From the NCBI GenBank assembly GCA_963733095.1, contig CAVTBV010000001.1, positions 157,951-221,950 on the forward strand: a stretch of 64,000 nt of DNA. The letters are read 5' to 3'. The position numbers were made by a program, and so were the translations under genes. The DNA is from Candidatus Bathyarchaeota archaeon. Its GTDB lineage: Archaea; Thermoproteota; Bathyarchaeia; Bathyarchaeales; Bathycorpusculaceae. Positions within the stretch are counted from its first letter, which is position 1. Every line of letters starts with the position of its first letter. Shown piece by piece: positions 1 through 64,000 of the stretch. The notes under the pieces were generated by a model that saw only the letters and a program-made list of their open reading frames with translations, was not told the DNA's origin and did no database searches.

Positions 1-13
1 AGTCTTAGATGTC

Positions 14-1057
14 ATGCGAAAAGGACCATTAACTAACGCATTGGGCGCTGGACCAAAAGTGTTAGAGTTTGAGAGGGATTTTGCCAAAATGGCTGACGCC
101 AAACACGCTGTTGCAGTTAATTCTGGCACTGCCGCCCTACATTCAGCCGTTATGGCTGTTGGTGCAAAGCATGGAGACGAAGTTATTCTGCCCAGCTTTA
201 CTTTCGTAGCCACCGCCGAAGCCGTCGTTTTGGCAGGCGCAAAACCAGTCTTCGCGGACATCGACCCAAAAACTTACAACCTATCCCCAGAAGCAGCAGA
301 AAAAGTCATTACCAAAAAAACCAAGGCTATACTGCCCGTGGACTTGTACGGTTTTTCAGCCGACATGAAACCTCTAAAAGAGATAGCGGCAAATCATGGC
401 TTAGCGTTGGTTGAGGATGCCGCTCAAGCACATGGAACAACATATGAAGGAAAGCCCGCGGGAGCCTTTGCTGATGCTGCATGTTGGAGTCTCTACGCAA
501 GCAAAAACATGACCACAGGCGAAGGTGGAGTCGTAACGGCAAACAGCGACCAAATCGCCGAAACCCTTCGCATGATAAGGACTCATGGCGAAAAAGCCAA
601 GTACGCATCACTTATGCTGGGAACAAACTACCGCATGTCCGAAATACAAGCTGCAATAGGCAACGTGCAAATGAAAAAGTTGCCCTCATTTGTAGCTAAA
701 CGCCGCCAAAATGCTCAGCAGCTAACAAAGATTCTTGAGAAAAACAGTAGGCTCATTTTGCCCTACGAATCAAAAGATATGCTGCATAGTTGGTATCTCT
801 ATACTGCTAGGCTAAAAGATGGCGCTGAAACCGAACGCAATGGGCTTTTGCAAGAACTCAAAAATAAGGGAATTGGCGCTGAAGCATATTATGTTAACCC
901 GGTGCATCTGATGCCGTTCTACCGGGAAAACTTTGGAAGCGCCCAACTTCCCGAAACGGAAAAGGCCTCAAAGCAGGTGTTCTCGTTGCCGATTCATCCC
1001 GGAGTCACCGAAGAGCAGGTTCGTTTTATCGGAGAGACTGTTTTGAGTCTGCTATAG
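14..1057 (+). CDS. DegT/DnrJ/EryC1/StrS family PLP-dependent sugar aminotransferase (true start probably upstream of the window)
   Basis: NSGTAALH, EDAAQAHG, SLYASKNMTTGEGG (PLP lysine), GTNYRMSEIQAA; the frame is open back to the window edge. Confidence 0.93.
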   Translation: MRKGPLTNALGAGPKVLEFERDFAKMADAKHAVAVNSGTAALHSAVMAVGAKHGDEVILPSFTFVATAEAVVLAGAKPVFADIDPKTYNLSPEAAEKVITKKTKAILPVDLYGFSADMKPLKEIAANHGLALVEDAAQAHGTTYEGKPAGAFADAACWSLYASKNMTTGEGGVVTANSDQIAETLRMIRTHGEKAKYASLMLGTNYRMSEIQAAIGNVQMKKLPSFVAKRRQNAQQLTKILEKNSRLILPYESKDMLHSWYLYTARLKDGAETERNGLLQELKNKGIGAEAYYVNPVHLMPFYRENFGSAQLPETEKASKQVFSLPIHPGVTEEQVRFIGETVLSLL

Positions 1058-1150
1058 ACTATTTTGCAAAATGTGATGGAGTGTAAGAGTTAAATTGCAC
1101 TTCACGTACTATACCTTCTGATTCGCACTAGATGGTTTTCTTTAAGGGGT

Positions 1151-1546
1151 ATGAATACTTTGAGTAATGAAGAAGGCGTTTCCCGCATAAAAGTAAAGTT
1201 TCTCATCGAAGGCTTAGGGGAAGCTGAAGGTGAACTCGTCAGGTTCCTTGCACCAAGAACAATAGATTACATCGTCCGCAAACTTCCCCTCGAAGGCAGA
1301 GCGGCGCTCTGGAAAGAAGAAGTCTATTTTGAAATTCCCCTCAAGATGGGCGAGGAAAAAGCCAAGTCAACAGTTGAGGAAGGCACTATTGCTTTCTGGC
1401 CCATGGGTAGCGCCCTATGCGTCTTCTACGGCAAATCCCAACCCTACAGTCCAGTGAGCATACTGGGAAAGATTACAAGTAACCTTGAACTTTTCAAGCA
1501 AGTAAAAAGCGGCTTGACAATAAAAATCCAGTTAGTAACGGCTTAA
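1151..1546 (+). CDS. Cyclophilin-like fold protein (TM1367/DUF369 type)
   Basis: LPLEGRAALWKEEVYF, GTIAFWPMGSALCVFYG, PYSPVSILGKI. Confidence 0.8.
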   Translation: MNTLSNEEGVSRIKVKFLIEGLGEAEGELVRFLAPRTIDYIVRKLPLEGRAALWKEEVYFEIPLKMGEEKAKSTVEEGTIAFWPMGSALCVFYGKSQPYSPVSILGKITSNLELFKQVKSGLTIKIQLVTA

Positions 1547-1547
1547 C

Positions 1548-2027
1548 CTAAAAAGCAAGTGAGCTATCTCTCCATAACTCAAGCAGCCGCACACATTCTT
1601 CTTTGATATCTTTATCCTCTGTTTTCTCTTTGAGGGTTTTTAAGAATTCGATACGTTTTTCCACAGTCCGTTTTTCTGCGTTGCCGCCATAGTAGAGTTC
1701 CCCTTCTATGTACTCTTTCATTTGGTAGGCTTTTTGGATAAGCAGGCTGGCGGCATCCACGGGGTTTTCTACGGCGAACTTGTTTGCCCAGATGGCGACT
1801 TCGGTTTCTCGGAGCTGGGTTATGCCGTCGATTTCCATAATTTTGCGTATGTAAGATTGCAGAAAGTCGTAGTATCCTGCGGTTTTGATTAGTTCAAGGC
1901 TCTGGTTGACCTGCTTTCTAAACTCTGGTGTACCCTCAACTATCACGTTGTGTTTGTGTCCTTGGTCAACTAGCATTTTTGCGGTTTTTACTTCTTCAGC
2001 TGTATAAACTCTCTCTGGAAAACTCAT
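1548..2027 (-). CDS. Hypothetical protein
   Basis: 159-aa ORF with normal composition filling the gap between convergent genes. Confidence 0.7.
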   Translation of the reverse strand: MSFPERVYTAEEVKTAKMLVDQGHKHNVIVEGTPEFRKQVNQSLELIKTAGYYDFLQSYIRKIMEIDGITQLRETEVAIWANKFAVENPVDAASLLIQKAYQMKEYIEGELYYGGNAEKRTVEKRIEFLKTLKEKTEDKDIKEECVRLLELWRDSSLAF

Positions 2028-2081
2028 GAAAACAAACTCCTAATGTGAATAAAATTATTTAAAATAAATGTAGTGTTGCAG

Positions 2082-2411
2082 TTATGCTGCAGGCTTGTAG
2101 ATTTTGATGTTGTGGCTGCCAGAAACGAGTTGCACTGCACCGTTTGCTTCAAGTTGCTCAAGGAAATCTTTGGCTGCGCTGATCCGTATTCCATACCGTG
2201 TCGCAACTGCGTAAGGTGTTAAGACACCCATCTTTTTTATTTCACTCACGTTCTTTGCGTCTTTTGCATCTGGAACCATTATGCCCACAGTTGTTTTTCT
2301 TTGTGGCGGTCCAGCTTTCTCTTTTTTCTTTGCTTCTTTGGCTTTATCGTCGTCTGCCTTAACCTGTGACTTTTCCATCTGTTTTATGCCGAGCTTCTTT
2401 TTTCCACCCAT
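2082..2411 (-). CDS. rps25e: 30S ribosomal protein S25e
   Basis: MGGKKK start, Lys-rich N-terminus, winged-helix motif LTPYAVATRYGIRISAAKDFLEQLEANG. Confidence 0.88.
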   Translation of the reverse strand: MGGKKKLGIKQMEKSQVKADDDKAKEAKKKEKAGPPQRKTTVGIMVPDAKDAKNVSEIKKMGVLTPYAVATRYGIRISAAKDFLEQLEANGAVQLVSGSHNIKIYKPAA

Positions 2412-2448
2412 TATTTTTTCACTTGCCGAAACTTTTTGTTCTCAACAT

Positions 2449-3939
2449 CTAGATTGGCTGGCTTATTTCAACCTTATGTTTCTCTTTCCATTCTTTGATT
2501 GGAACGCCAAGTTTCTTTTCGACTTCAGTGCGGTGGATGGAGTTCATGGTGCAGAAGGGAATGATTCGTCCATCTGGAACAGCATAGTGGATACCGCAGC
2601 GTTGAACTCGTTCCAAGTCAAAGTTGTAGGGGTCCATGAAGTGCATGGATGAAATCATCAATGCATTTCGGGCGAAATCTCCAAGAGAACTGTAGTCGCC
2701 TGTTGTTAGAACTTTGAATACATATTTTCGTAGGAAAGAGAATTTTATGTGTCTTGCAGAGCCGGCGAGACGTATTTTGGCTTTGCTCTTGTCACCTTTT
2801 AAGGCGTCAGCGTAAACACCCTTTAGTGAACCCACGAATTTTTCAATGTTGCCGTAGCGGGTTATAGGAGTCATTTTGCCATTCTCGATGAACACAAAAG
2901 TTGCCATGCCGCAGTGCGGGTGTGTTGTAAACTCGACGTACCGCTTGCCTTTGAGTTCGCCGACGGCTTTAGAGACGGGCACGACTATTGGGACTGGATA
3001 GAAGTCTGAAGCTTTGATGTCTCCGCTTGTTTGCTCTTCAACTAGTCGCATGAAATCTGGAATAGTGATGCGCATTTTTTCTCTTTCTTGCTGTGGAAGT
3101 CTGCCGCATAGCGATACGGGCTGCACGTTGACGCATCGTATAATGTCGAAGTTTTTGGCTGCAAACTTTATGATGTCCCCGAGTTGTTGGTCGTTGACTC
3201 CTTTCACCAATGTAACTACCAAGACGATGCTGGTGTAACCTGCTTGGCGAAGGTTCTCGATAGCCTTCATTTTTGTTTCGAGTAGGTCTAAGCCGCGGAT
3301 AAACTTGTAAACTTCAGGTGTTAAACCGTCGAACTGCAGATAAATTGTGCTTACGCCGGCTGCCTTTATTTTTTTGGCGTATTCAGGGTCAGCTGCAATG
3401 CGCACGCCGTTTGTGTTGACTTCCACATGTTTGAAGCCGATTTCTTTTGCTTTTCGAACGAAATCAAAAAGCTCTTCGCGTATAGTTGGTTCTCCACCGG
3501 AAAACTGCAACGCTGTTGCAGGGACAGGCTTGTTGCTATGAAGGTTCTCCAGCATACCTGTAACCTGCTCTGCCGTTGGCTCATACACATATCCTGCTGC
3601 GGATGCGTTAGCGAAGCAGACCGGACACTTCAGGTTACAACGGTTTGTAATGTCGATGATTGCAAGGGAAGTGTGGGATTTGTGTTCGGGGCAGATTCCG
3701 CAGTCGTAGGGGCAACCATGCTTTTTCTCGGTGCGTGGGTTCTCCATTCCTGTTCCGTCAAAACGGAATTTTTCTGCACGCATGTATTGGTCGTAGTCTG
3801 ACCAGTAAAGTTCTTGGAAAGCTCCGTGTTCAGGGCAATCTTTTTTTATGAAGACTTGGCCGTTGTCTTCGTAGATGGTTGCATCTATTGCCTTTAGGCA
3901 TTCGGGACATATACTCCTTGTAGGTTTGATATCTTTCAT
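2449..3939 (-). CDS. tes: Tetraether lipid synthase Tes / GDGT-MAS (MJ0619-family radical SAM enzyme)
   Basis: N-terminal CPEC..CPEHG, CPYDCGICPEH, radical SAM CNLKCPVC, FSGGEPT, C-terminal MHFMDPYNFD..RCGIHY..IIPFC; ATG at 3939 preferred to the TTG at 3990. Confidence 0.88.
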   Translation of the reverse strand: MKDIKPTRSICPECLKAIDATIYEDNGQVFIKKDCPEHGAFQELYWSDYDQYMRAEKFRFDGTGMENPRTEKKHGCPYDCGICPEHKSHTSLAIIDITNRCNLKCPVCFANASAAGYVYEPTAEQVTGMLENLHSNKPVPATALQFSGGEPTIREELFDFVRKAKEIGFKHVEVNTNGVRIAADPEYAKKIKAAGVSTIYLQFDGLTPEVYKFIRGLDLLETKMKAIENLRQAGYTSIVLVVTLVKGVNDQQLGDIIKFAAKNFDIIRCVNVQPVSLCGRLPQQEREKMRITIPDFMRLVEEQTSGDIKASDFYPVPIVVPVSKAVGELKGKRYVEFTTHPHCGMATFVFIENGKMTPITRYGNIEKFVGSLKGVYADALKGDKSKAKIRLAGSARHIKFSFLRKYVFKVLTTGDYSSLGDFARNALMISSMHFMDPYNFDLERVQRCGIHYAVPDGRIIPFCTMNSIHRTEVEKKLGVPIKEWKEKHKVEISQPI

Positions 3940-4042
3940 TACATTTGCCTTCTTGCATGTAAGCGTTAATTTCGAATTGCTTAAGAGCAAAGTTATGATA
4001 ATAAGGTTTCCAAACGTTTCCTAAGGTGATTGAGGGGAAAAG

Positions 4043-4795
4043 ATGGCTATTAACGAGGATACAAGGACTGCCTTGCGCGAAATGGGCTTAAACGCCTACG
4101 AAATCGACGCTTTCATAGTGCTACTGGAAGGCGGGCAAATGACAGCTATGGAGATAAGCCAACAAGCTCCCGTGCCCTACAGCAAAATGTATGAGGTCCT
4201 AAACTCGCTTAAAGAAAAGGGCTGGATAAAAAGTAGCGAAACCCGACCCTTCAAATACTACCCCGTGCCGCCCCTTGAGGCAACCCGATTCAACAAACTA
4301 AGATTAGAAGACAAGTATCTCAACTGGGAAAACACCATAGCCGAAAACCTCCAACCCCTCTACGAAAAACGCGAACTCATCGAACGCCCCGACATGCTGA
4401 TTCTGCGGGGACAACAAGCCGTCTTAGCAAAGCTTGGAGAAGTCCTCAAAAAGGCATCCCTAGAAATCATGATTGCCGCGCCAGAATTCGCCAAACCCGT
4501 AATTACGTTGGCGGAACCTTTATTGAGCAGCGGCTTAAAGAAAACTGTCAATGTTAAGTTGATGGCAGCTGGAAGAAAGGACGATTGGTTTTTCCTCAAG
4601 AAATTTCCAGGATTAAGCGAACTGAGAATCCGCGACCACATGTTTGGCGGCGGCGTAATTGCTGACGGCAAAGAAGCAATGCTGTTTCTGGGCGAAGATA
4701 AACCGACTCTTGTCATCTGGAGTAACCATGTCGGTTTAGTGGGGTTTGCACGGGAATACTTCCAGTTCCTATGGGACTCCTCAGCAACCGCATAG
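4043..4795 (+). CDS. TrmB family transcriptional regulator
   Basis: N-terminal HTH (GLNAYEIDAF..TAMEIS..VPYSKMYEVLNSLKEKGWI..RPFKYYPVPP) plus PLD-like effector domain. Confidence 0.9.
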   Translation: MAINEDTRTALREMGLNAYEIDAFIVLLEGGQMTAMEISQQAPVPYSKMYEVLNSLKEKGWIKSSETRPFKYYPVPPLEATRFNKLRLEDKYLNWENTIAENLQPLYEKRELIERPDMLILRGQQAVLAKLGEVLKKASLEIMIAAPEFAKPVITLAEPLLSSGLKKTVNVKLMAAGRKDDWFFLKKFPGLSELRIRDHMFGGGVIADGKEAMLFLGEDKPTLVIWSNHVGLVGFAREYFQFLWDSSATA

Positions 4796-5013
4796 TCTGT
4801 CTATTAGTCTCAGAGCGAGATAACCTGTTTTTTTGCCAATGGAGTACAATCAGCGAAGCGACAAATACCAGGAGCCAATAAAAAGCCAGAAAAGTCTAAA
4901 AGGCTAAATTCCATTTCCAATAGAAAAACAAAGCCTACAAAAACCTTGAACTCGGAATTCATTAAAAAAACAAAAAAGAAGAAAGGGAGAAATGTGTTAA
5001 GTTATGAACTTAC

Positions 5014-5235
5014 TTATTTTCCCATGATTTTTCTAGCGGCGATTTCTATGTCTTCCGCTTTGATGGTTTTTCTTCCAGCATGCATCGCAAAATCGAGTGC
5101 TTCTTTGGCGATTTTTACGCCGATTTCTTCAAGTGCCTTTGCGAGTTCTTTTGCTGCTGCTTCGCTTACTCTGTCAGCGCCTGCTTTTTTGCATAATCTG
5201 TGCATGGGAGCTACGGCTATTTCTAATTCAGTCAT
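5014..5235 (-). CDS. Archaeal histone (HMf family)
   Basis: [31 protein letters not shown] histone-fold signature. Confidence 0.95.
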
Positions 5236-5384
5236 ATCGACATCTCTATAGCCTCTTTTTCTCTTTAAGCCAATATTTAACCTTTGTTATCGCTTTTTTC
5301 CCTAAATAACCCGCAACCACAAAGCACTATTTAAGGAAAGAAAAATTATAAAACCTTCAAGCCTGACTATAGCGCTGAGAAACA

Positions 5385-6158
5385 ATGAAACTAATAGACG
5401 CACACGTTCACCTCTCTGACACAGAATACAGCGGCCACATCGACGAATTAATAGCGGATGCAAAAAATGCCGGCGTAACCGCGTTAGTAACCAATTCAAT
5501 GGACCTAAAAACATGCCAAAACGACATTAAACTATCCACGCAATACCCAAACCTTGTGTACCCCGCCCTCGGAATTCACCCATGGAACGTAAATGTCCTT
5601 AAAGAAAATGAACTCCAAGAAACCATAGACTTCATCCAAAAGCACAGAGACGTCGTTAAAGCAATCGGCGAAATCGGCTTAGACTACAAGTACGAAACCA
5701 TCTGGGAACAACAAACAATGGTTTTCGACAAGATGCTTCACCTCGCAGAAACGCTAGATTTGCCCGTTATCATTCACTCACGTGGAACCACCGACAAAAT
5801 CGTCGAAATGCTCCCATCCTACAACCTCAAACGAGTGTTGCTACACTGGTTTAGCCACCCCATGAGCGCCCTAGCCAAGGCATTAGACAATGGCTACTTC
5901 ATAACCGAAGGACCACCCGCAACCTACTCAAACGGCATCCGCGAAGTCGTAGAAAAAACCCCAATAACCAACCTGTTAACAGAAACAGACGGCCCAGTCA
6001 CCTACTGGAAACAACCCTTCAACGGACAATTAACTAAACCCTCCTACATACGCAACGTTGTTGTTGCAGTGGCAGAAATTAAAAAGATGCAGACAGAAGA
6101 GGTTGCTGAACAGATAATCAATAATTTTGAGGCATTCTTCAACATAAGACTAAACTAA
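5385..6158 (+). CDS. tatD: TatD family nuclease
   Basis: DAHVHL, GIHPW, AIGEIGLDY, PVIIHSR, LLTETDGP. Confidence 0.95.
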   Translation: MKLIDAHVHLSDTEYSGHIDELIADAKNAGVTALVTNSMDLKTCQNDIKLSTQYPNLVYPALGIHPWNVNVLKENELQETIDFIQKHRDVVKAIGEIGLDYKYETIWEQQTMVFDKMLHLAETLDLPVIIHSRGTTDKIVEMLPSYNLKRVLLHWFSHPMSALAKALDNGYFITEGPPATYSNGIREVVEKTPITNLLTETDGPVTYWKQPFNGQLTKPSYIRNVVVAVAEIKKMQTEEVAEQIINNFEAFFNIRLN

Positions 6159-6320
6159 AAAGTTCACCTTTTTCTCCACCTTTCACCTCAGAGCTTATCG
6201 GTAACTTAATTCTCAGCTTTAAGGCGTAAACTTAAATTAAGCCTATCATCTATTGACAGTTGCTTCTACGCTTTTGAACGTAGGAGAAAAAAGTAACTAA
6301 GAATATCGGAGGAATACTAC

Positions 6321-6557
6321 CTGGGAAAAGTAAAGACTGATCAGATCAAAAAGCTGGGCAAAGAACTAATGGCTCGCTTTCCAAGTAAATTCAACACTAG
6401 CTTTGATGAGAACAAACTTGCAGTTGACGAGCTAACCAAAGGCGCTACAACACGAGTTAGGAACCAGACTGCAGGCTACATAACTAGGACGCTCGCATTA
6501 GCTCAAGCTAACTCAGAAGATGAATCTGACCTCGAAGAACAAGAAGAAATGGCATAA
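6321..6557 (+). CDS. rps17e: 30S ribosomal protein S17e (probable CTG start)
   Basis: In-frame extension of the 6369 ORF gives GKVKTDQIKKLGKELMARFPSKFNTSFDENK..VRNQTAGYITR; GGAGGA at 6308-6313 precedes CTG at 6321. Confidence 0.9.
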   Translation: MGKVKTDQIKKLGKELMARFPSKFNTSFDENKLAVDELTKGATTRVRNQTAGYITRTLALAQANSEDESDLEEQEEMA

Positions 6558-6576
6558 TAATCTGGAAATAACCCTT

Positions 6577-6957
6577 ATGATGGATGAGTACAGGAAAGGT
6601 TGGGCACTTAGGTACCTTCGGGAAGCCAAAGCTGAGCTAGAAGCAGCCCGAAAAATCCCCTATATGGCACCAAGCTTAGTCGTCGAAGCAATCCGAAAAG
6701 CCCGAAACGCTATTTATTACAGCCTCGGCGAACCAGCCTTCATCGAAATACTCATCCGCGAAGAAGTAACCAAAATCCCCACCACCAACGATTCTGTTTT
6801 AAGATTTTTAATCGAAATAGAAACCATTGTGCAGCAGATTTCGCAGCTTGAAGAAGTCAACGGCGACGCCATGATGAAACAGGCGGATTCAATTGTTGAC
6901 ATCGCAACCGACATCGTCGAAACCCTAACCCAAGAAAAACTCGAAAGTTTCAGCTAA
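6577..6957 (+). CDS. Hypothetical all-helical protein, weakly HEPN-like
   Basis: WALRYLREAKAELEAA helix resembles HEPN N-termini; no clear catalytic motif. Confidence 0.6.
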   Translation: MMDEYRKGWALRYLREAKAELEAARKIPYMAPSLVVEAIRKARNAIYYSLGEPAFIEILIREEVTKIPTTNDSVLRFLIEIETIVQQISQLEEVNGDAMMKQADSIVDIATDIVETLTQEKLESFS

Positions 6958-7003
6958 ATTTTTAACAATTCACTTATCTATTAATGTTACGAGTGGAGAA
7001 TAA

Positions 7004-7288
7004 TTGTCTTTAACAGTAAAATTCATTGGTGCGCTACGTCACATTTCAGGAAAAAAACAATTTGCCATCTCATTCCATGACGACATTTCCATAAAACAAT
7101 TGATCGAAAAAATAATCCAAGACATGCCAGAGTTAAAACACACCTTCAGCGACCAAGAACTCAACGATTCAAGGTCAAACTCACTCATACTGGTTAACGG
7201 CAGGGAAATCAGCGTGTTAGAGGGATATGAAACTAAACTATGCGGCGGGGACGAAATTGTTTTTGTTCCAGTTGTGCATGGCGGTTAA
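7004..7288 (+). CDS. MoaD/ThiS/SAMP ubiquitin-like protein
   Basis: ILVNGREI..GDEIVFVPVVHGG with C-terminal GG. Confidence 0.92.
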   Translation: MSLTVKFIGALRHISGKKQFAISFHDDISIKQLIEKIIQDMPELKHTFSDQELNDSRSNSLILVNGREISVLEGYETKLCGGDEIVFVPVVHGG

Positions 7289-7294
7289 GAATCT

Positions 7295-8068
7295 ATGATT
7301 ACTTTGACTAGTGATTTTGGGTTAAAAGACCCATATGTTGCTGAAATGAAGGGTGTCATCTTAACTGTAAACCCGAATGCTACCATAGTTGACATAACTC
7401 ACGGAGTTGAGAAATTCAATATTCGAATGGGTGTTTTTATGTTAGCTTCGGCTGCTCCGTACTTTCCCAAAGGCACCGTGCATTTGGCTGTTGTGGACCC
7501 GGGTGTTGGAACTGAGAGGCGCGGCATTTTAGTGCAGACTAAGCAGGGCTTTTTTATTGGGCCAGACAACGGTGTTTTGATGTTAGCTGCCCAAAACCTT
7601 GGAATTGAACACGTATATGAGCTAACAAATCCCGCGTTCATGCTACCGAAGGTTTCCAGCACTTTTCATGGACGGGACGTATTTGCGCCTGCCGCGGCAA
7701 ACTTGGATATGGGCGTGCATCCTTATGAGTTTGGACACGAAATAAGCGATGCAGTCCTTCCCGAGTTCGCATTCGTAAAACAAACAAACGGCACCAAATC
7801 CGGGGAAGTATTGCACATAGACAGCTTCGGCAACATAATCACAAACCTAAACCAAAAAGAAATGGCCCAATTCAACTTAATCAGCGTAAAACTCCAAAAT
7901 CTTTCACTAAATCTCACTTTAGGTGAGACTTACACGCAAGCCAAACCAGATGAACCCATAGCATTGATAGGTGGTCATGGCTTTTTGGAAATTGCCTTAA
8001 ATCAAGCGAGTGCAGCCGAAAAATACCGGGTGAAAGCGGGAGACAAAGTTGAAGTTAAGGCTGCATAA
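7295..8068 (+). CDS. SAM hydroxide adenosyltransferase (DUF62 family)
   Basis: ITLTSDFG, VVDPGVGTER, GPDNG, STFHGRDVFAP, HIDSFGN. Confidence 0.93.
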   Translation: MITLTSDFGLKDPYVAEMKGVILTVNPNATIVDITHGVEKFNIRMGVFMLASAAPYFPKGTVHLAVVDPGVGTERRGILVQTKQGFFIGPDNGVLMLAAQNLGIEHVYELTNPAFMLPKVSSTFHGRDVFAPAAANLDMGVHPYEFGHEISDAVLPEFAFVKQTNGTKSGEVLHIDSFGNIITNLNQKEMAQFNLISVKLQNLSLNLTLGETYTQAKPDEPIALIGGHGFLEIALNQASAAEKYRVKAGDKVEVKAA

Positions 8069-9059
8069 AGTCGGGTTGGTTAACTTTTATTTTTTCCACG
8101 ACTTTCTCGATGGCATCAACGGGGTTCTCTAACTCTGCAAGTTTCTCTTTTATCTCGAATCTTTTGCCCAAATATTTCTTGGCGTAGTCAAGTACTCGTT
8201 GCTCAGAAGTGATGAATAATGGAAAACCTTTTTGCGTCAAATACTTGTTGACATAGGTCTTTGCCATATCAGAGATTGCTACGCTGGGTATACCTTGCAA
8301 TGCAGCTTCCCTAGCGATTGTTCCACCATAGCTGATTACTAAGTCAGCGTTCGCAACTAAATTGGCTGAATCTTCAAAGGAGGCTTTTATTCCAAAACTG
8401 TTGCCCTTCTGGTTGTACCGCTCGATTAAATGGACGTTTCCAAATTCGGCAAGTGCTTCCATCAAGGATTTTGCGTTATCTTGCTTTCCTCCTGCATAAG
8501 CCGCTTTGGTCTCAATCTGCCTAACAACAATCAGGGGCTTCTTTAAACCAGCAATTTTTGACGGCTTAAAACCCTTGATCCATGCGACCTCATCTACTCC
8601 TCTAAAGGAAACAACGTTTTTGGCGCAGTAGCTTCTCGTGAAACTCTTCGGCAAAGCCTCTGAAACGACTACTGTGTGAGCAAAGGGAATTGTTAATCTG
8701 TTTGTTGCTAAAGCGTGGGGTGTGTCGGCGGTCAAGATTATGGGAATCCCTAAGCCGAAGGCTGTGCGGCAGAGCTCTACTGATTGGTGTGCTATTGCGA
8801 TGTCGGGCAGGTTGTCTTTGAAGAGTTTTGAGAACCGTATTATTCGTTCGGCGCTCTCTTCAAGCCTTGAGGTAAGCCTGGAGGGGTTGTATTTGCCGAC
8901 TACGATCGGTTTTTCGCCCAGGATTTTGGCAAGAGGTATTGTGTCCGGGTGTTCTCGGGTTGTGAAGATAAATTCATGTCCTGCTTTTCTTAGACTTTTC
9001 CCAATTGCAGCACCGTATCGGGTGTGTTTGCCTGTGCAGGCGTCGTACCAGATTTTCAT
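8055..9059 (-). CDS. DUF354 family GT-B-like protein
   Basis: MKIWYD..KH start, GGTIAREAALQGIP near the C-terminus. Confidence 0.82.
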   Translation of the reverse strand: MKIWYDACTGKHTRYGAAIGKSLRKAGHEFIFTTREHPDTIPLAKILGEKPIVVGKYNPSRLTSRLEESAERIIRFSKLFKDNLPDIAIAHQSVELCRTAFGLGIPIILTADTPHALATNRLTIPFAHTVVVSEALPKSFTRSYCAKNVVSFRGVDEVAWIKGFKPSKIAGLKKPLIVVRQIETKAAYAGGKQDNAKSLMEALAEFGNVHLIERYNQKGNSFGIKASFEDSANLVANADLVISYGGTIAREAALQGIPSVAISDMAKTYVNKYLTQKGFPLFITSEQRVLDYAKKYLGKRFEIKEKLAELENPVDAIEKVVEKIKVNQPDFMQP

Positions 9060-9568
9060 TGCTGCACCTTTCTTTGTGCCGCTATAAAGGCGTCGCGTTT
9101 AGCTTTATATGATTCCAAAGACATTACTTTTTTAGCGGGTGCTCCAGCCACAACAATTTCTGGCGGCACATCTTTAGTTACGACGCTTCCTCCGCCAACC
9201 ACAGCTTTTTCTCCTATCGTAACATTGGGTAGTATGGTGACTCCTCCGCCAATTGCCGCGCCATCTTTTATGATTGGCGGATTCAAGAAGTTGCTTTTTG
9301 GGTACTTGTCGTTTAGGAGGCTGCTGTTTGGAGCGATGAAAACGTTGTCTCCAAGGACACAGCCGTTGGATATTGTTACGTGTGCTTGGATGTTACAGTT
9401 TTTACCTAAAGTTACATTTTTGCCTATGTCACAGAAGCTACCGATAAGGGAACCGTCGCCGATTTTTGTGCCATCACCAATCACAACGTAGTTCCAGATG
9501 GAAACGTCTTTGCCTATTTCCACGTTGGCTCCAGTCACTATGCCCGTGCCTTTCTTTGGATTCTGCAT
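9056..9568 (-). CDS. Hexapeptide-repeat sugar N-acyltransferase (WbpD-like)
   Basis: Left-handed beta-helix repeats, LLNDKYP, VVTKDVP..VAGAPA. Confidence 0.9.
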   Translation of the reverse strand: MQNPKKGTGIVTGANVEIGKDVSIWNYVVIGDGTKIGDGSLIGSFCDIGKNVTLGKNCNIQAHVTISNGCVLGDNVFIAPNSSLLNDKYPKSNFLNPPIIKDGAAIGGGVTILPNVTIGEKAVVGGGSVVTKDVPPEIVVAGAPAKKVMSLESYKAKRDAFIAAQRKVQQ

Positions 9569-9641
9569 AGCTTGACCTTTCGGGCTCCAGATTTAAATAG
9601 TTTAACACTTTACTTGATTTTCCAACTGTGGAGGCATCCCT

Positions 9642-10514
9642 TTGGCTCAAGAAAAAGTCTTGATTATCGGTTTAGGCGAGATTGGTCATACCCTTTTTGC
9701 ATTGTACAGTGAGGCTAAGGCAAAGTTTTCGGTTTATGGTTTAGATTTAGATCTGGAAAAAATGAAGGTGCTGGGCCAAAACAAAGACAACATCCCACCT
9801 AAGGTTGATACTTTGCAGATTTGCCTTCCATGCGGCAATCCAGAAAAATTTGCCGACATAACCAAAAACTACATTGAACAATACAAGCCCAAACTTGTAA
9901 TAATCAACAGCACTGTTCCACCAGGAACCACACTCAAAGTCGCTGCATCATGCACATGTCTTTTAGCTCATTCCCCTGCTCGCGGCGTTCACAAGAGCCC
10001 TGAACACATGATATGGGAGATGAAGCGTTGGACCAAATACGTTGGCGGCGCAAACAAAGAAGCCTCGGAAGTTGCACAGGCGCATTTTGAGGAACTGGGG
10101 TTAAAAGTTAAAGTTCTGAAGAGTTGCCGAGAAACCGAACTAGCAAAACTCTTCGAAACCACCTATCGTGCGTGGATGATTGCATGCTTCCAAGAAATGC
10201 ATCGAATCTCCAAAGCTTTCGAAGCCGACTTCAACGAAACAGTTGATTTCCTCGAAGACACACACCGCGTCAGGTTTGATAGGCCCGTCATGTTTCCAGG
10301 AGTCATCGGCGGTCACTGTTTGATTCCTAACACAGAATTGCTGCTCAAATCGTATGATTCAGAGTTTTTGAGGTTGATTTTGGATTCGAACGAGAAACGC
10401 AAGGAAGAAATCAAGGATAAAACAGTCAAGGCAGAAGCAGAGAAGGTTGCTGCTCGGGCTGAAGCTTTAGAGACGGAATTGACAGGAAAAGAGTCCCACG
10501 AGGGATGTTCCTAA
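9642..10514 (+). CDS. UDP-glucose/GDP-mannose dehydrogenase family protein (short form)
   Basis: IIGLGEIG, NSTVPPGT, ELAKLFETTYR, IGGHCL catalytic Cys; lacks the usual C-terminal domain. Confidence 0.82.
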   Translation: MAQEKVLIIGLGEIGHTLFALYSEAKAKFSVYGLDLDLEKMKVLGQNKDNIPPKVDTLQICLPCGNPEKFADITKNYIEQYKPKLVIINSTVPPGTTLKVAASCTCLLAHSPARGVHKSPEHMIWEMKRWTKYVGGANKEASEVAQAHFEELGLKVKVLKSCRETELAKLFETTYRAWMIACFQEMHRISKAFEADFNETVDFLEDTHRVRFDRPVMFPGVIGGHCLIPNTELLLKSYDSEFLRLILDSNEKRKEEIKDKTVKAEAEKVAARAEALETELTGKESHEGCS

Positions 10515-10559
10515 AATTAAGTGCCCAAATAATCCCTTCTCATTTCTCATCTATAGCCC

Positions 10560-10624
10560 GATTCAACATTTAATCCCATTTGTTTTCCAACAATACAACC
10601 TACCCCTCTACGTTTTCAACATAG
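10560..10624. repeat. Dispersed intergenic element, copy A
   Basis: GATTCAACAT-N-CAATACAACCTACCCCTCTACGTTTTCAACATAG; similar to 46570-46631 and 51777-51840. Confidence 0.55.
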
Positions 10625-10789
10625 AACCACCAATAGGATCCTGATATGTTCGTGTCCGTTTTTGTGCGATTGTCTCCGATTGCTAGCTCTCATCTTTTCC
10701 GTGCCCAACTGATGGGCATGCTTGAACCGCAACCGTTTAATAACAATTCCTTTAAAGTCCTAACCAGCAAAACTAAGAAGGCACACTGA

Positions 10790-11833
10790 TTGTCCATAAA
10801 CACAAACCTTGAAAAACTCTCCAACGCCTGCGGAATAACAGGCAGAGAAGAACAAGTCAGAAACTTAATGGTTCAGTTAATGACTCCATACGCAGACGAA
10901 ATCCAAGTTGATAAAATGGAAAATGTCATAGCCATCAAGAAAGGCAAAGCAAACTCGCCAAAAATCATGTTAGCCGCCCACATGGATGAGGTAGGTTTAA
11001 TGGTAAAAACAATAACAAAAGATGGCTTTCTGCAGTTCGCAAAAATGGGCGGCATCGACGACCGTATCCTTCCCGCTCAAAAAGTGATGGTGTACACTAA
11101 AAAAGGTGAGTTTCCCGGTATAATCGGCTCTAAACCGCCTCATATCCAAAAAGAAGAGGAACGCAAAAAAATCATTTCCTACGACGACCTCTTCATCGAT
11201 GTTGGAGCAGAAAGTAAAGAAGACGCTGCCAGTATGGGTGTAACAGTCGGTGACCCAGTAGCCTTCGATGTAAAATACGTTAAACTGGGCAACGATGCTG
11301 TAATGGGAAAGGCATTTGATAACCGAGCAGGATGTATTACGATGGTTGAAACCCTAAAGATTCTGGGGCAAACTGATTGTACCGTCTGTGCTGTCGGAAC
11401 GGTCCAAGAGGAAGTCGGTTTACGTGGCGCGGCAACAGCAGCTTTTGGTGTTGACCCAGACCTCGCAATAGCGTTAGATGTTACCATTGCGGGCGACGTT
11501 CCAGGCGTAAGAGAATTTGACACCAGCGTAAAGATGGGTGAAGGTCCAGCGCTCACGATTTCCGACTCAGGATTAATCACGCGCCCAAAGGTTTTGAGGT
11601 GGCTTAAGGAAACTGCCGAAGAAGAAAAAATCCCCTATCAAATCGAATCAGGTTTGCTAGGCAGCACAGACGCAGCAAGAATCTCGATAACACGCCAAGG
11701 AATACCATGCGGAAACGTCTCCATAGCCACAAGGTACATCCACAGCCCAGTCGGCATGCTCAGCCTAAAAGACATCGAAAACTCAGCCAAATTAACCGCG
11801 GCAGCAATCCAAAAAGCAACAAAATACTTCTAA
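10790..11833 (+). CDS. M42 family aminopeptidase (TET/Frv-like)
   Basis: AAHMDEVG, GKAFDNRAG, VQEEVGLRGA, RYIHSP. Confidence 0.95.
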   Translation: MSINTNLEKLSNACGITGREEQVRNLMVQLMTPYADEIQVDKMENVIAIKKGKANSPKIMLAAHMDEVGLMVKTITKDGFLQFAKMGGIDDRILPAQKVMVYTKKGEFPGIIGSKPPHIQKEEERKKIISYDDLFIDVGAESKEDAASMGVTVGDPVAFDVKYVKLGNDAVMGKAFDNRAGCITMVETLKILGQTDCTVCAVGTVQEEVGLRGAATAAFGVDPDLAIALDVTIAGDVPGVREFDTSVKMGEGPALTISDSGLITRPKVLRWLKETAEEEKIPYQIESGLLGSTDAARISITRQGIPCGNVSIATRYIHSPVGMLSLKDIENSAKLTAAAIQKATKYF

Positions 11834-11891
11834 CTTTTCTTTACCAATTGTTTTTAATGTTCCCTTCGTTCTAATCTATTGTTGGTCCTAC

Positions 11892-12341
11892 ATGAGTAAA
11901 CCTGACAAATTCGCTGGAAAATTCGATTTCCTAGAGCATACAGCAGATGTATACGTTCGAGCACACGGGAAAAACATGGAGGAAGCCTACGAAAATGCAG
12001 CGCTCTCCATGTTTGAAACCATGACTGACACCGACAAAATCGCCCAAACCCAAGAAGAAACCGTCGAGGTTGAAGCAGAAGACCAATATGCGCTCCTATA
12101 CAATTGGCTTGAAGCGTTGCTGGTTAAGTTTGAGACTGAAAACATGCTCTACTCAAAATTTCAAATTACAGACTGGAAAGAAACGGCTGAAAACTTCAAA
12201 ATTAAAGCTAAAGTTTGGGGAGAAAAATTCGACCCCAAAAAACACCCGCAAAAAGTCGCCGTTAAAGCGGTAACCTACCACCGCATGGTGGTTATCCGGG
12301 AAATGGACCGGGTGATTTTGGAGTTTATCCTCGATATCTAA
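11892..12341 (+). CDS. Archease
   Basis: FLEHTADV and VKAVTYH signatures. Confidence 0.95.
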   Translation: MSKPDKFAGKFDFLEHTADVYVRAHGKNMEEAYENAALSMFETMTDTDKIAQTQEETVEVEAEDQYALLYNWLEALLVKFETENMLYSKFQITDWKETAENFKIKAKVWGEKFDPKKHPQKVAVKAVTYHRMVVIREMDRVILEFILDI

Positions 12342-12991
12342 GCAAAGTTAAGTTTCTTTAATTCCTCTAGCAGTTTTTCAACCATGGGTTCTGGCGGTTG
12401 GTCGAGGGTTTTCGTTTCAAGTTCTATGAACGGAACTTTCTTTTCTTTGTAGAAGGCTATTAGTGGGCTTGTTTGTACTTGGTAGACTTTTAGTCGATTC
12501 TTTATGGTTTCTGGGTTGTCGTCTGAGCGTTGGTAGAGAGGTCCTCCGCATTTGTCGCAGACGCCTTCAACTTTGGGTTTTAGGAATTTGACATTGTAGA
12601 CTGTGCCGCAGTTTTTGCAGATTCTTCGGGTTGATAGGCGTTCGATGATTATCCAATCGGGAACAATCAACTGCATGATGACGTCGATGTTTGTTATGCC
12701 GTCGAGTTTTTTTGCTTGATCAAGGGTGCGTGGGTAACCGTCGAGAATGAAGCCTTTTCCCTTAGAAATTTTGGCTAAATGTGCCTTTAAAACTTCCACA
12801 ACCACGTCATCGGGCACCAAGGCGCCTTTTTCCATGTAACTCTTAACTTTGCGGCTAAGTTCCGAGTCTTCTTTAACTAGTTCACGGAAAATATCTCCCA
12901 TAGAAATAACGTCAACGCCGAGTTTAGCTTGCAGACGTGAGGCATACGTGCCTTTTCCTGCGCCAGGCGCCCCAAAGATAATTGCTTTCAA
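12338..12991 (-). CDS. adk: Adenylate kinase (bacterial/eukaryotic type with Zn lid)
   Basis: GAPGAGKGT, GFILDGYPRT, CKNC..CDKC lid, QRSDD. Confidence 0.95.
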   Translation of the reverse strand: MKAIIFGAPGAGKGTYASRLQAKLGVDVISMGDIFRELVKEDSELSRKVKSYMEKGALVPDDVVVEVLKAHLAKISKGKGFILDGYPRTLDQAKKLDGITNIDVIMQLIVPDWIIIERLSTRRICKNCGTVYNVKFLKPKVEGVCDKCGGPLYQRSDDNPETIKNRLKVYQVQTSPLIAFYKEKKVPFIELETKTLDQPPEPMVEKLLEELKKLNFA

Positions 12992-13102
12992 CTTATTGTC
13001 TCCTATCAGTCTTCTTTCATAGAACGGGATGTGTAATTAAATTTTGTGCCTCTTAGATGGGCGGGAAATATTTATGCTGCAGAGCCTTTTAGCAAAGGGT
13101 AG

Positions 13103-14023
13103 GTGCGACGTTTGCATACTAAAGAAGTTGGCAAAAACCTGTTTATGGTGGAACTGGAGACTGGAGGTTTCAAAAACCTTATTTGCAGTTATGTGATAAA
13201 AGGCAAAAAGCCCTTTCTGGTGGAGTCAGGTCCGACCAGCTCCATTCCTAATCTGCTATCTGGCTTACGGGAACTTGATGTAAAGTTTGCGGATGTCGAA
13301 TACATCGCCGTTACCCATGTGCACCTAGACCATGGAGGCGGCGCAGGTACATTGCTGAAGTACCTGCCAAACGCCAAGGTTGTTGTTCATCCCCGAGGCA
13401 TGCCGCACTTAGTTGATCCTGAACGGCTTTGGACTTCGTCTCAAAAAGTTCTCGGTTTTGTTAGTGAAATCTTTGGCAAACCCGAACCTGTCCCAAAAGA
13501 ACGAGTAATTCCCGTTACTGAGGAAGCTTTTGATTTAGGGGATGGCGCAAAATTGACGGTTACGGAAACTGTGGGTCATGCTTCTCACAATTTGAGTTTT
13601 CAAGAATCGTTTAATGGTGGAGTCTTTCCAGGTGATGCTGCTGGCACTTATCTTCCAGAGTTTGATGTTGTGGTTCCAACTACTCCACCGCCTTTCTATT
13701 TGGATTCGGCATTGACTTCCTTGGACAGATTAATCAGCCTGAACCCAACTGTGCTCTATTTTAGCCATTTTGGAAAAGCCAACGATGCCGTGCAGCGACT
13801 CAAAGACTATAAGGTCCAACTTCAACTTTGGGCTGACATCGCTGAGGCTGGTGTGCAACAAAATCAGAGCTTGGAGCAAATTCGTGATAGGATAGTAGCT
13901 CAGGACAAGGTTATGAATCAAATAGCTGACTTCGTGAAGTCTCATAGAATTTACTCAAAGACTATGCTGGAAAACTGCGTCAGGGGTTTTGTTGAATTCG
14001 CCAAGCAGAAGCAGGGTTCATAA
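13103..14023 (+). CDS. MBL-fold metallohydrolase
   Basis: THVHLDHGGG, GHASH, FPGDAAG, FSHFG. Confidence 0.92.
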   Translation: MRRLHTKEVGKNLFMVELETGGFKNLICSYVIKGKKPFLVESGPTSSIPNLLSGLRELDVKFADVEYIAVTHVHLDHGGGAGTLLKYLPNAKVVVHPRGMPHLVDPERLWTSSQKVLGFVSEIFGKPEPVPKERVIPVTEEAFDLGDGAKLTVTETVGHASHNLSFQESFNGGVFPGDAAGTYLPEFDVVVPTTPPPFYLDSALTSLDRLISLNPTVLYFSHFGKANDAVQRLKDYKVQLQLWADIAEAGVQQNQSLEQIRDRIVAQDKVMNQIADFVKSHRIYSKTMLENCVRGFVEFAKQKQGS

Positions 14024-14059
14024 ACGTTTTATAGTCTCATTCATCTTTTCTGTTGAAAG

Positions 14060-15547
14060 GTGAAGATTTTGGGTGAAAATGAAGGCAGAGCCGCAGCAGA
14101 GCGGGTTCCGTTGGAGAAAGTTAACGATTACATGTGGCGTATTCCACAGTACAAGCCTGAGATGCGGGTTCCAGGCATGATTTTTGCTAACCAAGCACTG
14201 TTAGAGAAGATGCAGACTGACCGAACACTTTGGCAGTGCTCAAACGTTGCACAACTGCCCGGCATCTACAAACATGCAGTTACGCTCCCTGATGGACACG
14301 AAGGTTATGGCTTTCCAATCGGCGGCGTCGCGGCAACCGACTACGAAAACGGCGTCATCAGCCCCGGCGGCGTCGGCTACGACATCAACTGCGGGGTTCG
14401 TCTCCTTTCAACCACGCTAACAGAAAAAGACATACGACCTAAACTTGTGCCCTTGGCAGAAAGCATCTTCCGTAACGTTCCTTCTGGACTTGGCAGCCGA
14501 AGAAAAGACTTCACCGTATCTAACAGCGACCTCGAAAAATTAGTCACCGAAGGCGTTCAGTGGCTCATTGACCGCGGTTTAGGTTGGGCTGAAGATGGAA
14601 AGCACTGTGAAGAAAATGGACACATGAAAAATGCTAACCCAGACAAGGTTTCAAACACAGCCAAAAACCGCGGCTTAACTCAAATCGGTACATTGGGCTC
14701 AGGAAACCATTTCCTTGAAATCCAAAAAGTCGACAAAATCTTTAACGAAAAAACCGCTAAAGCCTTCGGTTTAACCCATGAAGGGCAAGTCACCGTTATG
14801 ATTCACTGTGGGTCAAGAGGGTATGGCCACCAAGTCTGCTCTGACTACCTCCGCGTCATGGAGCATGCAGTGCAAAAATACAAAATATCCCTTCCCGACC
14901 GAGAATTAGCCTGCGCACCCGGAAACAGCCCTGAAGCCAAAGACTACATTGAAGCGATGGCTTGCGCCGTAAACTATGCGTTCTGTAATCGGCAGGCGAT
15001 TATGCATTGGGTCAGACAGAGCTTCCAGCAAGTCTACGGTCAAGACGCCGAAAAATTCGGATTAAGCCTCGTCTACGACGTTGCACACAACATTGCAAAA
15101 GTGGAAACCCACAACATCGACGGAACCCAAAAGAAAGTTTGGGTACACCGCAAAGGAGCCACCCGTGCCTTCCCCGCAGGTCACCCCGACGTTTCAGACG
15201 ATTACAGAAGCGAAGGGCAACCAGTGCTTATTCCAGGCAGTATGGGTACGAGCTCATGGGTTTTGGTGGGTTCGCAGAAGGCGATGGAGTTGACCTTCGG
15301 GTCCACAGCGCATGGTGCAGGCAGGATGATGAGTCGTTCCGCTGCAAAACGTCAGTACTGGGGCGGAGACATAAAGGCAGGTTTGGAGAAACGCGGTATC
15401 GTTGTTCGAGCTGCGAGCGCTTCAGTGTTAGCTGAAGAAGCTGATCCGGCGTACAAGGACGTGGACATGGTTGCAGACGTCAGCGATAAGGTTGGGATCG
15501 CAACTAAGGTTGCAAGGCTAGTCCCATTAGCAGTTGTGAAGGGTTAA
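14060..15547 (+). CDS. rtcB: tRNA-splicing ligase RtcB
   Basis: LPDGHEGYGFPIGG, GYDINCG, GSGNHF, DVAHN, HRKGAT, STAHGAGR. Confidence 0.97.
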   Translation: MKILGENEGRAAAERVPLEKVNDYMWRIPQYKPEMRVPGMIFANQALLEKMQTDRTLWQCSNVAQLPGIYKHAVTLPDGHEGYGFPIGGVAATDYENGVISPGGVGYDINCGVRLLSTTLTEKDIRPKLVPLAESIFRNVPSGLGSRRKDFTVSNSDLEKLVTEGVQWLIDRGLGWAEDGKHCEENGHMKNANPDKVSNTAKNRGLTQIGTLGSGNHFLEIQKVDKIFNEKTAKAFGLTHEGQVTVMIHCGSRGYGHQVCSDYLRVMEHAVQKYKISLPDRELACAPGNSPEAKDYIEAMACAVNYAFCNRQAIMHWVRQSFQQVYGQDAEKFGLSLVYDVAHNIAKVETHNIDGTQKKVWVHRKGATRAFPAGHPDVSDDYRSEGQPVLIPGSMGTSSWVLVGSQKAMELTFGSTAHGAGRMMSRSAAKRQYWGGDIKAGLEKRGIVVRAASASVLAEEADPAYKDVDMVADVSDKVGIATKVARLVPLAVVKG

Positions 15548-15559
15548 CAGCCCCTTCTC

Positions 15560-15600
15560 CTCTTTTTTGTTTCTTTATTTTTTGGTTTGGGTTTGATTTG
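15560..15600 (+). terminator. Oligo-T archaeal terminator after rtcB
   Basis: Several T-runs directly after the stop codon. Confidence 0.5.
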
Positions 15601-15653
15601 GGTAATTGTATATCTAAGTCCTAAACCAAGCATTGTAGAAAACCAAAAGACTG

Positions 15654-17216
15654 GTGCGTCTTAGCAGGAAGCGGAATTTGGGCAAGAATCAAATTAGGCT
15701 TCGGTACAGCGGATTTGTGGTTTTTACAACACAATTGCTAGGTGTCATAACTGGCCTTATCTTTACACTTCTTTTGACCCGAAGCATGACAGTATCCCAA
15801 TTCGGGATATGGACAAACATCTTTGATTACACACCATACTTCATCATTTTAGGCGGTGTTCTACCATTCTGGACCACAAGGTTTACTGCAAGAAGCCAAG
15901 GTGGAACTGCAAAAACCGCTGCTTTAAGCCAGTTATCCATTGCAGTTGCTTCAACCATAATCTATCTGCCTGTTATTTTCTTGATTTCACACGCCATTGG
16001 AACAAGCGCGTACCTGCTTATCTATTTCATCACAGGGTTCTACATCTTGACCTATTACATGGTTGCCGTTTTTGAGGCAGTCTTGCAAGCCACCAGACCC
16101 CAAGCTACTGGATATGGCTTCATAATTCAAGAAATAGTCAAAGTAACAGTTGCTTTAGTCGTAATTTTAGTTTTCAAGCAGATATTTCTGGGCGCAATAT
16201 TAGCATTGGTGTTGGCTCCGGCAGTTCAAATTTTGTATTACTGCTATTTGCTGGCTGGTTACTTTAAGGAAAAAGCAAATTGGGGCTTCCTTAGGCAGTG
16301 GCTTAAGGGTTCACCGGCAATCGCCTTCAACGCCGTGGGAACTCAAATGTTGTCTTTTGTTCTTATCCTGCTTTTCTTGTACGGCGGCTCAGAATCCAGA
16401 GCCTACTATCAAGCAGCCTTAAGTTTCACCACAATCGTTGGATACGCCTCCTCACTTGCGGTTGCGTTATACCCTAAACTTTTAGCCAACTCATGTACAG
16501 ACGAAGAAGTTGGCTTGTCGTTTAGGACTGTATTAATGTTGGCGATTCCCTTGGCTACCCTAATGATAGTTATGGCTGTCTCGTTTTTAACCGTTCTAAA
16601 CGTTTCTTACGGTGTAGCTTGGCCAGTCTTGATTGCATTGACGGCTGACACATTAGTTGTCCTTGTGAATACGTTTTATTATTCATGTCTTATGGGTGTA
16701 GAATCTTTCGATGCTAAAGGCCATATTTCACTTCGCAAACTCGTCAAAAGCAAAATCTTCCAAGTCTTCAGCATCCCCTACATCCAAGCTGCAGTCGCCT
16801 TGCCCATAACCTATTTTGTTCTTACGCAACTGCCTGTAGCCGATGCAGTAACTGCGACGGTTGAGGTTGTCGGGATTCTAATCGGTGTTCATGCGGGAAC
16901 TTTTGTTGGACTGTACTTTTTTATGCGGCGCTCAATCCATATTCCTGTGGCTTGGAAAAGTTTAGCCAAATATGTTCTAGCTGCGTTGCTCATGGGTGCG
17001 GTTCTTTTTCTCTTGCCCACTACAACAACCTTGACATCAACAATAGCTAAAGCGATTGCAGGCTTCGCACTCTACACAGGCTTACTCTTAGCCATCGATA
17101 AACAAGCCAGAGGTCTTGTGAGGTTGATATGGCTGGAGATTACTGTCACCATAAAACAGCTAATCCATCGAACAGTTAATTCAGGAGAAAACACGCGCCA
17201 AACAAGTGAAAATTAA
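15654..17216 (+). CDS. Polysaccharide/oligosaccharide flippase (Wzx/MOP superfamily)
   Basis: About 14 hydrophobic segments; LLLTRSMTVSQFGIW near the N-terminus. Confidence 0.78.
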   Translation: MRLSRKRNLGKNQIRLRYSGFVVFTTQLLGVITGLIFTLLLTRSMTVSQFGIWTNIFDYTPYFIILGGVLPFWTTRFTARSQGGTAKTAALSQLSIAVASTIIYLPVIFLISHAIGTSAYLLIYFITGFYILTYYMVAVFEAVLQATRPQATGYGFIIQEIVKVTVALVVILVFKQIFLGAILALVLAPAVQILYYCYLLAGYFKEKANWGFLRQWLKGSPAIAFNAVGTQMLSFVLILLFLYGGSESRAYYQAALSFTTIVGYASSLAVALYPKLLANSCTDEEVGLSFRTVLMLAIPLATLMIVMAVSFLTVLNVSYGVAWPVLIALTADTLVVLVNTFYYSCLMGVESFDAKGHISLRKLVKSKIFQVFSIPYIQAAVALPITYFVLTQLPVADAVTATVEVVGILIGVHAGTFVGLYFFMRRSIHIPVAWKSLAKYVLAALLMGAVLFLLPTTTTLTSTIAKAIAGFALYTGLLLAIDKQARGLVRLIWLEITVTIKQLIHRTVNSGENTRQTSEN

Positions 17217-17276
17217 TATGTCTAAACAAAGCAGTCTATTTTGAGCGATCTTTGTTCGCTTTAGGTTGGTTTAGGA

Positions 17277-17936
17277 TTGAAGGATGAATGTGGGATCTGC
17301 GGGAGGGTTATGCGGACAACTTACATGCGGCAATGTCAGCGCTGCAAAAAACTTTTCTGCCGAGACTGCATGACTCCTGACGTAGCCACTGGTGACCCGA
17401 TGGCGATGCTATGTCTTCATTGCGCAAGACGAATCGTTTCGCCAAGGACAGTTTCCAAATGGGCTGGGCTTGAAAGTCACCTAAAGTTTCGAGCCGCATT
17501 CACCGATACGGTTAAACTAACATTTGCACGCATCGATGGGTTAATCGGCAGCAACCTTCCCATGGCTGCCTACAAGGACCCTGCGTGGTGGAGCAACGCA
17601 TCTTCTAGCCTTCATACAAAGGCTTGGCTTGATGCAGGCTGGGAAGTTCAGGAAATTAACCTAAAAGAAGGCTACGTTACCTTCAAGAAAGTGCGTAGCG
17701 TCGCATTCAAAAAGTCAAAGAAGAAAAAACCTGAGATAACTCAGCCTTTCACACCTGTACCTGTGCATAGAACGAGGTCAAAGATTCCTTCGAACACCAA
17801 AGTTTCAAAACTCTACGCCCGAATCAAAAACCTTGAACGTCAACGAGCTCTGCCACGGCAACCAGTAAGGGGATTAAAGTCTAAGTCGTCGCAGTATCAG
17901 AAGCGACTCTACAAAAACGATGAAAAACCACAATAG
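17277..17936 (+). CDS. Zn-finger protein with DUF7662-like domain and basic tail
   Basis: Four CxxC pairs, then LTFARIDGLIG..LP..WWSN..AWLDAGW, then a Lys/Arg-rich tail. Confidence 0.7.
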   Translation: MKDECGICGRVMRTTYMRQCQRCKKLFCRDCMTPDVATGDPMAMLCLHCARRIVSPRTVSKWAGLESHLKFRAAFTDTVKLTFARIDGLIGSNLPMAAYKDPAWWSNASSSLHTKAWLDAGWEVQEINLKEGYVTFKKVRSVAFKKSKKKKPEITQPFTPVPVHRTRSKIPSNTKVSKLYARIKNLERQRALPRQPVRGLKSKSSQYQKRLYKNDEKPQ

Positions 17937-17968
17937 CAACCTTTTGCTTATGACTTTGCGGTGTCCCT

Positions 17969-18493
17969 TTGCTTGAACGAATGGTTGGCTCAAAAATTGA
18001 AGAGACCTATCCAAAACTAAAAGCTGCTTTAATGGCAAACGGATGCAAAGTAATCTCTGAAGTGCAACCAATCCAAATCATTCTAAAACAAGGCTCTCTT
18101 TGGGGAATATCACCAAAAACAGCCAAGAAAACGATTACTGTAAATTTAGAAAAAGGTGCTGAAGGCACAAGCGTAAAACTCTCTTCCAAGTTGGCGTCTG
18201 ACTGGAAAAACATCACTCTAATCGGCTGCGTTCTCGCAGTTGTTCTGGTGGGTTTATGCTTTTGGATGGCGACTGATTTAACCACATTAATGGCTTCGCA
18301 CCAGAGCGGTTTTTGGAGTTGGCTAGTCACGGTTGATGGCAATGTTGATTTGGTGGCTGCTCATGCTTTTGTTAATCTAACGTGGGGTCTGGCGGCTTTT
18401 CTTTTAGTAATCATGATTTTGGAAGCTGCGATAGTAGTTTTTGCGCGGTCCAAGATAGATTTGTTCACAGAAGGCGCCTTAAAACAACTATAA
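17969..18493 (+). CDS. Membrane protein
   Basis: Soluble N-domain followed by two TM helices. Confidence 0.7.
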   Translation: MLERMVGSKIEETYPKLKAALMANGCKVISEVQPIQIILKQGSLWGISPKTAKKTITVNLEKGAEGTSVKLSSKLASDWKNITLIGCVLAVVLVGLCFWMATDLTTLMASHQSGFWSWLVTVDGNVDLVAAHAFVNLTWGLAAFLLVIMILEAAIVVFARSKIDLFTEGALKQL

Positions 18494-18498
18494 TAGTA

Positions 18499-19635
18499 TC
18501 ATTGTATTTTTTTGCCGCATGATTCACAGTATGCAGCGTAGTTTTTGTTGCTTGAACCGCAAAAGATACAGAACTTGCTGCCCTCTGCATCAGCGGTTTC
18601 GGTTTGCGGAGTGCTCGGTGCAGAAGAATTCGATACCTCGACTGGATACTGCCTCGGTTTTCTTACAGACCAAACAGCCAAACCTATCGAAACTGCGACA
18701 GCCAACGCAATGATTACGAACAAGAGAGGATTATCAGCGATTAAGTTGAACGATAGAGGTAGTACTGGCTGAACGCTTGGTTGGGTGATGTTAAGGGAAC
18801 CGGAATCTGTTGGGGCTGGTTGATGTGTTGGTTTGGTTGTTGTGACGGGTGCTCCTGTTGGAGTTGGCTCCAAAGTCGGCAAAGCCACTACATTGGGAAT
18901 AAACTGTTTGCTTTCATCTATAGTGTAGATGAAGGCGCTTTGACCGCTGAATTCATCAGGTAACTGCCCAATGTTGAATCCGTTTCCTGTGGTTTCGCAG
19001 TAATAGTAGGTTTTGTTTGAGCCTTCAGGGTAGGTCCAATATGTGCCTTGTAGGTCATTTCCAAGAATGCCGACTGCGTAGTGGTTTGGAGGATTAATGT
19101 AGACAGTGCCGTAGCCCATTATGAGTGTTAAAGTCGCAAAAAGTATGGATGTGTCCTCGCAGTCTCCTCCATCGTCAACCAAGGTCTCTATTGGAAACCG
19201 TGGGTACTCATCATATCCAGTTGTTACTTTATCTGACGTATAGGGTAAGCTTTGAACGAACGCCAACACAAAACTGACTTTGTGGAAGTCATCGTATCCT
19301 TGTCGGTTTGCTGTGTCATTTAGCTGGTTGGCTAAGCTCTGTATGTATGAATCTTTAGTTGTGGTGCAAAAGCCATAGCCTGCTGGTCCATCGCTTGTCC
19401 GCGTGGAAACTGGAACCGACTTGTAAGCGTTGTATAAATCAACTGGAATACTTAGGTTCCAGGTCCAATGTTGCCCGTTGTAATCCCAGGCGAACGATTT
19501 GTCGTAGTACCCGTCGGTTTGGGCTGCTGCTTGATGAGGGAGAATCATGGGTGCAGATATAATGAACGCTAAGGTTACGATGATTAATAGTTTGATTGGT
19601 TTATGTTTCAGCGAGAGTTCGCCCATCTTGACCAA
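18499..19635 (-). CDS. Secreted transglutaminase-like protein with TM anchor and C-terminal zinc ribbon
   Basis: Signal peptide, FVQSLPY, GDCEDTS, NHYAVG, YCETT, Pro/Thr linker, TM, CIFC..CESCG. Confidence 0.85.
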   Translation of the reverse strand: MVKMGELSLKHKPIKLLIIVTLAFIISAPMILPHQAAAQTDGYYDKSFAWDYNGQHWTWNLSIPVDLYNAYKSVPVSTRTSDGPAGYGFCTTTKDSYIQSLANQLNDTANRQGYDDFHKVSFVLAFVQSLPYTSDKVTTGYDEYPRFPIETLVDDGGDCEDTSILFATLTLIMGYGTVYINPPNHYAVGILGNDLQGTYWTYPEGSNKTYYYCETTGNGFNIGQLPDEFSGQSAFIYTIDESKQFIPNVVALPTLEPTPTGAPVTTTKPTHQPAPTDSGSLNITQPSVQPVLPLSFNLIADNPLLFVIIALAVAVSIGLAVWSVRKPRQYPVEVSNSSAPSTPQTETADAEGSKFCIFCGSSNKNYAAYCESCGKKIQ

Positions 19636-19683
19636 TTCAACGTCGTAATTGTTCTCAGTCTAATGTTTAAAACTTATCCCAAA

Positions 19684-20142
19684 TCACGATTTCTTGGTTG
19701 CTGTTGAACGCTTAGACCAAGTGGTTAAGCTGTAAATCGCTACCGCGAAAAGGCACACCAACACCAGCACCTTAAGATAAGAAAACGAGTCGAAAAGCGA
19801 AACAGACAACAACGTAGCTGGAATCGGCAACAATAGCAAATAGACGAAAGCCACCAGCCCAATTCTATTGCCCACGCTCTCCTTTTTTACAAATCCCCTT
19901 CCGAAAAAAGCGCCTGATAATTTTCCAAAACCGCTCGTGCAAGCCTTGCATTTGTAGCAGCTACTGCAGCCCAGCCTACGTAAGACTGCATAAACCATGA
20001 AAGCCAAAAAAATCAGGTAGAGCCAACTGTAAAGAAAACTGTAAAGCAAGAAGCTGTAGAATGCTAGCAAAATCCATGCTAAAAGCCCAAGGTTCCCCAA
20101 AACAAGAAGTTTGCGGGTGAAGTAGAGTTTTTCTTCAGTCAA
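19684..20142 (-). CDS. Membrane protein with Cys cluster
   Basis: Four TM helices, CSSCYKCKAC loop. Confidence 0.72.
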   Translation of the reverse strand: MTEEKLYFTRKLLVLGNLGLLAWILLAFYSFLLYSFLYSWLYLIFLAFMVYAVLRRLGCSSCYKCKACTSGFGKLSGAFFGRGFVKKESVGNRIGLVAFVYLLLLPIPATLLSVSLFDSFSYLKVLVLVCLFAVAIYSLTTWSKRSTATKKS

Positions 20143-20241
20143 AGCATTTGCTCCTTTTCCTAATGGAGTTTTCTTGCTTATAGGTCATTGGTTTTGAATG
20201 CGTCGTCGTTTTGAAGACGACTTGTGCATGTGTAATATTGG

Positions 20242-20523
20242 CTATTTTTGTTTGATTATGCCGTAGCTTTGCTTTTTCCAAGCGTCACGGAATTTATTGT
20301 AGTAATCTATAGGTTGGAAGACGGGCGCGTAAGTTAACGACCATTCAAGTCCGCATTTGCAGACTGCGTACACTTCTTTGGTTTTAAGGTTCACGCAAAT
20401 CTGCAGTAGTTCTTTTCGGCATTTGGGGCAGTAGTATGGTCCATTTACCATTTGCTTTGCGTCTTTTGTTAGGATCTTCATTCGGCTTCCGGGAATTTTT
20501 TGTCTATCCTTTCCTGAACTCAT
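20242..20523 (-). CDS. Elf1-like zinc-ribbon protein
   Basis: YCPKC..AVCKCGL..QPIDYYNKFRD resembles the archaeal Elf1 pattern. Confidence 0.6.
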   Translation of the reverse strand: MSSGKDRQKIPGSRMKILTKDAKQMVNGPYYCPKCRKELLQICVNLKTKEVYAVCKCGLEWSLTYAPVFQPIDYYNKFRDAWKKQSYGIIKQK

Positions 20524-20945
20524 CTTAGTCAACCTAAACTGCAATATTCATAAGTCGTGACTAAGATATAGGCTTCCCTGCAAAAATGGTTTTCCAGTCT
20601 TTTTTCATCAACTACTTATCCCTAAAGCAACATTGCCATCAACCTTAGCTTATGGGGACAGCGATCAAATTTTATATTTGACTAAGTTTGTTCTTTTGGT
20701 TGAAGGTAGAACCATCGCGTAGAAATGGGCAGGGTATAAATCGAATATTTCCCATTTTCCTCTCACAAGAAAAAGCGCTCTTAAGAAGAAATATCCATAG
20801 ATATGCAATATATTGTTAGTCAATATTCACAATTTTATGGCATTTAACAAACCCTCAACATGAAGTAAGTTATCGTCGCATTGCATATTTTCTGTAGATA
20901 AAATTCTTATCCTCAGCAGTCATTGAGTGCAATGGTTGATTCTCA

Positions 20946-21092
20946 ATGGCACACTGTCCTTTTTGTGGCGCAGATATTGACAAACCCTCAAAGGTGCTGA
21001 AAAACCATGTTTTCAGAATCGAAGGGTATGATTGTGGTAAATGCCACAGTAAATTCAAAATAGCAGTTCAAAAATTGCAAATAGATATGTAA
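20946..21092 (+). CDS. 48-aa CxxC small protein, Cren7-like (absent from the ORF track)
   Basis: Own translation: MAHCPFCGADIDKPSKVLKNHVFRIEGYDCGKCHSKFKIAVQKLQIDM. Confidence 0.6.
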   Translation: MAHCPFCGADIDKPSKVLKNHVFRIEGYDCGKCHSKFKIAVQKLQIDM

Positions 21093-21294
21093 GCATTAAC
21101 CTAACAGCAGTCTTTTTTTTCATATTGTTTGCAGGTTGCAACGGGCAGTGTGTCTAGGACGTAAAACAGTCTATCACATATCTTTCCAATATTGAGAAAA
21201 CTAAGCTATTTCGAGAATATGCGTCACTTTAAGGAACTTTTCTAAAAATTCAAATACGTAAACTAATGTTTGTAAAGTGAAGGTATGATTTAAA

Positions 21295-21549
21295 ATGAAA
21301 AAATTCTCACAAGTTAATTTCAACAGGTTGCTTAAACAGTACAAAGCACTAAGTGGAGAAAGGTTGGAAATAGAGAATGAGCTTCTTAGGTCATATGAGT
21401 CTTTAACTGTTGATAAAACTGTAACATTAACCTCTGCATCAACTTCTGATAAATTCAAAACAATCATATCCTTGAGGGAAAGGTTGAAAATCGTAAGTAA
21501 AGAAATGAAGAAGATAGACAAGAAGATTTTGAAATCGTTTGAAGACTAA
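21295..21549 (+). CDS. Small coiled-coil hypothetical protein
   Basis: 84-aa Lys/Glu-rich helical ORF with ATG start. Confidence 0.5.
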   Translation: MKKFSQVNFNRLLKQYKALSGERLEIENELLRSYESLTVDKTVTLTSASTSDKFKTIISLRERLKIVSKEMKKIDKKILKSFED

Positions 21550-21635
21550 TCTATTTTCTTCTTCACACTCCAAAAATAGTTCTTAACATCTCTATCCCGT
21601 AATTTAATAAATTAACAAAAAACACATAAACCACT

Positions 21636-21920
21636 ATGTCATCCAAGAGACTAACAACTTACATTATTGTTTTCAATATTGTGATGAGTTTACTGCTATT
21701 ACCATCTAGCCAATTGATTCTCTCAGAGCTAATAAGCACAGACAAAGTAGTAAGGATCAGTAGGTGTATCTATTGATACCCAATACATTGGTCCAATCGA
21801 ATTAACCCCTACAGGAGTTGGAGCACTATTATGGAATTATCCATTGTTTGTATTTATCTTTACATTAATAGTAATGCCATCTTCATCATAACACTAAGAT
21901 GAGAAAACAAAGCAGACTGA
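21636..21920 (+). pseudogene. Frameshifted small membrane-protein gene
   Basis: MSSKRLTTYIIVFNIVMSLLLL.. continues after shifts as VGVSIDTQYIGPIELTPTGVGALLWNYPLFVFIFTLIV. Confidence 0.45.
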
Positions 21921-22301
21921 CGCTCCCAAATTACCTTCTAATGGTCACTAAATAGCTCTTTCAGCTCTCTGGTCAGCTCCAAGCCATAAGGAAGCATTAA
22001 AATCAAGATTAAATGTGTAAAGTTAGAATGCCGATGTAAGAAGATGGGTTTAACTCAGATATTTCTAAACAGAGAAGGCACTATCAGGTATGATAGGATT
22101 CTCTATTATTCCCATAATGATTCATTGACTCATAAGCCCCAATTTACTTATTGCAAGATAGATAACTTGACGCTCTGAAAGATTTATTAAAATCACACAA
22201 TATTTCATTGGATACTGAAAAGGCAATAAGTGGTCAAATAGGTCAAGCATGGAATGTTGACCTATTAAAGCCTGAAGTGAGCCTTAATCAGCAAAACAAG
22301 G

Positions 22302-22380
22302 GCGGTTGTCGTCTAGTCTGGTTTAGGACTTTAGCCTTCCAAGCTAATGATCCCGGGTTCAAATCCCGGCGACCGCACCA
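22302..22380 (+). tRNA. tRNA-Gly(TCC), intronless, CCA encoded
   Basis: Acceptor GCGGTTG/CGACCGC, anticodon arm TTAGC-CTTCCAA-GCTAA, T-loop GGTTCAAATCC, ends ACCA. Confidence 0.97.
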
Positions 22381-22469
22381 TTTTATTCTTAATTTTGAGT
22401 CTTTGAACTGTTGCAAATTGATTTGTGCAGAAACAGCTTTTTGAATGGGTATTCTGGAAGATTAATTTT

Positions 22470-22803
22470 ATGGCAAAATACCATGACATTGTAAAAGGAA
22501 CTGTAAAATAAGCCTTTAGAACTGTAAGTTAAGTGTATTGCCCCATTTTCATGGTAAAGAGCATGGTAAACAAAAAGCTATTTTATAGTATTTGTAATCA
22601 GCCCAAAACATGGTTTATTCGTTTATCGGCGTGATTTACCGTGCTTTTAGCGTAAATAGGCGTGTAAACAGAATGATTATTGCCATTTAACTTATAAAAA
22701 GCCGTTTTGCCATGTGCTGCTCTTGTAAACATTAATTTGGCAGAAGAAGCGCGAGACTAGTCGTAAATAATGAAAAATAAGCGATAAAATAATTGATGGC
22801 AAT
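22470..22803. repeat. Cluster of ATGGYAAW-like 8-mers downstream of tRNA-Gly
   Basis: Direct copies at 22470, 22551, 22563, 22796 (weaker at 22610); inverted at 22635, 22679, 22706. Confidence 0.45.
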
Positions 22804-23296
22804 CAATCAACAATCAGAAATTCAATAACGAACATCATAATTGGTTGAAATTAACCTTAAAAAACTTTATAGTACGCCGATGTCACATTAAATTCTATAT
22901 AAAAAAATCCATCTAACACACTCTAACAATTAGTCAGATACAACATCAATAATCACAGACAGTATAAACGCACGTATTAGACAGCTACACAAAAAAAGAG
23001 TTTACACGCAAAATTGCAAAGACAATCTACAGAAGCAACTGACCTAATCAAACCATTTAGAGCCATTAATTGGTTAAGCACTTTTTTGCCTAGTAATGTA
23101 AAGGCGTTTTAACTAATCAATCTATCAGAAAATAGAAAAACCGAGAGGTTCCTCTCTCAAACAAGTGTTGGAAGTGCCTAGTTACAAGCATCAAGTTACA
23201 GTTTCGCATCGGTTATTAACAGATTTTAGCTTAGAACAGCTTCTTTAAAAAATAAGCCTAGTTTAATTAAGAGATTAGCCTACATAAATAAGCAAT

Positions 23297-23491
23297 ATGA
23301 CGATGCCTCCCTATTATGAGGCGATGCTCCCTATACTCAGGATAACATCCGATAAAAAAGAGCATTCGTTAAAAGAAACAGAACTGCTAGCGAAATTTTA
23401 TTTTAGAATTGGCTTGTTAGCTTATGCCGACCTTTTCCTTATGAAGGTGGGTATCCACCCTCTATCAGTCACATATGAGATAGAGAAGTAA
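23297..23491 (+). pseudogene. Mrr restriction endonuclease N-terminal (winged-helix) remnant
   Basis: MPPYYEAMLPILRITSDKKEHSLKE matches the Mrr_N pattern; similarity is lost after about 35 aa. Confidence 0.65.
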
Positions 23492-23536
23492 GTAATCAAA
23501 TTATAATCAGTAAAGTAATAGAATAATTGTCAGGTA

Positions 23537-23896
23537 TTATGGTAATAGATTAATCAAGCTAGAGTTTATTTTTCTATTGTTTTTATTGGCAACTTCAAAG
23601 AAGCTGTTGAACCTGTCTATGTCTCGGCTGGCATGAATTGTGAATACGGCTTTGTCAGTTGAAGCCACTATCTTATCACTAAGTTGTTTAACTTGAGGTT
23701 CAGAATAATTTTGTCGTGTTTCTTTAACCGCCATTCTGGTGCCTTCACAAATTAAGGCAATTGGCTCAACATCTTTAGCTTTTTTAAGGAAGTTTTCTGT
23801 AGGTAAATAAGGTGAAGCTAAGTCAACACTGTGGAATGATGTTTTTATTTTCTTTCTTACGCCAAGTTCTGTTGTGCGCCAAGTTTGCCACTCCAT
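23537..23896 (-). pseudogene. Internal fragment of a beta-CASP / RNase J-like MBL nuclease
   Basis: TENFLKKAK..ALICEGTR..SE..V..RDIDRFNSFFEVANKNNRK; the HxHxDH region is absent. Confidence 0.65.
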
Positions 23897-24192
23897 TTCT
23901 AACTGTGACTGAGTTTTATTTCCTATGGCTTCAGAAGTCTTAAAAAAGCTGTAAAAATTAGAACCTCAGAACTTGTGCCAAATGCAGTGCCCAAAAATTA
24001 CAGAGCTAATTAGCTTGTTGAAATGCTTATGCAAACAAAGATTTAATTTGTCGGCTACCGGCACTAAAATTTGCGCAATTCTTAAAAGGCAACATCCCCG
24101 TGATTCTACTTTATGCGGGTGCTCGTTGAGCTTAAGGCTATGTGCAAGTGTGTTTATGATTTGATGGTGAAACGTGGGAGGTTTAGCGTAAC

Positions 24193-24849
24193 TTGTCGAT
24201 TAAAATATCAACGCTTGTTTTAACCTCAAGCAAGTTAATCCCTAACAGCCCAGAAAAACTCAGAGGGAATATTGCATCTAAACACTTAAACAACCTGTTG
24301 TTTCATCAACACTTGCAAAACAGTAAATTAGCGTATAGATATCCATTAATACATTACTTAATTTTGCGAGGGCAAGCAATAATTTTTGGTATACAAGCCG
24401 GCGCAGATGAAGTATCAAAGTTATTTAGTGAATTAGATGACCTAACCATTGGAACTGAAAAATATCCTATCCTTGATAAACGATTAAACATAAAAGCTCA
24501 CATATTTACGGTTATAGATTCACAGAAGCAATACTATTTCGTTACACCGTGGCTGGCTTTAAACAATACTAATTACGTGAAATACAATGATGCAAATTGG
24601 ATCACAAGAAAAGAATTATTATCGCGGATACTCATAGGGAACATACTTTCCGCAACAAAAGGGCTCGACATCAAAGTAGATAAAAAAATTTTTGCTGAAA
24701 TACAATATGTTAAACCCGTTAATTGCAACATAAAGGACAGTTTCATACTAGGGTTTTACGGGCAATTCAAAATAAACTTTGATATGCCTCCATTATTCAG
24801 TATAGGTAAATCAGTATCTAGAGGATTTGGGGTTATTTTGGAGGGATAG
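24193..24849 (+). CDS. cas6: CRISPR-associated endoribonuclease Cas6 (Cas6b type)
   Basis: YRYPLIHY, FVTPWLALN, ILIGNILS, C-terminal G-rich loop IGKSVSRGFG. Confidence 0.92.
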   Translation: MSIKISTLVLTSSKLIPNSPEKLRGNIASKHLNNLLFHQHLQNSKLAYRYPLIHYLILRGQAIIFGIQAGADEVSKLFSELDDLTIGTEKYPILDKRLNIKAHIFTVIDSQKQYYFVTPWLALNNTNYVKYNDANWITRKELLSRILIGNILSATKGLDIKVDKKIFAEIQYVKPVNCNIKDSFILGFYGQFKINFDMPPLFSIGKSVSRGFGVILEG

Positions 24850-24851
24850 AA

Positions 24852-25823
24852 ATGCAGCTTGTTATAAACAATTTTGGTGCATATCTTAGGAAACATAATG
24901 ACATGTTTCTGGTCATGATGGATGAAAAAAATATTGAGGTGCCTGTAATTAAAGTGGACAATATTTGGATATCCACTTCAGCTCTCGTTTCTACTGACGC
25001 TATTCAGTGTGCGATGAAAAACAATATTGATATTGTATTCCTTGACGAATATGGCGATCCATACGCTAGAGTATGGCACCCCAATTTAGGGAGCACACCA
25101 TTGATTAGGCGGAGACAATTAGAAGCAAGTGTAGGTGATAAAGGACTCGACTTAGTTAAAGAATGGATCGAAAAGAAACTGAAAAATCAAATTGACTTGT
25201 TAAAGAAACTGAAAAAAACTAGACCGGTGCAGCAAGAGCAATTAGCATTTGTTATTGAACAGATTCAAAAATATAATAAGCAAATTTGTGAACTTGAGGG
25301 TAAAATTGACGAAAGCCGGCAAAAAATTCTTGGTCTTGAGGGCATTTCATCACGCATATATTTTGAGGCCCTTTCAGATGCGCTGTCACAAAAATGGAAA
25401 TTCAAAGGTAGAAGTAGGCGTCCGGCAAAGGATCCTTTTAATTGCACTTTAAATTATGGGTATGGTGTTCTTTATAGCATAGTTGAAAGAACCTGTATTT
25501 TAGCGGGGCTTGATCCTTACGTTGGTTTTCTTCACACTGATGATTATAACAAAAAATCGTTTGTTTTTGACGTTATAGAGCAGTATAGAAGTCATGTTGA
25601 CGAGATAGTGCTTTTTCTTTTTACACGTAAAATGATGAACGATACCTGTTTTGATTTGGTTGAAGGTGGATGTGTGTTAAATGATAATGGTAAAAAGATT
25701 TTAATGACCACTTTAAATGATCATTTCGACACGTACGTTATGTATCAACGAAAGAAAACTAAGATACGAAATATTATCCAATCTAACTGTTACTGCATAG
25801 CAAATGAACTAACTGGAAAGTGA
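24852..25823 (+). CDS. cas1: CRISPR-associated endonuclease Cas1
   Basis: LGLEGISSRIYF, DPFNCTLNYGYGVLY, GLDPYVGFLH, FDVIEQYR. Confidence 0.97.
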   Translation: MQLVINNFGAYLRKHNDMFLVMMDEKNIEVPVIKVDNIWISTSALVSTDAIQCAMKNNIDIVFLDEYGDPYARVWHPNLGSTPLIRRRQLEASVGDKGLDLVKEWIEKKLKNQIDLLKKLKKTRPVQQEQLAFVIEQIQKYNKQICELEGKIDESRQKILGLEGISSRIYFEALSDALSQKWKFKGRSRRPAKDPFNCTLNYGYGVLYSIVERTCILAGLDPYVGFLHTDDYNKKSFVFDVIEQYRSHVDEIVLFLFTRKMMNDTCFDLVEGGCVLNDNGKKILMTTLNDHFDTYVMYQRKKTKIRNIIQSNCYCIANELTGK

Positions 25824-26116
25824 CTTCTTTGCTTGTTTGGGTGATATATGATATTAGCGACAACAGTGTCCGAAATGTCGTGGCTAATCGATGTAAAGGT
25901 TATGGGTTATACAGGGTTCAGAAAAGCGCTTTCTTAGGTACATTGAATTCTAGTCAGCTGGATTCTCTCGCCCTTGAATGTCGAGATTTGATCGAAGAAA
26001 CCGATTCAGTATATGTTTTTCCAATGTGTGATAAGTGTTTAAAGCAAATACAATTACTGGGAAAAGACTTTGACCTTGAGCTTGTGAGGGATAAGCTTGG
26101 CATCATGTTTCTCTGA
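25820..26116 (+). CDS. cas2: CRISPR-associated protein Cas2
   Basis: VIYDIS, RVQKSAF, DSVYVFPMC. Confidence 0.96.
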   Translation: MTSLLVWVIYDISDNSVRNVVANRCKGYGLYRVQKSAFLGTLNSSQLDSLALECRDLIEETDSVYVFPMCDKCLKQIQLLGKDFDLELVRDKLGIMFL

Positions 26117-26696
26117 AGAGTCAATCACAATTAGCGATGTAATTGAGTATCTTTTCTGTCCTCGCTTCACCTATTTTATTCATTGTTTGGGAATACCTCA
26201 ACGTGAGGGGCGATTAATTAAAGTGCAGAAGGGCAGAGCACTTCATAAAAGTAAAGAGAAAACAAACCTTGGATATCTGAGGAAACGATACCGAGTAACG
26301 GATAAACTCATTGGGATTTATCTTTGCTCAAAGAAACACCGGATTAGAGGTAGTATGGATGAGGTGCTTTTTTTTGATGATGGTTCAGCGGCGCCATTAG
26401 ACTATAAATTTGCTAAATACAGTAATCACGTTTTTAATACTCATAAATACCAATCTGCGTTGTATGGATTAATGATAGCGGAACATTTCAATCGTCCCGT
26501 GCATAGAGGTTATCTGTGTTATTGCCGTAGCGGAAACAAGATTGTGGAGATACCATTAAATGAGAAACTGTTTCAGCAAGCAGGGGACATAATAAAGAAC
26601 ATATTTTTTATTATTCAAAGGGAAGAGTTTCCCGAAGTAACGGGAAATAAGAAACGATGCGTTGATTGCTGCTACAGACGAATCTGTCCACATTGA
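26097..26696 (+). CDS. cas4: CRISPR-associated exonuclease Cas4
   Basis: YLFCPR, G..DE..PLDYK, QSALY, C-terminal CVDCCYRRIC Fe-S motif. Confidence 0.95.
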   Translation: MASCFSEESITISDVIEYLFCPRFTYFIHCLGIPQREGRLIKVQKGRALHKSKEKTNLGYLRKRYRVTDKLIGIYLCSKKHRIRGSMDEVLFFDDGSAAPLDYKFAKYSNHVFNTHKYQSALYGLMIAEHFNRPVHRGYLCYCRSGNKIVEIPLNEKLFQQAGDIIKNIFFIIQREEFPEVTGNKKRCVDCCYRRICPH

Positions 26697-26738
26697 TGCA
26701 AAATGTTTTAAGCAATATTTGCTGTTATTCAGTGCATT
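26697..26738 (+). promoter_or_regulatory. Possible internal TATA promoter for cas8b-cas7-cas5-cas3
   Basis: TTTTAAG about 30 nt upstream of the cas8b ATG, in the only sizeable gap in the cas operon. Confidence 0.4.
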
Positions 26739-28640
26739 ATGATCGAAGCCATCTATAACGTTGGCGTTTACTCCTTAAGTAATAAGCATGTTAGTCTTGA
26801 TGATGTTGAACATGCAACTGAAATCTTATGTGAAGACCCAAAAAGTTCAGATCTTTATAAAACCATAATAACTGTAGAGCTTAGCAAAAAAGGCGAAGAT
26901 ATAACTTTTATTCGAGTTGGAACCGACGAATATACATCAGACAAAGTAGCCAGTTATCTTTACAGGCGTGGTAGTTCAAATGGGCCAGATCTTTCTCCTA
27001 CATGTAGATTAACAGAGCCTAAGAAAACGTTTAGAGGGAAATTTCTCAAATGGTTCGATGCTGACTTTTCTGATCCTTCATACGGGCTCACCGAAGATGA
27101 ACGTGCGCTCCTCACTAGCATCAAAGCATGTATACTATCAAACAGCAAACAAATACTTGAAGACATCACCGCTGAATATAATTCTCTTAAAAAAGAGAGA
27201 CAAAGTGGAATAATCACAATAATTCTTCACGACAAGGGTGAAAAAAAATATCTCGGAGACATTTCTGCGTTTAGGAAAATATTACGTGTAAATGCTTTGG
27301 CAAATTATTCTCAAAAATTTAATAAAATCTCAAAATCAAAAAACCAGACATGTGCTATTTGTAAAGAAAAAAGGGCTGAAGTGTACGGTTTTGTTTCAAC
27401 TTATAATTTCTATACAGTTGATAAGCCAGGCATGGTATCTGGGGGCTTTGATCAAAGCAAAGCTTGGAAAAACTATCCTGTCTGTAGAAATTGCGCGTTA
27501 ACTCTTGAAGAAGGTAAAAAATTTCTAGAAGAAAATGCCACGTTTAGATTTTACAGTTTTGATTATTTCTTGATTCCAAAGTCTGTAACGATTAACGTTA
27601 ATGATGAAGTTTACGAACCACTGCAATATTATCATGCGAAAGGGGCACAAATTAGGTTAACAAAAGTTTATAAAAAACTATTGGACGAAACAGAGGACGA
27701 TATATTTGATTATATTTCAGGTAAACCTAACACGTTCCAATGTAATATCCTAATTTATGCTGCTTCAAATAATGAATTCAAGATTTTACGGTATATTGAA
27801 GGTGTATTCCCGAGTAGATTACGTGAACTCTTCAAAGTAAAAGAGTCTGTTGACCAAAACCGGTATTTTAAAGAATATACTGTCAAGGTTTATGAGAAAA
27901 AGAAACAAACTGGAGAAAAACCACTGGAGTTTAACTTCGGTTCGTTTTGGTATTTTTTCGGAAAACGAATGGATGAAGATAAGAGTTCATATTTCCTTGA
28001 TATTGTAACCAAGGTTTTCCAGAACGAAAAAGTTAGCTACCGTTTCTTCATCAACGGTATAGTTAACCGTATGAGGAAACAGTTTGCACAGGATTACAGT
28101 ACAAAGGAGGCTGGAATGAGAGGTCTCTGTTCTTTGCTATATCTCCAGCGATTAGGTATTCTAAGTGATTATGATCACGGTGATAAGATGAATGAAAATA
28201 AACTTCGTGAAATAATAAGCGATCCCAAACATGAAAATAGCACACAAAAACTCGAAGCCGTCTTTAATAGTTTCCCTGAATTCTTCAACAGAAACTCTAC
28301 GCGTGCAGTTTTCATTGTAGGCGCTCTCACGCAACTTCTAATTGACATCCAATGCATTATTAGGGGTGTCCCACCCGCACGTGCACCGTTCAGGGTAAAA
28401 CTTCTGGGTCTTCGGTTAGATCAAAGAAAAGTTGAATCACTTTTTCCGGAAATACAGAACAAGTTTGAAGAATACGAGAAAAACTATTATAGTCAATTGG
28501 AGAAACTTGCTACCGAGTATTTAATTCAAGCTGGCACTGATTGGAGGCTATCCAAAGATGAAGTTAGTTTCTATTTCGTGCTGGGAATGAATTTGGCTAG
28601 CTATTTAAAACAATCAAAAGAGTTGAAAAATGATGAGTGA
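26739..28640 (+). CDS. cas8b: Type I-B large subunit Cas8b (Csh1/TM1802 family)
   Basis: YLYRRGSSNG, CAIC..FYTVDKPG..KNYPVCRNC, C-terminal FYFVLGM. Confidence 0.92.
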   Translation: MIEAIYNVGVYSLSNKHVSLDDVEHATEILCEDPKSSDLYKTIITVELSKKGEDITFIRVGTDEYTSDKVASYLYRRGSSNGPDLSPTCRLTEPKKTFRGKFLKWFDADFSDPSYGLTEDERALLTSIKACILSNSKQILEDITAEYNSLKKERQSGIITIILHDKGEKKYLGDISAFRKILRVNALANYSQKFNKISKSKNQTCAICKEKRAEVYGFVSTYNFYTVDKPGMVSGGFDQSKAWKNYPVCRNCALTLEEGKKFLEENATFRFYSFDYFLIPKSVTINVNDEVYEPLQYYHAKGAQIRLTKVYKKLLDETEDDIFDYISGKPNTFQCNILIYAASNNEFKILRYIEGVFPSRLRELFKVKESVDQNRYFKEYTVKVYEKKKQTGEKPLEFNFGSFWYFFGKRMDEDKSSYFLDIVTKVFQNEKVSYRFFINGIVNRMRKQFAQDYSTKEAGMRGLCSLLYLQRLGILSDYDHGDKMNENKLREIISDPKHENSTQKLEAVFNSFPEFFNRNSTRAVFIVGALTQLLIDIQCIIRGVPPARAPFRVKLLGLRLDQRKVESLFPEIQNKFEEYEKNYYSQLEKLATEYLIQAGTDWRLSKDEVSFYFVLGMNLASYLKQSKELKNDE

Positions 28641-29550
28641 AATAGTATCTAACAGATCTGAAATAGTTTTTCTCTATGACGTTAAGGATAGTAATCCTAA
28701 TGGGGATCCTTTGGATGAGAATAAGCCGCGCATAGACGAAGAGAGCATGTTAAATCTCGTTACGGATGTTCGATTAAAAAGAACAGTTCGCGATTATCTG
28801 TATGACTTCCGTAACGAAGAGGTATTCATTTTAGGCGTGAAAAAAGATGACGGTACACTAAAGACTAAAGAAGAACGCATGACTGATCTGAAAATTGAAT
28901 CGGCTAACGATCTGACCAATAAATGTATCGATATACGGTTATTTGGAGCGACAGCTGCAGTTAAAAAGAATACTATTATTTTCACAGGGCCTGTCCAGTT
29001 TAAGATAGGGCGATCTTTGCATAAAGTGCAGCTAAAATTCATTAAGGGTACGACAGTTTATCCATCAGATAAAGGTAAAGATCAAGGTACTTTTACTGAG
29101 ATGTATGTTCTTCCGTATAGTCTCATAGGTTTCTATGGGGTAGTTAACGAGAACGCTGCTAAACACACTAAGCTTACAAATAGTGACGTTGACCTGTTGA
29201 TGGATGCCCTTTGGAACGGAACTAAAAATTTGATTAGTCGTTCTAAAGTTGGTCAGGTGCCTAGGCTTCTCTTGAAAATAAACTACAAAGAAAAAAACTA
29301 TCACATAGGCGATCTTAACGCTTTACTCGTACTCAAATCGGAAATTAGAGATGAAGAAATTAGAGACATCGACGATTACGTTCTAAATGTGACTCAGTTA
29401 CTTGACAAACTACGTGCTAATGCCGACAAAATAAGGGATATAGATCTGATGCTTGATGAACGGTTAACATTCAAACGCGAAAGTGACCAAATTGATCTGA
29501 CAAAAGAGCTTGTTAAACAAGGCTTAACAGTGAATCAGCTTGATCTCTAA
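28630..29550 (+). CDS. cas7b: Type I-B Cas7 (Csh2)
   Basis: NPNGDPLDENKPRID, VTDVRLKRTVRDY, DIRLFG, TGPVQF, SRSKVGQVPR. Confidence 0.96.
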   Translation: MMSEIVSNRSEIVFLYDVKDSNPNGDPLDENKPRIDEESMLNLVTDVRLKRTVRDYLYDFRNEEVFILGVKKDDGTLKTKEERMTDLKIESANDLTNKCIDIRLFGATAAVKKNTIIFTGPVQFKIGRSLHKVQLKFIKGTTVYPSDKGKDQGTFTEMYVLPYSLIGFYGVVNENAAKHTKLTNSDVDLLMDALWNGTKNLISRSKVGQVPRLLLKINYKEKNYHIGDLNALLVLKSEIRDEEIRDIDDYVLNVTQLLDKLRANADKIRDIDLMLDERLTFKRESDQIDLTKELVKQGLTVNQLDL

Positions 29551-29559
29551 TTGTGATGT

Positions 29560-30270
29560 ATGATGGATAAGGCTCTTGTCTTTGACCTTTGGGGCGACTA
29601 CGCCCACTTTAGGAAACATTATACCACAACAAGTCCCCTTACTTTTTCTATACCACCCAGAACAACATTATGTGGGCTCTTAGCTGCAATTATTGGTTTA
29701 GATAAAACAGAGTATCTTCGTTATTTTTCCGATAAAGATGCTTCAGTAGCCGTGCAATTACTAAGTGAAGTGAAAAAGATTACATTTGCTGAAAATCTTA
29801 TCGATACAAAAAAGGCGGGAAAAATGATGAACCAGATAAAACAGCGGACCCAGATACGCTTTGAGTTTCTAAAAAATCCGAAATACAGGATTTTTGTCTA
29901 TCATCAAGATGAATCCATTTATCGGAAACTCAAGGAAATGTTGGAAGCTCATAAAACAGTTTACACGCCCTGTTTAGGATTAAGTGAATTATTAGCTAAT
30001 TTCAATTACGTGGATGAGTACAATGCGGAAACAGTTGAAGCACAATCTGAAATTGAGATTTTAACCGCTTTGCCTAAAAAGAACATGATAGAGCTAATTT
30101 TCCAAGATGAGTATGAGTATTTATCAGAGACTATGCCCGGGAACATGCTCCCAGATAGAACCATTACTGAGTATGAACAGGTGATTTTTGAAAGAAAAAC
30201 TAGACCTGTAAAAGCAAGGGTAAATCAGTTCATCCGACTTGAAACCAATGAAGCCATCACTTTCCTTTAA
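29560..30270 (+). CDS. cas5b: Type I-B Cas5
   Basis: GDYAHFRK..SPLTFSIPPRT, YTPCLGLSE. Confidence 0.95.
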   Translation: MMDKALVFDLWGDYAHFRKHYTTTSPLTFSIPPRTTLCGLLAAIIGLDKTEYLRYFSDKDASVAVQLLSEVKKITFAENLIDTKKAGKMMNQIKQRTQIRFEFLKNPKYRIFVYHQDESIYRKLKEMLEAHKTVYTPCLGLSELLANFNYVDEYNAETVEAQSEIEILTALPKKNMIELIFQDEYEYLSETMPGNMLPDRTITEYEQVIFERKTRPVKARVNQFIRLETNEAITFL

Positions 30271-32650
30271 TCTACTAGCTCGTCCAGATAAACAACTTCG
30301 AGACCATCTTCAAAGAGTTTCAGAATTATGTTGTAAACTGTGTATGGAACCTAAACTCAATCTTGAATCTATTGATCTTACGCAAGATAAACTTGCAAAA
30401 ACCCTTGAAATGGTTGGTTGGTGCCATGATTTTGGGAAAACAACAACTTTTTTTCAGGAATATATCCATGAAACAGATGAACAAAAGAAAAGAAAATTAA
30501 AAAACAGGAAAGAAACTCATCATAGTCTTATTTCTGCGGTGTTCACATATTATGTCTTAAAAAATCAGTATTACCTATCTGATTCGCCCCTCGATGAAGT
30601 CATGCCGCTCATAGGCTATTTAGTAGTGAAAAGACATCATGGGAATCTAAAAAATATACGAGAAGAAATTAGCGACCTCCTCCAAGATAGTGACAAACAA
30701 GATATTTTGAAAAAGCAGCTTGATTCTATTACTGTTGAAACTGTGACGGAACTCTATAAAAATGTATTTTCTGAGCAGATATTTATCACGTTCAAAGAAG
30801 ACTTGGATTCAATATTGGAGCAGATGAAACGAAGCCGAAGAATCTTGTGGAAATTCTTGAAAACAGGTAATTTGTTTCCAGCCATTTTAACTAGTTTTTG
30901 TTATTCAATTTTGCTGCAAGCAGACAAAGAGCATGCTTCAGGCATCACTGTAAAAAGGCATGAACCAATTCCTGATAACATCGTCGACACATATCGGCGC
31001 CTAAAAGGGTTCAATAAATCAACCACGAAAATTAACAAAATAAGAAACAGTATATACCAAGAAACAACAAAATGTGTGGAATCACTTGATCTTGCCCAGA
31101 AGATTTATTCTCTTAATGCGCCCACTGGAACAGGTAAAACGTTAACGGGGTTAGCGTTTGCAAATAGACTTGCATCTAGGCTGCGGTGTGAGCAGAGATT
31201 TAATCCCCGAATTTTTTATTGTATTTCATTCATCAGCATCATTGATCAAAACTGTAAAGTATTTGAGAACGTGTTTGAAACAGTCACCGGAGAAAAGCCT
31301 ACCAATGACCTTCTTTTAAAGCATCATCACCTAGCGGGCACGTATTATTCTACGGATGAAAATGAGTTTGATCCCGAGAAGGGTCTTTTCCTTGTTGAAG
31401 GATGGAACTCTGAGGTTATAGTTACAACGTTTGTTCAGCTTTTTCATACTTTGTTTACAAACAGGAATCGGTCTCTACGGAAATATCATAGATTAGCTAA
31501 CTCGATTATAATTCTTGATGAGGTCCAGTCACTTCCACATAAATATTGGCTATTACTACGAGAATACCTGAAAACTTTATCCGCGCTGTTTAACACATAC
31601 TTTATTTTTATGACGGCTACGCAGCCACTTATTTTTCAGCCAGAAACTGAAATTAAAGAATTATGTGCAAACAATGATCAGTATTTCCGCCAGTTTGATC
31701 GGTTGGATCTTGTTCCTCGCCTTGAACCTGTAACTTTAGATGTTTTTATGGCGCAAGTAGTAGTTGATATTGAAGCTAATCCTGAAAAAAGTTTTCTGAT
31801 AATAATGAACACTATCAACAGTTCTCAACAGGTGTATCAGCACCTCCAGAAATGTATGGGTAAAGAGAACCTTGTTTACTTATCCACTAGGGTTTTTCCT
31901 AAGGAACGTCTTGATCGTATAACCCAGATATGTAAAGGCGGAAAAAGAAAGATTATTGTTAGTACGCAGCTTGTTGAAGCTGGTGTAGACCTTGACGTGG
32001 ATGTTGTGTATCGCGATTTTGGTACGTTAGACTCTGTAGTGCAAGCTTCTGGTCGATGTAATAGAAACTTTAACGAAAAACACGGTTTAGTTAAGCTTTT
32101 CAGGATAAACGATGAGCGACGCTTCTATTACAGCTATATTTATGGCTGTAACTCGATGCTTATCGATAAGACCCTGCAGGTTCTTGAGAAAAAAACGGTG
32201 ATACCTGAACAGGGGTTTAAAGAGGTGGTTGAGGAATATTACCAGTTAGTAAAGCACTCCATGAGCAATGATGAAGCAAATAAATTACTTGAAAATATTG
32301 CTCGACTTGAATTTGAGGAAATTCAACGTAACTTTAAACTTATAGCTGAAGACTACCCCAAGATCGATGTGTTCATTGAGTATGACGATGAAGCTGTTAA
32401 GATGTGGAAAGAGTTCGAGAGAATACAAGAAATTGCTGAACCGTCTGAAAAACGACGTGAATTCATGAAAATTAAGAAACAATTATGGGACTATACAATT
32501 TCGGTCCCGGAGAAGTTTAAAGAAACTGTAGGATACATGGATTCCATTGACATGGGTTATATCTCAAAAATGATAATTCAACAAACAGGAGTATATGACA
32601 AACAATTAGGGTTCCTGAAAGAACAAACCACAAATACGTTTTTTGTATAA
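30239..32650 (+). CDS. cas3: Cas3 HD nuclease-helicase
   Basis: HDFGK, RHHG, APTGTGKT, ILDEVQ, MTATQP, STQLVEAGVD, QASGRCNR. Confidence 0.97.
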   Translation: MKPMKPSLSFNLLARPDKQLRDHLQRVSELCCKLCMEPKLNLESIDLTQDKLAKTLEMVGWCHDFGKTTTFFQEYIHETDEQKKRKLKNRKETHHSLISAVFTYYVLKNQYYLSDSPLDEVMPLIGYLVVKRHHGNLKNIREEISDLLQDSDKQDILKKQLDSITVETVTELYKNVFSEQIFITFKEDLDSILEQMKRSRRILWKFLKTGNLFPAILTSFCYSILLQADKEHASGITVKRHEPIPDNIVDTYRRLKGFNKSTTKINKIRNSIYQETTKCVESLDLAQKIYSLNAPTGTGKTLTGLAFANRLASRLRCEQRFNPRIFYCISFISIIDQNCKVFENVFETVTGEKPTNDLLLKHHHLAGTYYSTDENEFDPEKGLFLVEGWNSEVIVTTFVQLFHTLFTNRNRSLRKYHRLANSIIILDEVQSLPHKYWLLLREYLKTLSALFNTYFIFMTATQPLIFQPETEIKELCANNDQYFRQFDRLDLVPRLEPVTLDVFMAQVVVDIEANPEKSFLIIMNTINSSQQVYQHLQKCMGKENLVYLSTRVFPKERLDRITQICKGGKRKIIVSTQLVEAGVDLDVDVVYRDFGTLDSVVQASGRCNRNFNEKHGLVKLFRINDERRFYYSYIYGCNSMLIDKTLQVLEKKTVIPEQGFKEVVEEYYQLVKHSMSNDEANKLLENIARLEFEEIQRNFKLIAEDYPKIDVFIEYDDEAVKMWKEFERIQEIAEPSEKRREFMKIKKQLWDYTISVPEKFKETVGYMDSIDMGYISKMIIQQTGVYDKQLGFLKEQTTNTFFV

Positions 32651-32759
32651 TATGGCACCTGTTTATAAGAGATTCAATAAAAAAAGGTGGTGAAAAATAT
32701 GACTCTTAAACAACTCCAAAAAAGTCTTAAAACATCAAAAGAAGCCGACAAAACGTGCT
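32651..32759 (+). promoter_or_regulatory. CRISPR leader
   Basis: A-rich non-coding segment with a TTTATAAG TATA-like box between cas3 and repeat 1; repeats end in ATTGAAAC on the + strand. Confidence 0.75.
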
Positions 32760-34984
32760 GTCGGAGAATGAAATCCATTAAAACAAGGATTGAAACTTGG
32801 CTGCTGTTTGATTTAGAATTGTGCTAAAGTCGGAGAATGAAATCCATTAAAACAAGGATTGAAACACTACAGCATCGTCGATATAGATTCAACAGGCTTG
32901 CAAGCAGGTCGGAGAATGAAATCCATTAAAACAAGGATTGAAACTATAATCCTTAATTGTTGATTCTAACATACCTAAAAGTCGGAGAATGAAATCCATT
33001 AAAACAAGGATTGAAACCAGGTTACTTCTAAGGTGTCGCCTGCATCCCAATTGCAGGTCGGAGAATGAAATCCATTAAAACAAGGATTGAAACACTATTC
33101 ATAGCGCAAATTCGGGTATAACTCCTGCTTTTGGTTCAGTCGGAGAATGAAATCCATTAAAACAAGGATTGAAACAAAATTAATGGGTGAAGAATGGACT
33201 GCTGAAGACGAAGGTCGGAGAATGAAATCCATTAAAACAAGGATTGAAACTTCGGGCATTGGGTTCCAACAGAGTTAATCCAGCAAATCGTCGGAGAATG
33301 AAATCCATTAAAACAAGGATTGAAACAACAGCGGCGTAATCCACAAAATATTAACTCAACTCGAGTCGGAGAATGAAATCCATTAAAACAAGGATTGAAA
33401 CTGTCAGTGGCAGGCGACAGAGGATTCTTTGATTTAGCATTGGGGTCGGAGAATGAAATGTCGGAGAATGAAATCCATTAAAACAAGGATTGAAACTAGC
33501 TGACACAGAAGACAAAGCAGAAGAATACAAAGACTGTCGGAGAATGAAATCCATTAAAACAAGGATTGAAACGACGCCGACGCATACCGCATAAGCCTCG
33601 CGCAACTTGGTCGGAGAATGAAATCCATTAAAACAAGGATTGAAACATTCAGAAAGCCAAAGACGGCGACCTCACAGAGGAAGAGTCGGAGAATGAAATC
33701 CATTAAAACAAGGATTGAAACTCAAATAAGCAAAGACGCCTGGAATGCACTGCATAAGTCGGAGAATGAAATCCATTAAAACAAGGATTGAAACTAGGTG
33801 CTTGTGTTGCTTTAGGCTTCGATGGCTTCAGCGAGTCGGAGAATGAAATCCATTAAAACAAGGATTGAAACTCAATGTTCTATTGGACTGCAAGCTTATT
33901 TGAGCAGGGGTCGGAGAATGAAATCCATTAAAACAAGGATTGAAACTGAGTAAAGGTACAAGTTGGATTTGTGCAGATTGTAGTCGGAGAATGAAATCCA
34001 TTAAAACAAGGATTGAAACAAGTAACCATCGTAATGTGTAAGAGTTGATGTTAGTCGGAGAATGAAATCCATTAAAACAAGGATTGAAACCAAATTGACT
34101 GTCTTTGCCTTCGACGCGGCTGAACTCGGTCGGAGAATGAAATCCATTAAAACAAGGATTGAAACCCCAATTAAAATCTTGAGTAGGAACAGTAACATCA
34201 TATTGTCGGAGAATGAAATCCATTAAAACAAGGATTGAAACTAAATGCTCTATCCTTAACTAAAAGTTGGTGCAATTAGGTCGGAGAATGAAATCCATTA
34301 AAACAAGGATTGAAACATCAGAGAACAATCCGGTGAGAGCAAAAAAAACATTGTCGGAGAATGAAATCCATTAAAACAAGGATTGAAACAATACTGTCTC
34401 GGACACTATAGGTTAGTAAGGGTTAAGTCGGAGAATGAAATCCATTAAAACAAGGATTGAAACTTCCACCAGAACCAAAAATGCAAATCTGCAGGGAACT
34501 GTTTAGTGTCGGAGAATGAAATCCATTAAAACAAGGATTGAAACCCAATTCAAAGTTGATTATGACTTAGAAAGGCGAAAGTCGGAGAATGAAATCCATT
34601 AAAACAAGGATTGAAACACTATTTCCTCATTATCTTCAGTGGCATTCAGAAAGGTCGGAGAATGAAATCCATTAAAACAAGGATTGAAACTCTTTCTTCG
34701 ACCAACAGTTAACCATCAATACTATTTGGTCGGAGAATGAAATCCATTAAAACAAGGATTGAAACGTGGTTGTTGACCGCGCTGACCTCGCTTTAGTTGG
34801 AAGTCGGAGAATGAAATCCATTAAAACAAGGATTGAAACAAAATGCCTGTTTTTGGGTTGCCTTCTGACTACTCGTCGGAGAATGAAATCCATTAAAACA
34901 AGGATTGAAACGCTATACTTGAATGCCATGACCTAGTTGAAAAAGGAGTCGGAGAATGAAATCCATTAAAACAAGGATTGAAAC
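32760..34984 (+). CRISPR. CRISPR array: 30 full repeats GTCGGAGAATGAAATCCATTAAAACAAGGATTGAAAC (37 nt), 29 spacers of about 32-45 nt, plus one 15-nt partial repeat
   Basis: Counted by eye: repeats start at 32760, 32829, 32908 ... 34875, 34948; internal hairpin AATCC/GGATT. Confidence 0.99.
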
Positions 34985-35200
34985 TCGGGAGAAAACATAC
35001 TTTTCGGTTCTGGACATTTCGGAGAGTTCAGAGTCGGACTATGGAGTTTGAAGTACATGACCCGAAAGTTATCAAAGGAAACAAACAGGCTGAAAACCCG
35101 AAGAGTTATCAGAACCCCAAAGCGCAATCTTTTATTCCTTCTTTTCTTAGGAAAATATTAAAAACCTAAAACCCTATCTTTTTTATGAATGCAGTAACTA

Positions 35201-35359
35201 ATGCAGAAACATAAACAGGTAAAAGACCCAGAGCAAATTAAGTTTAAAAAACAGTTGGATGCTTGCCCTTATTGCGGTTGCAAGGTTGAAGAGATAGATT
35301 TTGAAAATTGTAAAGTTTTTTGTGCTGAATGCAAGCGAGAAAACCCTTTCTACGAATAG
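35201..35359 (+). CDS. 52-aa zinc-ribbon protein (absent from the ORF track)
   Basis: Own translation: MQKHKQVKDPEQIKFKKQLDACPYCGCKVEEIDFENCKVFCAECKRENPFYE. Confidence 0.55.
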   Translation: MQKHKQVKDPEQIKFKKQLDACPYCGCKVEEIDFENCKVFCAECKRENPFYE

Positions 35360-36135
35360 CTAAAAAACCGAGATAATGCGCATAATATCAGATAATTTTT
35401 AAGGGGGATACCCATTTTTGCGCCACGGCGCTACGCTTCAAAGATAAACTGAATAATATGACCCGCCAAAAACCAATTTTTTAAAGGTTGGACATTCACT
35501 CAACTGTTTTTAAGATTGTAAAATAAGCCGCATCTGGAGTAGTATACGTTAAAAAATAGCCTTTGCGCTCTAGTGTCTCCGGTGCGTCTTGAGTGGCTAG
35601 ATCAATCCCTCGAAAGGCAATCTATCTGGTTTTAGCGTGGATTCTGATGGTTAGCTACCAAATCTTCACTCAATCTGCCCTAACCACCCTGACCTCCTCT
35701 TGAAGGGTTCTATTCCAGCTCTTGCATCCTTGATACGTTCGAACGTAAACCTAACCGTTTTCATCTGCTCCTTCGCCTGGATGTTGTCCTCTCAGCCCTT
35801 ATCTCAACTGTTATGTTCGGAAAAGAAAGAAGAAGACTCACCATCCAATTCCTTGCAAGTTTAGCATTGACTCTTACAGAGTCCGCTTTGTTAGGTTTGC
35901 TTCATGCGGTTGGTTTGGGCTTTTCAAATCCAAGCGTTCTCTTTTACCTTTCACTCTTTTATTCGGTAACATGTTTTTCGCGTTTTTCTACCTTCTTTGC
36001 CCTTCATTTTCATGGTGGTGGTTGATTTGGGTCTTATGAAAATAAGGAATACTTGATTGTGCAAGAATGATTGGCTGGGCGAGCGAAAAGGTGAAATGCA
36101 ACATCACCTCAAAGTAAAGCAAGGTGAACTTTGAA

Positions 36136-36339
36136 ATGAGTAGCGATGTAAATATGGCAAGCCTCCAGCTAAACGGCGACAAACAAAACTTTATCCTAGA
36201 CAAGAAAGACTTCAAAACAGGCAGCAGAGGATACTATGGAACAGGCAAGATGGTGGCTGGCGGAAAAAGATACCAAATAAGCATACAAGTCGTAGAAATC
36301 GGTTCTAAACCTAAAGCTGAAGAAGAAAAGAAAAAGTAG
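36136..36339 (+). CDS. Small beta-rich conserved hypothetical protein
   Basis: KDFKTGSRGYYGTGK..YQISIQVVEIGSK; followed by a T-rich terminator. Confidence 0.75.
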   Translation: MSSDVNMASLQLNGDKQNFILDKKDFKTGSRGYYGTGKMVAGGKRYQISIQVVEIGSKPKAEEEKKK

Positions 36340-36364
36340 TCTATTTTTAATTTTTATTTTTTGT

Positions 36365-36850
36365 TTAAGGCAAAACCGACGCGTTGATTATTGTTACGTT
36401 TGTGCGTGGTTTATCGTTAGCACCTGTTGGTACCTTGGCGATTTTGTCGACGACATCCATTCTGGAGACGACTTTGCCAAACGCTGGATGCTTGCTGTCT
36501 AAGAAATTGTTGTTTACTTGGTTTATGAAGAATTGGCTGCTTCCCGTGTTTGGACCTGCATTTGCCATCGAGATGCTGCCTCGGTCGTTGCGGTTGGTCT
36601 TGGTGAATTCGTCTTTAATGTCGGGTATTGATGGGTCTCCGTATCCTGTTCCTGTTGGGTCGCCGCCTTGGATCATGAAGCCCGGTATTACTCTGTGGAA
36701 GATTGTGCCGTTGTAGGTTCCTTTTTGTACGAGGTTTTTGAAGTTTCCTGTGGTTATCGGCATGTCGTTTCTTAATGCGATTGTTATGTCGCCCATGCTT
36801 GTGTGAAGTAAAACTTTAGTTTCGGGTTGATTAGTTGGTTGTCCTGACAT
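36365..36850 (-). CDS. Cyclophilin-type peptidyl-prolyl isomerase (cytoplasmic)
   Basis: FHRVIPGFMIQGGD, SMANAGPNTGSSQFFIN, HPAFGKV. Confidence 0.96.
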   Translation of the reverse strand: MSGQPTNQPETKVLLHTSMGDITIALRNDMPITTGNFKNLVQKGTYNGTIFHRVIPGFMIQGGDPTGTGYGDPSIPDIKDEFTKTNRNDRGSISMANAGPNTGSSQFFINQVNNNFLDSKHPAFGKVVSRMDVVDKIAKVPTGANDKPRTNVTIINASVLP

Positions 36851-36974
36851 AATTTATGACCAAATACCAATTAGAATTATATCTATTATGCCTATTGCAC
36901 CCAATCTTAACTTTTCATACCTATGCTAAATCGCTTTTTATTATAAAGAAAAAATAAGTTGATTTTGGGTGGGA

Positions 36975-37679
36975 TTAAGATATGATTGTAGCTTTTATGA
37001 TGCTGATTGGGTGCACTGGCTGGCTATTTTCTCCATAGACGTTGGTCGTTACTTGAGAATTGGCAATTGCGTCGACGATGTTTTGGCCTTCGATTACTCT
37101 TCCAAAGACCGTGTAGGTTCCATCGAAAGTGGTGCCGTCAGGGTATGTGATTTGGCTGTTGTCAGCGGCGTTTATGAAGAATTCGCTTGTTGCAGAGTTA
37201 GGTTGGCTGGTTTTTGCCATTGCTATCGTGTATTTTGTGTTGTGGTTATCACTGCCTATCTCGTCTGAGATTGCTGGAACGGACTGGCTGATTTGGCCGC
37301 CTTGGATCATGAAGCCAGCGATGACTCGGTGGAAGGTTGTACCATCGTACCATCCATGGTTGACGATGTTGATGAAATTGGTTGTGGTGATTGGTTTATC
37401 GGTTCGTAACTCGAGGGTTATGTTTCCAACGGTTGTTTGGAGAAGCACTTTTGTTGGATTAACGTAATGCGGGTCGCTGGGTGTTGCTGATGGCGATGTT
37501 GATGCGGTTGGCTCTTGGGTAGGTGTGGGAGTTGGCGTCGCGGCTGGTGGGTTTGCTGGTTGACCAAACGTAATGTATGCCCCGACACCAATTAGGATGA
37601 TAGCTATCATGCCAATTGCGAGGAATAGCGTCTTGTTAGATTTTTTCTTTGATGAGTAACTTTTTTTGTTGGGAGCCAT
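36975..37679 (-). CDS. Membrane-anchored cyclophilin-type PPIase
   Basis: Basic N-terminus, TM helix, Pro/Thr linker, FHRVIAGFMIQGG, SATSEFFIN, YTVFGRV. Confidence 0.93.
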   Translation of the reverse strand: MAPNKKSYSSKKKSNKTLFLAIGMIAIILIGVGAYITFGQPANPPAATPTPTPTQEPTASTSPSATPSDPHYVNPTKVLLQTTVGNITLELRTDKPITTTNFINIVNHGWYDGTTFHRVIAGFMIQGGQISQSVPAISDEIGSDNHNTKYTIAMAKTSQPNSATSEFFINAADNSQITYPDGTTFDGTYTVFGRVIEGQNIVDAIANSQVTTNVYGENSQPVHPISIIKATIIS

Positions 37680-37983
37680 GTCTGAGTAGTCAACTGCTTT
37701 TCATATAAGATTTTTCCCTAATTCGATTTTCTCAAGTTTTTTGGCATTTAAGCAAATTCCTATTTCCGAAAGTGGCAATAATGCTGCCTTAGGTAAAACT
37801 GTGGCGTCTTACATGGACAGTTTTCAGCCCAAACTGTCTTATTTAGCTAAAAATTTTTTTTGAGCTTTCTGTTAGAGATGTTTTTGGCATAGGAACTTTA
37901 CCATACATCTAGCACTTAAACCTCCAGAGAGAAGTTAGAAATACCTGTGAGGTCTGATATGGTTTGGTAGAGGCTCAAGCGTC

Positions 37984-39531
37984 ATGACGGATGTTGTGTT
38001 TGTCTTTGAAGTTCACCAACCCCACAGGCTAAGAAGGAATCTGTTTTGGGAAGGCAAAGTTTTCAGGCGCCTATCCAAGGCTGAACTTTTCGATTATTAC
38101 TTTGATAACGAGGTTGACCGAGAAATCTTTAAGCGTGCCGCACGCAAATGCTATTTTCCATCAAACCAGATCCTCCTTGATGTAATAGAACGCCACAAAC
38201 ACGACCGTAAGCAGGCAAAGTTTTCCTTCAGCGTTTCCGGTGTTTTTCTTGAACAATGCGAAATGTTCGACAAAGACCTCCTTGAAAGCTTCAAGCAACT
38301 CTCAGCCACAGGACGAGTGGAATTTCTAGACCAAACCTACTATCACTCTATCGCCAGTCTCTACCCTGAAAAAGAAGAATTTGTAGCTCAAGTCGCCATG
38401 CATAAGCAAACCATCAAGGATTTGCTTGGGACTACACCACGTATTTTTGAGAATACAGAGTTGCTTTACAACAACACAATCGCTAAAACTGTTGAGGATA
38501 TGGGTTACAAGGGCATTTACACGGAGGGTGTGGAGAAGATTCTGGGCGAAAAATCACCCAACTTTATCTACACTCCTAAAGGCACAAAAAAAATCCGGAT
38601 TTTCCTGCGGAATTACAAGTTGACTGACGACATCGGCTTTAGATTTTCCGCTAGATGGTGGCCTGAGTGGCCCCTGACCGCAGACAAGTATGCGCGGTGG
38701 CTAGCCGAAACCAAGGGTGAAGTCATCAATATATTCCCAGACTACGAAACCTTCGGCGAGCACCACTGGCCAGAAACAGGCATCCACAGTTTCCTCCAAC
38801 ACCTCCCAGATGAAATATTGAAGTATGACCATTTGCAGATGGCTACGCCCTCTGAAGTGATAGAAAAGCATGCTTCGGCAGGAGAAATTGATGTTCCAGA
38901 AGCTGGAGGAACGGTTTCTTGGGCTGACATTCAGCGAGACCAGTCAGGGTGGCTGGGAAACGTTATGCAGTGGGCTTACTACACGACCCTGCGCAGGTTA
39001 GAACCGCTGATAAAGGAGGCGGACGACGGTGAATTTCTCAGGTTGTGGCGTGACTTCCAAACAAGCGACCACCTCTACTACATGTTCACTGCAGGAGGCG
39101 GACCAGGGGAAGTTCATTCTTACTTTAGCCCATATGAGTCGCCGATGGATGCTTTTGTAGCTGCTCAAACTTTGCTTAACGATTTTGAGGCAAGGCTCAG
39201 GCTTTCACTCCTTACCGCTAACGAGCCTTTCTTGTTCTATACGGGCATTGGGAAGGAATGCTATACGGGGTTGATGGCTTGGAGTCTTAAGGGTTTCATT
39301 AAAGCCCTCAAAGAAGTAGATGTCAGAGCTATAGAGTTCCATGTAGGCAAAGGCGATTTTGAGAGTTGGGCAGGATACTCGTTAAAAGACAAGAAATTGG
39401 CATCCAAAATCAAAGCCCTCAAAGCTTCAGTGGAAGTAGGGGATAAACTTAGAAAAGCAATGGTTGAAGCTGCAACAAAACGTTACCTTGCCCAAAGCGA
39501 GGCGTTGCAGGATGCAACCCAGCTTTTCTAA
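37984..39531 (+). CDS. Glycoside hydrolase family 57 (alpha-amylase type) with C-terminal DUF5752 domain
   Basis: FEVHQP, QTYYHS, ENTEL, DYETFGEH, TSDHLYYM; tail PFLFYTG..IEFH..GDFESW..D..LA. Confidence 0.92.
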   Translation: MTDVVFVFEVHQPHRLRRNLFWEGKVFRRLSKAELFDYYFDNEVDREIFKRAARKCYFPSNQILLDVIERHKHDRKQAKFSFSVSGVFLEQCEMFDKDLLESFKQLSATGRVEFLDQTYYHSIASLYPEKEEFVAQVAMHKQTIKDLLGTTPRIFENTELLYNNTIAKTVEDMGYKGIYTEGVEKILGEKSPNFIYTPKGTKKIRIFLRNYKLTDDIGFRFSARWWPEWPLTADKYARWLAETKGEVINIFPDYETFGEHHWPETGIHSFLQHLPDEILKYDHLQMATPSEVIEKHASAGEIDVPEAGGTVSWADIQRDQSGWLGNVMQWAYYTTLRRLEPLIKEADDGEFLRLWRDFQTSDHLYYMFTAGGGPGEVHSYFSPYESPMDAFVAAQTLLNDFEARLRLSLLTANEPFLFYTGIGKECYTGLMAWSLKGFIKALKEVDVRAIEFHVGKGDFESWAGYSLKDKKLASKIKALKASVEVGDKLRKAMVEAATKRYLAQSEALQDATQLF

Positions 39532-39598
39532 AGGAAACCTGTCTCGCATGCGTTTATAAGATAAGTCGTGTACTCTTTGATGGTACGGTGCATAAAGA

Positions 39599-39850
39599 AT
39601 GAGAGAAGCGCTTCCGTTTCCAGATAAAGTCCTGCAGACCCTGCATAACCTGTGCGCGACCGCCGCAGATTTGGCAAGGAGAGGCGAGGAAGTAGCGCGG
39701 CTTCTGCAGAAAGACCCCGCTGAAATTGAGGGCATTTTAGATCGATACAAGTCTGAAGGGTTCGCCGAAAGCTTCTACGATAATGAAGGCAAAAAACGGT
39801 ACTATCTCAATGGTCGAGGAATAATTAAGGTCTGTTCACTTTTCACGTAG
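39599..39850 (+). CDS. Small winged-helix protein
   Basis: EEVARLL..IEGILDRYKSEGFAE..KKRYYLNGRG. Confidence 0.7.
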   Translation: MREALPFPDKVLQTLHNLCATAADLARRGEEVARLLQKDPAEIEGILDRYKSEGFAESFYDNEGKKRYYLNGRGIIKVCSLFT

Positions 39851-39857
39851 TGGAAAC

Positions 39858-40487
39858 ATGCGTGTCATCATTTTTTCTTGGGAGTATCCACCAAGGGTGG
39901 TAGGTCAACTCTCTGGGTATGTTAGTGCCCTGTCAAGTCAGTTGGCTAAAAGCAAAGTGGATGTCCATGTTGTAACTTATGATGACTCTGCAACAGGTCA
40001 AACGCAGGAATCCAGCGGCGTAAAAACTTTCAGAGTGGCTAACCCTGTTCGAACACACATTGGCGTCTTAACATGGGTTCTCACTTTAAACCAAGAGGTT
40101 GAACGGGCGGCAACCAGTATTTACTATGAATCTCACAAGCAAGTTGACCTCATAGACGTTTTCGACTGGCATTTTATCCCCGCCGCAGTCACGTTAAAGA
40201 ACGGTTTAGGCATACCCTTTGTCTACTCGGTTGAAAGCCTAGAAGACCATCGTTCCCCAAACGCTGACGCATCCTACAACATGGCTATCAAAAGCATCGA
40301 GTGGCTCGGCTTTTATGAAGCAGCAAGAGTTAACGTAAAATCCGAATGGATGAAAGAAGAAGCAATCCGCATATACCAAGTTCCAAGAGAAAAAATAGCC
40401 GTCATATCAACAGACCCCAATTCTTTAGGAAAAAACGTCCTAAAATCATATAGCAAGGTGGCGGAGACAAAGAAGAATGAAAGATAA
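39858..40487 (+). CDS. Stand-alone GT4 N-terminal domain protein
   Basis: FSWEYPPRVVG; aligns with the first half of the next gene and ends before the nucleotide-sugar-binding domain. Confidence 0.8.
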   Translation: MRVIIFSWEYPPRVVGQLSGYVSALSSQLAKSKVDVHVVTYDDSATGQTQESSGVKTFRVANPVRTHIGVLTWVLTLNQEVERAATSIYYESHKQVDLIDVFDWHFIPAAVTLKNGLGIPFVYSVESLEDHRSPNADASYNMAIKSIEWLGFYEAARVNVKSEWMKEEAIRIYQVPREKIAVISTDPNSLGKNVLKSYSKVAETKKNER

Positions 40488-41679
40488 ACTAACCGTAATG
40501 ATGCTAAGTTGGGAGTATCCGCCAAGAGTAATCGGAGGCATCTCACCCCACATCTACTTCCTATCCAAACATTTAGCTAAACAAGACGTAAAAGTTTACG
40601 TAGTAACTTGCGATTTCCCGGGTGCACCCGCTCATGAAGTGATAGATGACGTAGAAGTTTACCGTATAGATTCCTACAAAAACCCTGCACCTGACTTCGC
40701 CACATGGGTTTACCTCATGAACATGAACATGCAGCGGGAGACAGCAGCGATAACCAGAAAAATCGCCGATAAAATCGACGTTTTCCACGCCCACGACTGG
40801 CTTGTGGCAAACGCAGGAATCGGTCTAAAGCATGTTTTTCGAAAACCTCTCTTGGTAACTATGCATTCAACCGAGATGGGCAGGCGAGACGGGTTGCATA
40901 CCACAACCGAAAAAATGATTCATGAAACCGAAGCCTGGCTCACCTACGAGGCTTGGAAGGTAATTTGCTGCAGTGACTACATGATTTCCCACGTAAAATA
41001 CGTCTTCGGATTGCCAAGCGACAAGCTAGTTATGGTTCCAAACGGAGTAAACACTCACAATTATGACGTTAACGAAGATTTGCGGGATTTCAGAAGCAAG
41101 TTTGCTTTGCCCGAAGAAAAAATCGTACTCTACGTCGGACGCTTAGTTTACGAAAAAGGCATCCACGTATTAATTAACGCGGTGCCAAAAATCCTCAGTA
41201 AAGCTAACGCTAAATTCATTATCGTCGGCAGCGGTTACATGAAAGAGCAGCTCTTAAACATTGTACGTAGCATGGGGTTGGAACATAAAGTGCTCTTTCA
41301 AGGTTTCCTAGATGAACCAACACTGCTAAAGCTTCAAAGAATTGCGGATGTGTCTGTTGTGCCCTCGCTGTTTGAACCCTTCGGTATAGTTGCACTTGAA
41401 GCGATGGCTGCCAAAAGCCCCGTCGTTGCATCTGACACCGGCGGATTATCAGAAATAATCGAACATGACGTTACAGGCGTCAAGGTATACCCCAACAACC
41501 CCGACTCTTTGGCTTGGGGCATATCAAAAGTGTTGCTAGACGAAAACTACGCCCGAAGCCTCAAAGACAACGCGTACAGGCGGGTTCTAGAAAAATATGA
41601 TTGGGAAAAAATCGCTCAGCAGACCAAGCGCATTTACGAGGGGGTTTTAGGCGAGTACTCAAAGAGTTTCTGGGCTTAA
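40477..41679 (+). CDS. GT4 glycosyltransferase (glycogen/alpha-glucan synthesis context)
   Basis: SWEYPP, HAHDW, VGRLVYEKG, PSLFEPFGIVALEAMA. Confidence 0.93.
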   Translation: MKDKLTVMMLSWEYPPRVIGGISPHIYFLSKHLAKQDVKVYVVTCDFPGAPAHEVIDDVEVYRIDSYKNPAPDFATWVYLMNMNMQRETAAITRKIADKIDVFHAHDWLVANAGIGLKHVFRKPLLVTMHSTEMGRRDGLHTTTEKMIHETEAWLTYEAWKVICCSDYMISHVKYVFGLPSDKLVMVPNGVNTHNYDVNEDLRDFRSKFALPEEKIVLYVGRLVYEKGIHVLINAVPKILSKANAKFIIVGSGYMKEQLLNIVRSMGLEHKVLFQGFLDEPTLLKLQRIADVSVVPSLFEPFGIVALEAMAAKSPVVASDTGGLSEIIEHDVTGVKVYPNNPDSLAWGISKVLLDENYARSLKDNAYRRVLEKYDWEKIAQQTKRIYEGVLGEYSKSFWA

Positions 41680-41691
41680 CCAAGAAAAAGC

Positions 41692-43062
41692 CTATTTCCC
41701 AATGACTCGAACATTTTCAACTTGTAGCCACGGTGAAATCAACTGCCCCATCTGACGCTCATTAGAACCAACAACACTTATGTTTTTAATAAATTCAAAA
41801 ATGTTGCCCGCCAGCATAATTCCCCGGGAACAGTGGGTTATTTCTCCATTCTTGATTTTCCACGCTGGGGTTGCGACGACTGAGAATTCGCCGCTTATGG
41901 GGTTGCTGCTATGGGCGCCTTGCAGATAATAGACGATTAAACCGTCATCTACTTCTTTTAGCATTTCGTCTGAGGTTTGTTTTCCGGGCATGATGTGGAA
42001 GTTTGTGGTGTCGATGCTGGGGGTTGAGAGATATCCAGCTCTCGATGCGTTACCGGTGCTCTCTTTTCCATCCTTTCTTGCCGAGTAATTGTCATACAGG
42101 AAATTGCGCAAAATACCTTTCTCTATTACTGTTGTTTTTTGACGTGGCACTCCTTCGGCGTCAAAAATCCCTGTTCGCAATCCACCCACGAATAAGCCGT
42201 CGTCGTTGATGGTTAGGTTTTCTGAAGCGACTTTTTCCCCTATTTTTCCTTTAAACGGCGATTGACCTCTCTGGACGCTATCTGCCCTAATCGCGTTGAT
42301 GAGTGTGTAGGCTAAAAGGTCCTGTAGCGCGAACTGTGTCAGGATAACTTTTCCTGATTTGGTTTCTACCGAACTGGTTTTCAGGGCTGAAAGCGCCATT
42401 CTCGCAGCTTGCTTTCCAACCCATGTGGGGTCAAGGTCATAGGTTCTTGCTGCGTTAAACTCAAAGCAGACCGGCGTTACCGTGTTGTTTTCTTTAGCTA
42501 ACGTTGCTACACTGCACTCAATCATCGTTCCCTTGTCGAAGCCTGTTACTCCGTTAGAGTTGGCGATGGCATCAGAAACGTAACCACTGCCCACGCCGCC
42601 TTCGATTGGGAAAACTCGTTTGTCAACTTGGCCTGCGGCATCCAGCATTGTTGCAGCAATTTGGACAAGGTCTTCTGAGCTTAATGCAACAATTTTTTTG
42701 TCAAAGGTCTTCACGGTTGAGGTGTAGGGTTTCTTTTGTGGGAGCCCATTCCAGTCGGGGTCAGGTTTGCTTGCTCTTGCTGCACTCAACGCGCTATCAA
42801 CTGCTTTCTCGAGAGCGTTTTTGTCATCCACGATGTTGGTGTACGCAAACCCAACTGCTTTGTTAGTGGCTACTCTTATGCCTAAGCCACGGTCGATTAT
42901 CCTGTTGGTTTTGCTGATTTGCCCCAGTTCAATTCCGATGTTCGAGGCTTGCCCCTCATAGACGTAGGCTTCAGCTTCTGCCGCGCCCTTGTTGAGAGCT
43001 GCCTTCACAGTATTCTCAGCCAAACTAATCATAATGTTCTTTTCAAGCACTGCCACCGACAA
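41692..43062 (-). CDS. TldE/PmbA family protein
   Basis: GLGIR, FDAEGVP, STGNA, SGEFS; no HExxxH. Confidence 0.92.
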
Positions 43063-44428
43063 CCACCTCGCTTATTCTAATGTGCGGTCCACCATCACTA
43101 ATAAAAGCTGTCTGCCCTTTGCCGCATCGACCGGGGTCCAAGAGGAAATCCTTTCCTACAGCATCCACCTCATGTAACGTTTCCAAAGTATTTCCGCTTA
43201 TCGACGCGTTACGAACGGGTGCGCCGATTTCGCCTTTCTCTATCTCATAGCCCTCTTGGATGCCCACTTGGAAGGTGCCATCAAGGTTTGCTTGTCCGCC
43301 CCTGAAACTCTTAAAATAATAGCCTGCTTTCACACCCTTGATTAGTTCTTCGAAGGTTTGGTCTCTTGGTGCCATGTACGTGCAGCGCATTCTTATGATT
43401 GGTTCCACACGGAAATCTTCCGCTCTTGCGTTTCCAGTGGGTTGCGCGTTGAATTTCTGTGCAGTTTCGCGGTTATGCATTAAGCCCGTCACGACACCGT
43501 CTTTTATGAGGAGCGTCTTTTGGCTTTCAACTCCCTCGTCGTCATACTTGAATGCTCCAAACGCGCCATCAATGGTGCCATCGTCATAGAAAGTTACCAA
43601 GTTGGAACCGATTTTCTTTCCAAGGTTGTTGGCTAATACGCCGCCTGATAGAGCCAAATCTGCTTCGGCTAAATGTCCAAATGCCTCATGCACAAAAACT
43701 CCAACGACATTGGGACCTAAAACAACGGGGAATTTTCCTCCTTTCGGGGATTTGGCGTTTAACTGTTCGATGGCTCGTTTCGCAACTTTCTCACCTAACG
43801 CTTCGGGGGCTTGTTTGTCGAATAGTTCATAGCCTTCGGTGGAGCCGATTTCTTCGCGGCTAAAAGTGAAAACACCCTCAGCTACGGCTGAAGCAGTCAT
43901 TCTTGCCCAAACATACAGTTTATCCTGTTCAATGCTTGAGCCTTCACTGTTCATAAAGAAACTAGTACCCGTTAAATCAAAGTAGTCTATTGAACAGCTT
44001 TTGATTCGCTTGTCAAATTCCAAACTCGTCTTGTTTACTGCTAGGACAGTTTTTATTTTATCTTCCATCTGGATATCCGCTGGGTTTTTCTTCGGTTTGG
44101 ATAAAACGTGGTCATCCACGACTTTGACGTCTGCAAGCTTAATGGGCCTTTTCAGTCTTGTACTTACAAGTTTCGCCATCCTACACGCGTCCGAAACAGC
44201 ATCTTCCAAAATTGCGGAATCCAATGAACCCACGGAAGCAAAACCCCACGCGCCATTCACGAGTACGCGTATGGCAACGCCGTTTTCGATGCCTTGTTTG
44301 GCGGCTTCCACACGTTCCTCTTTTAGGCTGAGGCTGGTTTTGTAGAGTTTTTGGGCTCGCGATTCAGCGTATTGTGCTCCGAACTTTTGGGTTGCTGTAT
44401 TGTTGATTTTTGTTAGAATGTCTTTCAA
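43043..44428 (-). CDS. tldD: TldD metalloprotease
   Basis: [35 protein letters not shown]. Confidence 0.94.
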
Positions 44429-44496
44429 GGGTAACCGGTCCTTTTCAAACTAGAATTGTTTGTGGGAATTAAACAATTTGCTCAATTTTTGCTGGC

Positions 44497-45795
44497 TTAC
44501 CAGAAATCACTCATGCTCTTCTGCTTGACCGTTGGCTGAATCCGTTTGGGCTTACTTTTAACTGGCCGTGGCGCATCTACGCCTAAGACGAGTTGACCGT
44601 ACACGCCGTCGTAGCCTGGAGTAACTTTGGCGGAGCCATTCCTCACTTTAAGAATCGCCTGCGCCGTCGGTGCATCCACTACCTGAACCAGCGCATCCAA
44701 CGGCGCATCAATCAGAACAGAATATTCGTTACCAAACTTCTCTATCAGTGCATTGTACTTTTTCCAAACCGCCTGAGTAGCAGGAGAATCAGATCCAAGC
44801 ACTGTCGCGATGATCTCTGAGAGCGGAAGCAATCGCATAAACCCAGGCGTACCCTCACGCTTAAAATCTGCAGGTCGGTCGGCGAGCTCTTCGACGCGTT
44901 GCTCAACACCCTTTGTGAGTGGTCTGCGGCAAACAGGACAGATGTTGCCGAATTTTATAGCTTCAGCGGGCGAGAGCGAGATTTTGCAGTTGCGGTGTCC
45001 CGTCCAATGGTATTTGCCGTAGGCAGGGTCAGTTTCGATAGTGAACTTGAACCGCGAAGAATCATTGGATAGTATGGCGTCGGTGACTTCTTTGTAGCTG
45101 AATTTATCCAGTTCAAAGACATTGGCTTCCCTGCCGATGCGCCATGGCCAAAAACTGTGGCAGTCACTGTTCGAAACCAGCGTGTACCGGTCGAGTTTGC
45201 TTAGGCGCCAGTTCATAGGCGGGTCAGACGACAAGCCCGTTTCCAATGCATGGATGTGTTTTGTCATGTCTTGGTAGCAGTCTTCAACGGTGTCAAAGCC
45301 ACTGAAGGCACCAAAAATACTAAACCAAGGAGTCCACGCGTGAGCTGGAAAAATCATGTTCTCCCCTGAAACCTCCATGACTTCTTCAACGAGTTGTGGA
45401 GCGGTCATGTTGAGGATGGGTCTGCCGTCTGAGCTTAAACTGCCAAAACTTTGCAAGTGATCATTGATTTGGCTGACGATTTCCAAACTGGGTGTTAGGA
45501 TGACATTGTGGATTTTTCTTGATTCGCCCTTATAGTTGAAGATGGTGCAGACTTCTGTTGTAAGCATAAAACGCATTGGAGAGTCTGAATTGGCCAATTT
45601 GAAGAGGCCTGTTTCTTGGTCTGCCTCAAGGGTTTCTGTGATTTCTTTGAGCCACTCTGGATGCGTAAAGTCGCCCGTGCCTACAAGGTTTAATCCCTTA
45701 ATTTTTGCATACTTTCCGATTTCAGAAATGCTCATTTGCTCGCTTGTTGCTCGGCTGAAACGCCCGTGAATGTGCAAGTCGGCTATGACTCTCAT
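44497..45795 (-). CDS. endoQ: Endonuclease Q (PHP domain, TIGR00375 family)
   Basis: ADLHIHGRFS, GTGDFTHP, PAHAWTPW, SNSDCHS, GKYH, CPVC; ATG at 45795. Confidence 0.9.
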   Translation of the reverse strand: MRVIADLHIHGRFSRATSEQMSISEIGKYAKIKGLNLVGTGDFTHPEWLKEITETLEADQETGLFKLANSDSPMRFMLTTEVCTIFNYKGESRKIHNVILTPSLEIVSQINDHLQSFGSLSSDGRPILNMTAPQLVEEVMEVSGENMIFPAHAWTPWFSIFGAFSGFDTVEDCYQDMTKHIHALETGLSSDPPMNWRLSKLDRYTLVSNSDCHSFWPWRIGREANVFELDKFSYKEVTDAILSNDSSRFKFTIETDPAYGKYHWTGHRNCKISLSPAEAIKFGNICPVCRRPLTKGVEQRVEELADRPADFKREGTPGFMRLLPLSEIIATVLGSDSPATQAVWKKYNALIEKFGNEYSVLIDAPLDALVQVVDAPTAQAILKVRNGSAKVTPGYDGVYGQLVLGVDAPRPVKSKPKRIQPTVKQKSMSDFW

Positions 45796-45875
45796 GTTGA
45801 TCCGCCAATTCCTAGCGTCGCGTCTTTGCATTTTAAGGCTTTGCTGTGTTAGCGCAAAAATTGGTGAAGGGAGGT

Positions 45876-46442
45876 TTACTGTGTTTTCTCTTTTAGCTTT
45901 ATAGTCCATTCTGCGAGTGTTTCAAGCAGTTGGCGTATGAGTTGGAGTGTTTGTTCGTTGGTTATGTTTCCGTTAGAGTCAACGTTATGTGCTGCATCCG
46001 ATAGCATGACTTCGGGCTTGTTAACTGGTTGCATGTTGAGGAAAATGAACGATTGCCTCAGATGATATTGGGCTCGTGCTCCACCAAACCTTCCCACTGA
46101 GGCGCTCATGATGGCGACGGGTTTGCCTTCCAAAGGCGTATCTGCTCTTGGTCTTGACGCGCAATCAAGGGCGTTTTTGAGCACGCCCGACACTGAATAG
46201 TTGTATTCGGGGGTTGCGATTAAGAGCGCATCGACCGCTCTGATTTTATCCTTGAATTCCTTGACTCTTTGTGGTGGGTTGGCTTCAAATTCCTGATTGA
46301 ACGGGGGAATGCCTTCCAAATCAAAAACTTCGATTACCATATTTTCGGGTGCTAATTCTACTGCGGCGCGGATTAGGTCTTTGTTGTATGAGTTTTTTCT
46401 TAGGCTTCCCGCGAAAGCCAGAACCTTAATCTTTTCATTCAT
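45876..46442 (-). CDS. NADPH-dependent FMN reductase
   Basis: GSLRKNSYN, ATPEYNYSVSGVLKNALD, GGARAQYHLRQ. Confidence 0.94.
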   Translation of the reverse strand: MNEKIKVLAFAGSLRKNSYNKDLIRAAVELAPENMVIEVFDLEGIPPFNQEFEANPPQRVKEFKDKIRAVDALLIATPEYNYSVSGVLKNALDCASRPRADTPLEGKPVAIMSASVGRFGGARAQYHLRQSFIFLNMQPVNKPEVMLSDAAHNVDSNGNITNEQTLQLIRQLLETLAEWTIKLKEKTQ

Positions 46443-46569
46443 TGAAAGCCACCCGATCGGGTTAAAATGAATCAGTATAGCGGATTTAAACTTGTTTACT
46501 TGATTTAGCTGGGTGGTCTTTGATTTTTGTTTGTTTTGTTGATGCTTTCGTATACGAGATTACGCCCAG

Positions 46570-46631
46570 TTTTCAACATAAGATGACTTTTGAATACGCC
46601 ATTGGACTACTCCTCTATGGTTTCTGCAATG
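46570..46631. repeat. Dispersed intergenic element, copy B
   Basis: TTTTCAACAT-N-GACTACTCCTCTATGGTTTCTGCAATG. Confidence 0.6.
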
Positions 46632-46706
46632 AACCTCTATTGGGCTTCTCAAATATGTCGCGGTTGCTGCAATATTCTTTTATTGCTCGCTAAAGCCTGT
46701 TATTCT

Positions 46707-47111
46707 ATGCATGAATGGGCACTAGCCGAAGCAATCCTCTCCACGGCAAAGCAAGTTGCTGAGAGGGAAAACCTAAAGGAAGTTACAGAGGTCACCATAA
46801 AAGTCGGAGAACTTCAGCAGGTTGAGCCGCCGATTCTGCGGTTTGCGCTCTCTCAAATGAAGCCTGAAAGCTTTAAAAAAGCTAAATTTCGTATTTTAAA
46901 GGCTAAATCAACGCTCAAATGTCGAGTCTGCGGGAATACTTGGCAATTTAGCTTAAAAAAACTCGACAAAGCCACCGCTGAGGCCATCCACTTTGTTCCT
47001 GAAGCAGCACACAGTTTTGTGAAGTGTCCTAAATGTGGCAGTCCTGACTTTGAAATCGTCAGCGGACGAGGCGTTTGGCTTGAAGATATAAAAGGGGTCA
47101 AATCTGCTTGA
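46707..47111 (+). CDS. hypA: Hydrogenase nickel insertion protein HypA
   Basis: MHE start, GELQQVE, CRVC..CPKCGS, GRGV. Confidence 0.95.
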   Translation: MHEWALAEAILSTAKQVAERENLKEVTEVTIKVGELQQVEPPILRFALSQMKPESFKKAKFRILKAKSTLKCRVCGNTWQFSLKKLDKATAEAIHFVPEAAHSFVKCPKCGSPDFEIVSGRGVWLEDIKGVKSA

Positions 47112-47854
47112 TTGATCCGCGAACAAGCGTGATTAATAAGCGTTTGGCGTGGATAAGCAGAATTATGGCAGTTTCAAGCGGCAAAGGCGGCGTGGGCAAA
47201 AGTATGGTTGCAACTGCTTTGGCGCTCTCTTTAGCCAAGGAAGGCTGCAGAGTCGGTCTCTTTGACCTTGATTTTACAGGTCCCTCAACCCACATAATCC
47301 TCGGCGCCCCAGCAAACGTACAGCCCAAAGAAGACAAGGGCATCGTTCCACCAACCCTTGAAGGCTTATCTTATATGTCGCTGGTATATTTTGTCGGAGA
47401 CAACCCAGCGCCTCTAAGGGGAGCAGACGTTTCCAACGCCCTCATCGAGCTCCTATCTGTTACCCAGTGGGGAGCACTTGATTTTCTTGTTATCGATATG
47501 CCGCCGGGAATCGGTGATGCGGTTTTAGACCTGGTGCGGTTAGTTGCGCGGATTGAGTTTCTGATTGTAACAACTCCATCGCTTCTGGCTTTTGAAGTCG
47601 TCAAAAAACAAGTAGCACTCCTGTGCGAGCTCAAGATGCCTGTAATCGGCATAGTTGAAAACATGAAGATGAACCACTCAAACTGTATCCAAGTGGAAAC
47701 CCAGAAACTGGGACTAAAGTACCTTGGCGCGATTCCCTATGACCCCCAAGTTGAAGCAGCCATCGGCAACCCAACAAAACTGCTCGACACAGCCATGGGC
47801 AAAACGATGCCACAATTAAAAATTACCAAAAAAGTGTCCAGAAATGTCCTGTAA
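47108..47854 (+). CDS. Mrp/MinD-family ATPase, probable ATPase-type HypB
   Basis: IDPR start, SGKGGVGKS, DLDF, PLRG, DMPPG, ENM; no Mrp CxxC; overlaps hypA. Confidence 0.85.
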   Translation: MIDPRTSVINKRLAWISRIMAVSSGKGGVGKSMVATALALSLAKEGCRVGLFDLDFTGPSTHIILGAPANVQPKEDKGIVPPTLEGLSYMSLVYFVGDNPAPLRGADVSNALIELLSVTQWGALDFLVIDMPPGIGDAVLDLVRLVARIEFLIVTTPSLLAFEVVKKQVALLCELKMPVIGIVENMKMNHSNCIQVETQKLGLKYLGAIPYDPQVEAAIGNPTKLLDTAMGKTMPQLKITKKVSRNVL

Positions 47855-48566
47855 AGCAGTAATCTTCGACTACATAGGAACATTGGTGAAATGCAAAAAC
47901 TACACCATGGACGCCTCAAAACTAAAACTCCACTCTGCGCTTGTTGCTGAAGGCTTAAAAGTTGATGAAGCCGCTTTTTTGGCTGCCTACGATTTAGCGC
48001 ATGAAAAATACCGCCAAGTACGCTACGAACAACTGCGGGAAGTAACCAACGCGGTTTGGGTGGCAGAAGCTTTGAGTAATTTGGGTTTTGAGGTTTCGGC
48101 GGATGACTGCCATATTAAATGTGCCTTGAACGTTTTTTTCAAAGATTTCATAGATACCCTTGAGCTAAGGGAGGGTGCGAAGAAACTAATCAAACACGCC
48201 CAAAGTCAGGGCAAGGTGGGTTTAATCTCAAACTTTACCCACGCACCCGTCATCTATAAGAGCTTGAGAAAAGTTGGAATCAGCGAGTTTTTCAATGTGG
48301 TTGTCGTTTCAGAAGAGGTTGGGTGGAGAAAACCCAGCATCCGCATATTCGAACAGGCTCTAACAGCGCTCAAGGTCCAAGCAGCCGAGACGGTCTACAT
48401 CGGAGACAGCCCTAACGAAGACATCAAAGGGGCCAAACAAGCAGGACTGAAAACAATCTTTGTCACCTCGCAATTCAATACATTAAAAGACCTCAAAGCC
48501 AGTCAGCAAGAACCAGACTTCATCGCTAAAGACCTTCAATCAATCCTTAAAGAACTTGCGAAGTAA
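47844..48566 (+). CDS. HAD family hydrolase
   Basis: FDYIGTL, ISN, RKP, IGDSPNEDIKGA. Confidence 0.92.
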   Translation: MSCKAVIFDYIGTLVKCKNYTMDASKLKLHSALVAEGLKVDEAAFLAAYDLAHEKYRQVRYEQLREVTNAVWVAEALSNLGFEVSADDCHIKCALNVFFKDFIDTLELREGAKKLIKHAQSQGKVGLISNFTHAPVIYKSLRKVGISEFFNVVVVSEEVGWRKPSIRIFEQALTALKVQAAETVYIGDSPNEDIKGAKQAGLKTIFVTSQFNTLKDLKASQQEPDFIAKDLQSILKELAK

Positions 48567-48691
48567 ACAGCGGGTTGGAGAAAATCACATTTACCAAATT
48601 TTGGTCGACGCACTCTTGCATGTTTAGCAGCCTCACAAACATTTTATACGTCTCCCACACAAAATAAGTTTGATTTATCGGAGAGAAAAAA

Positions 48692-49213
48692 ATGTACCAA
48701 AATCAAGTTCAGAATAAACCAACAGCAGCGTATATAGTTTCACTTCTCGGCGGAATTCTAGGTTTACTTGGTTCAATAGCGTTAATAGCACTCGGCGCAA
48801 CGGCGTTCTCTGCTTACAATTCGTACACAGGCTACTATGGTGTCTACACTCCTTTTGGCTTGGGGTGGACTCTACTAATTGGATTAGGCGCGTGGATGCT
48901 CATAACATCTATACTTATCATTATATTCGCACATAGGCTCAACTCTAACCCAATAGAGCATACCAAATGGGGTGCACTTATCATTGTATTCTCAATCATT
49001 GGGGTGGGAGGGCTCTTAGGATTAATCGGAGGCATCCTGGCCTTAGTCTACAAACCCATACTCGTCGGTGCGCCTCAACAATACGCACCCCAACCACAGG
49101 CGTATGGTCCACCACCACAGCAACAACCAATGACGCGCGTATGCCCTCAATGCGGAAGAATCGTCCAGGTAAACGAACGCTTCTGTCCTAACTGCGGCAA
49201 ACAACTATACTAG
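48692..49213 (+). CDS. Membrane protein with C-terminal zinc ribbon
   Basis: Three to four TM helices, Pro/Gln linker, CPQCG..FCPNCG. Confidence 0.82.
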   Translation: MYQNQVQNKPTAAYIVSLLGGILGLLGSIALIALGATAFSAYNSYTGYYGVYTPFGLGWTLLIGLGAWMLITSILIIIFAHRLNSNPIEHTKWGALIIVFSIIGVGGLLGLIGGILALVYKPILVGAPQQYAPQPQAYGPPPQQQPMTRVCPQCGRIVQVNERFCPNCGKQLY

Positions 49214-49305
49214 CACAAATAAACCAAAAGACCATATGGCTTTTGGATACCAACTTTTTTAATTTTAAAATGCCAAAAAAAATTTAAAACAAAAAAAGAA
49301 GAGAA

Positions 49306-50547
49306 TTAGATTTTCTTGGTCTGAACAGCGTTTTCCAGAGCAACGACGCCTGGCAGTTTTTTACCCATCAAAAACTCTATGAGTGCTCCGCCTGCGGTGC
49401 TTATGTACCCGATTTGTTTCGTTAAGCCGTATTCCTGGATGGCTGCAATGGTGTTTCCGCCGCCTGCTAGCGAGAAGGCTTTGCTGTTTGCGATTGCTTC
49501 GAAGACTTTTTTGGTGCCATAGTTGAATTCTTTGTTCTCATATACGCCCATGGGTCCGCTGACTACGATGGATTTGGCTGCTGAGATGATTTTTACGTAG
49601 GCTTCAACGGTTTTGGCGCCTATGTCAACAGCTGAGTACTCAGTGGGCAGTCCACTCACGTGGAGTTCTTTGCGTTTCCCGTCAACATCCAATGCAACGT
49701 CAACTGGAACCATCACTTTATCGCCATATTGGTCCTCAAGTGCTTTAATGCCTGGAATCAAGCCAGTTAGTTCCTTCTTTGCTAAATAAGTCATGTTTGC
49801 TTTGCCTAAGTCAACGCCTTTAGCTGCCAAAAACAATTGCCCTGTAACGCCGCCCGTAAGTACATAGTCAGCTATGCCGTTGCCTAAAACGTACTTGCTG
49901 ATTTCAAGGCTGTCGTCGGCTTTTGCTCCACCCATAACGTAAACGGATGGCTTTTCAGGTTTTTCCAGAGCTTTGCTGAGGGATTTGAGTTCGCGTTCCA
50001 TTATGCGTCCAGCTGCAGATGGCAACACTGCAGTGAAGCCAACCATGCTGACGTGTCCGCGGTGTGCTGCGGCAAAAGCGTCGTTTACGAAGAGGTCTGC
50101 GAGTGGTGCAAGGTTTTGCACGAGCTCGGTTTTGCTGGCTTCTTCGGGTGTGGTGCTCTTTGTTTCTTTATCCCAACTGCGTACGTTCTCTAAAACCAGG
50201 ATTTCTCCGCTTTTGAGGTTTTTGATGGCGGTTTTGGCTTTGTCGCCGAAGAGGTCTTCGACGTATTTTACTGGGCATTTGAGAATTTTCCCGAGTATTT
50301 CGGCGTGTTCTTTTAGAGTGGTGTAGTCTGGGTCTCCTTTTCTGCCTTGATGCGCAAGAACGACTGTTTTGGCGCCTTTTTCTGCGAGTTCTGTGAGGGT
50401 TGTTTCAGCGTGGGCTCGAATTCGTACGTCACTTGTGACTTTTTTGGTGGCTGGGTCGATTTCTGAGTTAAAGTCAACTCTGACAAGAACCACTTTATCT
50501 TTTACTTGAAAATCGTCTAGTGTTTTGTACTTTGCCATGTTATTCAC
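49306..50547 (-). CDS. pgk: Phosphoglycerate kinase
   Basis: LVRVDFN, AHQGR, LENVR, VNDAFAAAHR, GGAK, GPMGVYE, STAGGA. Confidence 0.97.
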   Translation of the reverse strand: MNNMAKYKTLDDFQVKDKVVLVRVDFNSEIDPATKKVTSDVRIRAHAETTLTELAEKGAKTVVLAHQGRKGDPDYTTLKEHAEILGKILKCPVKYVEDLFGDKAKTAIKNLKSGEILVLENVRSWDKETKSTTPEEASKTELVQNLAPLADLFVNDAFAAAHRGHVSMVGFTAVLPSAAGRIMERELKSLSKALEKPEKPSVYVMGGAKADDSLEISKYVLGNGIADYVLTGGVTGQLFLAAKGVDLGKANMTYLAKKELTGLIPGIKALEDQYGDKVMVPVDVALDVDGKRKELHVSGLPTEYSAVDIGAKTVEAYVKIISAAKSIVVSGPMGVYENKEFNYGTKKVFEAIANSKAFSLAGGGNTIAAIQEYGLTKQIGYISTAGGALIEFLMGKKLPGVVALENAVQTKKI

Positions 50548-50603
50548 TTCTTGTTAATTCAAAAAAGGAAAAGAAAGGATAAATTTAAGATTGTTTTGCT
50601 GTT

Positions 50604-51626
50604 TTAGAGGTTGGCTTTTTTGCCAATCATTTCAATGAAGTCGACCATACGGTTGCTAAAGCCCCATTCGTTGTCGTACCACGCAAAGACCTTCACGAAG
50701 TTGCTCTTTTCACCTAACACCATTGTCAATTGGGCATCGAAAACGCTGCTGTAAGTACTGTGAAGAACGTCTGTGCTGACGATTGGATCTTCCGTATACT
50801 GTAGTATACCTTTAAGTTCGCCTTCTGCGGCTTTCTTCATGGCTTCGTTGATTTCATCTTTTGTGACATCTTTACCTAGGATAGCAGTTAAGTCAACGAT
50901 TGATACGTCGGGGGTTGGGACACGTAGTGAATAGCCGTTCATTTTGCCTGCACAGTTTGGCAAGACTAAGCCGATTGCTTTTGCTGCGCCTGTGCTGGTT
51001 GGGATAATGTTGATTGCTGCGGCGCGTGCGCGTCTTGGATCTTTGTGAACAACATCTTGGATACGTTGGTCGTTTGTGTAGCTGTGACATGTTGTCATGA
51101 GAGCTTTTTCGAGTCCAAAGTTATCTGAGAGGACTTTGCTGATGGGAGCTAGACAGTTGGTTGTGCAGCTGGCGTTTGATAGGATGTTGTGTTTTTCGTT
51201 GTCATAGCTCTTGTCATTGACGCCTAAAACGAAGGTTGCATCTGGGTCTGTTGCTGGAGCGCTGATTAAGACTTTTTTGGCTCCTGCAGCGATGTGTTTG
51301 GATGCGCCTTCACGGTTTGTGAATAAGCCTGTGGATTCGACGGCTAAGTAAACTCCTAGGTCTTTCCATGGGAGTTGCGTTGGGTCTCTTACGCTCAGAC
51401 ACTTGAGTTCTTTTCCGTTAACAACTAGGTCGTTGCCTTTTACTTCCACGGTTCCTGGAAAACGTCCATGAACGGAGTCGTACTTGAGCAAGTTAGCGTT
51501 AGTTTTTGCGTCTGCCAAGTCGTTGATGGCTACAAAATCAATATTTGCGTTCTTTTCAATGGCTGCTCTGTAGAGAAGTCTTCCGATTCTTCCAAAACCA
51601 TTAATTCCAACTTTAATATTCGCCAT
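50604..51626 (-). CDS. gap: Class I (bacterial-type) glyceraldehyde-3-phosphate dehydrogenase
   Basis: [44 protein letters not shown]. Confidence 0.97.
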
Positions 51627-51776
51627 TAACAATCACCTATATTTGTATGTTTGTACAATCAACTCTGACTTTATTAATTTTCCGACCAAAATGCCGAGGC
51701 TTACCAAGCGTAAACTCACATGCTTAAAAAAGTTTTGCTCTATGACATCTTTAATGTATTATTGTTTAAATACTGA

Positions 51777-51840
51777 TTTTCAACATGATGGAGGCTTTAA
51801 AATCAACCAATAGCGACCTACCCCTATCGTTTCTGCAATG
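51777..51840. repeat. Dispersed intergenic element, copy C
   Basis: TTTTCAACAT-N-CAATAGCGACCTACCCCTATCGTTTCTGCAATG. Confidence 0.6.
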
Positions 51841-51930
51841 CTGTGATATTTGGATTCTAATAGGCCGGCCTCCACATCTCTGCGTTTAGAAGTATTCTTT
51901 AATCAGAAAAGCATGCAAATTGGAGGCTGT

Positions 51931-52335
51931 TTAGTAAAGGCCGCCTTCTTTGAAGTAGTGGTACTCTTCTTTTTTGGGACCAAAACTTCGTACGCCGTCC
52001 CGCTTCAGCTGGCACCGCATCTGTTCGGCGTCCTCTTCGGATAATTCTCCCTTCTTTTGTAAGTAAGCAATTATTTCCTCAGCCTGCGCTTCCGTGTCGC
52101 ATCTGCGGATAAAATCTACAGCGGAAGGGTTAAAATGTCGCAGTTTATCAGGTATCTCAGTACAAACGAACTCTTCTTCGGTGCAATCTTCACATTCACC
52201 GTTCACCGTAACCTCCTCCTCGGCTTGCTGCGGGTTTTTGCGTACAGCATTGATTGGAACTTTGACTTCTCCCGATTCGAGTTCCTCGTAGAGGTGCGGA
52301 AATATCTTCTTGATGGATTTTTTATCGATTGCCAT
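51931..52335 (-). CDS. DUF2095 family protein
   Basis: FPHLYEEL, P..VDFIRRCDT..AEEIIAYL..GE, GVRSFGPKK. Confidence 0.85.
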   Translation of the reverse strand: MAIDKKSIKKIFPHLYEELESGEVKVPINAVRKNPQQAEEEVTVNGECEDCTEEEFVCTEIPDKLRHFNPSAVDFIRRCDTEAQAEEIIAYLQKKGELSEEDAEQMRCQLKRDGVRSFGPKKEEYHYFKEGGLY

Positions 52336-52413
52336 CTTGCATCATGTACAAAAATAGTATTCAAAGACGTTATTTATTTTCTTTTTTCTTAAAAAATCGT
52401 TTTTCAGCGAGGA

Positions 52414-53028
52414 CTATACGGGGATGAACTGCTGGGTTGGGTTGGATTCGAGGACTTTTTCAAGTTCCCGGATGTTTAAGCCTTTGAGTTCATCGCCGAA
52501 GGTTTCACATTTACGTTTTTTTCCCGCTTCCTCTCGGATTCGAGCAACGATTTCAAGTCCATGCTTAGTGGTGGTTTCAGCGTAGATATGGAATGACTCT
52601 AAAGTTGCGCCATGCTTGTTGACAGTTGTCCATCCGGTCTTAAGAACTCTAACTCCTCCTGACTTGAGGATTTCCACAACCTCTTCGGATTCATCAGTGT
52701 AGACAGCGATGTCTATGTCGCTTCCCTGCTTAATGGTTCCCCGCCAAACGCTTCCAATCAAAACAGGACAAAACCCGCTCAAAAGCCGCATAACCTCCAA
52801 CGCTTCTTTGCGCATTTGAACTAACCGCGTTTTTCTGTTGTTGCCCTCATTCTCTTCAGCTACCTTATCCAATTCCAAGGCGACTTCAAGGTTAGAAGGC
52901 AAAAAATGAGCACCAAACGTTTGGGCTGCCTTTTCCTTAGCCTGCTTGTACTCTTTTTCTGCCCCAAAATATAGGATTGTAGCCGCTTCTCTTGCAACGC
53001 GACGCTTTAAATTAAAGTCGCTAGTCAA
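52414..53028 (-). CDS. Nucleotidyltransferase domain protein (Pol beta superfamily)
   Basis: VAREAA..EYKQAK N-domain, LIGSVWRG..SDIDI. Confidence 0.85.
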   Translation of the reverse strand: MTSDFNLKRRVAREAATILYFGAEKEYKQAKEKAAQTFGAHFLPSNLEVALELDKVAEENEGNNRKTRLVQMRKEALEVMRLLSGFCPVLIGSVWRGTIKQGSDIDIAVYTDESEEVVEILKSGGVRVLKTGWTTVNKHGATLESFHIYAETTTKHGLEIVARIREEAGKKRKCETFGDELKGLNIRELEKVLESNPTQQFIPV

Positions 53029-53033
53029 AGGAT

Positions 53034-54284
53034 TTACCGTTTAGCGATTGTTTCGTAGAGTTCCACGGTTTTTTGTGCAATCTTGTTCCAGGTGAATTCT
53101 GCTAAGACGCGTTTTCGACCGTTTTTGCCTAGCATTTTCTGTTTTTCTGGGTTTTCCAATGCGCTGATTACTCCCCACGCGATGTCGGAGGGGTTGTTTG
53201 GATCTATGTGGTAGCCGCATTGTTCTTCGCCGCAGCAAATTACAATTTCGCGCATTCCGCTGACTCCGGCTGCCCCGACAACGACTGGTTTCTCCATAGC
53301 CATGGCTTCGATTGCTACTATTCCGAAGGGTTCGTAGTGGCTTGGAAACACTGCTATGTCGCAGGCGGCGTAGTGTTGGATGCGTTCTTCTTCTGGAATG
53401 AAGTCATAACAGAATTTGACGTATTCATCTAGTTTTGTCATTTTGGTGAGGTTGGTTAGGTACTCTTGTAGGTCGCCGACGCCTACGACAACTAGTTTTG
53501 CTTTAGGAATCTTGGAGAGGATGTGAGGCATCGCCATAATCAATTTGTCGACCCCTTTTACCATGACGAGGCGTCCTAAGAAAAGAATCATCAACTCGTC
53601 GTCTTTTATGCCGTATTTGGCCCTGATTTTCTGTATGTTTTCTTTAGAGATGTTTTGGGGATTGTATTTTTGGGGATCAACGCCATTGTAGCAAACTTGG
53701 ATTTTTTCTCTGGGAAAACCGAGTTGCACCAACTCGTCCTTCATGGCGTAGGAGACGGTGACAACCATGTCAGCCATCTTGCCCCCCCTCAACTCGATGT
53801 TGCTGACCACACTCGAGCCATTCCCAAGAGTCCTGCCTTTTTCCGTAGAGTGAACATGGAAAGCCAAAGGCAACCCAGTCTCCCGTTTAACTGTGATTCC
53901 CCCCATCGCTGAGAGCCAGTCATGAGCCACAACAACGTCGTACTTCATGCCTTCTTTCTTGATGAGTTCATTAACCAATTTTGCTGCTGACAAGTAATTG
54001 TAAACCATCAGTTTACCGAACAGGTGAATCCCTCGACCCCATTTTCGTATGTCCTCTGCAATCACGTCGGGCAATGAATCGGACACGTCGATGTGGAGAG
54101 GACGATGGATTTCTATTCCACGCCAAATCTCACGAGTCGGCAACGAACCTTCATCGTCATTCATCGTGAAAACTGTCACATCATGGTCGTTTAACACGAA
54201 TTTGCGTGTGATCTCAGCAGCGTAAGTGCCAAGTCCACCCACAATTTTAGGTGGATACTCATAAACAAAAACGGCAATCTTCAT
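53034..54284 (-). CDS. GT4 glycosyltransferase
   Basis: EYPPKIVGGLG, AHDW, HSTE, LGRLVMVKG, PSHYEPFGIVAIEAMA. Confidence 0.93.
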   Translation of the reverse strand: MKIAVFVYEYPPKIVGGLGTYAAEITRKFVLNDHDVTVFTMNDDEGSLPTREIWRGIEIHRPLHIDVSDSLPDVIAEDIRKWGRGIHLFGKLMVYNYLSAAKLVNELIKKEGMKYDVVVAHDWLSAMGGITVKRETGLPLAFHVHSTEKGRTLGNGSSVVSNIELRGGKMADMVVTVSYAMKDELVQLGFPREKIQVCYNGVDPQKYNPQNISKENIQKIRAKYGIKDDELMILFLGRLVMVKGVDKLIMAMPHILSKIPKAKLVVVGVGDLQEYLTNLTKMTKLDEYVKFCYDFIPEEERIQHYAACDIAVFPSHYEPFGIVAIEAMAMEKPVVVGAAGVSGMREIVICCGEEQCGYHIDPNNPSDIAWGVISALENPEKQKMLGKNGRKRVLAEFTWNKIAQKTVELYETIAKR

Positions 54285-54441
54285 GTCTTTTCAGTCACCA
54301 TTATTCATTTAGCATATGAACCTTTGTACTAAAGCTTTACCTATCTGCCGCTAAACTCACAAAACTACATCGCTAAAAGAAAAAGCTAGGAAAAGTTTGA
54401 TTAGAACGAATTACATAGCACTAACAGTAAGGTGCTTGTAA

Positions 54442-55035
54442 ATGAGTTTGTCACCAATTAAACAGGAAATACTGGAAACCATGCTTCTAAACGATAAACC
54501 AATGAAAGCTATGGAAATCGCCAAGGAGACAAAAAAAGAGTTCCAGCCAGTCAATATGCACCTCTTAGGACTCATCAAGATGGGGCACGTTAGTTTACCT
54601 GAGAAAGGAATATACAAAATTACCGAAAAAGGCAAAAAAGTTCTCGGCATACCCGAAATCACAAAAGAAAAAGCCGCCGCAATTATAGCTTATGCTCCAC
54701 ATGATAAGGCTTTCAACTTCTATGCTACTTTGGGAAAGCCCCTGAACATTCATGCCCATACCCTACGGGATTTTGCAAACAAAATCGACAAAGCAGAATT
54801 AGCCTCAATAGAATTCCATATGCAGCGCAACGATTTTGAAGCCTGGTTTAAGGGACTAGGCGACGAAGAATTAGCAAAAAAAACTGCATTGCTGAAGAAA
54901 AGAAGCCTTACCAGCCAAGACCTGCGTGAGCGTCTTCACGAAATGGTTGAACAACGGTACCTTGAATTGGCAAAACTATCCGGTCAACCCATCCCGCCAG
55001 AAGACGAACATGCACACACCCATACTCACCCATAG
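54442..55035 (+). CDS. Winged-helix transcription factor fused to DUF5752, with His-rich tail
   Basis: AMEIAKE..HLLGLIKMGHV..YKITEKG; AFNFY..IEFH..DFEAW..GDEELA; tail EHAHTHTHP. Confidence 0.82.
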   Translation: MSLSPIKQEILETMLLNDKPMKAMEIAKETKKEFQPVNMHLLGLIKMGHVSLPEKGIYKITEKGKKVLGIPEITKEKAAAIIAYAPHDKAFNFYATLGKPLNIHAHTLRDFANKIDKAELASIEFHMQRNDFEAWFKGLGDEELAKKTALLKKRSLTSQDLRERLHEMVEQRYLELAKLSGQPIPPEDEHAHTHTHP

Positions 55036-55103
55036 TGGGCTACCTTCCTATTTTCTAATCGATATGCAATATTAAAAGAAAAGTTTGCCCAAAAAATGGG
55101 CGT

Positions 55104-56087
55104 TTAGGTTATTTGGCTGTAGATTGGGTGGTCTCTGAACTTTAGGTTGGTCGTTGACCACTCTAAGGTGCCGCTTGGCAGTCTTGTGCAAATCGATTGG
55201 ACAATTGCCCCGCCAGCAGTGAACCGTACGCCGTCGAGCATTTCACCTTTAGTTACGCCTGAAGCCGCAAAAATCATTTCGTTGCCCTTTGCCAGCTCGT
55301 CTTCAGTGTAGGTTTTCTCGATGTCAACGCCCGATGCTTTTAATCTATCCATTCTTTTAGCGTCATCTTTTTTGTCCTTCCATACCTTAACCAGCATGGT
55401 TCCGCCCAAGCACTTCACTGCGACTGCAGCAATTGTTGCTTCGGCTCCTGCACCTGCACCGACGAGCAAGTCAACGCCTGAGTCAGGTAGACATGTAACG
55501 ATTGAGCCTGCGATGTCGCCGTCAGCTATAAGGATGATTCTTACGCCCATCTTTCTTAGTTTAGCGAGCAATTCATTGTGTCTTTCACGTTCAAGCATAA
55601 TCACTGTAAAGTTTGCTAAAGGTCGATTCTTTAGTTTAGCTATGGTCTGCACGATCTCCTCGATGGACATCTCGAGGTTGATTTTTCCCTTGGATTTGCC
55701 GTCGGTTGCAACCTTGAAGTAGTAGCCGTCGTCCGGCAGAACTTTTAGGCATCCAGCAGGAGCACAACACAATGCTGAGATGGCGTCTTTTTTTCCTTTG
55801 GATGTGGCGGTTGTGCCGTCAACTTGGTCGATTATGAATTCTACTTTGGGTCCGTTTCCTGTGCCGACTTTTTCCATGTAGCTGAAGGCGGGTGCTTGGT
55901 CTTTGGGTCCTTCGCAGCAGATGACTTCTCCATCGACTTCGGTTTGGTTTAGAACTGCTCTTGAAAAGTCCAGGGCGGTTTGGTCTACTTTGTCTGGGTC
56001 TCCTTTACCTATATGTAATGCGGCGCCTACTGCTCCAGCAGTAGTGATCCTTGTCAAGGAAGGAGAGAGCGATCTTAGTGATGTCAT
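55104..56087 (-). CDS. glpX: Class II fructose-1,6-bisphosphatase
   Basis: EG.KD.AP, DQVDGT, LERERH, LIADGDI, GAGAEA, FAASGVTKGEMLDGV. Confidence 0.9.
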   Translation of the reverse strand: MTSLRSLSPSLTRITTAGAVGAALHIGKGDPDKVDQTALDFSRAVLNQTEVDGEVICCEGPKDQAPAFSYMEKVGTGNGPKVEFIIDQVDGTTATSKGKKDAISALCCAPAGCLKVLPDDGYYFKVATDGKSKGKINLEMSIEEIVQTIAKLKNRPLANFTVIMLERERHNELLAKLRKMGVRIILIADGDIAGSIVTCLPDSGVDLLVGAGAGAEATIAAVAVKCLGGTMLVKVWKDKKDDAKRMDRLKASGVDIEKTYTEDELAKGNEMIFAASGVTKGEMLDGVRFTAGGAIVQSICTRLPSGTLEWSTTNLKFRDHPIYSQIT

Positions 56088-57016
56088 TTCTTTAGCTCCT
56101 TTTTGCCTTTACATTCGTTTAGCCATAGCTCGGTGAACTCTTGGTAGTTCTGGGCAACCTTTTCAACCGCTTCTTCTTTGGTGGACTTGCCTGCTTTATA
56201 GTCTGCCAATGGATTCCAGAAAATGGTTCTGCCGACAGCAAACCCAATTACGCCCGGAATTTTTGCGCCGACCTTCAGCCATTCCTGAACCTTCTCTTTA
56301 GATTCCCCGCGTCCCAGAGTGATGACGCCTACTTTTCTGCCGCCACTTTGAGCTTGCTTAACCACGGCTCGGGCGGATTCCGGTTTATCCACACCTTCTA
56401 GTTTCCAAATCACTGGTTCTACGCCTGCAGCTTGAATCTCTTTGATACTGTCCACCATTAGCTTAGGGCGCAGTTCTTGGTCATACTTCTCTTTTGAACC
56501 GCCCAGCTTTGCAAGTTGCGCCGTTGTTGAGGGAACTATTAGTTCAAAGAGGAAGGGACGATTTTTCTGAGTTAAATAATCGCTGAGTATCTTTAGCCGA
56601 CCAAGCTGCCTCTTGTTCATCTCTACGTCGCCTTCAGGATTATACCTTACCAGCACCTTCACGAAGGTCGGGTCGAACTCTTCGATGTGTTTAGCAAAAT
56701 CTTCGCCATAGTCAAAGTCAAATTCTTCTTGACCAGATTTCTCCACGGGCATGGCAAACATTAAGTCGTCTTTTTTTGCTTCACGCAAAACGTCGGTGCC
56801 GAACTCTTCATCCACCAGTAAGCCGGCTATATCTTTGGGAACCTTTTTCTTTGTGGCTAGTCGGAAGCCTTCAAAAATTATTTTCTTGTAGTCTTCGATC
56901 TGCCGTTTTTCTTCGGGGGTTGGTTGACGACCTTTTATGCCGAACATTTTTTCTAAGAAAGACGCTCGATGGTCAAATGCTAAAATAAGTAGTTCTTTTT
57001 GCGACCAATCAATCAC
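56084..57016 (-). CDS. DUF2090 family, LacD-like class I aldolase fold
   Basis: LAFDHR, PVEKSG, KVLVRYNP, WKLEG (candidate Schiff-base Lys), LGRG, GFAVGRTIF. Confidence 0.85.
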   Translation of the reverse strand: MIDWSQKELLILAFDHRASFLEKMFGIKGRQPTPEEKRQIEDYKKIIFEGFRLATKKKVPKDIAGLLVDEEFGTDVLREAKKDDLMFAMPVEKSGQEEFDFDYGEDFAKHIEEFDPTFVKVLVRYNPEGDVEMNKRQLGRLKILSDYLTQKNRPFLFELIVPSTTAQLAKLGGSKEKYDQELRPKLMVDSIKEIQAAGVEPVIWKLEGVDKPESARAVVKQAQSGGRKVGVITLGRGESKEKVQEWLKVGAKIPGVIGFAVGRTIFWNPLADYKAGKSTKEEAVEKVAQNYQEFTELWLNECKGKKELKK

Positions 57017-57330
57017 TTAAATCACCGTGCGGTGTATTTTGTGTTTGTTCCTAATAAAACATTATGGGTTTTGCCGGCGAAAATTGATTTATACAATTGA
57101 GTTTTAATATGTTCTTGAGGGGGTTTGTTTTCTTTTTAATTGTTGTGGCTTAGCATCCCCTATACTACGGCAACTACTATTAGTTTACGTAAAAAGCTGT
57201 GTTCTCCCTAAGTTTGTTTTGGGTTGCAGGCTGGTTGTGGAGGCAACCCCAAGCAGAACAGAAACAATGCCTCATGCGGGGGAAACCATGAAATAACTAA
57301 AGCACCCATAACTGGTCCTGAGGCGCGAGT

Positions 57331-57831
57331 ATGAGCGAAACGCGAACAGTCACGGTAAAACTGCCCGAAGACGTCTACCATGAAATGGCATTGCGTATCC
57401 CAGAAGGTGACCGAAGTACCTTTATTCGCGAAGCCATAACAGAAAAGCTCCAAAAAACACCCAAACCAGACACCCTCCTATCCCTCCAGGAACGAATGGG
57501 CAAAATCGAGCAAGAATTCGGGCAAATTAGAAAATATCTCGCTGACCTCGAAATCCTAACCTTCCAACATGGAAAAATTGACCCTTACGCCTACTGCATA
57601 GACGAAGTAGACCGCAAAATCATGGAGTACCTAATGCACTACAAATCCGCAACCACACCTGAACTAGCAGATTACATTAAAACAAACCGCTGGCTCATCC
57701 TGAATCGGCTGCAGAAAATCCAGAAAAACAGCAAAAAACAAATCGGCAAACCCATAATCGAATACTACGCAGGCGAACGTTCAGGCAAGAAGAAGGCTTG
57801 GTGGATAGACCAAGAACTAATTCAGGAATAA
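57331..57831 (+). CDS. Ribbon-helix-helix plus winged-helix regulator
   Basis: TVTVKLPEDVY..RSTFIREAI (RHH), coiled coil, DRKIMEYL..ATTPELA (wHTH). Confidence 0.8.
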   Translation: MSETRTVTVKLPEDVYHEMALRIPEGDRSTFIREAITEKLQKTPKPDTLLSLQERMGKIEQEFGQIRKYLADLEILTFQHGKIDPYAYCIDEVDRKIMEYLMHYKSATTPELADYIKTNRWLILNRLQKIQKNSKKQIGKPIIEYYAGERSGKKKAWWIDQELIQE

Positions 57832-57873
57832 GCTATCTTTAAATCGATAATTCTTGTTTGTTTTGGCTGTTGT

Positions 57874-57952
57874 GGGCTCGTAGTCTAGCACGGATTAAGG
57901 CATCGGCCTCCGGAGCCGAGAATCCTGGGTTCAAATCCCAGCGAGCCCGCCA
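57874..57952 (+). tRNA. tRNA-Arg(CCG), intronless, CCA encoded
   Basis: Acceptor GGGCTCG/CGAGCCC, anticodon arm TCGGC-CTCCGGA-GCCGA, GGTTCAAATCC, ends GCCA. Confidence 0.97.
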
Positions 57953-58320
57953 TAGTTGTTTTCCAAGGAAAAAAGGGGATTCACGTAATCTTTTAAGCGC
58001 ATCCTAACTGCCCCTGATCCCCAAACGAATTTATCCTGCAAATGATAAACCCACCCTTTTCTTTTTTTAACTCAGGGTATATTTTATCAAGAGATAAGGT
58101 GCTCTTGTCGAAAGATATATCACTCAACTTAAACTGCCATAAGTCTCCGTGTAAAACATTTTCTAAGGCTTCAAGAACTTGTTTTGCTTGCTTGGACACA
58201 ACACCCATCTCGTATGTAGTAAGAGACCAGTGGTAAAGAAATTTTCGAGCATGTTCTAATGTATAGAAATAAATACGGTGTTGTATTGGCTAACTGCGAT
58301 GGAAGAGAAGAGGTCTGCTA

Positions 58321-59858
58321 TTGCAGGTTAGAAATGCCTTAATGGTTAGCAAAAGACGCTTAGTATTAATCTCGTCCATTGTTATAATAGCCATTATTGT
58401 TGTGTCATCATTCACCGCTATGGAAGCCAGCAAATCACCATCTACTTCTATGGCAAGCAAGAAGCCGTTCTATGTAGGCGTTACTTACTGTGGAAGTTCA
58501 AGTATTGAAGCCCAACAACTAATTGATAAGGTTAAGAATTACACTAACCTGTTTCCTTTTGCAGTCAGGACCATTAATGTATAATATTAATGCCTCAAAG
58601 GAGATATGCGATTATGCGGTCCAGTCAGGACTTAACATTATCATAAGTGGAAGCACCAACAGTTTAAGGCAACAATTTGAATGCTATACTTGGTATTGCT
58701 CATGAACGTTGGGGAAGTCACTTTCTTGGCTTGTATTTTAATGATGAACCTGCTGGTCATATGCTTGATTCTCCCTATATGCTTCTTAACGATAGTAATA
58801 CAAGCGTTAGCATTTCAAAGAATTCTGACGTAATCATTTCATTCGGTAACCAATCAGGGGTGGGTTTGAATACAGTTTCAACTCAATACGAATTTGGCAT
58901 TGTTTCAGGAATTATAACCATAACAACAATAATTTCAACGAATATTTCCCATGGGTCAATTCCCACGGTTACTAATATAACGGTAGATGGAACGCCTGTT
59001 ATACCTGATCAAACTGTTTACTATCCCAATGGCACGATTACGTATGCAACCGATACAACGCTTATCTATGAGCCAAACTGAGAAGTTTTTGATGGAAACG
59101 GTCAGGTTATAACTAATCAGGGAAACATTTCACAGTTTGAACCCTACCAACAAGTCTGGAATTTAAATCCACTTCTAAATGACACTGACACAGCTAATCT
59201 GTATGTAAACAACCTACAAAATACACTATCGTCGATTGGTAATCAATCTTATGTTAACCTCTTCACATCAGACTATTCCCTATACTGGTTCGACTATCTT
59301 GGTGGCTACAATACCGTATTTGCTGAACTATTCGGGACTCAAACTGATGCACAGAATTTGGCTTTGGTTAGAGGTGCGGCTGATATGCAAGGTAAAAGTT
59401 GGGGTGTAATGATTGAGCCAGCAAGACAATCACCGCTTAATCTTCAAACTGGCGACCAAATATACAACGAGTTAAAACAAGCATACGAAAACGGTGCTGA
59501 ATACGGTGTAGTCTTCAATTATGCTCCAAACAGCAATAGCACGGCCGGACTTTTACAGGATGAGTAGTTTAACGCAATTCAAAGATTTTGGACGGATGTT
59601 GTTCAGAATCCCAAAGTAACCAATAATGTGAACGGACAGGATGCGTTAGTTCTGCCAAGCGACTATGGCTCAGGCTTGAGAAGCCCAAATGATTCTGTAT
59701 GGGGTATATGGCAACCTGATAGCTCCCATCAAGTTTGGAATTCAGTCCAGATATCACTTGCTAAATATGGGTCAAAACTTGACATAGTCTACAATGACCC
59801 TAACTTCTTGACTGCTGACAAATATCAGCGTATAATCTATCTGGAATCAAACAACTGA
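58321..59858 (+). pseudogene. Disrupted secreted-protein gene (two frameshifts, two nonsense codons)
   Basis: ORFs 58321, 58523, 58677, 59358 and 59628 join into one protein (signal anchor, FYVGVTYCG, LQSGP, YFNDEP, FTSDY.LYWFDY, RGAA, LVLP.DYG); in-frame TGA at 59079 and TAG at 59565. Confidence 0.85.
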
Positions 59859-59905
59859 TTAAGTAGACCTTTTTCCACGGCAAGATGTACCCCCTATATC
59901 TATGG

Positions 59906-59966
59906 GTCAAGAAAACTTGACTAAATCTGCTAAATGCCAGTTCCTGTTTAGTCAAGAAAGCTTGAC
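59906..59966. promoter_or_regulatory. Tandem 16-bp palindromic operators GTCAAG-AAAR-CTTGAC
   Basis: GTCAAGAAAACTTGAC at 59906-59921 and GTCAAGAAAGCTTGAC at 59951-59966, directly upstream of the surface-protein operon. Confidence 0.7.
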
Positions 59967-59978
59967 GAAAAGGCTCTT

Positions 59979-61280
59979 ATGACACTAAATCAATACGCTT
60001 CAAATGTGAAGAAGATACTTTCGATTATTGCTGTCTTGCTTCTAAGTATTTTAATTGCGGAAATTCCAGCTATAGCTGAATCCCAACTGGCAACTCCTTC
60101 CCCTTCCCCAAAGTCTTCTCCAAGCCCACCAGAATTCACCGCAAAATTTGTTGCATCTTCATTGGAAGTAACAATTAAGAACCAACCACTGGCAGACTAT
60201 GCTGATGCAAATGGTAGCAACCCAAGTCTATACTATGGATTTAGATTCAAAGACCATGAGAATATTCAAGATTGGAATTATGCTCCAATATATTATGTCG
60301 GTAGTTCATCTTATGGAAGTTACTATAAAGCATCTACCTCAGACTATACTGTAGTGTCTTTTCCGTTGGGAAGTTACCCTTTGACAGGTATTTTGGGTAG
60401 TGGACAGGTGGACCTGCAAGTTATGGCACTCATTGGAAATGAAGTCCCAACCAATTATGAGAATGGAACAGTATACGGATTTGATGGAGTAGAAAGCGTT
60501 TGGAGTAGCACACAAACAATAACCGTCCCGGTAAGTTCGGCGTCTCCTTCTGAACAGAATAGGGCGTTAGCGTTTATTGAAAACGTTCTTCCAATAGATA
60601 GTTCTCAATGGCATATAGAACTCAAAGTTGACGGCAATGCAACAGATTCACAAGTTCGCCAGCGACTTGATATCAATAACATTTCTGTCGGTAATAGCGA
60701 TAATGTGTTGATTTATTTTTTGGGTTCAATGGTAGGTACTGCGGATAGCCTGGAGGTCATTCTGGTAATCGGAGAAAACAATTTTTACCAAGGCATCGTG
60801 GATATCGAAAACGCACCATCTTACAATAGTTTTGGACGTCAACTCGAAGTGGCTAACATTACGACTTTCTTGGCTAACTACCAGAGCTGGTCGGGGTCTG
60901 ATTCAACAAAAATGATAGAAACGCTATCAAATGTCGATATAGCTCAAAATACCAGAATAAGTTCAGGCAACCTAATGATGTCAATCAATCGCACAGACGC
61001 GTCTACAGCGATCAGCTGGGTCTTCCAAGATTCTCGTACTTTTAATGTTTCTTTCCAAAACAATTTCCCAATCAGTTTCTATGATGATCGCCAGATTAAT
61101 TCTATCATACCAACCCCAACACCGCTTCCAACGATTAATACTGGTGAAGAACCACCCAAAACAGAGCCTTTCCCAATCACGATTGTTGCTACTGTGACCC
61201 TCGTAGTCGTATTAGCGGTGGCTGCTGGTTTGTTAGTTTACCTCAAAAAACGCCGACCGAAATCGGGAGGTAAAACATGA
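59979..61280 (+). CDS. Secreted, C-terminally anchored surface protein
   Basis: Signal peptide, many N-x-S/T sequons, TEPFP + TM + KKRR tail. Confidence 0.85.
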   Translation: MTLNQYASNVKKILSIIAVLLLSILIAEIPAIAESQLATPSPSPKSSPSPPEFTAKFVASSLEVTIKNQPLADYADANGSNPSLYYGFRFKDHENIQDWNYAPIYYVGSSSYGSYYKASTSDYTVVSFPLGSYPLTGILGSGQVDLQVMALIGNEVPTNYENGTVYGFDGVESVWSSTQTITVPVSSASPSEQNRALAFIENVLPIDSSQWHIELKVDGNATDSQVRQRLDINNISVGNSDNVLIYFLGSMVGTADSLEVILVIGENNFYQGIVDIENAPSYNSFGRQLEVANITTFLANYQSWSGSDSTKMIETLSNVDIAQNTRISSGNLMMSINRTDASTAISWVFQDSRTFNVSFQNNFPISFYDDRQINSIIPTPTPLPTINTGEEPPKTEPFPITIVATVTLVVVLAVAAGLLVYLKKRRPKSGGKT

Positions 61281-62374
61281 GAAAGAATGTTGCATTGCTG
61301 GTTGTTCTCGTCTTCTTGGCAACTTCATGTTTAACTATAAATTTGCCCGTGAAGGCAGAATCTAAAACAATCACTGTACCAGACGACTCCCACACTATTC
61401 AAGAAGCCATCAACGCTGCCGACGCAGGAGACACAATACTCGTTAAGAGAGGCACTTATGTGGAAAATCCAGTAGTCAACAAATCGGTTTCATTGGTTGG
61501 GGAAGATAGGGATGCAACTGTAATTGATGTGACAGCAGGTTTGAAGGTAGAAAGCGATAATGTAACCATAACAGGCTTGACCATTTATGATGGTTGGCAA
61601 GGAATAACAGTATCTGCAAACAACTCAAAAATTTCAGGAAACAAGATAACAAATTGTCAATACGGCATAGTATTACTCCATTCACAAAATAGCACTATAA
61701 CAGAAAATATACTCCGATCAATCGGACTTTCGGCAGCTATTCAGTTGAGCTACTCAAATAACAATTTGATTAAGAATAATCATATCGAATCGTGCACCGA
61801 GGGAATTCAGCTTAGAGCAGGCAGTTCCAATAATATGGTTATAGAAAACATCATAACAAGCTGTCAAGATGTAGCTATCCGATTGTTAGCGGAATACTCT
61901 CCCCCAAGATGGTACAATCCAAACGGCAACACAATAATGCGAAATAACATTTCAAATTCAGGTTGTGGAACAACTATTTACGGTTCAAGCAACAATATAA
62001 TATCTAATAACAATTATGTTAACAATACCATCCAGTTTTCGACTAATGAAGATTATTATCTTACATGGGGTGGCAGCCGTTCTATTAACACTATTGACCG
62101 AAATTATTGGAGTGACTACAACGGAACAGACGCTAATATGGACGGCATCGGTGATAGCCCTTACATCATAGATGCATACAGCCAAGATAATAACCCACTT
62201 ATGTTGCCAATTTCAGTTACAATGCCCAATTTTGGACCAACTTCATCTCCAACTCCTTCACCTTCAATCCCAGAGCTTCAGTCATGGACAACTCTATTGC
62301 TGCTTAGCACATTAGTGGCAACTGCTGGTTTGTCAATCTACTTCAAGAAAAGCAAACGTGAGGTTAAATCCTGA
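61277..62374 (+). CDS. NosD-like right-handed beta-helix surface protein
   Basis: TITVPDD..TIQEAINAA..GDTI, Asn-rich repeats, NYWSDYNG.D..DGIGD.PY, IPEL + TM + basic tail. Confidence 0.9.
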   Translation: MRKNVALLVVLVFLATSCLTINLPVKAESKTITVPDDSHTIQEAINAADAGDTILVKRGTYVENPVVNKSVSLVGEDRDATVIDVTAGLKVESDNVTITGLTIYDGWQGITVSANNSKISGNKITNCQYGIVLLHSQNSTITENILRSIGLSAAIQLSYSNNNLIKNNHIESCTEGIQLRAGSSNNMVIENIITSCQDVAIRLLAEYSPPRWYNPNGNTIMRNNISNSGCGTTIYGSSNNIISNNNYVNNTIQFSTNEDYYLTWGGSRSINTIDRNYWSDYNGTDANMDGIGDSPYIIDAYSQDNNPLMLPISVTMPNFGPTSSPTPSPSIPELQSWTTLLLLSTLVATAGLSIYFKKSKREVKS

Positions 62375-63967
62375 ATGAAGAAACCATCATTAGCACTATC
62401 AATAGTTCTTATGGTTCTCTTAGCTTCGATCTTGATCTTAACTTCACCTGTTAAAGCCCAAGAATCAGTTAGTCTCACAATTAAGCCTGATGGAAGTGTT
62501 GAACCGACCACAAACTTGCTTGAAGGAAACGGAAACACATACACCTTTAACGGAGACATTTTCGGTACCATTTGGGTTCAAACCAATAATATTGTAATCG
62601 ACGGTGCAGGGCATACTCTTCAAGCAAATGGCGATACCTTGGTTGGAATAAACATTGAAGGGAGAAGTAACGTTACAGTGAGAAACGTAGTAATTCAAGG
62701 ATTTTTGGGAAGAGCCGGCATTCTCGTTACTGGTTCTAATTACTGTATAGTCTCTAAAAATAATCTTGAAGGAAACCTCATTGGCGTCGAAATATCTGGA
62801 TTGTCTTCCAACAACAGAATCGTTGAAAACAACTTGCTAAATAACACTTCGGGAATTGAACTGGAGAGCGCAGTCGCCGGTTCGAACAACATCATTTCAG
62901 GGAATGCCGTTGCAAACAATGACGTAGGAATCACACTAACATATTTCACTAACACCAATGTTTTTGGAAACACGTTAACGGATAACAAGGAAGGCTTTTT
63001 TGTTGGTGGGGGCGGCGGCAGTGTTTTAAGAAATAATACTCTGAACGGCAACACCTACGGCTTCCACGTCTTTAATGTTCAAGGCATTACTGCCCTCGAA
63101 GGCGTCGATGTGGACACTTCAAACAAGGTGAATGGTAAGCCAATCTATTATTGGGTCAACCAGCATGACCGGTCCATTCCTATCGACGCTGGTTACGTTG
63201 CCCTTATATGTTGTACAAACATAACTGTCTCAAACCTAAAGCTGTCTGGCAACGCTGAAGGCGTTTACTTGGGTTCGACTGAGAACTCGACAATAATTAA
63301 TAATGTGTTCTCAAACAATCTTTTTGGCGTCAGTTTAGATGCATCTAATAACAACACAATTAGCAAAAATATAATTTCAAATAACGAAAATGGCATCGGT
63401 TTGGGCGCTGGACTAGGCGGTTTTTCCGCGAACAACGTCATTGACTTAAATGTGATAACAGGAAACGGCAACGGCGTCTACTTTGGTGCAGCAGCTTCAA
63501 ACATCGTAACTAGAAATAACGTAACTAACAGCGCCATTGGCATCTACACTGAATATAGCGGAGTCAACATTCTTTACAACAACAATTTCATAAACAACAC
63601 AAAGCAGTGGTTCGACATTGTTCTTCAGCCTTTTCCTAATGTCCTCCCAATATCGGTCAACACATGGGATAATGGCACAGCAGGGAACTACTGGAGCGAC
63701 TATCTAACAAAGTATCCGAACGCCACAGAAATTAACGCCTCAGGAATAGGTGACACACCCTACGTAATTTACAAAAACAATACAGACCGTTTTCCGCTCA
63801 CGGAACCCCTATTAATTCCAGAAATCACAATCCCAGAGTTTCCATCATGGACAATTCTGATGATAGTTACTGTAATGGCTATGGGTGCTGGTTTGTTGGT
63901 TTTCTTCAAGAAACACAAACACTTGAGAAAACTCACTTTTTATGAAGAACATCGAAAAGGTTCTTGA
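62375..63967 (+). CDS. NosD-like right-handed beta-helix surface protein with PEF-CTERM-like signal
   Basis: TIKPDGSVEP, VDTSNKVNGKPIYYW, GNYWSDY..GIGDTPY, IPEFPSW + TM + KKHK. Confidence 0.9.
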   Translation: MKKPSLALSIVLMVLLASILILTSPVKAQESVSLTIKPDGSVEPTTNLLEGNGNTYTFNGDIFGTIWVQTNNIVIDGAGHTLQANGDTLVGINIEGRSNVTVRNVVIQGFLGRAGILVTGSNYCIVSKNNLEGNLIGVEISGLSSNNRIVENNLLNNTSGIELESAVAGSNNIISGNAVANNDVGITLTYFTNTNVFGNTLTDNKEGFFVGGGGGSVLRNNTLNGNTYGFHVFNVQGITALEGVDVDTSNKVNGKPIYYWVNQHDRSIPIDAGYVALICCTNITVSNLKLSGNAEGVYLGSTENSTIINNVFSNNLFGVSLDASNNNTISKNIISNNENGIGLGAGLGGFSANNVIDLNVITGNGNGVYFGAAASNIVTRNNVTNSAIGIYTEYSGVNILYNNNFINNTKQWFDIVLQPFPNVLPISVNTWDNGTAGNYWSDYLTKYPNATEINASGIGDTPYVIYKNNTDRFPLTEPLLIPEITIPEFPSWTILMIVTVMAMGAGLLVFFKKHKHLRKLTFYEEHRKGS

Positions 63968-64000
63968 AATAGAAGGATTCGCTTAAATATTTAAGCGAGT

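Follow-up and report, generated by a model that had tools for sequence, protein, structure and literature searches.

A stand-alone DUF2090 protein encoded beside glpX in an archaeon of the Bathyarchaeia is a candidate fructose-1,6-bisphosphate aldolase

A 310-aa protein of the DUF2090 family, encoded next to glpX in a contig assigned to Candidatus Bathyarchaeota, is probably (about 70%, judged from sequence comparisons) a fructose-1,6-bisphosphate (FBP), and perhaps sedoheptulose-1,7-bisphosphate (SBP), aldolase that feeds GlpX and represents a distinct and widespread DUF2090 subfamily. The initial annotation of the window, the whole 64,000-nucleotide stretch of DNA analysed, had proposed that the stand-alone protein acts on FBP or a related ketose bisphosphate to supply GlpX. 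Support for this proposal is comparative and comes from the fold, the catalytic triad, the failure of the protein in the test for IolC, the fusions of its relatives, and its adjacency to glpX. The protein would be a Schiff-base (class I), DHAP-dependent aldolase, whose physiological reaction is most likely the interconversion of DHAP plus glyceraldehyde-3-phosphate with FBP, and probably also that of DHAP plus erythrose-4-phosphate with SBP. By analogy with LacD, Lys205 in the WKLEG motif would form the imine with DHAP, Glu158 would shuttle protons, and Lys120 and Asp15 would assist. The aldolase gene would be the first of a two-gene operon, and GlpX would remove the 1-phosphate irreversibly, pulling triose phosphates from the nearby gap-pgk genes toward fructose-6-phosphate and, plausibly, onward to glycogen. 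The features of the locus are as follows.

56084-57016, minus strand: DUF2090-type class I aldolase gene (PF09863), 310 aa, GTG start, from the open reading frame and its translation; candidate FBP/SBP aldolase
55104-56087, minus strand: glpX, class II fructose-1,6-bisphosphatase (PF03320), 327 aa, ATG at 56087-56085
56084-56087, minus strand: ATGA junction, in which the aldolase TGA (56086-56084) overlaps the glpX ATG (56087-56085), read from the sequence
56096-56100, minus strand: AGGAG, Shine-Dalgarno-like, 8 nt 5' of the glpX ATG and within the end of the aldolase gene; putative function
57021-57026, minus strand: GGTGAT, Shine-Dalgarno-like, 4 nt 5' of the aldolase GTG; putative function
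57052-57059, minus strand: possible archaeal TATA box, TTTTATTA, 36-43 nt 5' of the GTG, read from the sequence
55087-55101, minus strand: terminator-like hairpin with a T-rich tail, directly 3' of the glpX stop
53034-54284, minus strand: GT4 glycosyltransferase; best NCBIfam match the glycogen synthase glgA_Coryne, 191.9 bits (below the cutoff of 302.4)
50604-51632, minus strand: gap, type I (bacterial-type) glyceraldehyde-3-phosphate dehydrogenase, TIGR01534 at 451.4 bits (cutoff 367.2); context, supplier of glyceraldehyde-3-phosphate
49306-50547, minus strand: pgk, phosphoglycerate kinase, PF00162 at 387.8 bits; context

The overlap between the DUF2090 stop and the glpX start, on which the initial annotation had built, is present as a shared ATGA with both genes on the minus strand; because of this overlap, the aldolase and the class II FBPase would be made together by co-translation. 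The translation likewise contains the four LacD-like motifs that had been named: AFDHR at residues 13-17, KVLVRY at 120-125, WKLEG at 204-208, and GFAVGR at 258-263. The GTG start (57016-57014) lies directly 3' of an in-frame TAA. The public gene call for the protein (P0004) is 287 aa long and begins at Met24, which drops the AFDHR strand including the near-invariant Asp15 and Arg17; homologues begin at the position of the GTG. The GTG is favored over the public call because the Shine-Dalgarno-like GGTGAT sits 4 nt upstream of it. Downstream of glpX, the hairpin at 55087-55101 is supported by its position alone, as the region contains five terminator-like sites compared with a mean of 4.0 in shuffled sequences and is hence not richer in them.

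The 310-aa protein is a member of PF09863 (135.3 bits; cutoff 27), with residues 6-300 covering profile positions 34-308 of 310, and a Pfam scan at E ≤ 0.01 shows it to be a single domain with no other family. The AF2 model (pLDDT 97.2, pTM 0.93) is a (beta/alpha)8 barrel of eight strand-helix units. The top Foldseek matches in the PDB are all class I aldolases, led by the LacD tagatose-1,6-bisphosphate aldolases (E ~6e-15, TM 0.69-0.74), one of which was determined as a complex with FBP; after them come sulfosugar-1-phosphate aldolases and then class I FBP aldolases; a search of the ESM Atlas returned DUF2090 and LacD clusters only. A profile alignment places K120, E158, and K205 on residues 125, 163, and 205 of LacD, the last of which we take to be the imine-forming lysine. 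Of 128 family domains, all have K120 and E158 conserved, and 124 have K205. Price et al. name Lys126 and Glu164 as catalytic (PMC9007349), and these were equated with LacD 125 and 163 through a one-residue offset between PDB chains. As modeled, the protein thus has both the fold and the Lys/Glu/Lys set of class I (Schiff-base) aldolases of the DeoC/LacD type. It has no match at E ≤ 0.01 to the canonical FBP aldolase families of Pfam (class I Glycolytic, class II F_bP_aldolase, and FBP aldolase/phosphatase); lying outside these families leaves room for the protein to work like one of their members.

The partner protein belongs to the Pfam family FBPase_glpX (PF03320, 294 bits) and scores 246.5 bits on TIGR00330, just below the equivalog cutoff of 259.3. 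It is 35-40% identical to GlpX proteins from outside the Bathyarchaeia, and 35 columns are invariant in an alignment of 43 sequences, the window GlpX and 42 others. The class II FBPases of some organisms hydrolyse SBP too.

The gap and pgk genes, which the initial annotation had placed about 4 kb away, begin 3.5 kb beyond glpX. Between them and glpX lies the GT4 glycosyltransferase gene, whose product is a possible sink for hexose phosphate. Loci of related genomes were collected with a 15-sequence alignment of the aldolase, giving 80 loci for the analysis of neighbors, 16 of them archaeal; neighbors were counted with a tblastn panel over all 80 and also with a GC3-aware ORF caller, which did not find the aldolase ORF in L080. 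Synteny with the 8-kb neighborhood in the window extends over 9-10 Bathyarchaeia loci. In 10 of 11 Bathyarchaeia-type loci the glycosyltransferase gene is located 1.6-1.9 kb downstream of the aldolase gene, and gap is found at the same distance in L001, L002, L003, and L006.

Adjacency of the DUF2090 gene and glpX, checked across genomes, proved to be conserved: the two genes adjoin in 14 of the 80 loci, including 13 of the 16 archaeal ones. The pairing is kept in three lineages with differing gene orders. Each of the 11 Bathyarchaeia-type loci has glpX 3' of the aldolase gene, as does L023 (Aenigmatarchaeota), where glpX is followed by pgk with a 4-nt overlap; in L011 and L076, glpX is 5' of it. 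Nine of the ten readable Bathyarchaeia-type junctions are either a 4-nt overlap, as in the window (L002-L005), or a gap of 1-6 nt (L006, L007, L009, L010, L012); in L001 the ORF caller picked an earlier start, and in L008 no aldolase ORF was called. A 4-nt overlap is common by itself, but the pairing is conserved and is therefore more than chance. PGI is adjacent in 13 bacterial loci, at most 175 nt upstream on the same strand, and PFK adjoins the aldolase gene 20 nt downstream in L027. Over all 80 loci, the counts are 10 for 6PGD, 9 for TAL, 8 for G6PD, and 8 for TKT. A central sugar-phosphate gene occurs within 8 kb in 38 of the 80 loci; the other 42 carry no functional hint, their neighbors being housekeeping genes.

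Relatives that carry additional domains are 44-55% identical to the window aldolase in their fused forms and connect it with enzymes on either side of FBP, namely GlpX, PFK, and a 1-PFK-type kinase. In 60 of 76 longer relatives the fusion partner is PGI (25), PFK (16), 6-phosphogluconolactonase (7), a ROK kinase (6), 6PGD (3), or RPE, transketolase, or GH77 (one each). Fusion labels on the tree require at least 18 changes, and fusions therefore arose many times. Two relatives, P0124 and P0347, are natural single-chain GlpX-DUF2090 proteins from two 90% clusters on separate contigs; the GlpX half of the fusion passes the glpX equivalog cutoff (317.8 bits; cutoff 259.3). The kinase part of P0265 passes the cutoff for the 1-PFK/hexose-kinase subfamily (237.8 bits; cutoff 216.4). 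Five apparently longer ORFs (645 aa in L055, 513 aa in L060, and 379-411 aa in three others) contain no Pfam domain beyond DUF2090 and were left out of the count of fusions, since over-extension of the ORF in high-GC DNA probably accounts for their length. Separately, five relatives carry a fused PfkB kinase of unassigned specificity, and five to seven are fused to a membrane methyltransferase of the PEMT/Ste14 type, for which the FBP-aldolase hypothesis gives no account.

The names in public databases imply a different function, that of the 5-dehydro-2-deoxyphosphogluconate aldolase of myo-inositol catabolism: among the matches listed, every JGI name is IolC or 5-dehydro-2-deoxygluconokinase. 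The protein does share its Pfam family with the DUF2090 domain fused to IolC, for which that activity has been proposed from fitness data (PMC9007349), and the two have D15, H16, R17, K44, E92, K120, E158, W204, K205, and G262-R263 in common, as judged from one inositol-type sequence. For the window protein we nevertheless regard this function as very improbable. It scores 62.5 bits on NF047869, the family of bifunctional IolC/aldolase proteins, against a cutoff of 600, whereas P0346, a true bifunctional member that is only 26% identical to it, scores 877.6. It stands alone, without the kinase domain. The observation in the initial annotation that the window contains no iol genes was confirmed by a Pfam scan of 60 further ORFs (16 + 44), which found no PfkB kinase or inositol-catabolism family; PfkB genes were likewise found by the tblastn panel in none of the 80 related loci. 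No iol genes were found in these loci either, including among 61 immediate neighbors in the 42 loci that have no sugar-phosphate gene. Positions conserved in the subfamily differ in the single inositol-type sequence compared (K93Q, R124F, N126H, R183S, E207P, G208P, R236L), and the basic residues K93, R124, R183, and R236, absent from that sequence, could be what holds a bisphosphate by its second phosphate. On the tree, the branch leading to P0346 is 2.42 changes per site long, a separation based on this single inositol-type sequence. The statement that DUF2090 is mostly known as a domain of IolC proteins holds for the literature (PMC9007349) and fails for sequence space, since all 120 of the matches listed, out of 7937 in a near-length search (clusters at 90% identity), are stand-alone.

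The remaining alternatives accept an aldolase and differ in what it acts on, or in how it works with GlpX. LacD cleaves several hexose bisphosphates, and the substrate consequently cannot be read off the fold. Tagatose-1,6-bisphosphate aldolases are the closest among solved structures and also give the best aldolase match in NCBIfam, and one relative carries a fused kinase from the 1-PFK/hexose-kinase subfamily, a group that also includes tagatose-6-phosphate kinases; the protein could on these grounds be a broad-specificity, LacD-like ketohexose-1,6-bisphosphate aldolase that serves tagatose- or galactitol-type catabolism and not central metabolism. The resemblance to the LacD proteins of Streptococcus and Staphylococcus (PDB 3mhf, 5f2g) extends from the barrel to the alignment of the 'FDxR' start, the lysine on strand 4, the glutamate on strand 5, and the lysine on strand 6, and LacD is itself DHAP-dependent and, according to the title of entry 5f2g, binds FBP. 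Identity is only about 20%, however, and the scores lie far below the cutoffs of NF009498 (36.7 bits; cutoff 184), NF009065 (22; 458), and NF003180 (16.1; 519), which places the protein outside these families. The alignment also shows an insert after the Schiff-base lysine of LacD that is absent from the subfamily of the window. LacD works in lactose and galactose catabolism, whereas the context here is central metabolism: the annotated neighbors of the aldolase gene include no lac or gat genes, and the partners and neighbors are GlpX, PFK, PGI, a ROK kinase, and pentose-phosphate enzymes. We consider a role in tagatose or galactitol catabolism unlikely. An equally small chance is given to a DHAP-dependent aldolase for another central intermediate, either specific for SBP, with GlpX as the SBPase of a pentose-phosphate variant, or a producer of 6-deoxy-5-ketofructose-1-phosphate for archaeal aromatic amino acid synthesis. 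Bacterial genes often lie inside TAL-PGI-DUF2090-6PGD-TKT-G6PD-6PGL-RPE operons (e.g., L059, L056, and L065), some class II FBPases also hydrolyse SBP, and the ADH synthase of M. jannaschii is a weak structural match (TM 0.53). The fusions to PFK, ROK kinase, and PGI nonetheless point to the hexose branch, and since transaldolase is encoded alongside (9 of 80 loci), these operons have no need of an SBP bypass. Specificity for SBP would, moreover, mostly overlap with an FBP aldolase, as known FBP aldolases usually accept SBP as well. A further proposal goes beyond co-expression and has FBP channeled within a physical complex of the aldolase with GlpX. The single-chain GlpX-DUF2090 proteins and gene junctions that overlap or nearly touch are in its favor, but such fusions are rare (2 of 120 among the matches listed), gene order varies between lineages, and the many other pathway enzymes that occur as fusion partners speak for co-regulation over a specific interface. 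A complex prediction for the two proteins scored 0.00 with a mark of 0.32, which speaks neither for nor against binding; channeling is doubtful, if less so than the two alternative substrates.

An FBP aldolase that feeds GlpX would, together with it, parallel in two proteins the bifunctional FBP aldolase/phosphatase that other archaea have, an enzyme of archaea and deep-branching bacteria reportedly described by Say and Fuchs in 2010. The same net conversion of triose phosphates to fructose-6-phosphate would come from one co-expressed unit, and the rare relatives P0124 and P0347 are, like that enzyme, a single chain. The bifunctional enzyme has a single active site that changes function, whereas the two proteins encoded here are separate and unrelated, one being a class I barrel and the other a GlpX-type phosphatase, and share no site; no homology was found. 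The sulfosugar-1-phosphate aldolases (YihT, PDB 7ag1 and 1to3; Paracoccus, 8tnf) have the same fold as the window protein, and 8tnf, deposited as a 'DUF2090 domain-containing protein', is the PDB entry that matches it best by sequence profile (E 6.1e-13). This match is partial, covering profile positions 107-274 only, and distant. These aldolases reside in sulfoquinovose or sulfofucose gene clusters (PMC12421959), and no such genes occur at the window locus.

The FBP aldolase step is needed by every glycolytic or gluconeogenic cell, and we know of only a handful of enzyme families that perform it. We lean slightly toward regarding the stand-alone DUF2090 subfamily as an unrecognised family of FBP aldolases, maybe the working glycolytic and gluconeogenic aldolase in many uncultured lineages, namely Bathyarchaeia, Micrarchaeota, Aenigmatarchaeota, candidate-phyla bacteria, and many Planctomycetota, Actinomycetota, Acidobacteriota, and Bdellovibrionota, which together with GlpX would be a modular and rarely fused counterpart of the archaeal bifunctional enzyme. 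FBP aldolase genes of class I or class II are reported from many peat Bathyarchaeia MAGs (PMC11619403) and class II fbaA from some Micrarchaeota (PMC12892359). Given these canonical genes, the DUF2090 enzyme need not fill a gap, and in Bathyarchaeia it may be a second aldolase and not the sole one. Full-text searches on DUF2090 or PF09863 found no proposal of an FBP aldolase, only the GapMind work and one listing in a Pseudomonas transcriptome, and searches on Bathyarchaeia, aldolase, glpX, IolC, Patescibacteria, and tagatose-bisphosphate aldolase found no paper proposing such a function for DUF2090. Pipelines name the protein an inositol kinase, so that pathway reconstructions would miss an aldolase or overlook a second one. 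If the proposed function is correct, the metabolic reconstructions of many uncultured groups would change, a systematic misannotation as IolC or 5-dehydro-2-deoxygluconokinase would be corrected, and archaea would have a second, independent route to an aldolase-plus-phosphatase unit. The proposed aldolase family is large, with at least 586 confirmed matches in one species-level genome collection, 7937 clusters at 90% identity, and 440 representatives at 50% identity (E ≤ 1e-30).

The DUF2090 gene is paired with glpX, which encodes a class II fructose-1,6-bisphosphatase, and the pair is flanked by two ORFs on the opposite strand.

54442-55035, plus strand: 197-aa ORF, convergent on glpX, kept in place in 9 Bathyarchaeia loci
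55104-56087, minus strand: glpX, 327 aa, ATG start
56084-57016, minus strand: DUF2090 ORF, 310 aa, GTG start with an in-frame TAA just before it
57331-57831, plus strand: 166-aa ORF, divergent from the aldolase gene, kept in place in 10 Bathyarchaeia loci

The overlap of the DUF2090 stop with the glpX start described in the initial annotation is borne out, as the two minus-strand genes share an ATGA. An SD-like GGTGAT lies 4 nt before the GTG of the DUF2090 gene and an AGGAG 8 nt before the glpX ATG, and a hairpin with a T-rich tail directly follows the glpX stop. The upstream protein matches Pfam DUF2090 (135.3 bits) and the downstream protein FBPase_glpX (294 bits). All four of the aldolase motifs claimed earlier are found in the translation of the 310-aa ORF; gap and pgk do lie nearby, 3.5 kb further on and on the same strand as the pair, and the reported absence of inositol-catabolism genes holds for the 60 other window ORFs scanned with Pfam. 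The gap gene (50604-51632, minus strand) encodes a bacterial type I GAPDH rather than the archaeal type (TIGR01534, 451 bits, above cutoff); archaeal marker genes are also present in the window, and its closest protein matches carry Bathyarchaeota or Bathyarchaeia names. The public gene call for the aldolase, P0004, is 287 aa long and starts at Met24, losing window 56948-57016 (minus strand) and with it strand 1 and AFDHR, including the near-invariant Asp15 and Arg17. Homologues begin at the position of the GTG.

An AlphaFold2 model built on a 65-sequence alignment predicts a (beta/alpha)8 barrel (pLDDT 97.2, pTM 0.93). Foldseek comparison with the PDB places LacD tagatose-1,6-bisphosphate aldolases first (E ~6e-15, TM 0.69-0.74, ~20% identity), one top-ranking entry having been solved with fructose-1,6-bisphosphate (FBP), followed by sulfosugar-1-phosphate aldolases (8tnf, YihT) and then by animal and plant class I FBP aldolases (TM ~0.65). 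In the family profile alignment, LacD residues 125, 163 and 205, the last of which we take to be the imine lysine, correspond to K120, E158 and K205 of the window's protein. K120 and E158 are invariant in 128 family domains and K205 is kept in 124 of them. LacD Lys126 and Glu164, named as catalytic in the available excerpt of Price et al. (PMC9007349), are equated with 125 and 163 through a one-residue offset between PDB chains. The modelled fold and the conserved, LacD-aligned catalytic residues argue for a DHAP-type aldolase of class I whose predicted active site is intact. LacD-type enzymes can be promiscuous.

The sole published role for DUF2090, in the same excerpt (PMC9007349), is that of a proposed 5-dehydro-2-deoxyphosphogluconate aldolase domain fused to the inositol-catabolism kinase IolC, and JGI names of the listed stand-alone members are 'myo-inositol catabolism protein IolC' or '5-dehydro-2-deoxygluconokinase' throughout. 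The kinase domain is absent from these members, and the names look like a systematic misannotation inherited from the IolC fusion. An inositol-enzyme identity is rejected on three counts: the NCBI bifunctional-protein model has a cutoff of 600 bits and gives 62.5; a true member, P0346 (877.6 bits), is just 26% identical to the window's protein; and P0346 forms a very long branch in the domain tree. K93, R124, R183 and R236 are among the positions conserved in the window's subfamily that differ in this one IolC-type sequence, a pattern that would fit a second phosphate site.

Stand-alone proteins of ~300 aa dominate the family. A near-length search returned 7937 matches, of which the best 120 listed all carry PF09863 alone; there are 440 representatives at 50% identity (E up to 1e-30) and at least 586 confirmed places in species-level genomes. 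Pfam, NCBIfam and ESM Atlas label this protein as DUF2090, as an inositol-pathway aldolase domain or not at all, and none names it an FBP aldolase. Within openly accessible full text, DUF2090/PF09863 is mentioned only in GapMind papers and in a single transcriptome study on another topic, and no FBP-aldolase proposal is found there. We rate the fold and chemistry as known, and the family and its proposed role as unrecognised so far.

Fusion partners were tallied by precomputed Pfam in 76 listed longer relatives, which are 44-56% identical to the window's protein except for P0346 at 26%. In 60 the partner is a glycolytic, pentose-phosphate-pathway or glycogen-metabolism enzyme: glucose-6-phosphate isomerase (PGI, 25), 6-phosphofructokinase (PFK, PF00365, 16), 6-phosphogluconolactonase (6PGL, 7), ROK kinase (6), 6-phosphogluconate dehydrogenase (6PGD, 3), and ribulose-phosphate epimerase (RPE), transketolase and GH77 (1 each). 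The remainder carry PfkB kinase (5), a PEMT/Ste14-type methyltransferase (5), Peptidase M50 (1) or no further domain (5). The PfkB partner in P0265 passes the 1-PFK/hexose-kinase cutoff; the remaining PfkB partners fall far under the IolC cutoff. Pfam scans identify P0203 as PFK plus DUF2090 and the 622-aa P0124 as GlpX plus DUF2090, its GlpX half passing the glpX equivalog cutoff. A search with P0124 recovers a second GlpX fusion on another contig (P0347, 87% identical), making 2 among 120 matches listed. On a quick-search tree of 128 domains, with SH-aLRT support only and one outgroup row, no fewer than 18 changes are required to place the fusion labels (PFK 2, PGI 3, 6PGD 2; GlpX, ROK, 6PGL and PEMT 1 each), and fusion therefore arose many times. 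Since PFK makes FBP and GlpX consumes it, the partners name the pathway, FBP being the metabolite common to the kinase and the phosphatase. The PEMT/Ste14-type membrane methyltransferase fusions (P0305, P0306, P0311, P0314, P0324) form a tight clade, with P0313 and P0318 of the same type by JGI name, and are accounted for by no reading of the family.

Gene neighbourhoods were compared in the best 80 loci with a tblastn panel, covering 17 phylum labels plus unclassified rows. The glpX pairing recurs across genomes in Bathyarchaeia, DPANN and one bacterial lineage: glpX adjoins the DUF2090 gene in 14 loci (13 of 16 archaeal, 1 of 64 bacterial). The order is aldolase then glpX in Bathyarchaeia, with a 4-nt overlap or 1-6-nt gap, and glpX then aldolase in a DPANN locus (L011) and the bacterial locus (L076), where both halves are 60% identical to P0124. 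Bathyarchaeia GlpX is just 35-40% identical to other paired GlpX. An Aenigmatarchaeota (DPANN) locus (L023:3760-6867) is a compact gluconeogenic operon of aldolase, glpX and pgk with 8-nt and 4-nt overlaps. PGI occurs in 15 of the 80 loci and in 13 of them precedes the aldolase gene by at most 175 nt in the same orientation; 6PGD is found in 10, transaldolase in 9, transketolase and G6PD in 8 each, RPE and 6PGL in 7 each, and glycogen enzymes in 4-7. In one Micrarchaeota locus PFK is the next gene downstream, at a distance of 20 nt, and the panel detects PfkB in none of the 80. At least one central sugar-phosphate or glycogen gene of the panel is present in 38 loci. The other 42 have housekeeping neighbours that are uninformative on function, and the 61 neighbouring ORFs scanned there include no iol genes. 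The aldolase gene is directly upstream of purA (adenylosuccinate synthetase) in three Actinomycetota loci (L048, L057, L074), and purD is a neighbour in two more (L069, L078). In mycobacteria and corynebacteria, class II fba is located close to purA, so the Actinomycetota DUF2090 gene could have replaced class II fba in place.

Read jointly, these sequence comparisons suggest, with a probability of roughly 70%, that the DUF2090 protein functions as an FBP aldolase of class I that feeds GlpX and probably acts on sedoheptulose-1,7-bisphosphate too. By hydrolysing its product, the presumably co-translated GlpX would draw triose phosphates in the direction of hexose phosphate, perhaps as far as glycogen. 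In bacteria whose aldolase is fused to, or encoded next to, PFK, ROK kinase or PGI, the enzyme would work in the direction of glycolysis. On the other side, FBP aldolase genes of canonical class I or II are described for many peat Bathyarchaeia MAGs in the excerpt seen of PMC11619403, and fbaA for some Micrarchaeota in that of PMC12892359.

The syntenic block around the pair is shared by 9-10 Bathyarchaeia loci and consists of the divergent 166-aa ORF, aldolase, glpX, the convergent 197-aa ORF, GT4, nucleotidyltransferase and a DUF2095 gene. The 166-aa ORF has no Pfam or NCBIfam match; the 197-aa ORF matches DUF5752 weakly and also shows an Mrr_N-like match, and DUF5752 is also the C-terminus of a GH57 protein at 37984-39531. 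Glycogen-type genes in the window comprise GH57 and three GT4/GT5 genes. At 39858-41679 (plus strand), a full-length, glycogen-synthase-like 400-aa GT4 gene is overlapped at its start by a 209-aa ORF that carries the N-terminal GT4 domain alone and may be a remnant or split duplicate. A type I-B CRISPR-Cas locus (24193-34984) encodes Cas6b, Cas1, Cas4, Cas8b/TM1802, Cas7, Cas5 and Cas3 and includes an array with at least 32 CRISPR-DR7-family repeats. A homologue of the sugar-sensing TrmB regulator family, with the N-terminal domain only and well under equivalog cutoffs, is encoded at 4043-4795 (plus strand); in other archaea, relatives regulate glycolysis and gluconeogenesis.
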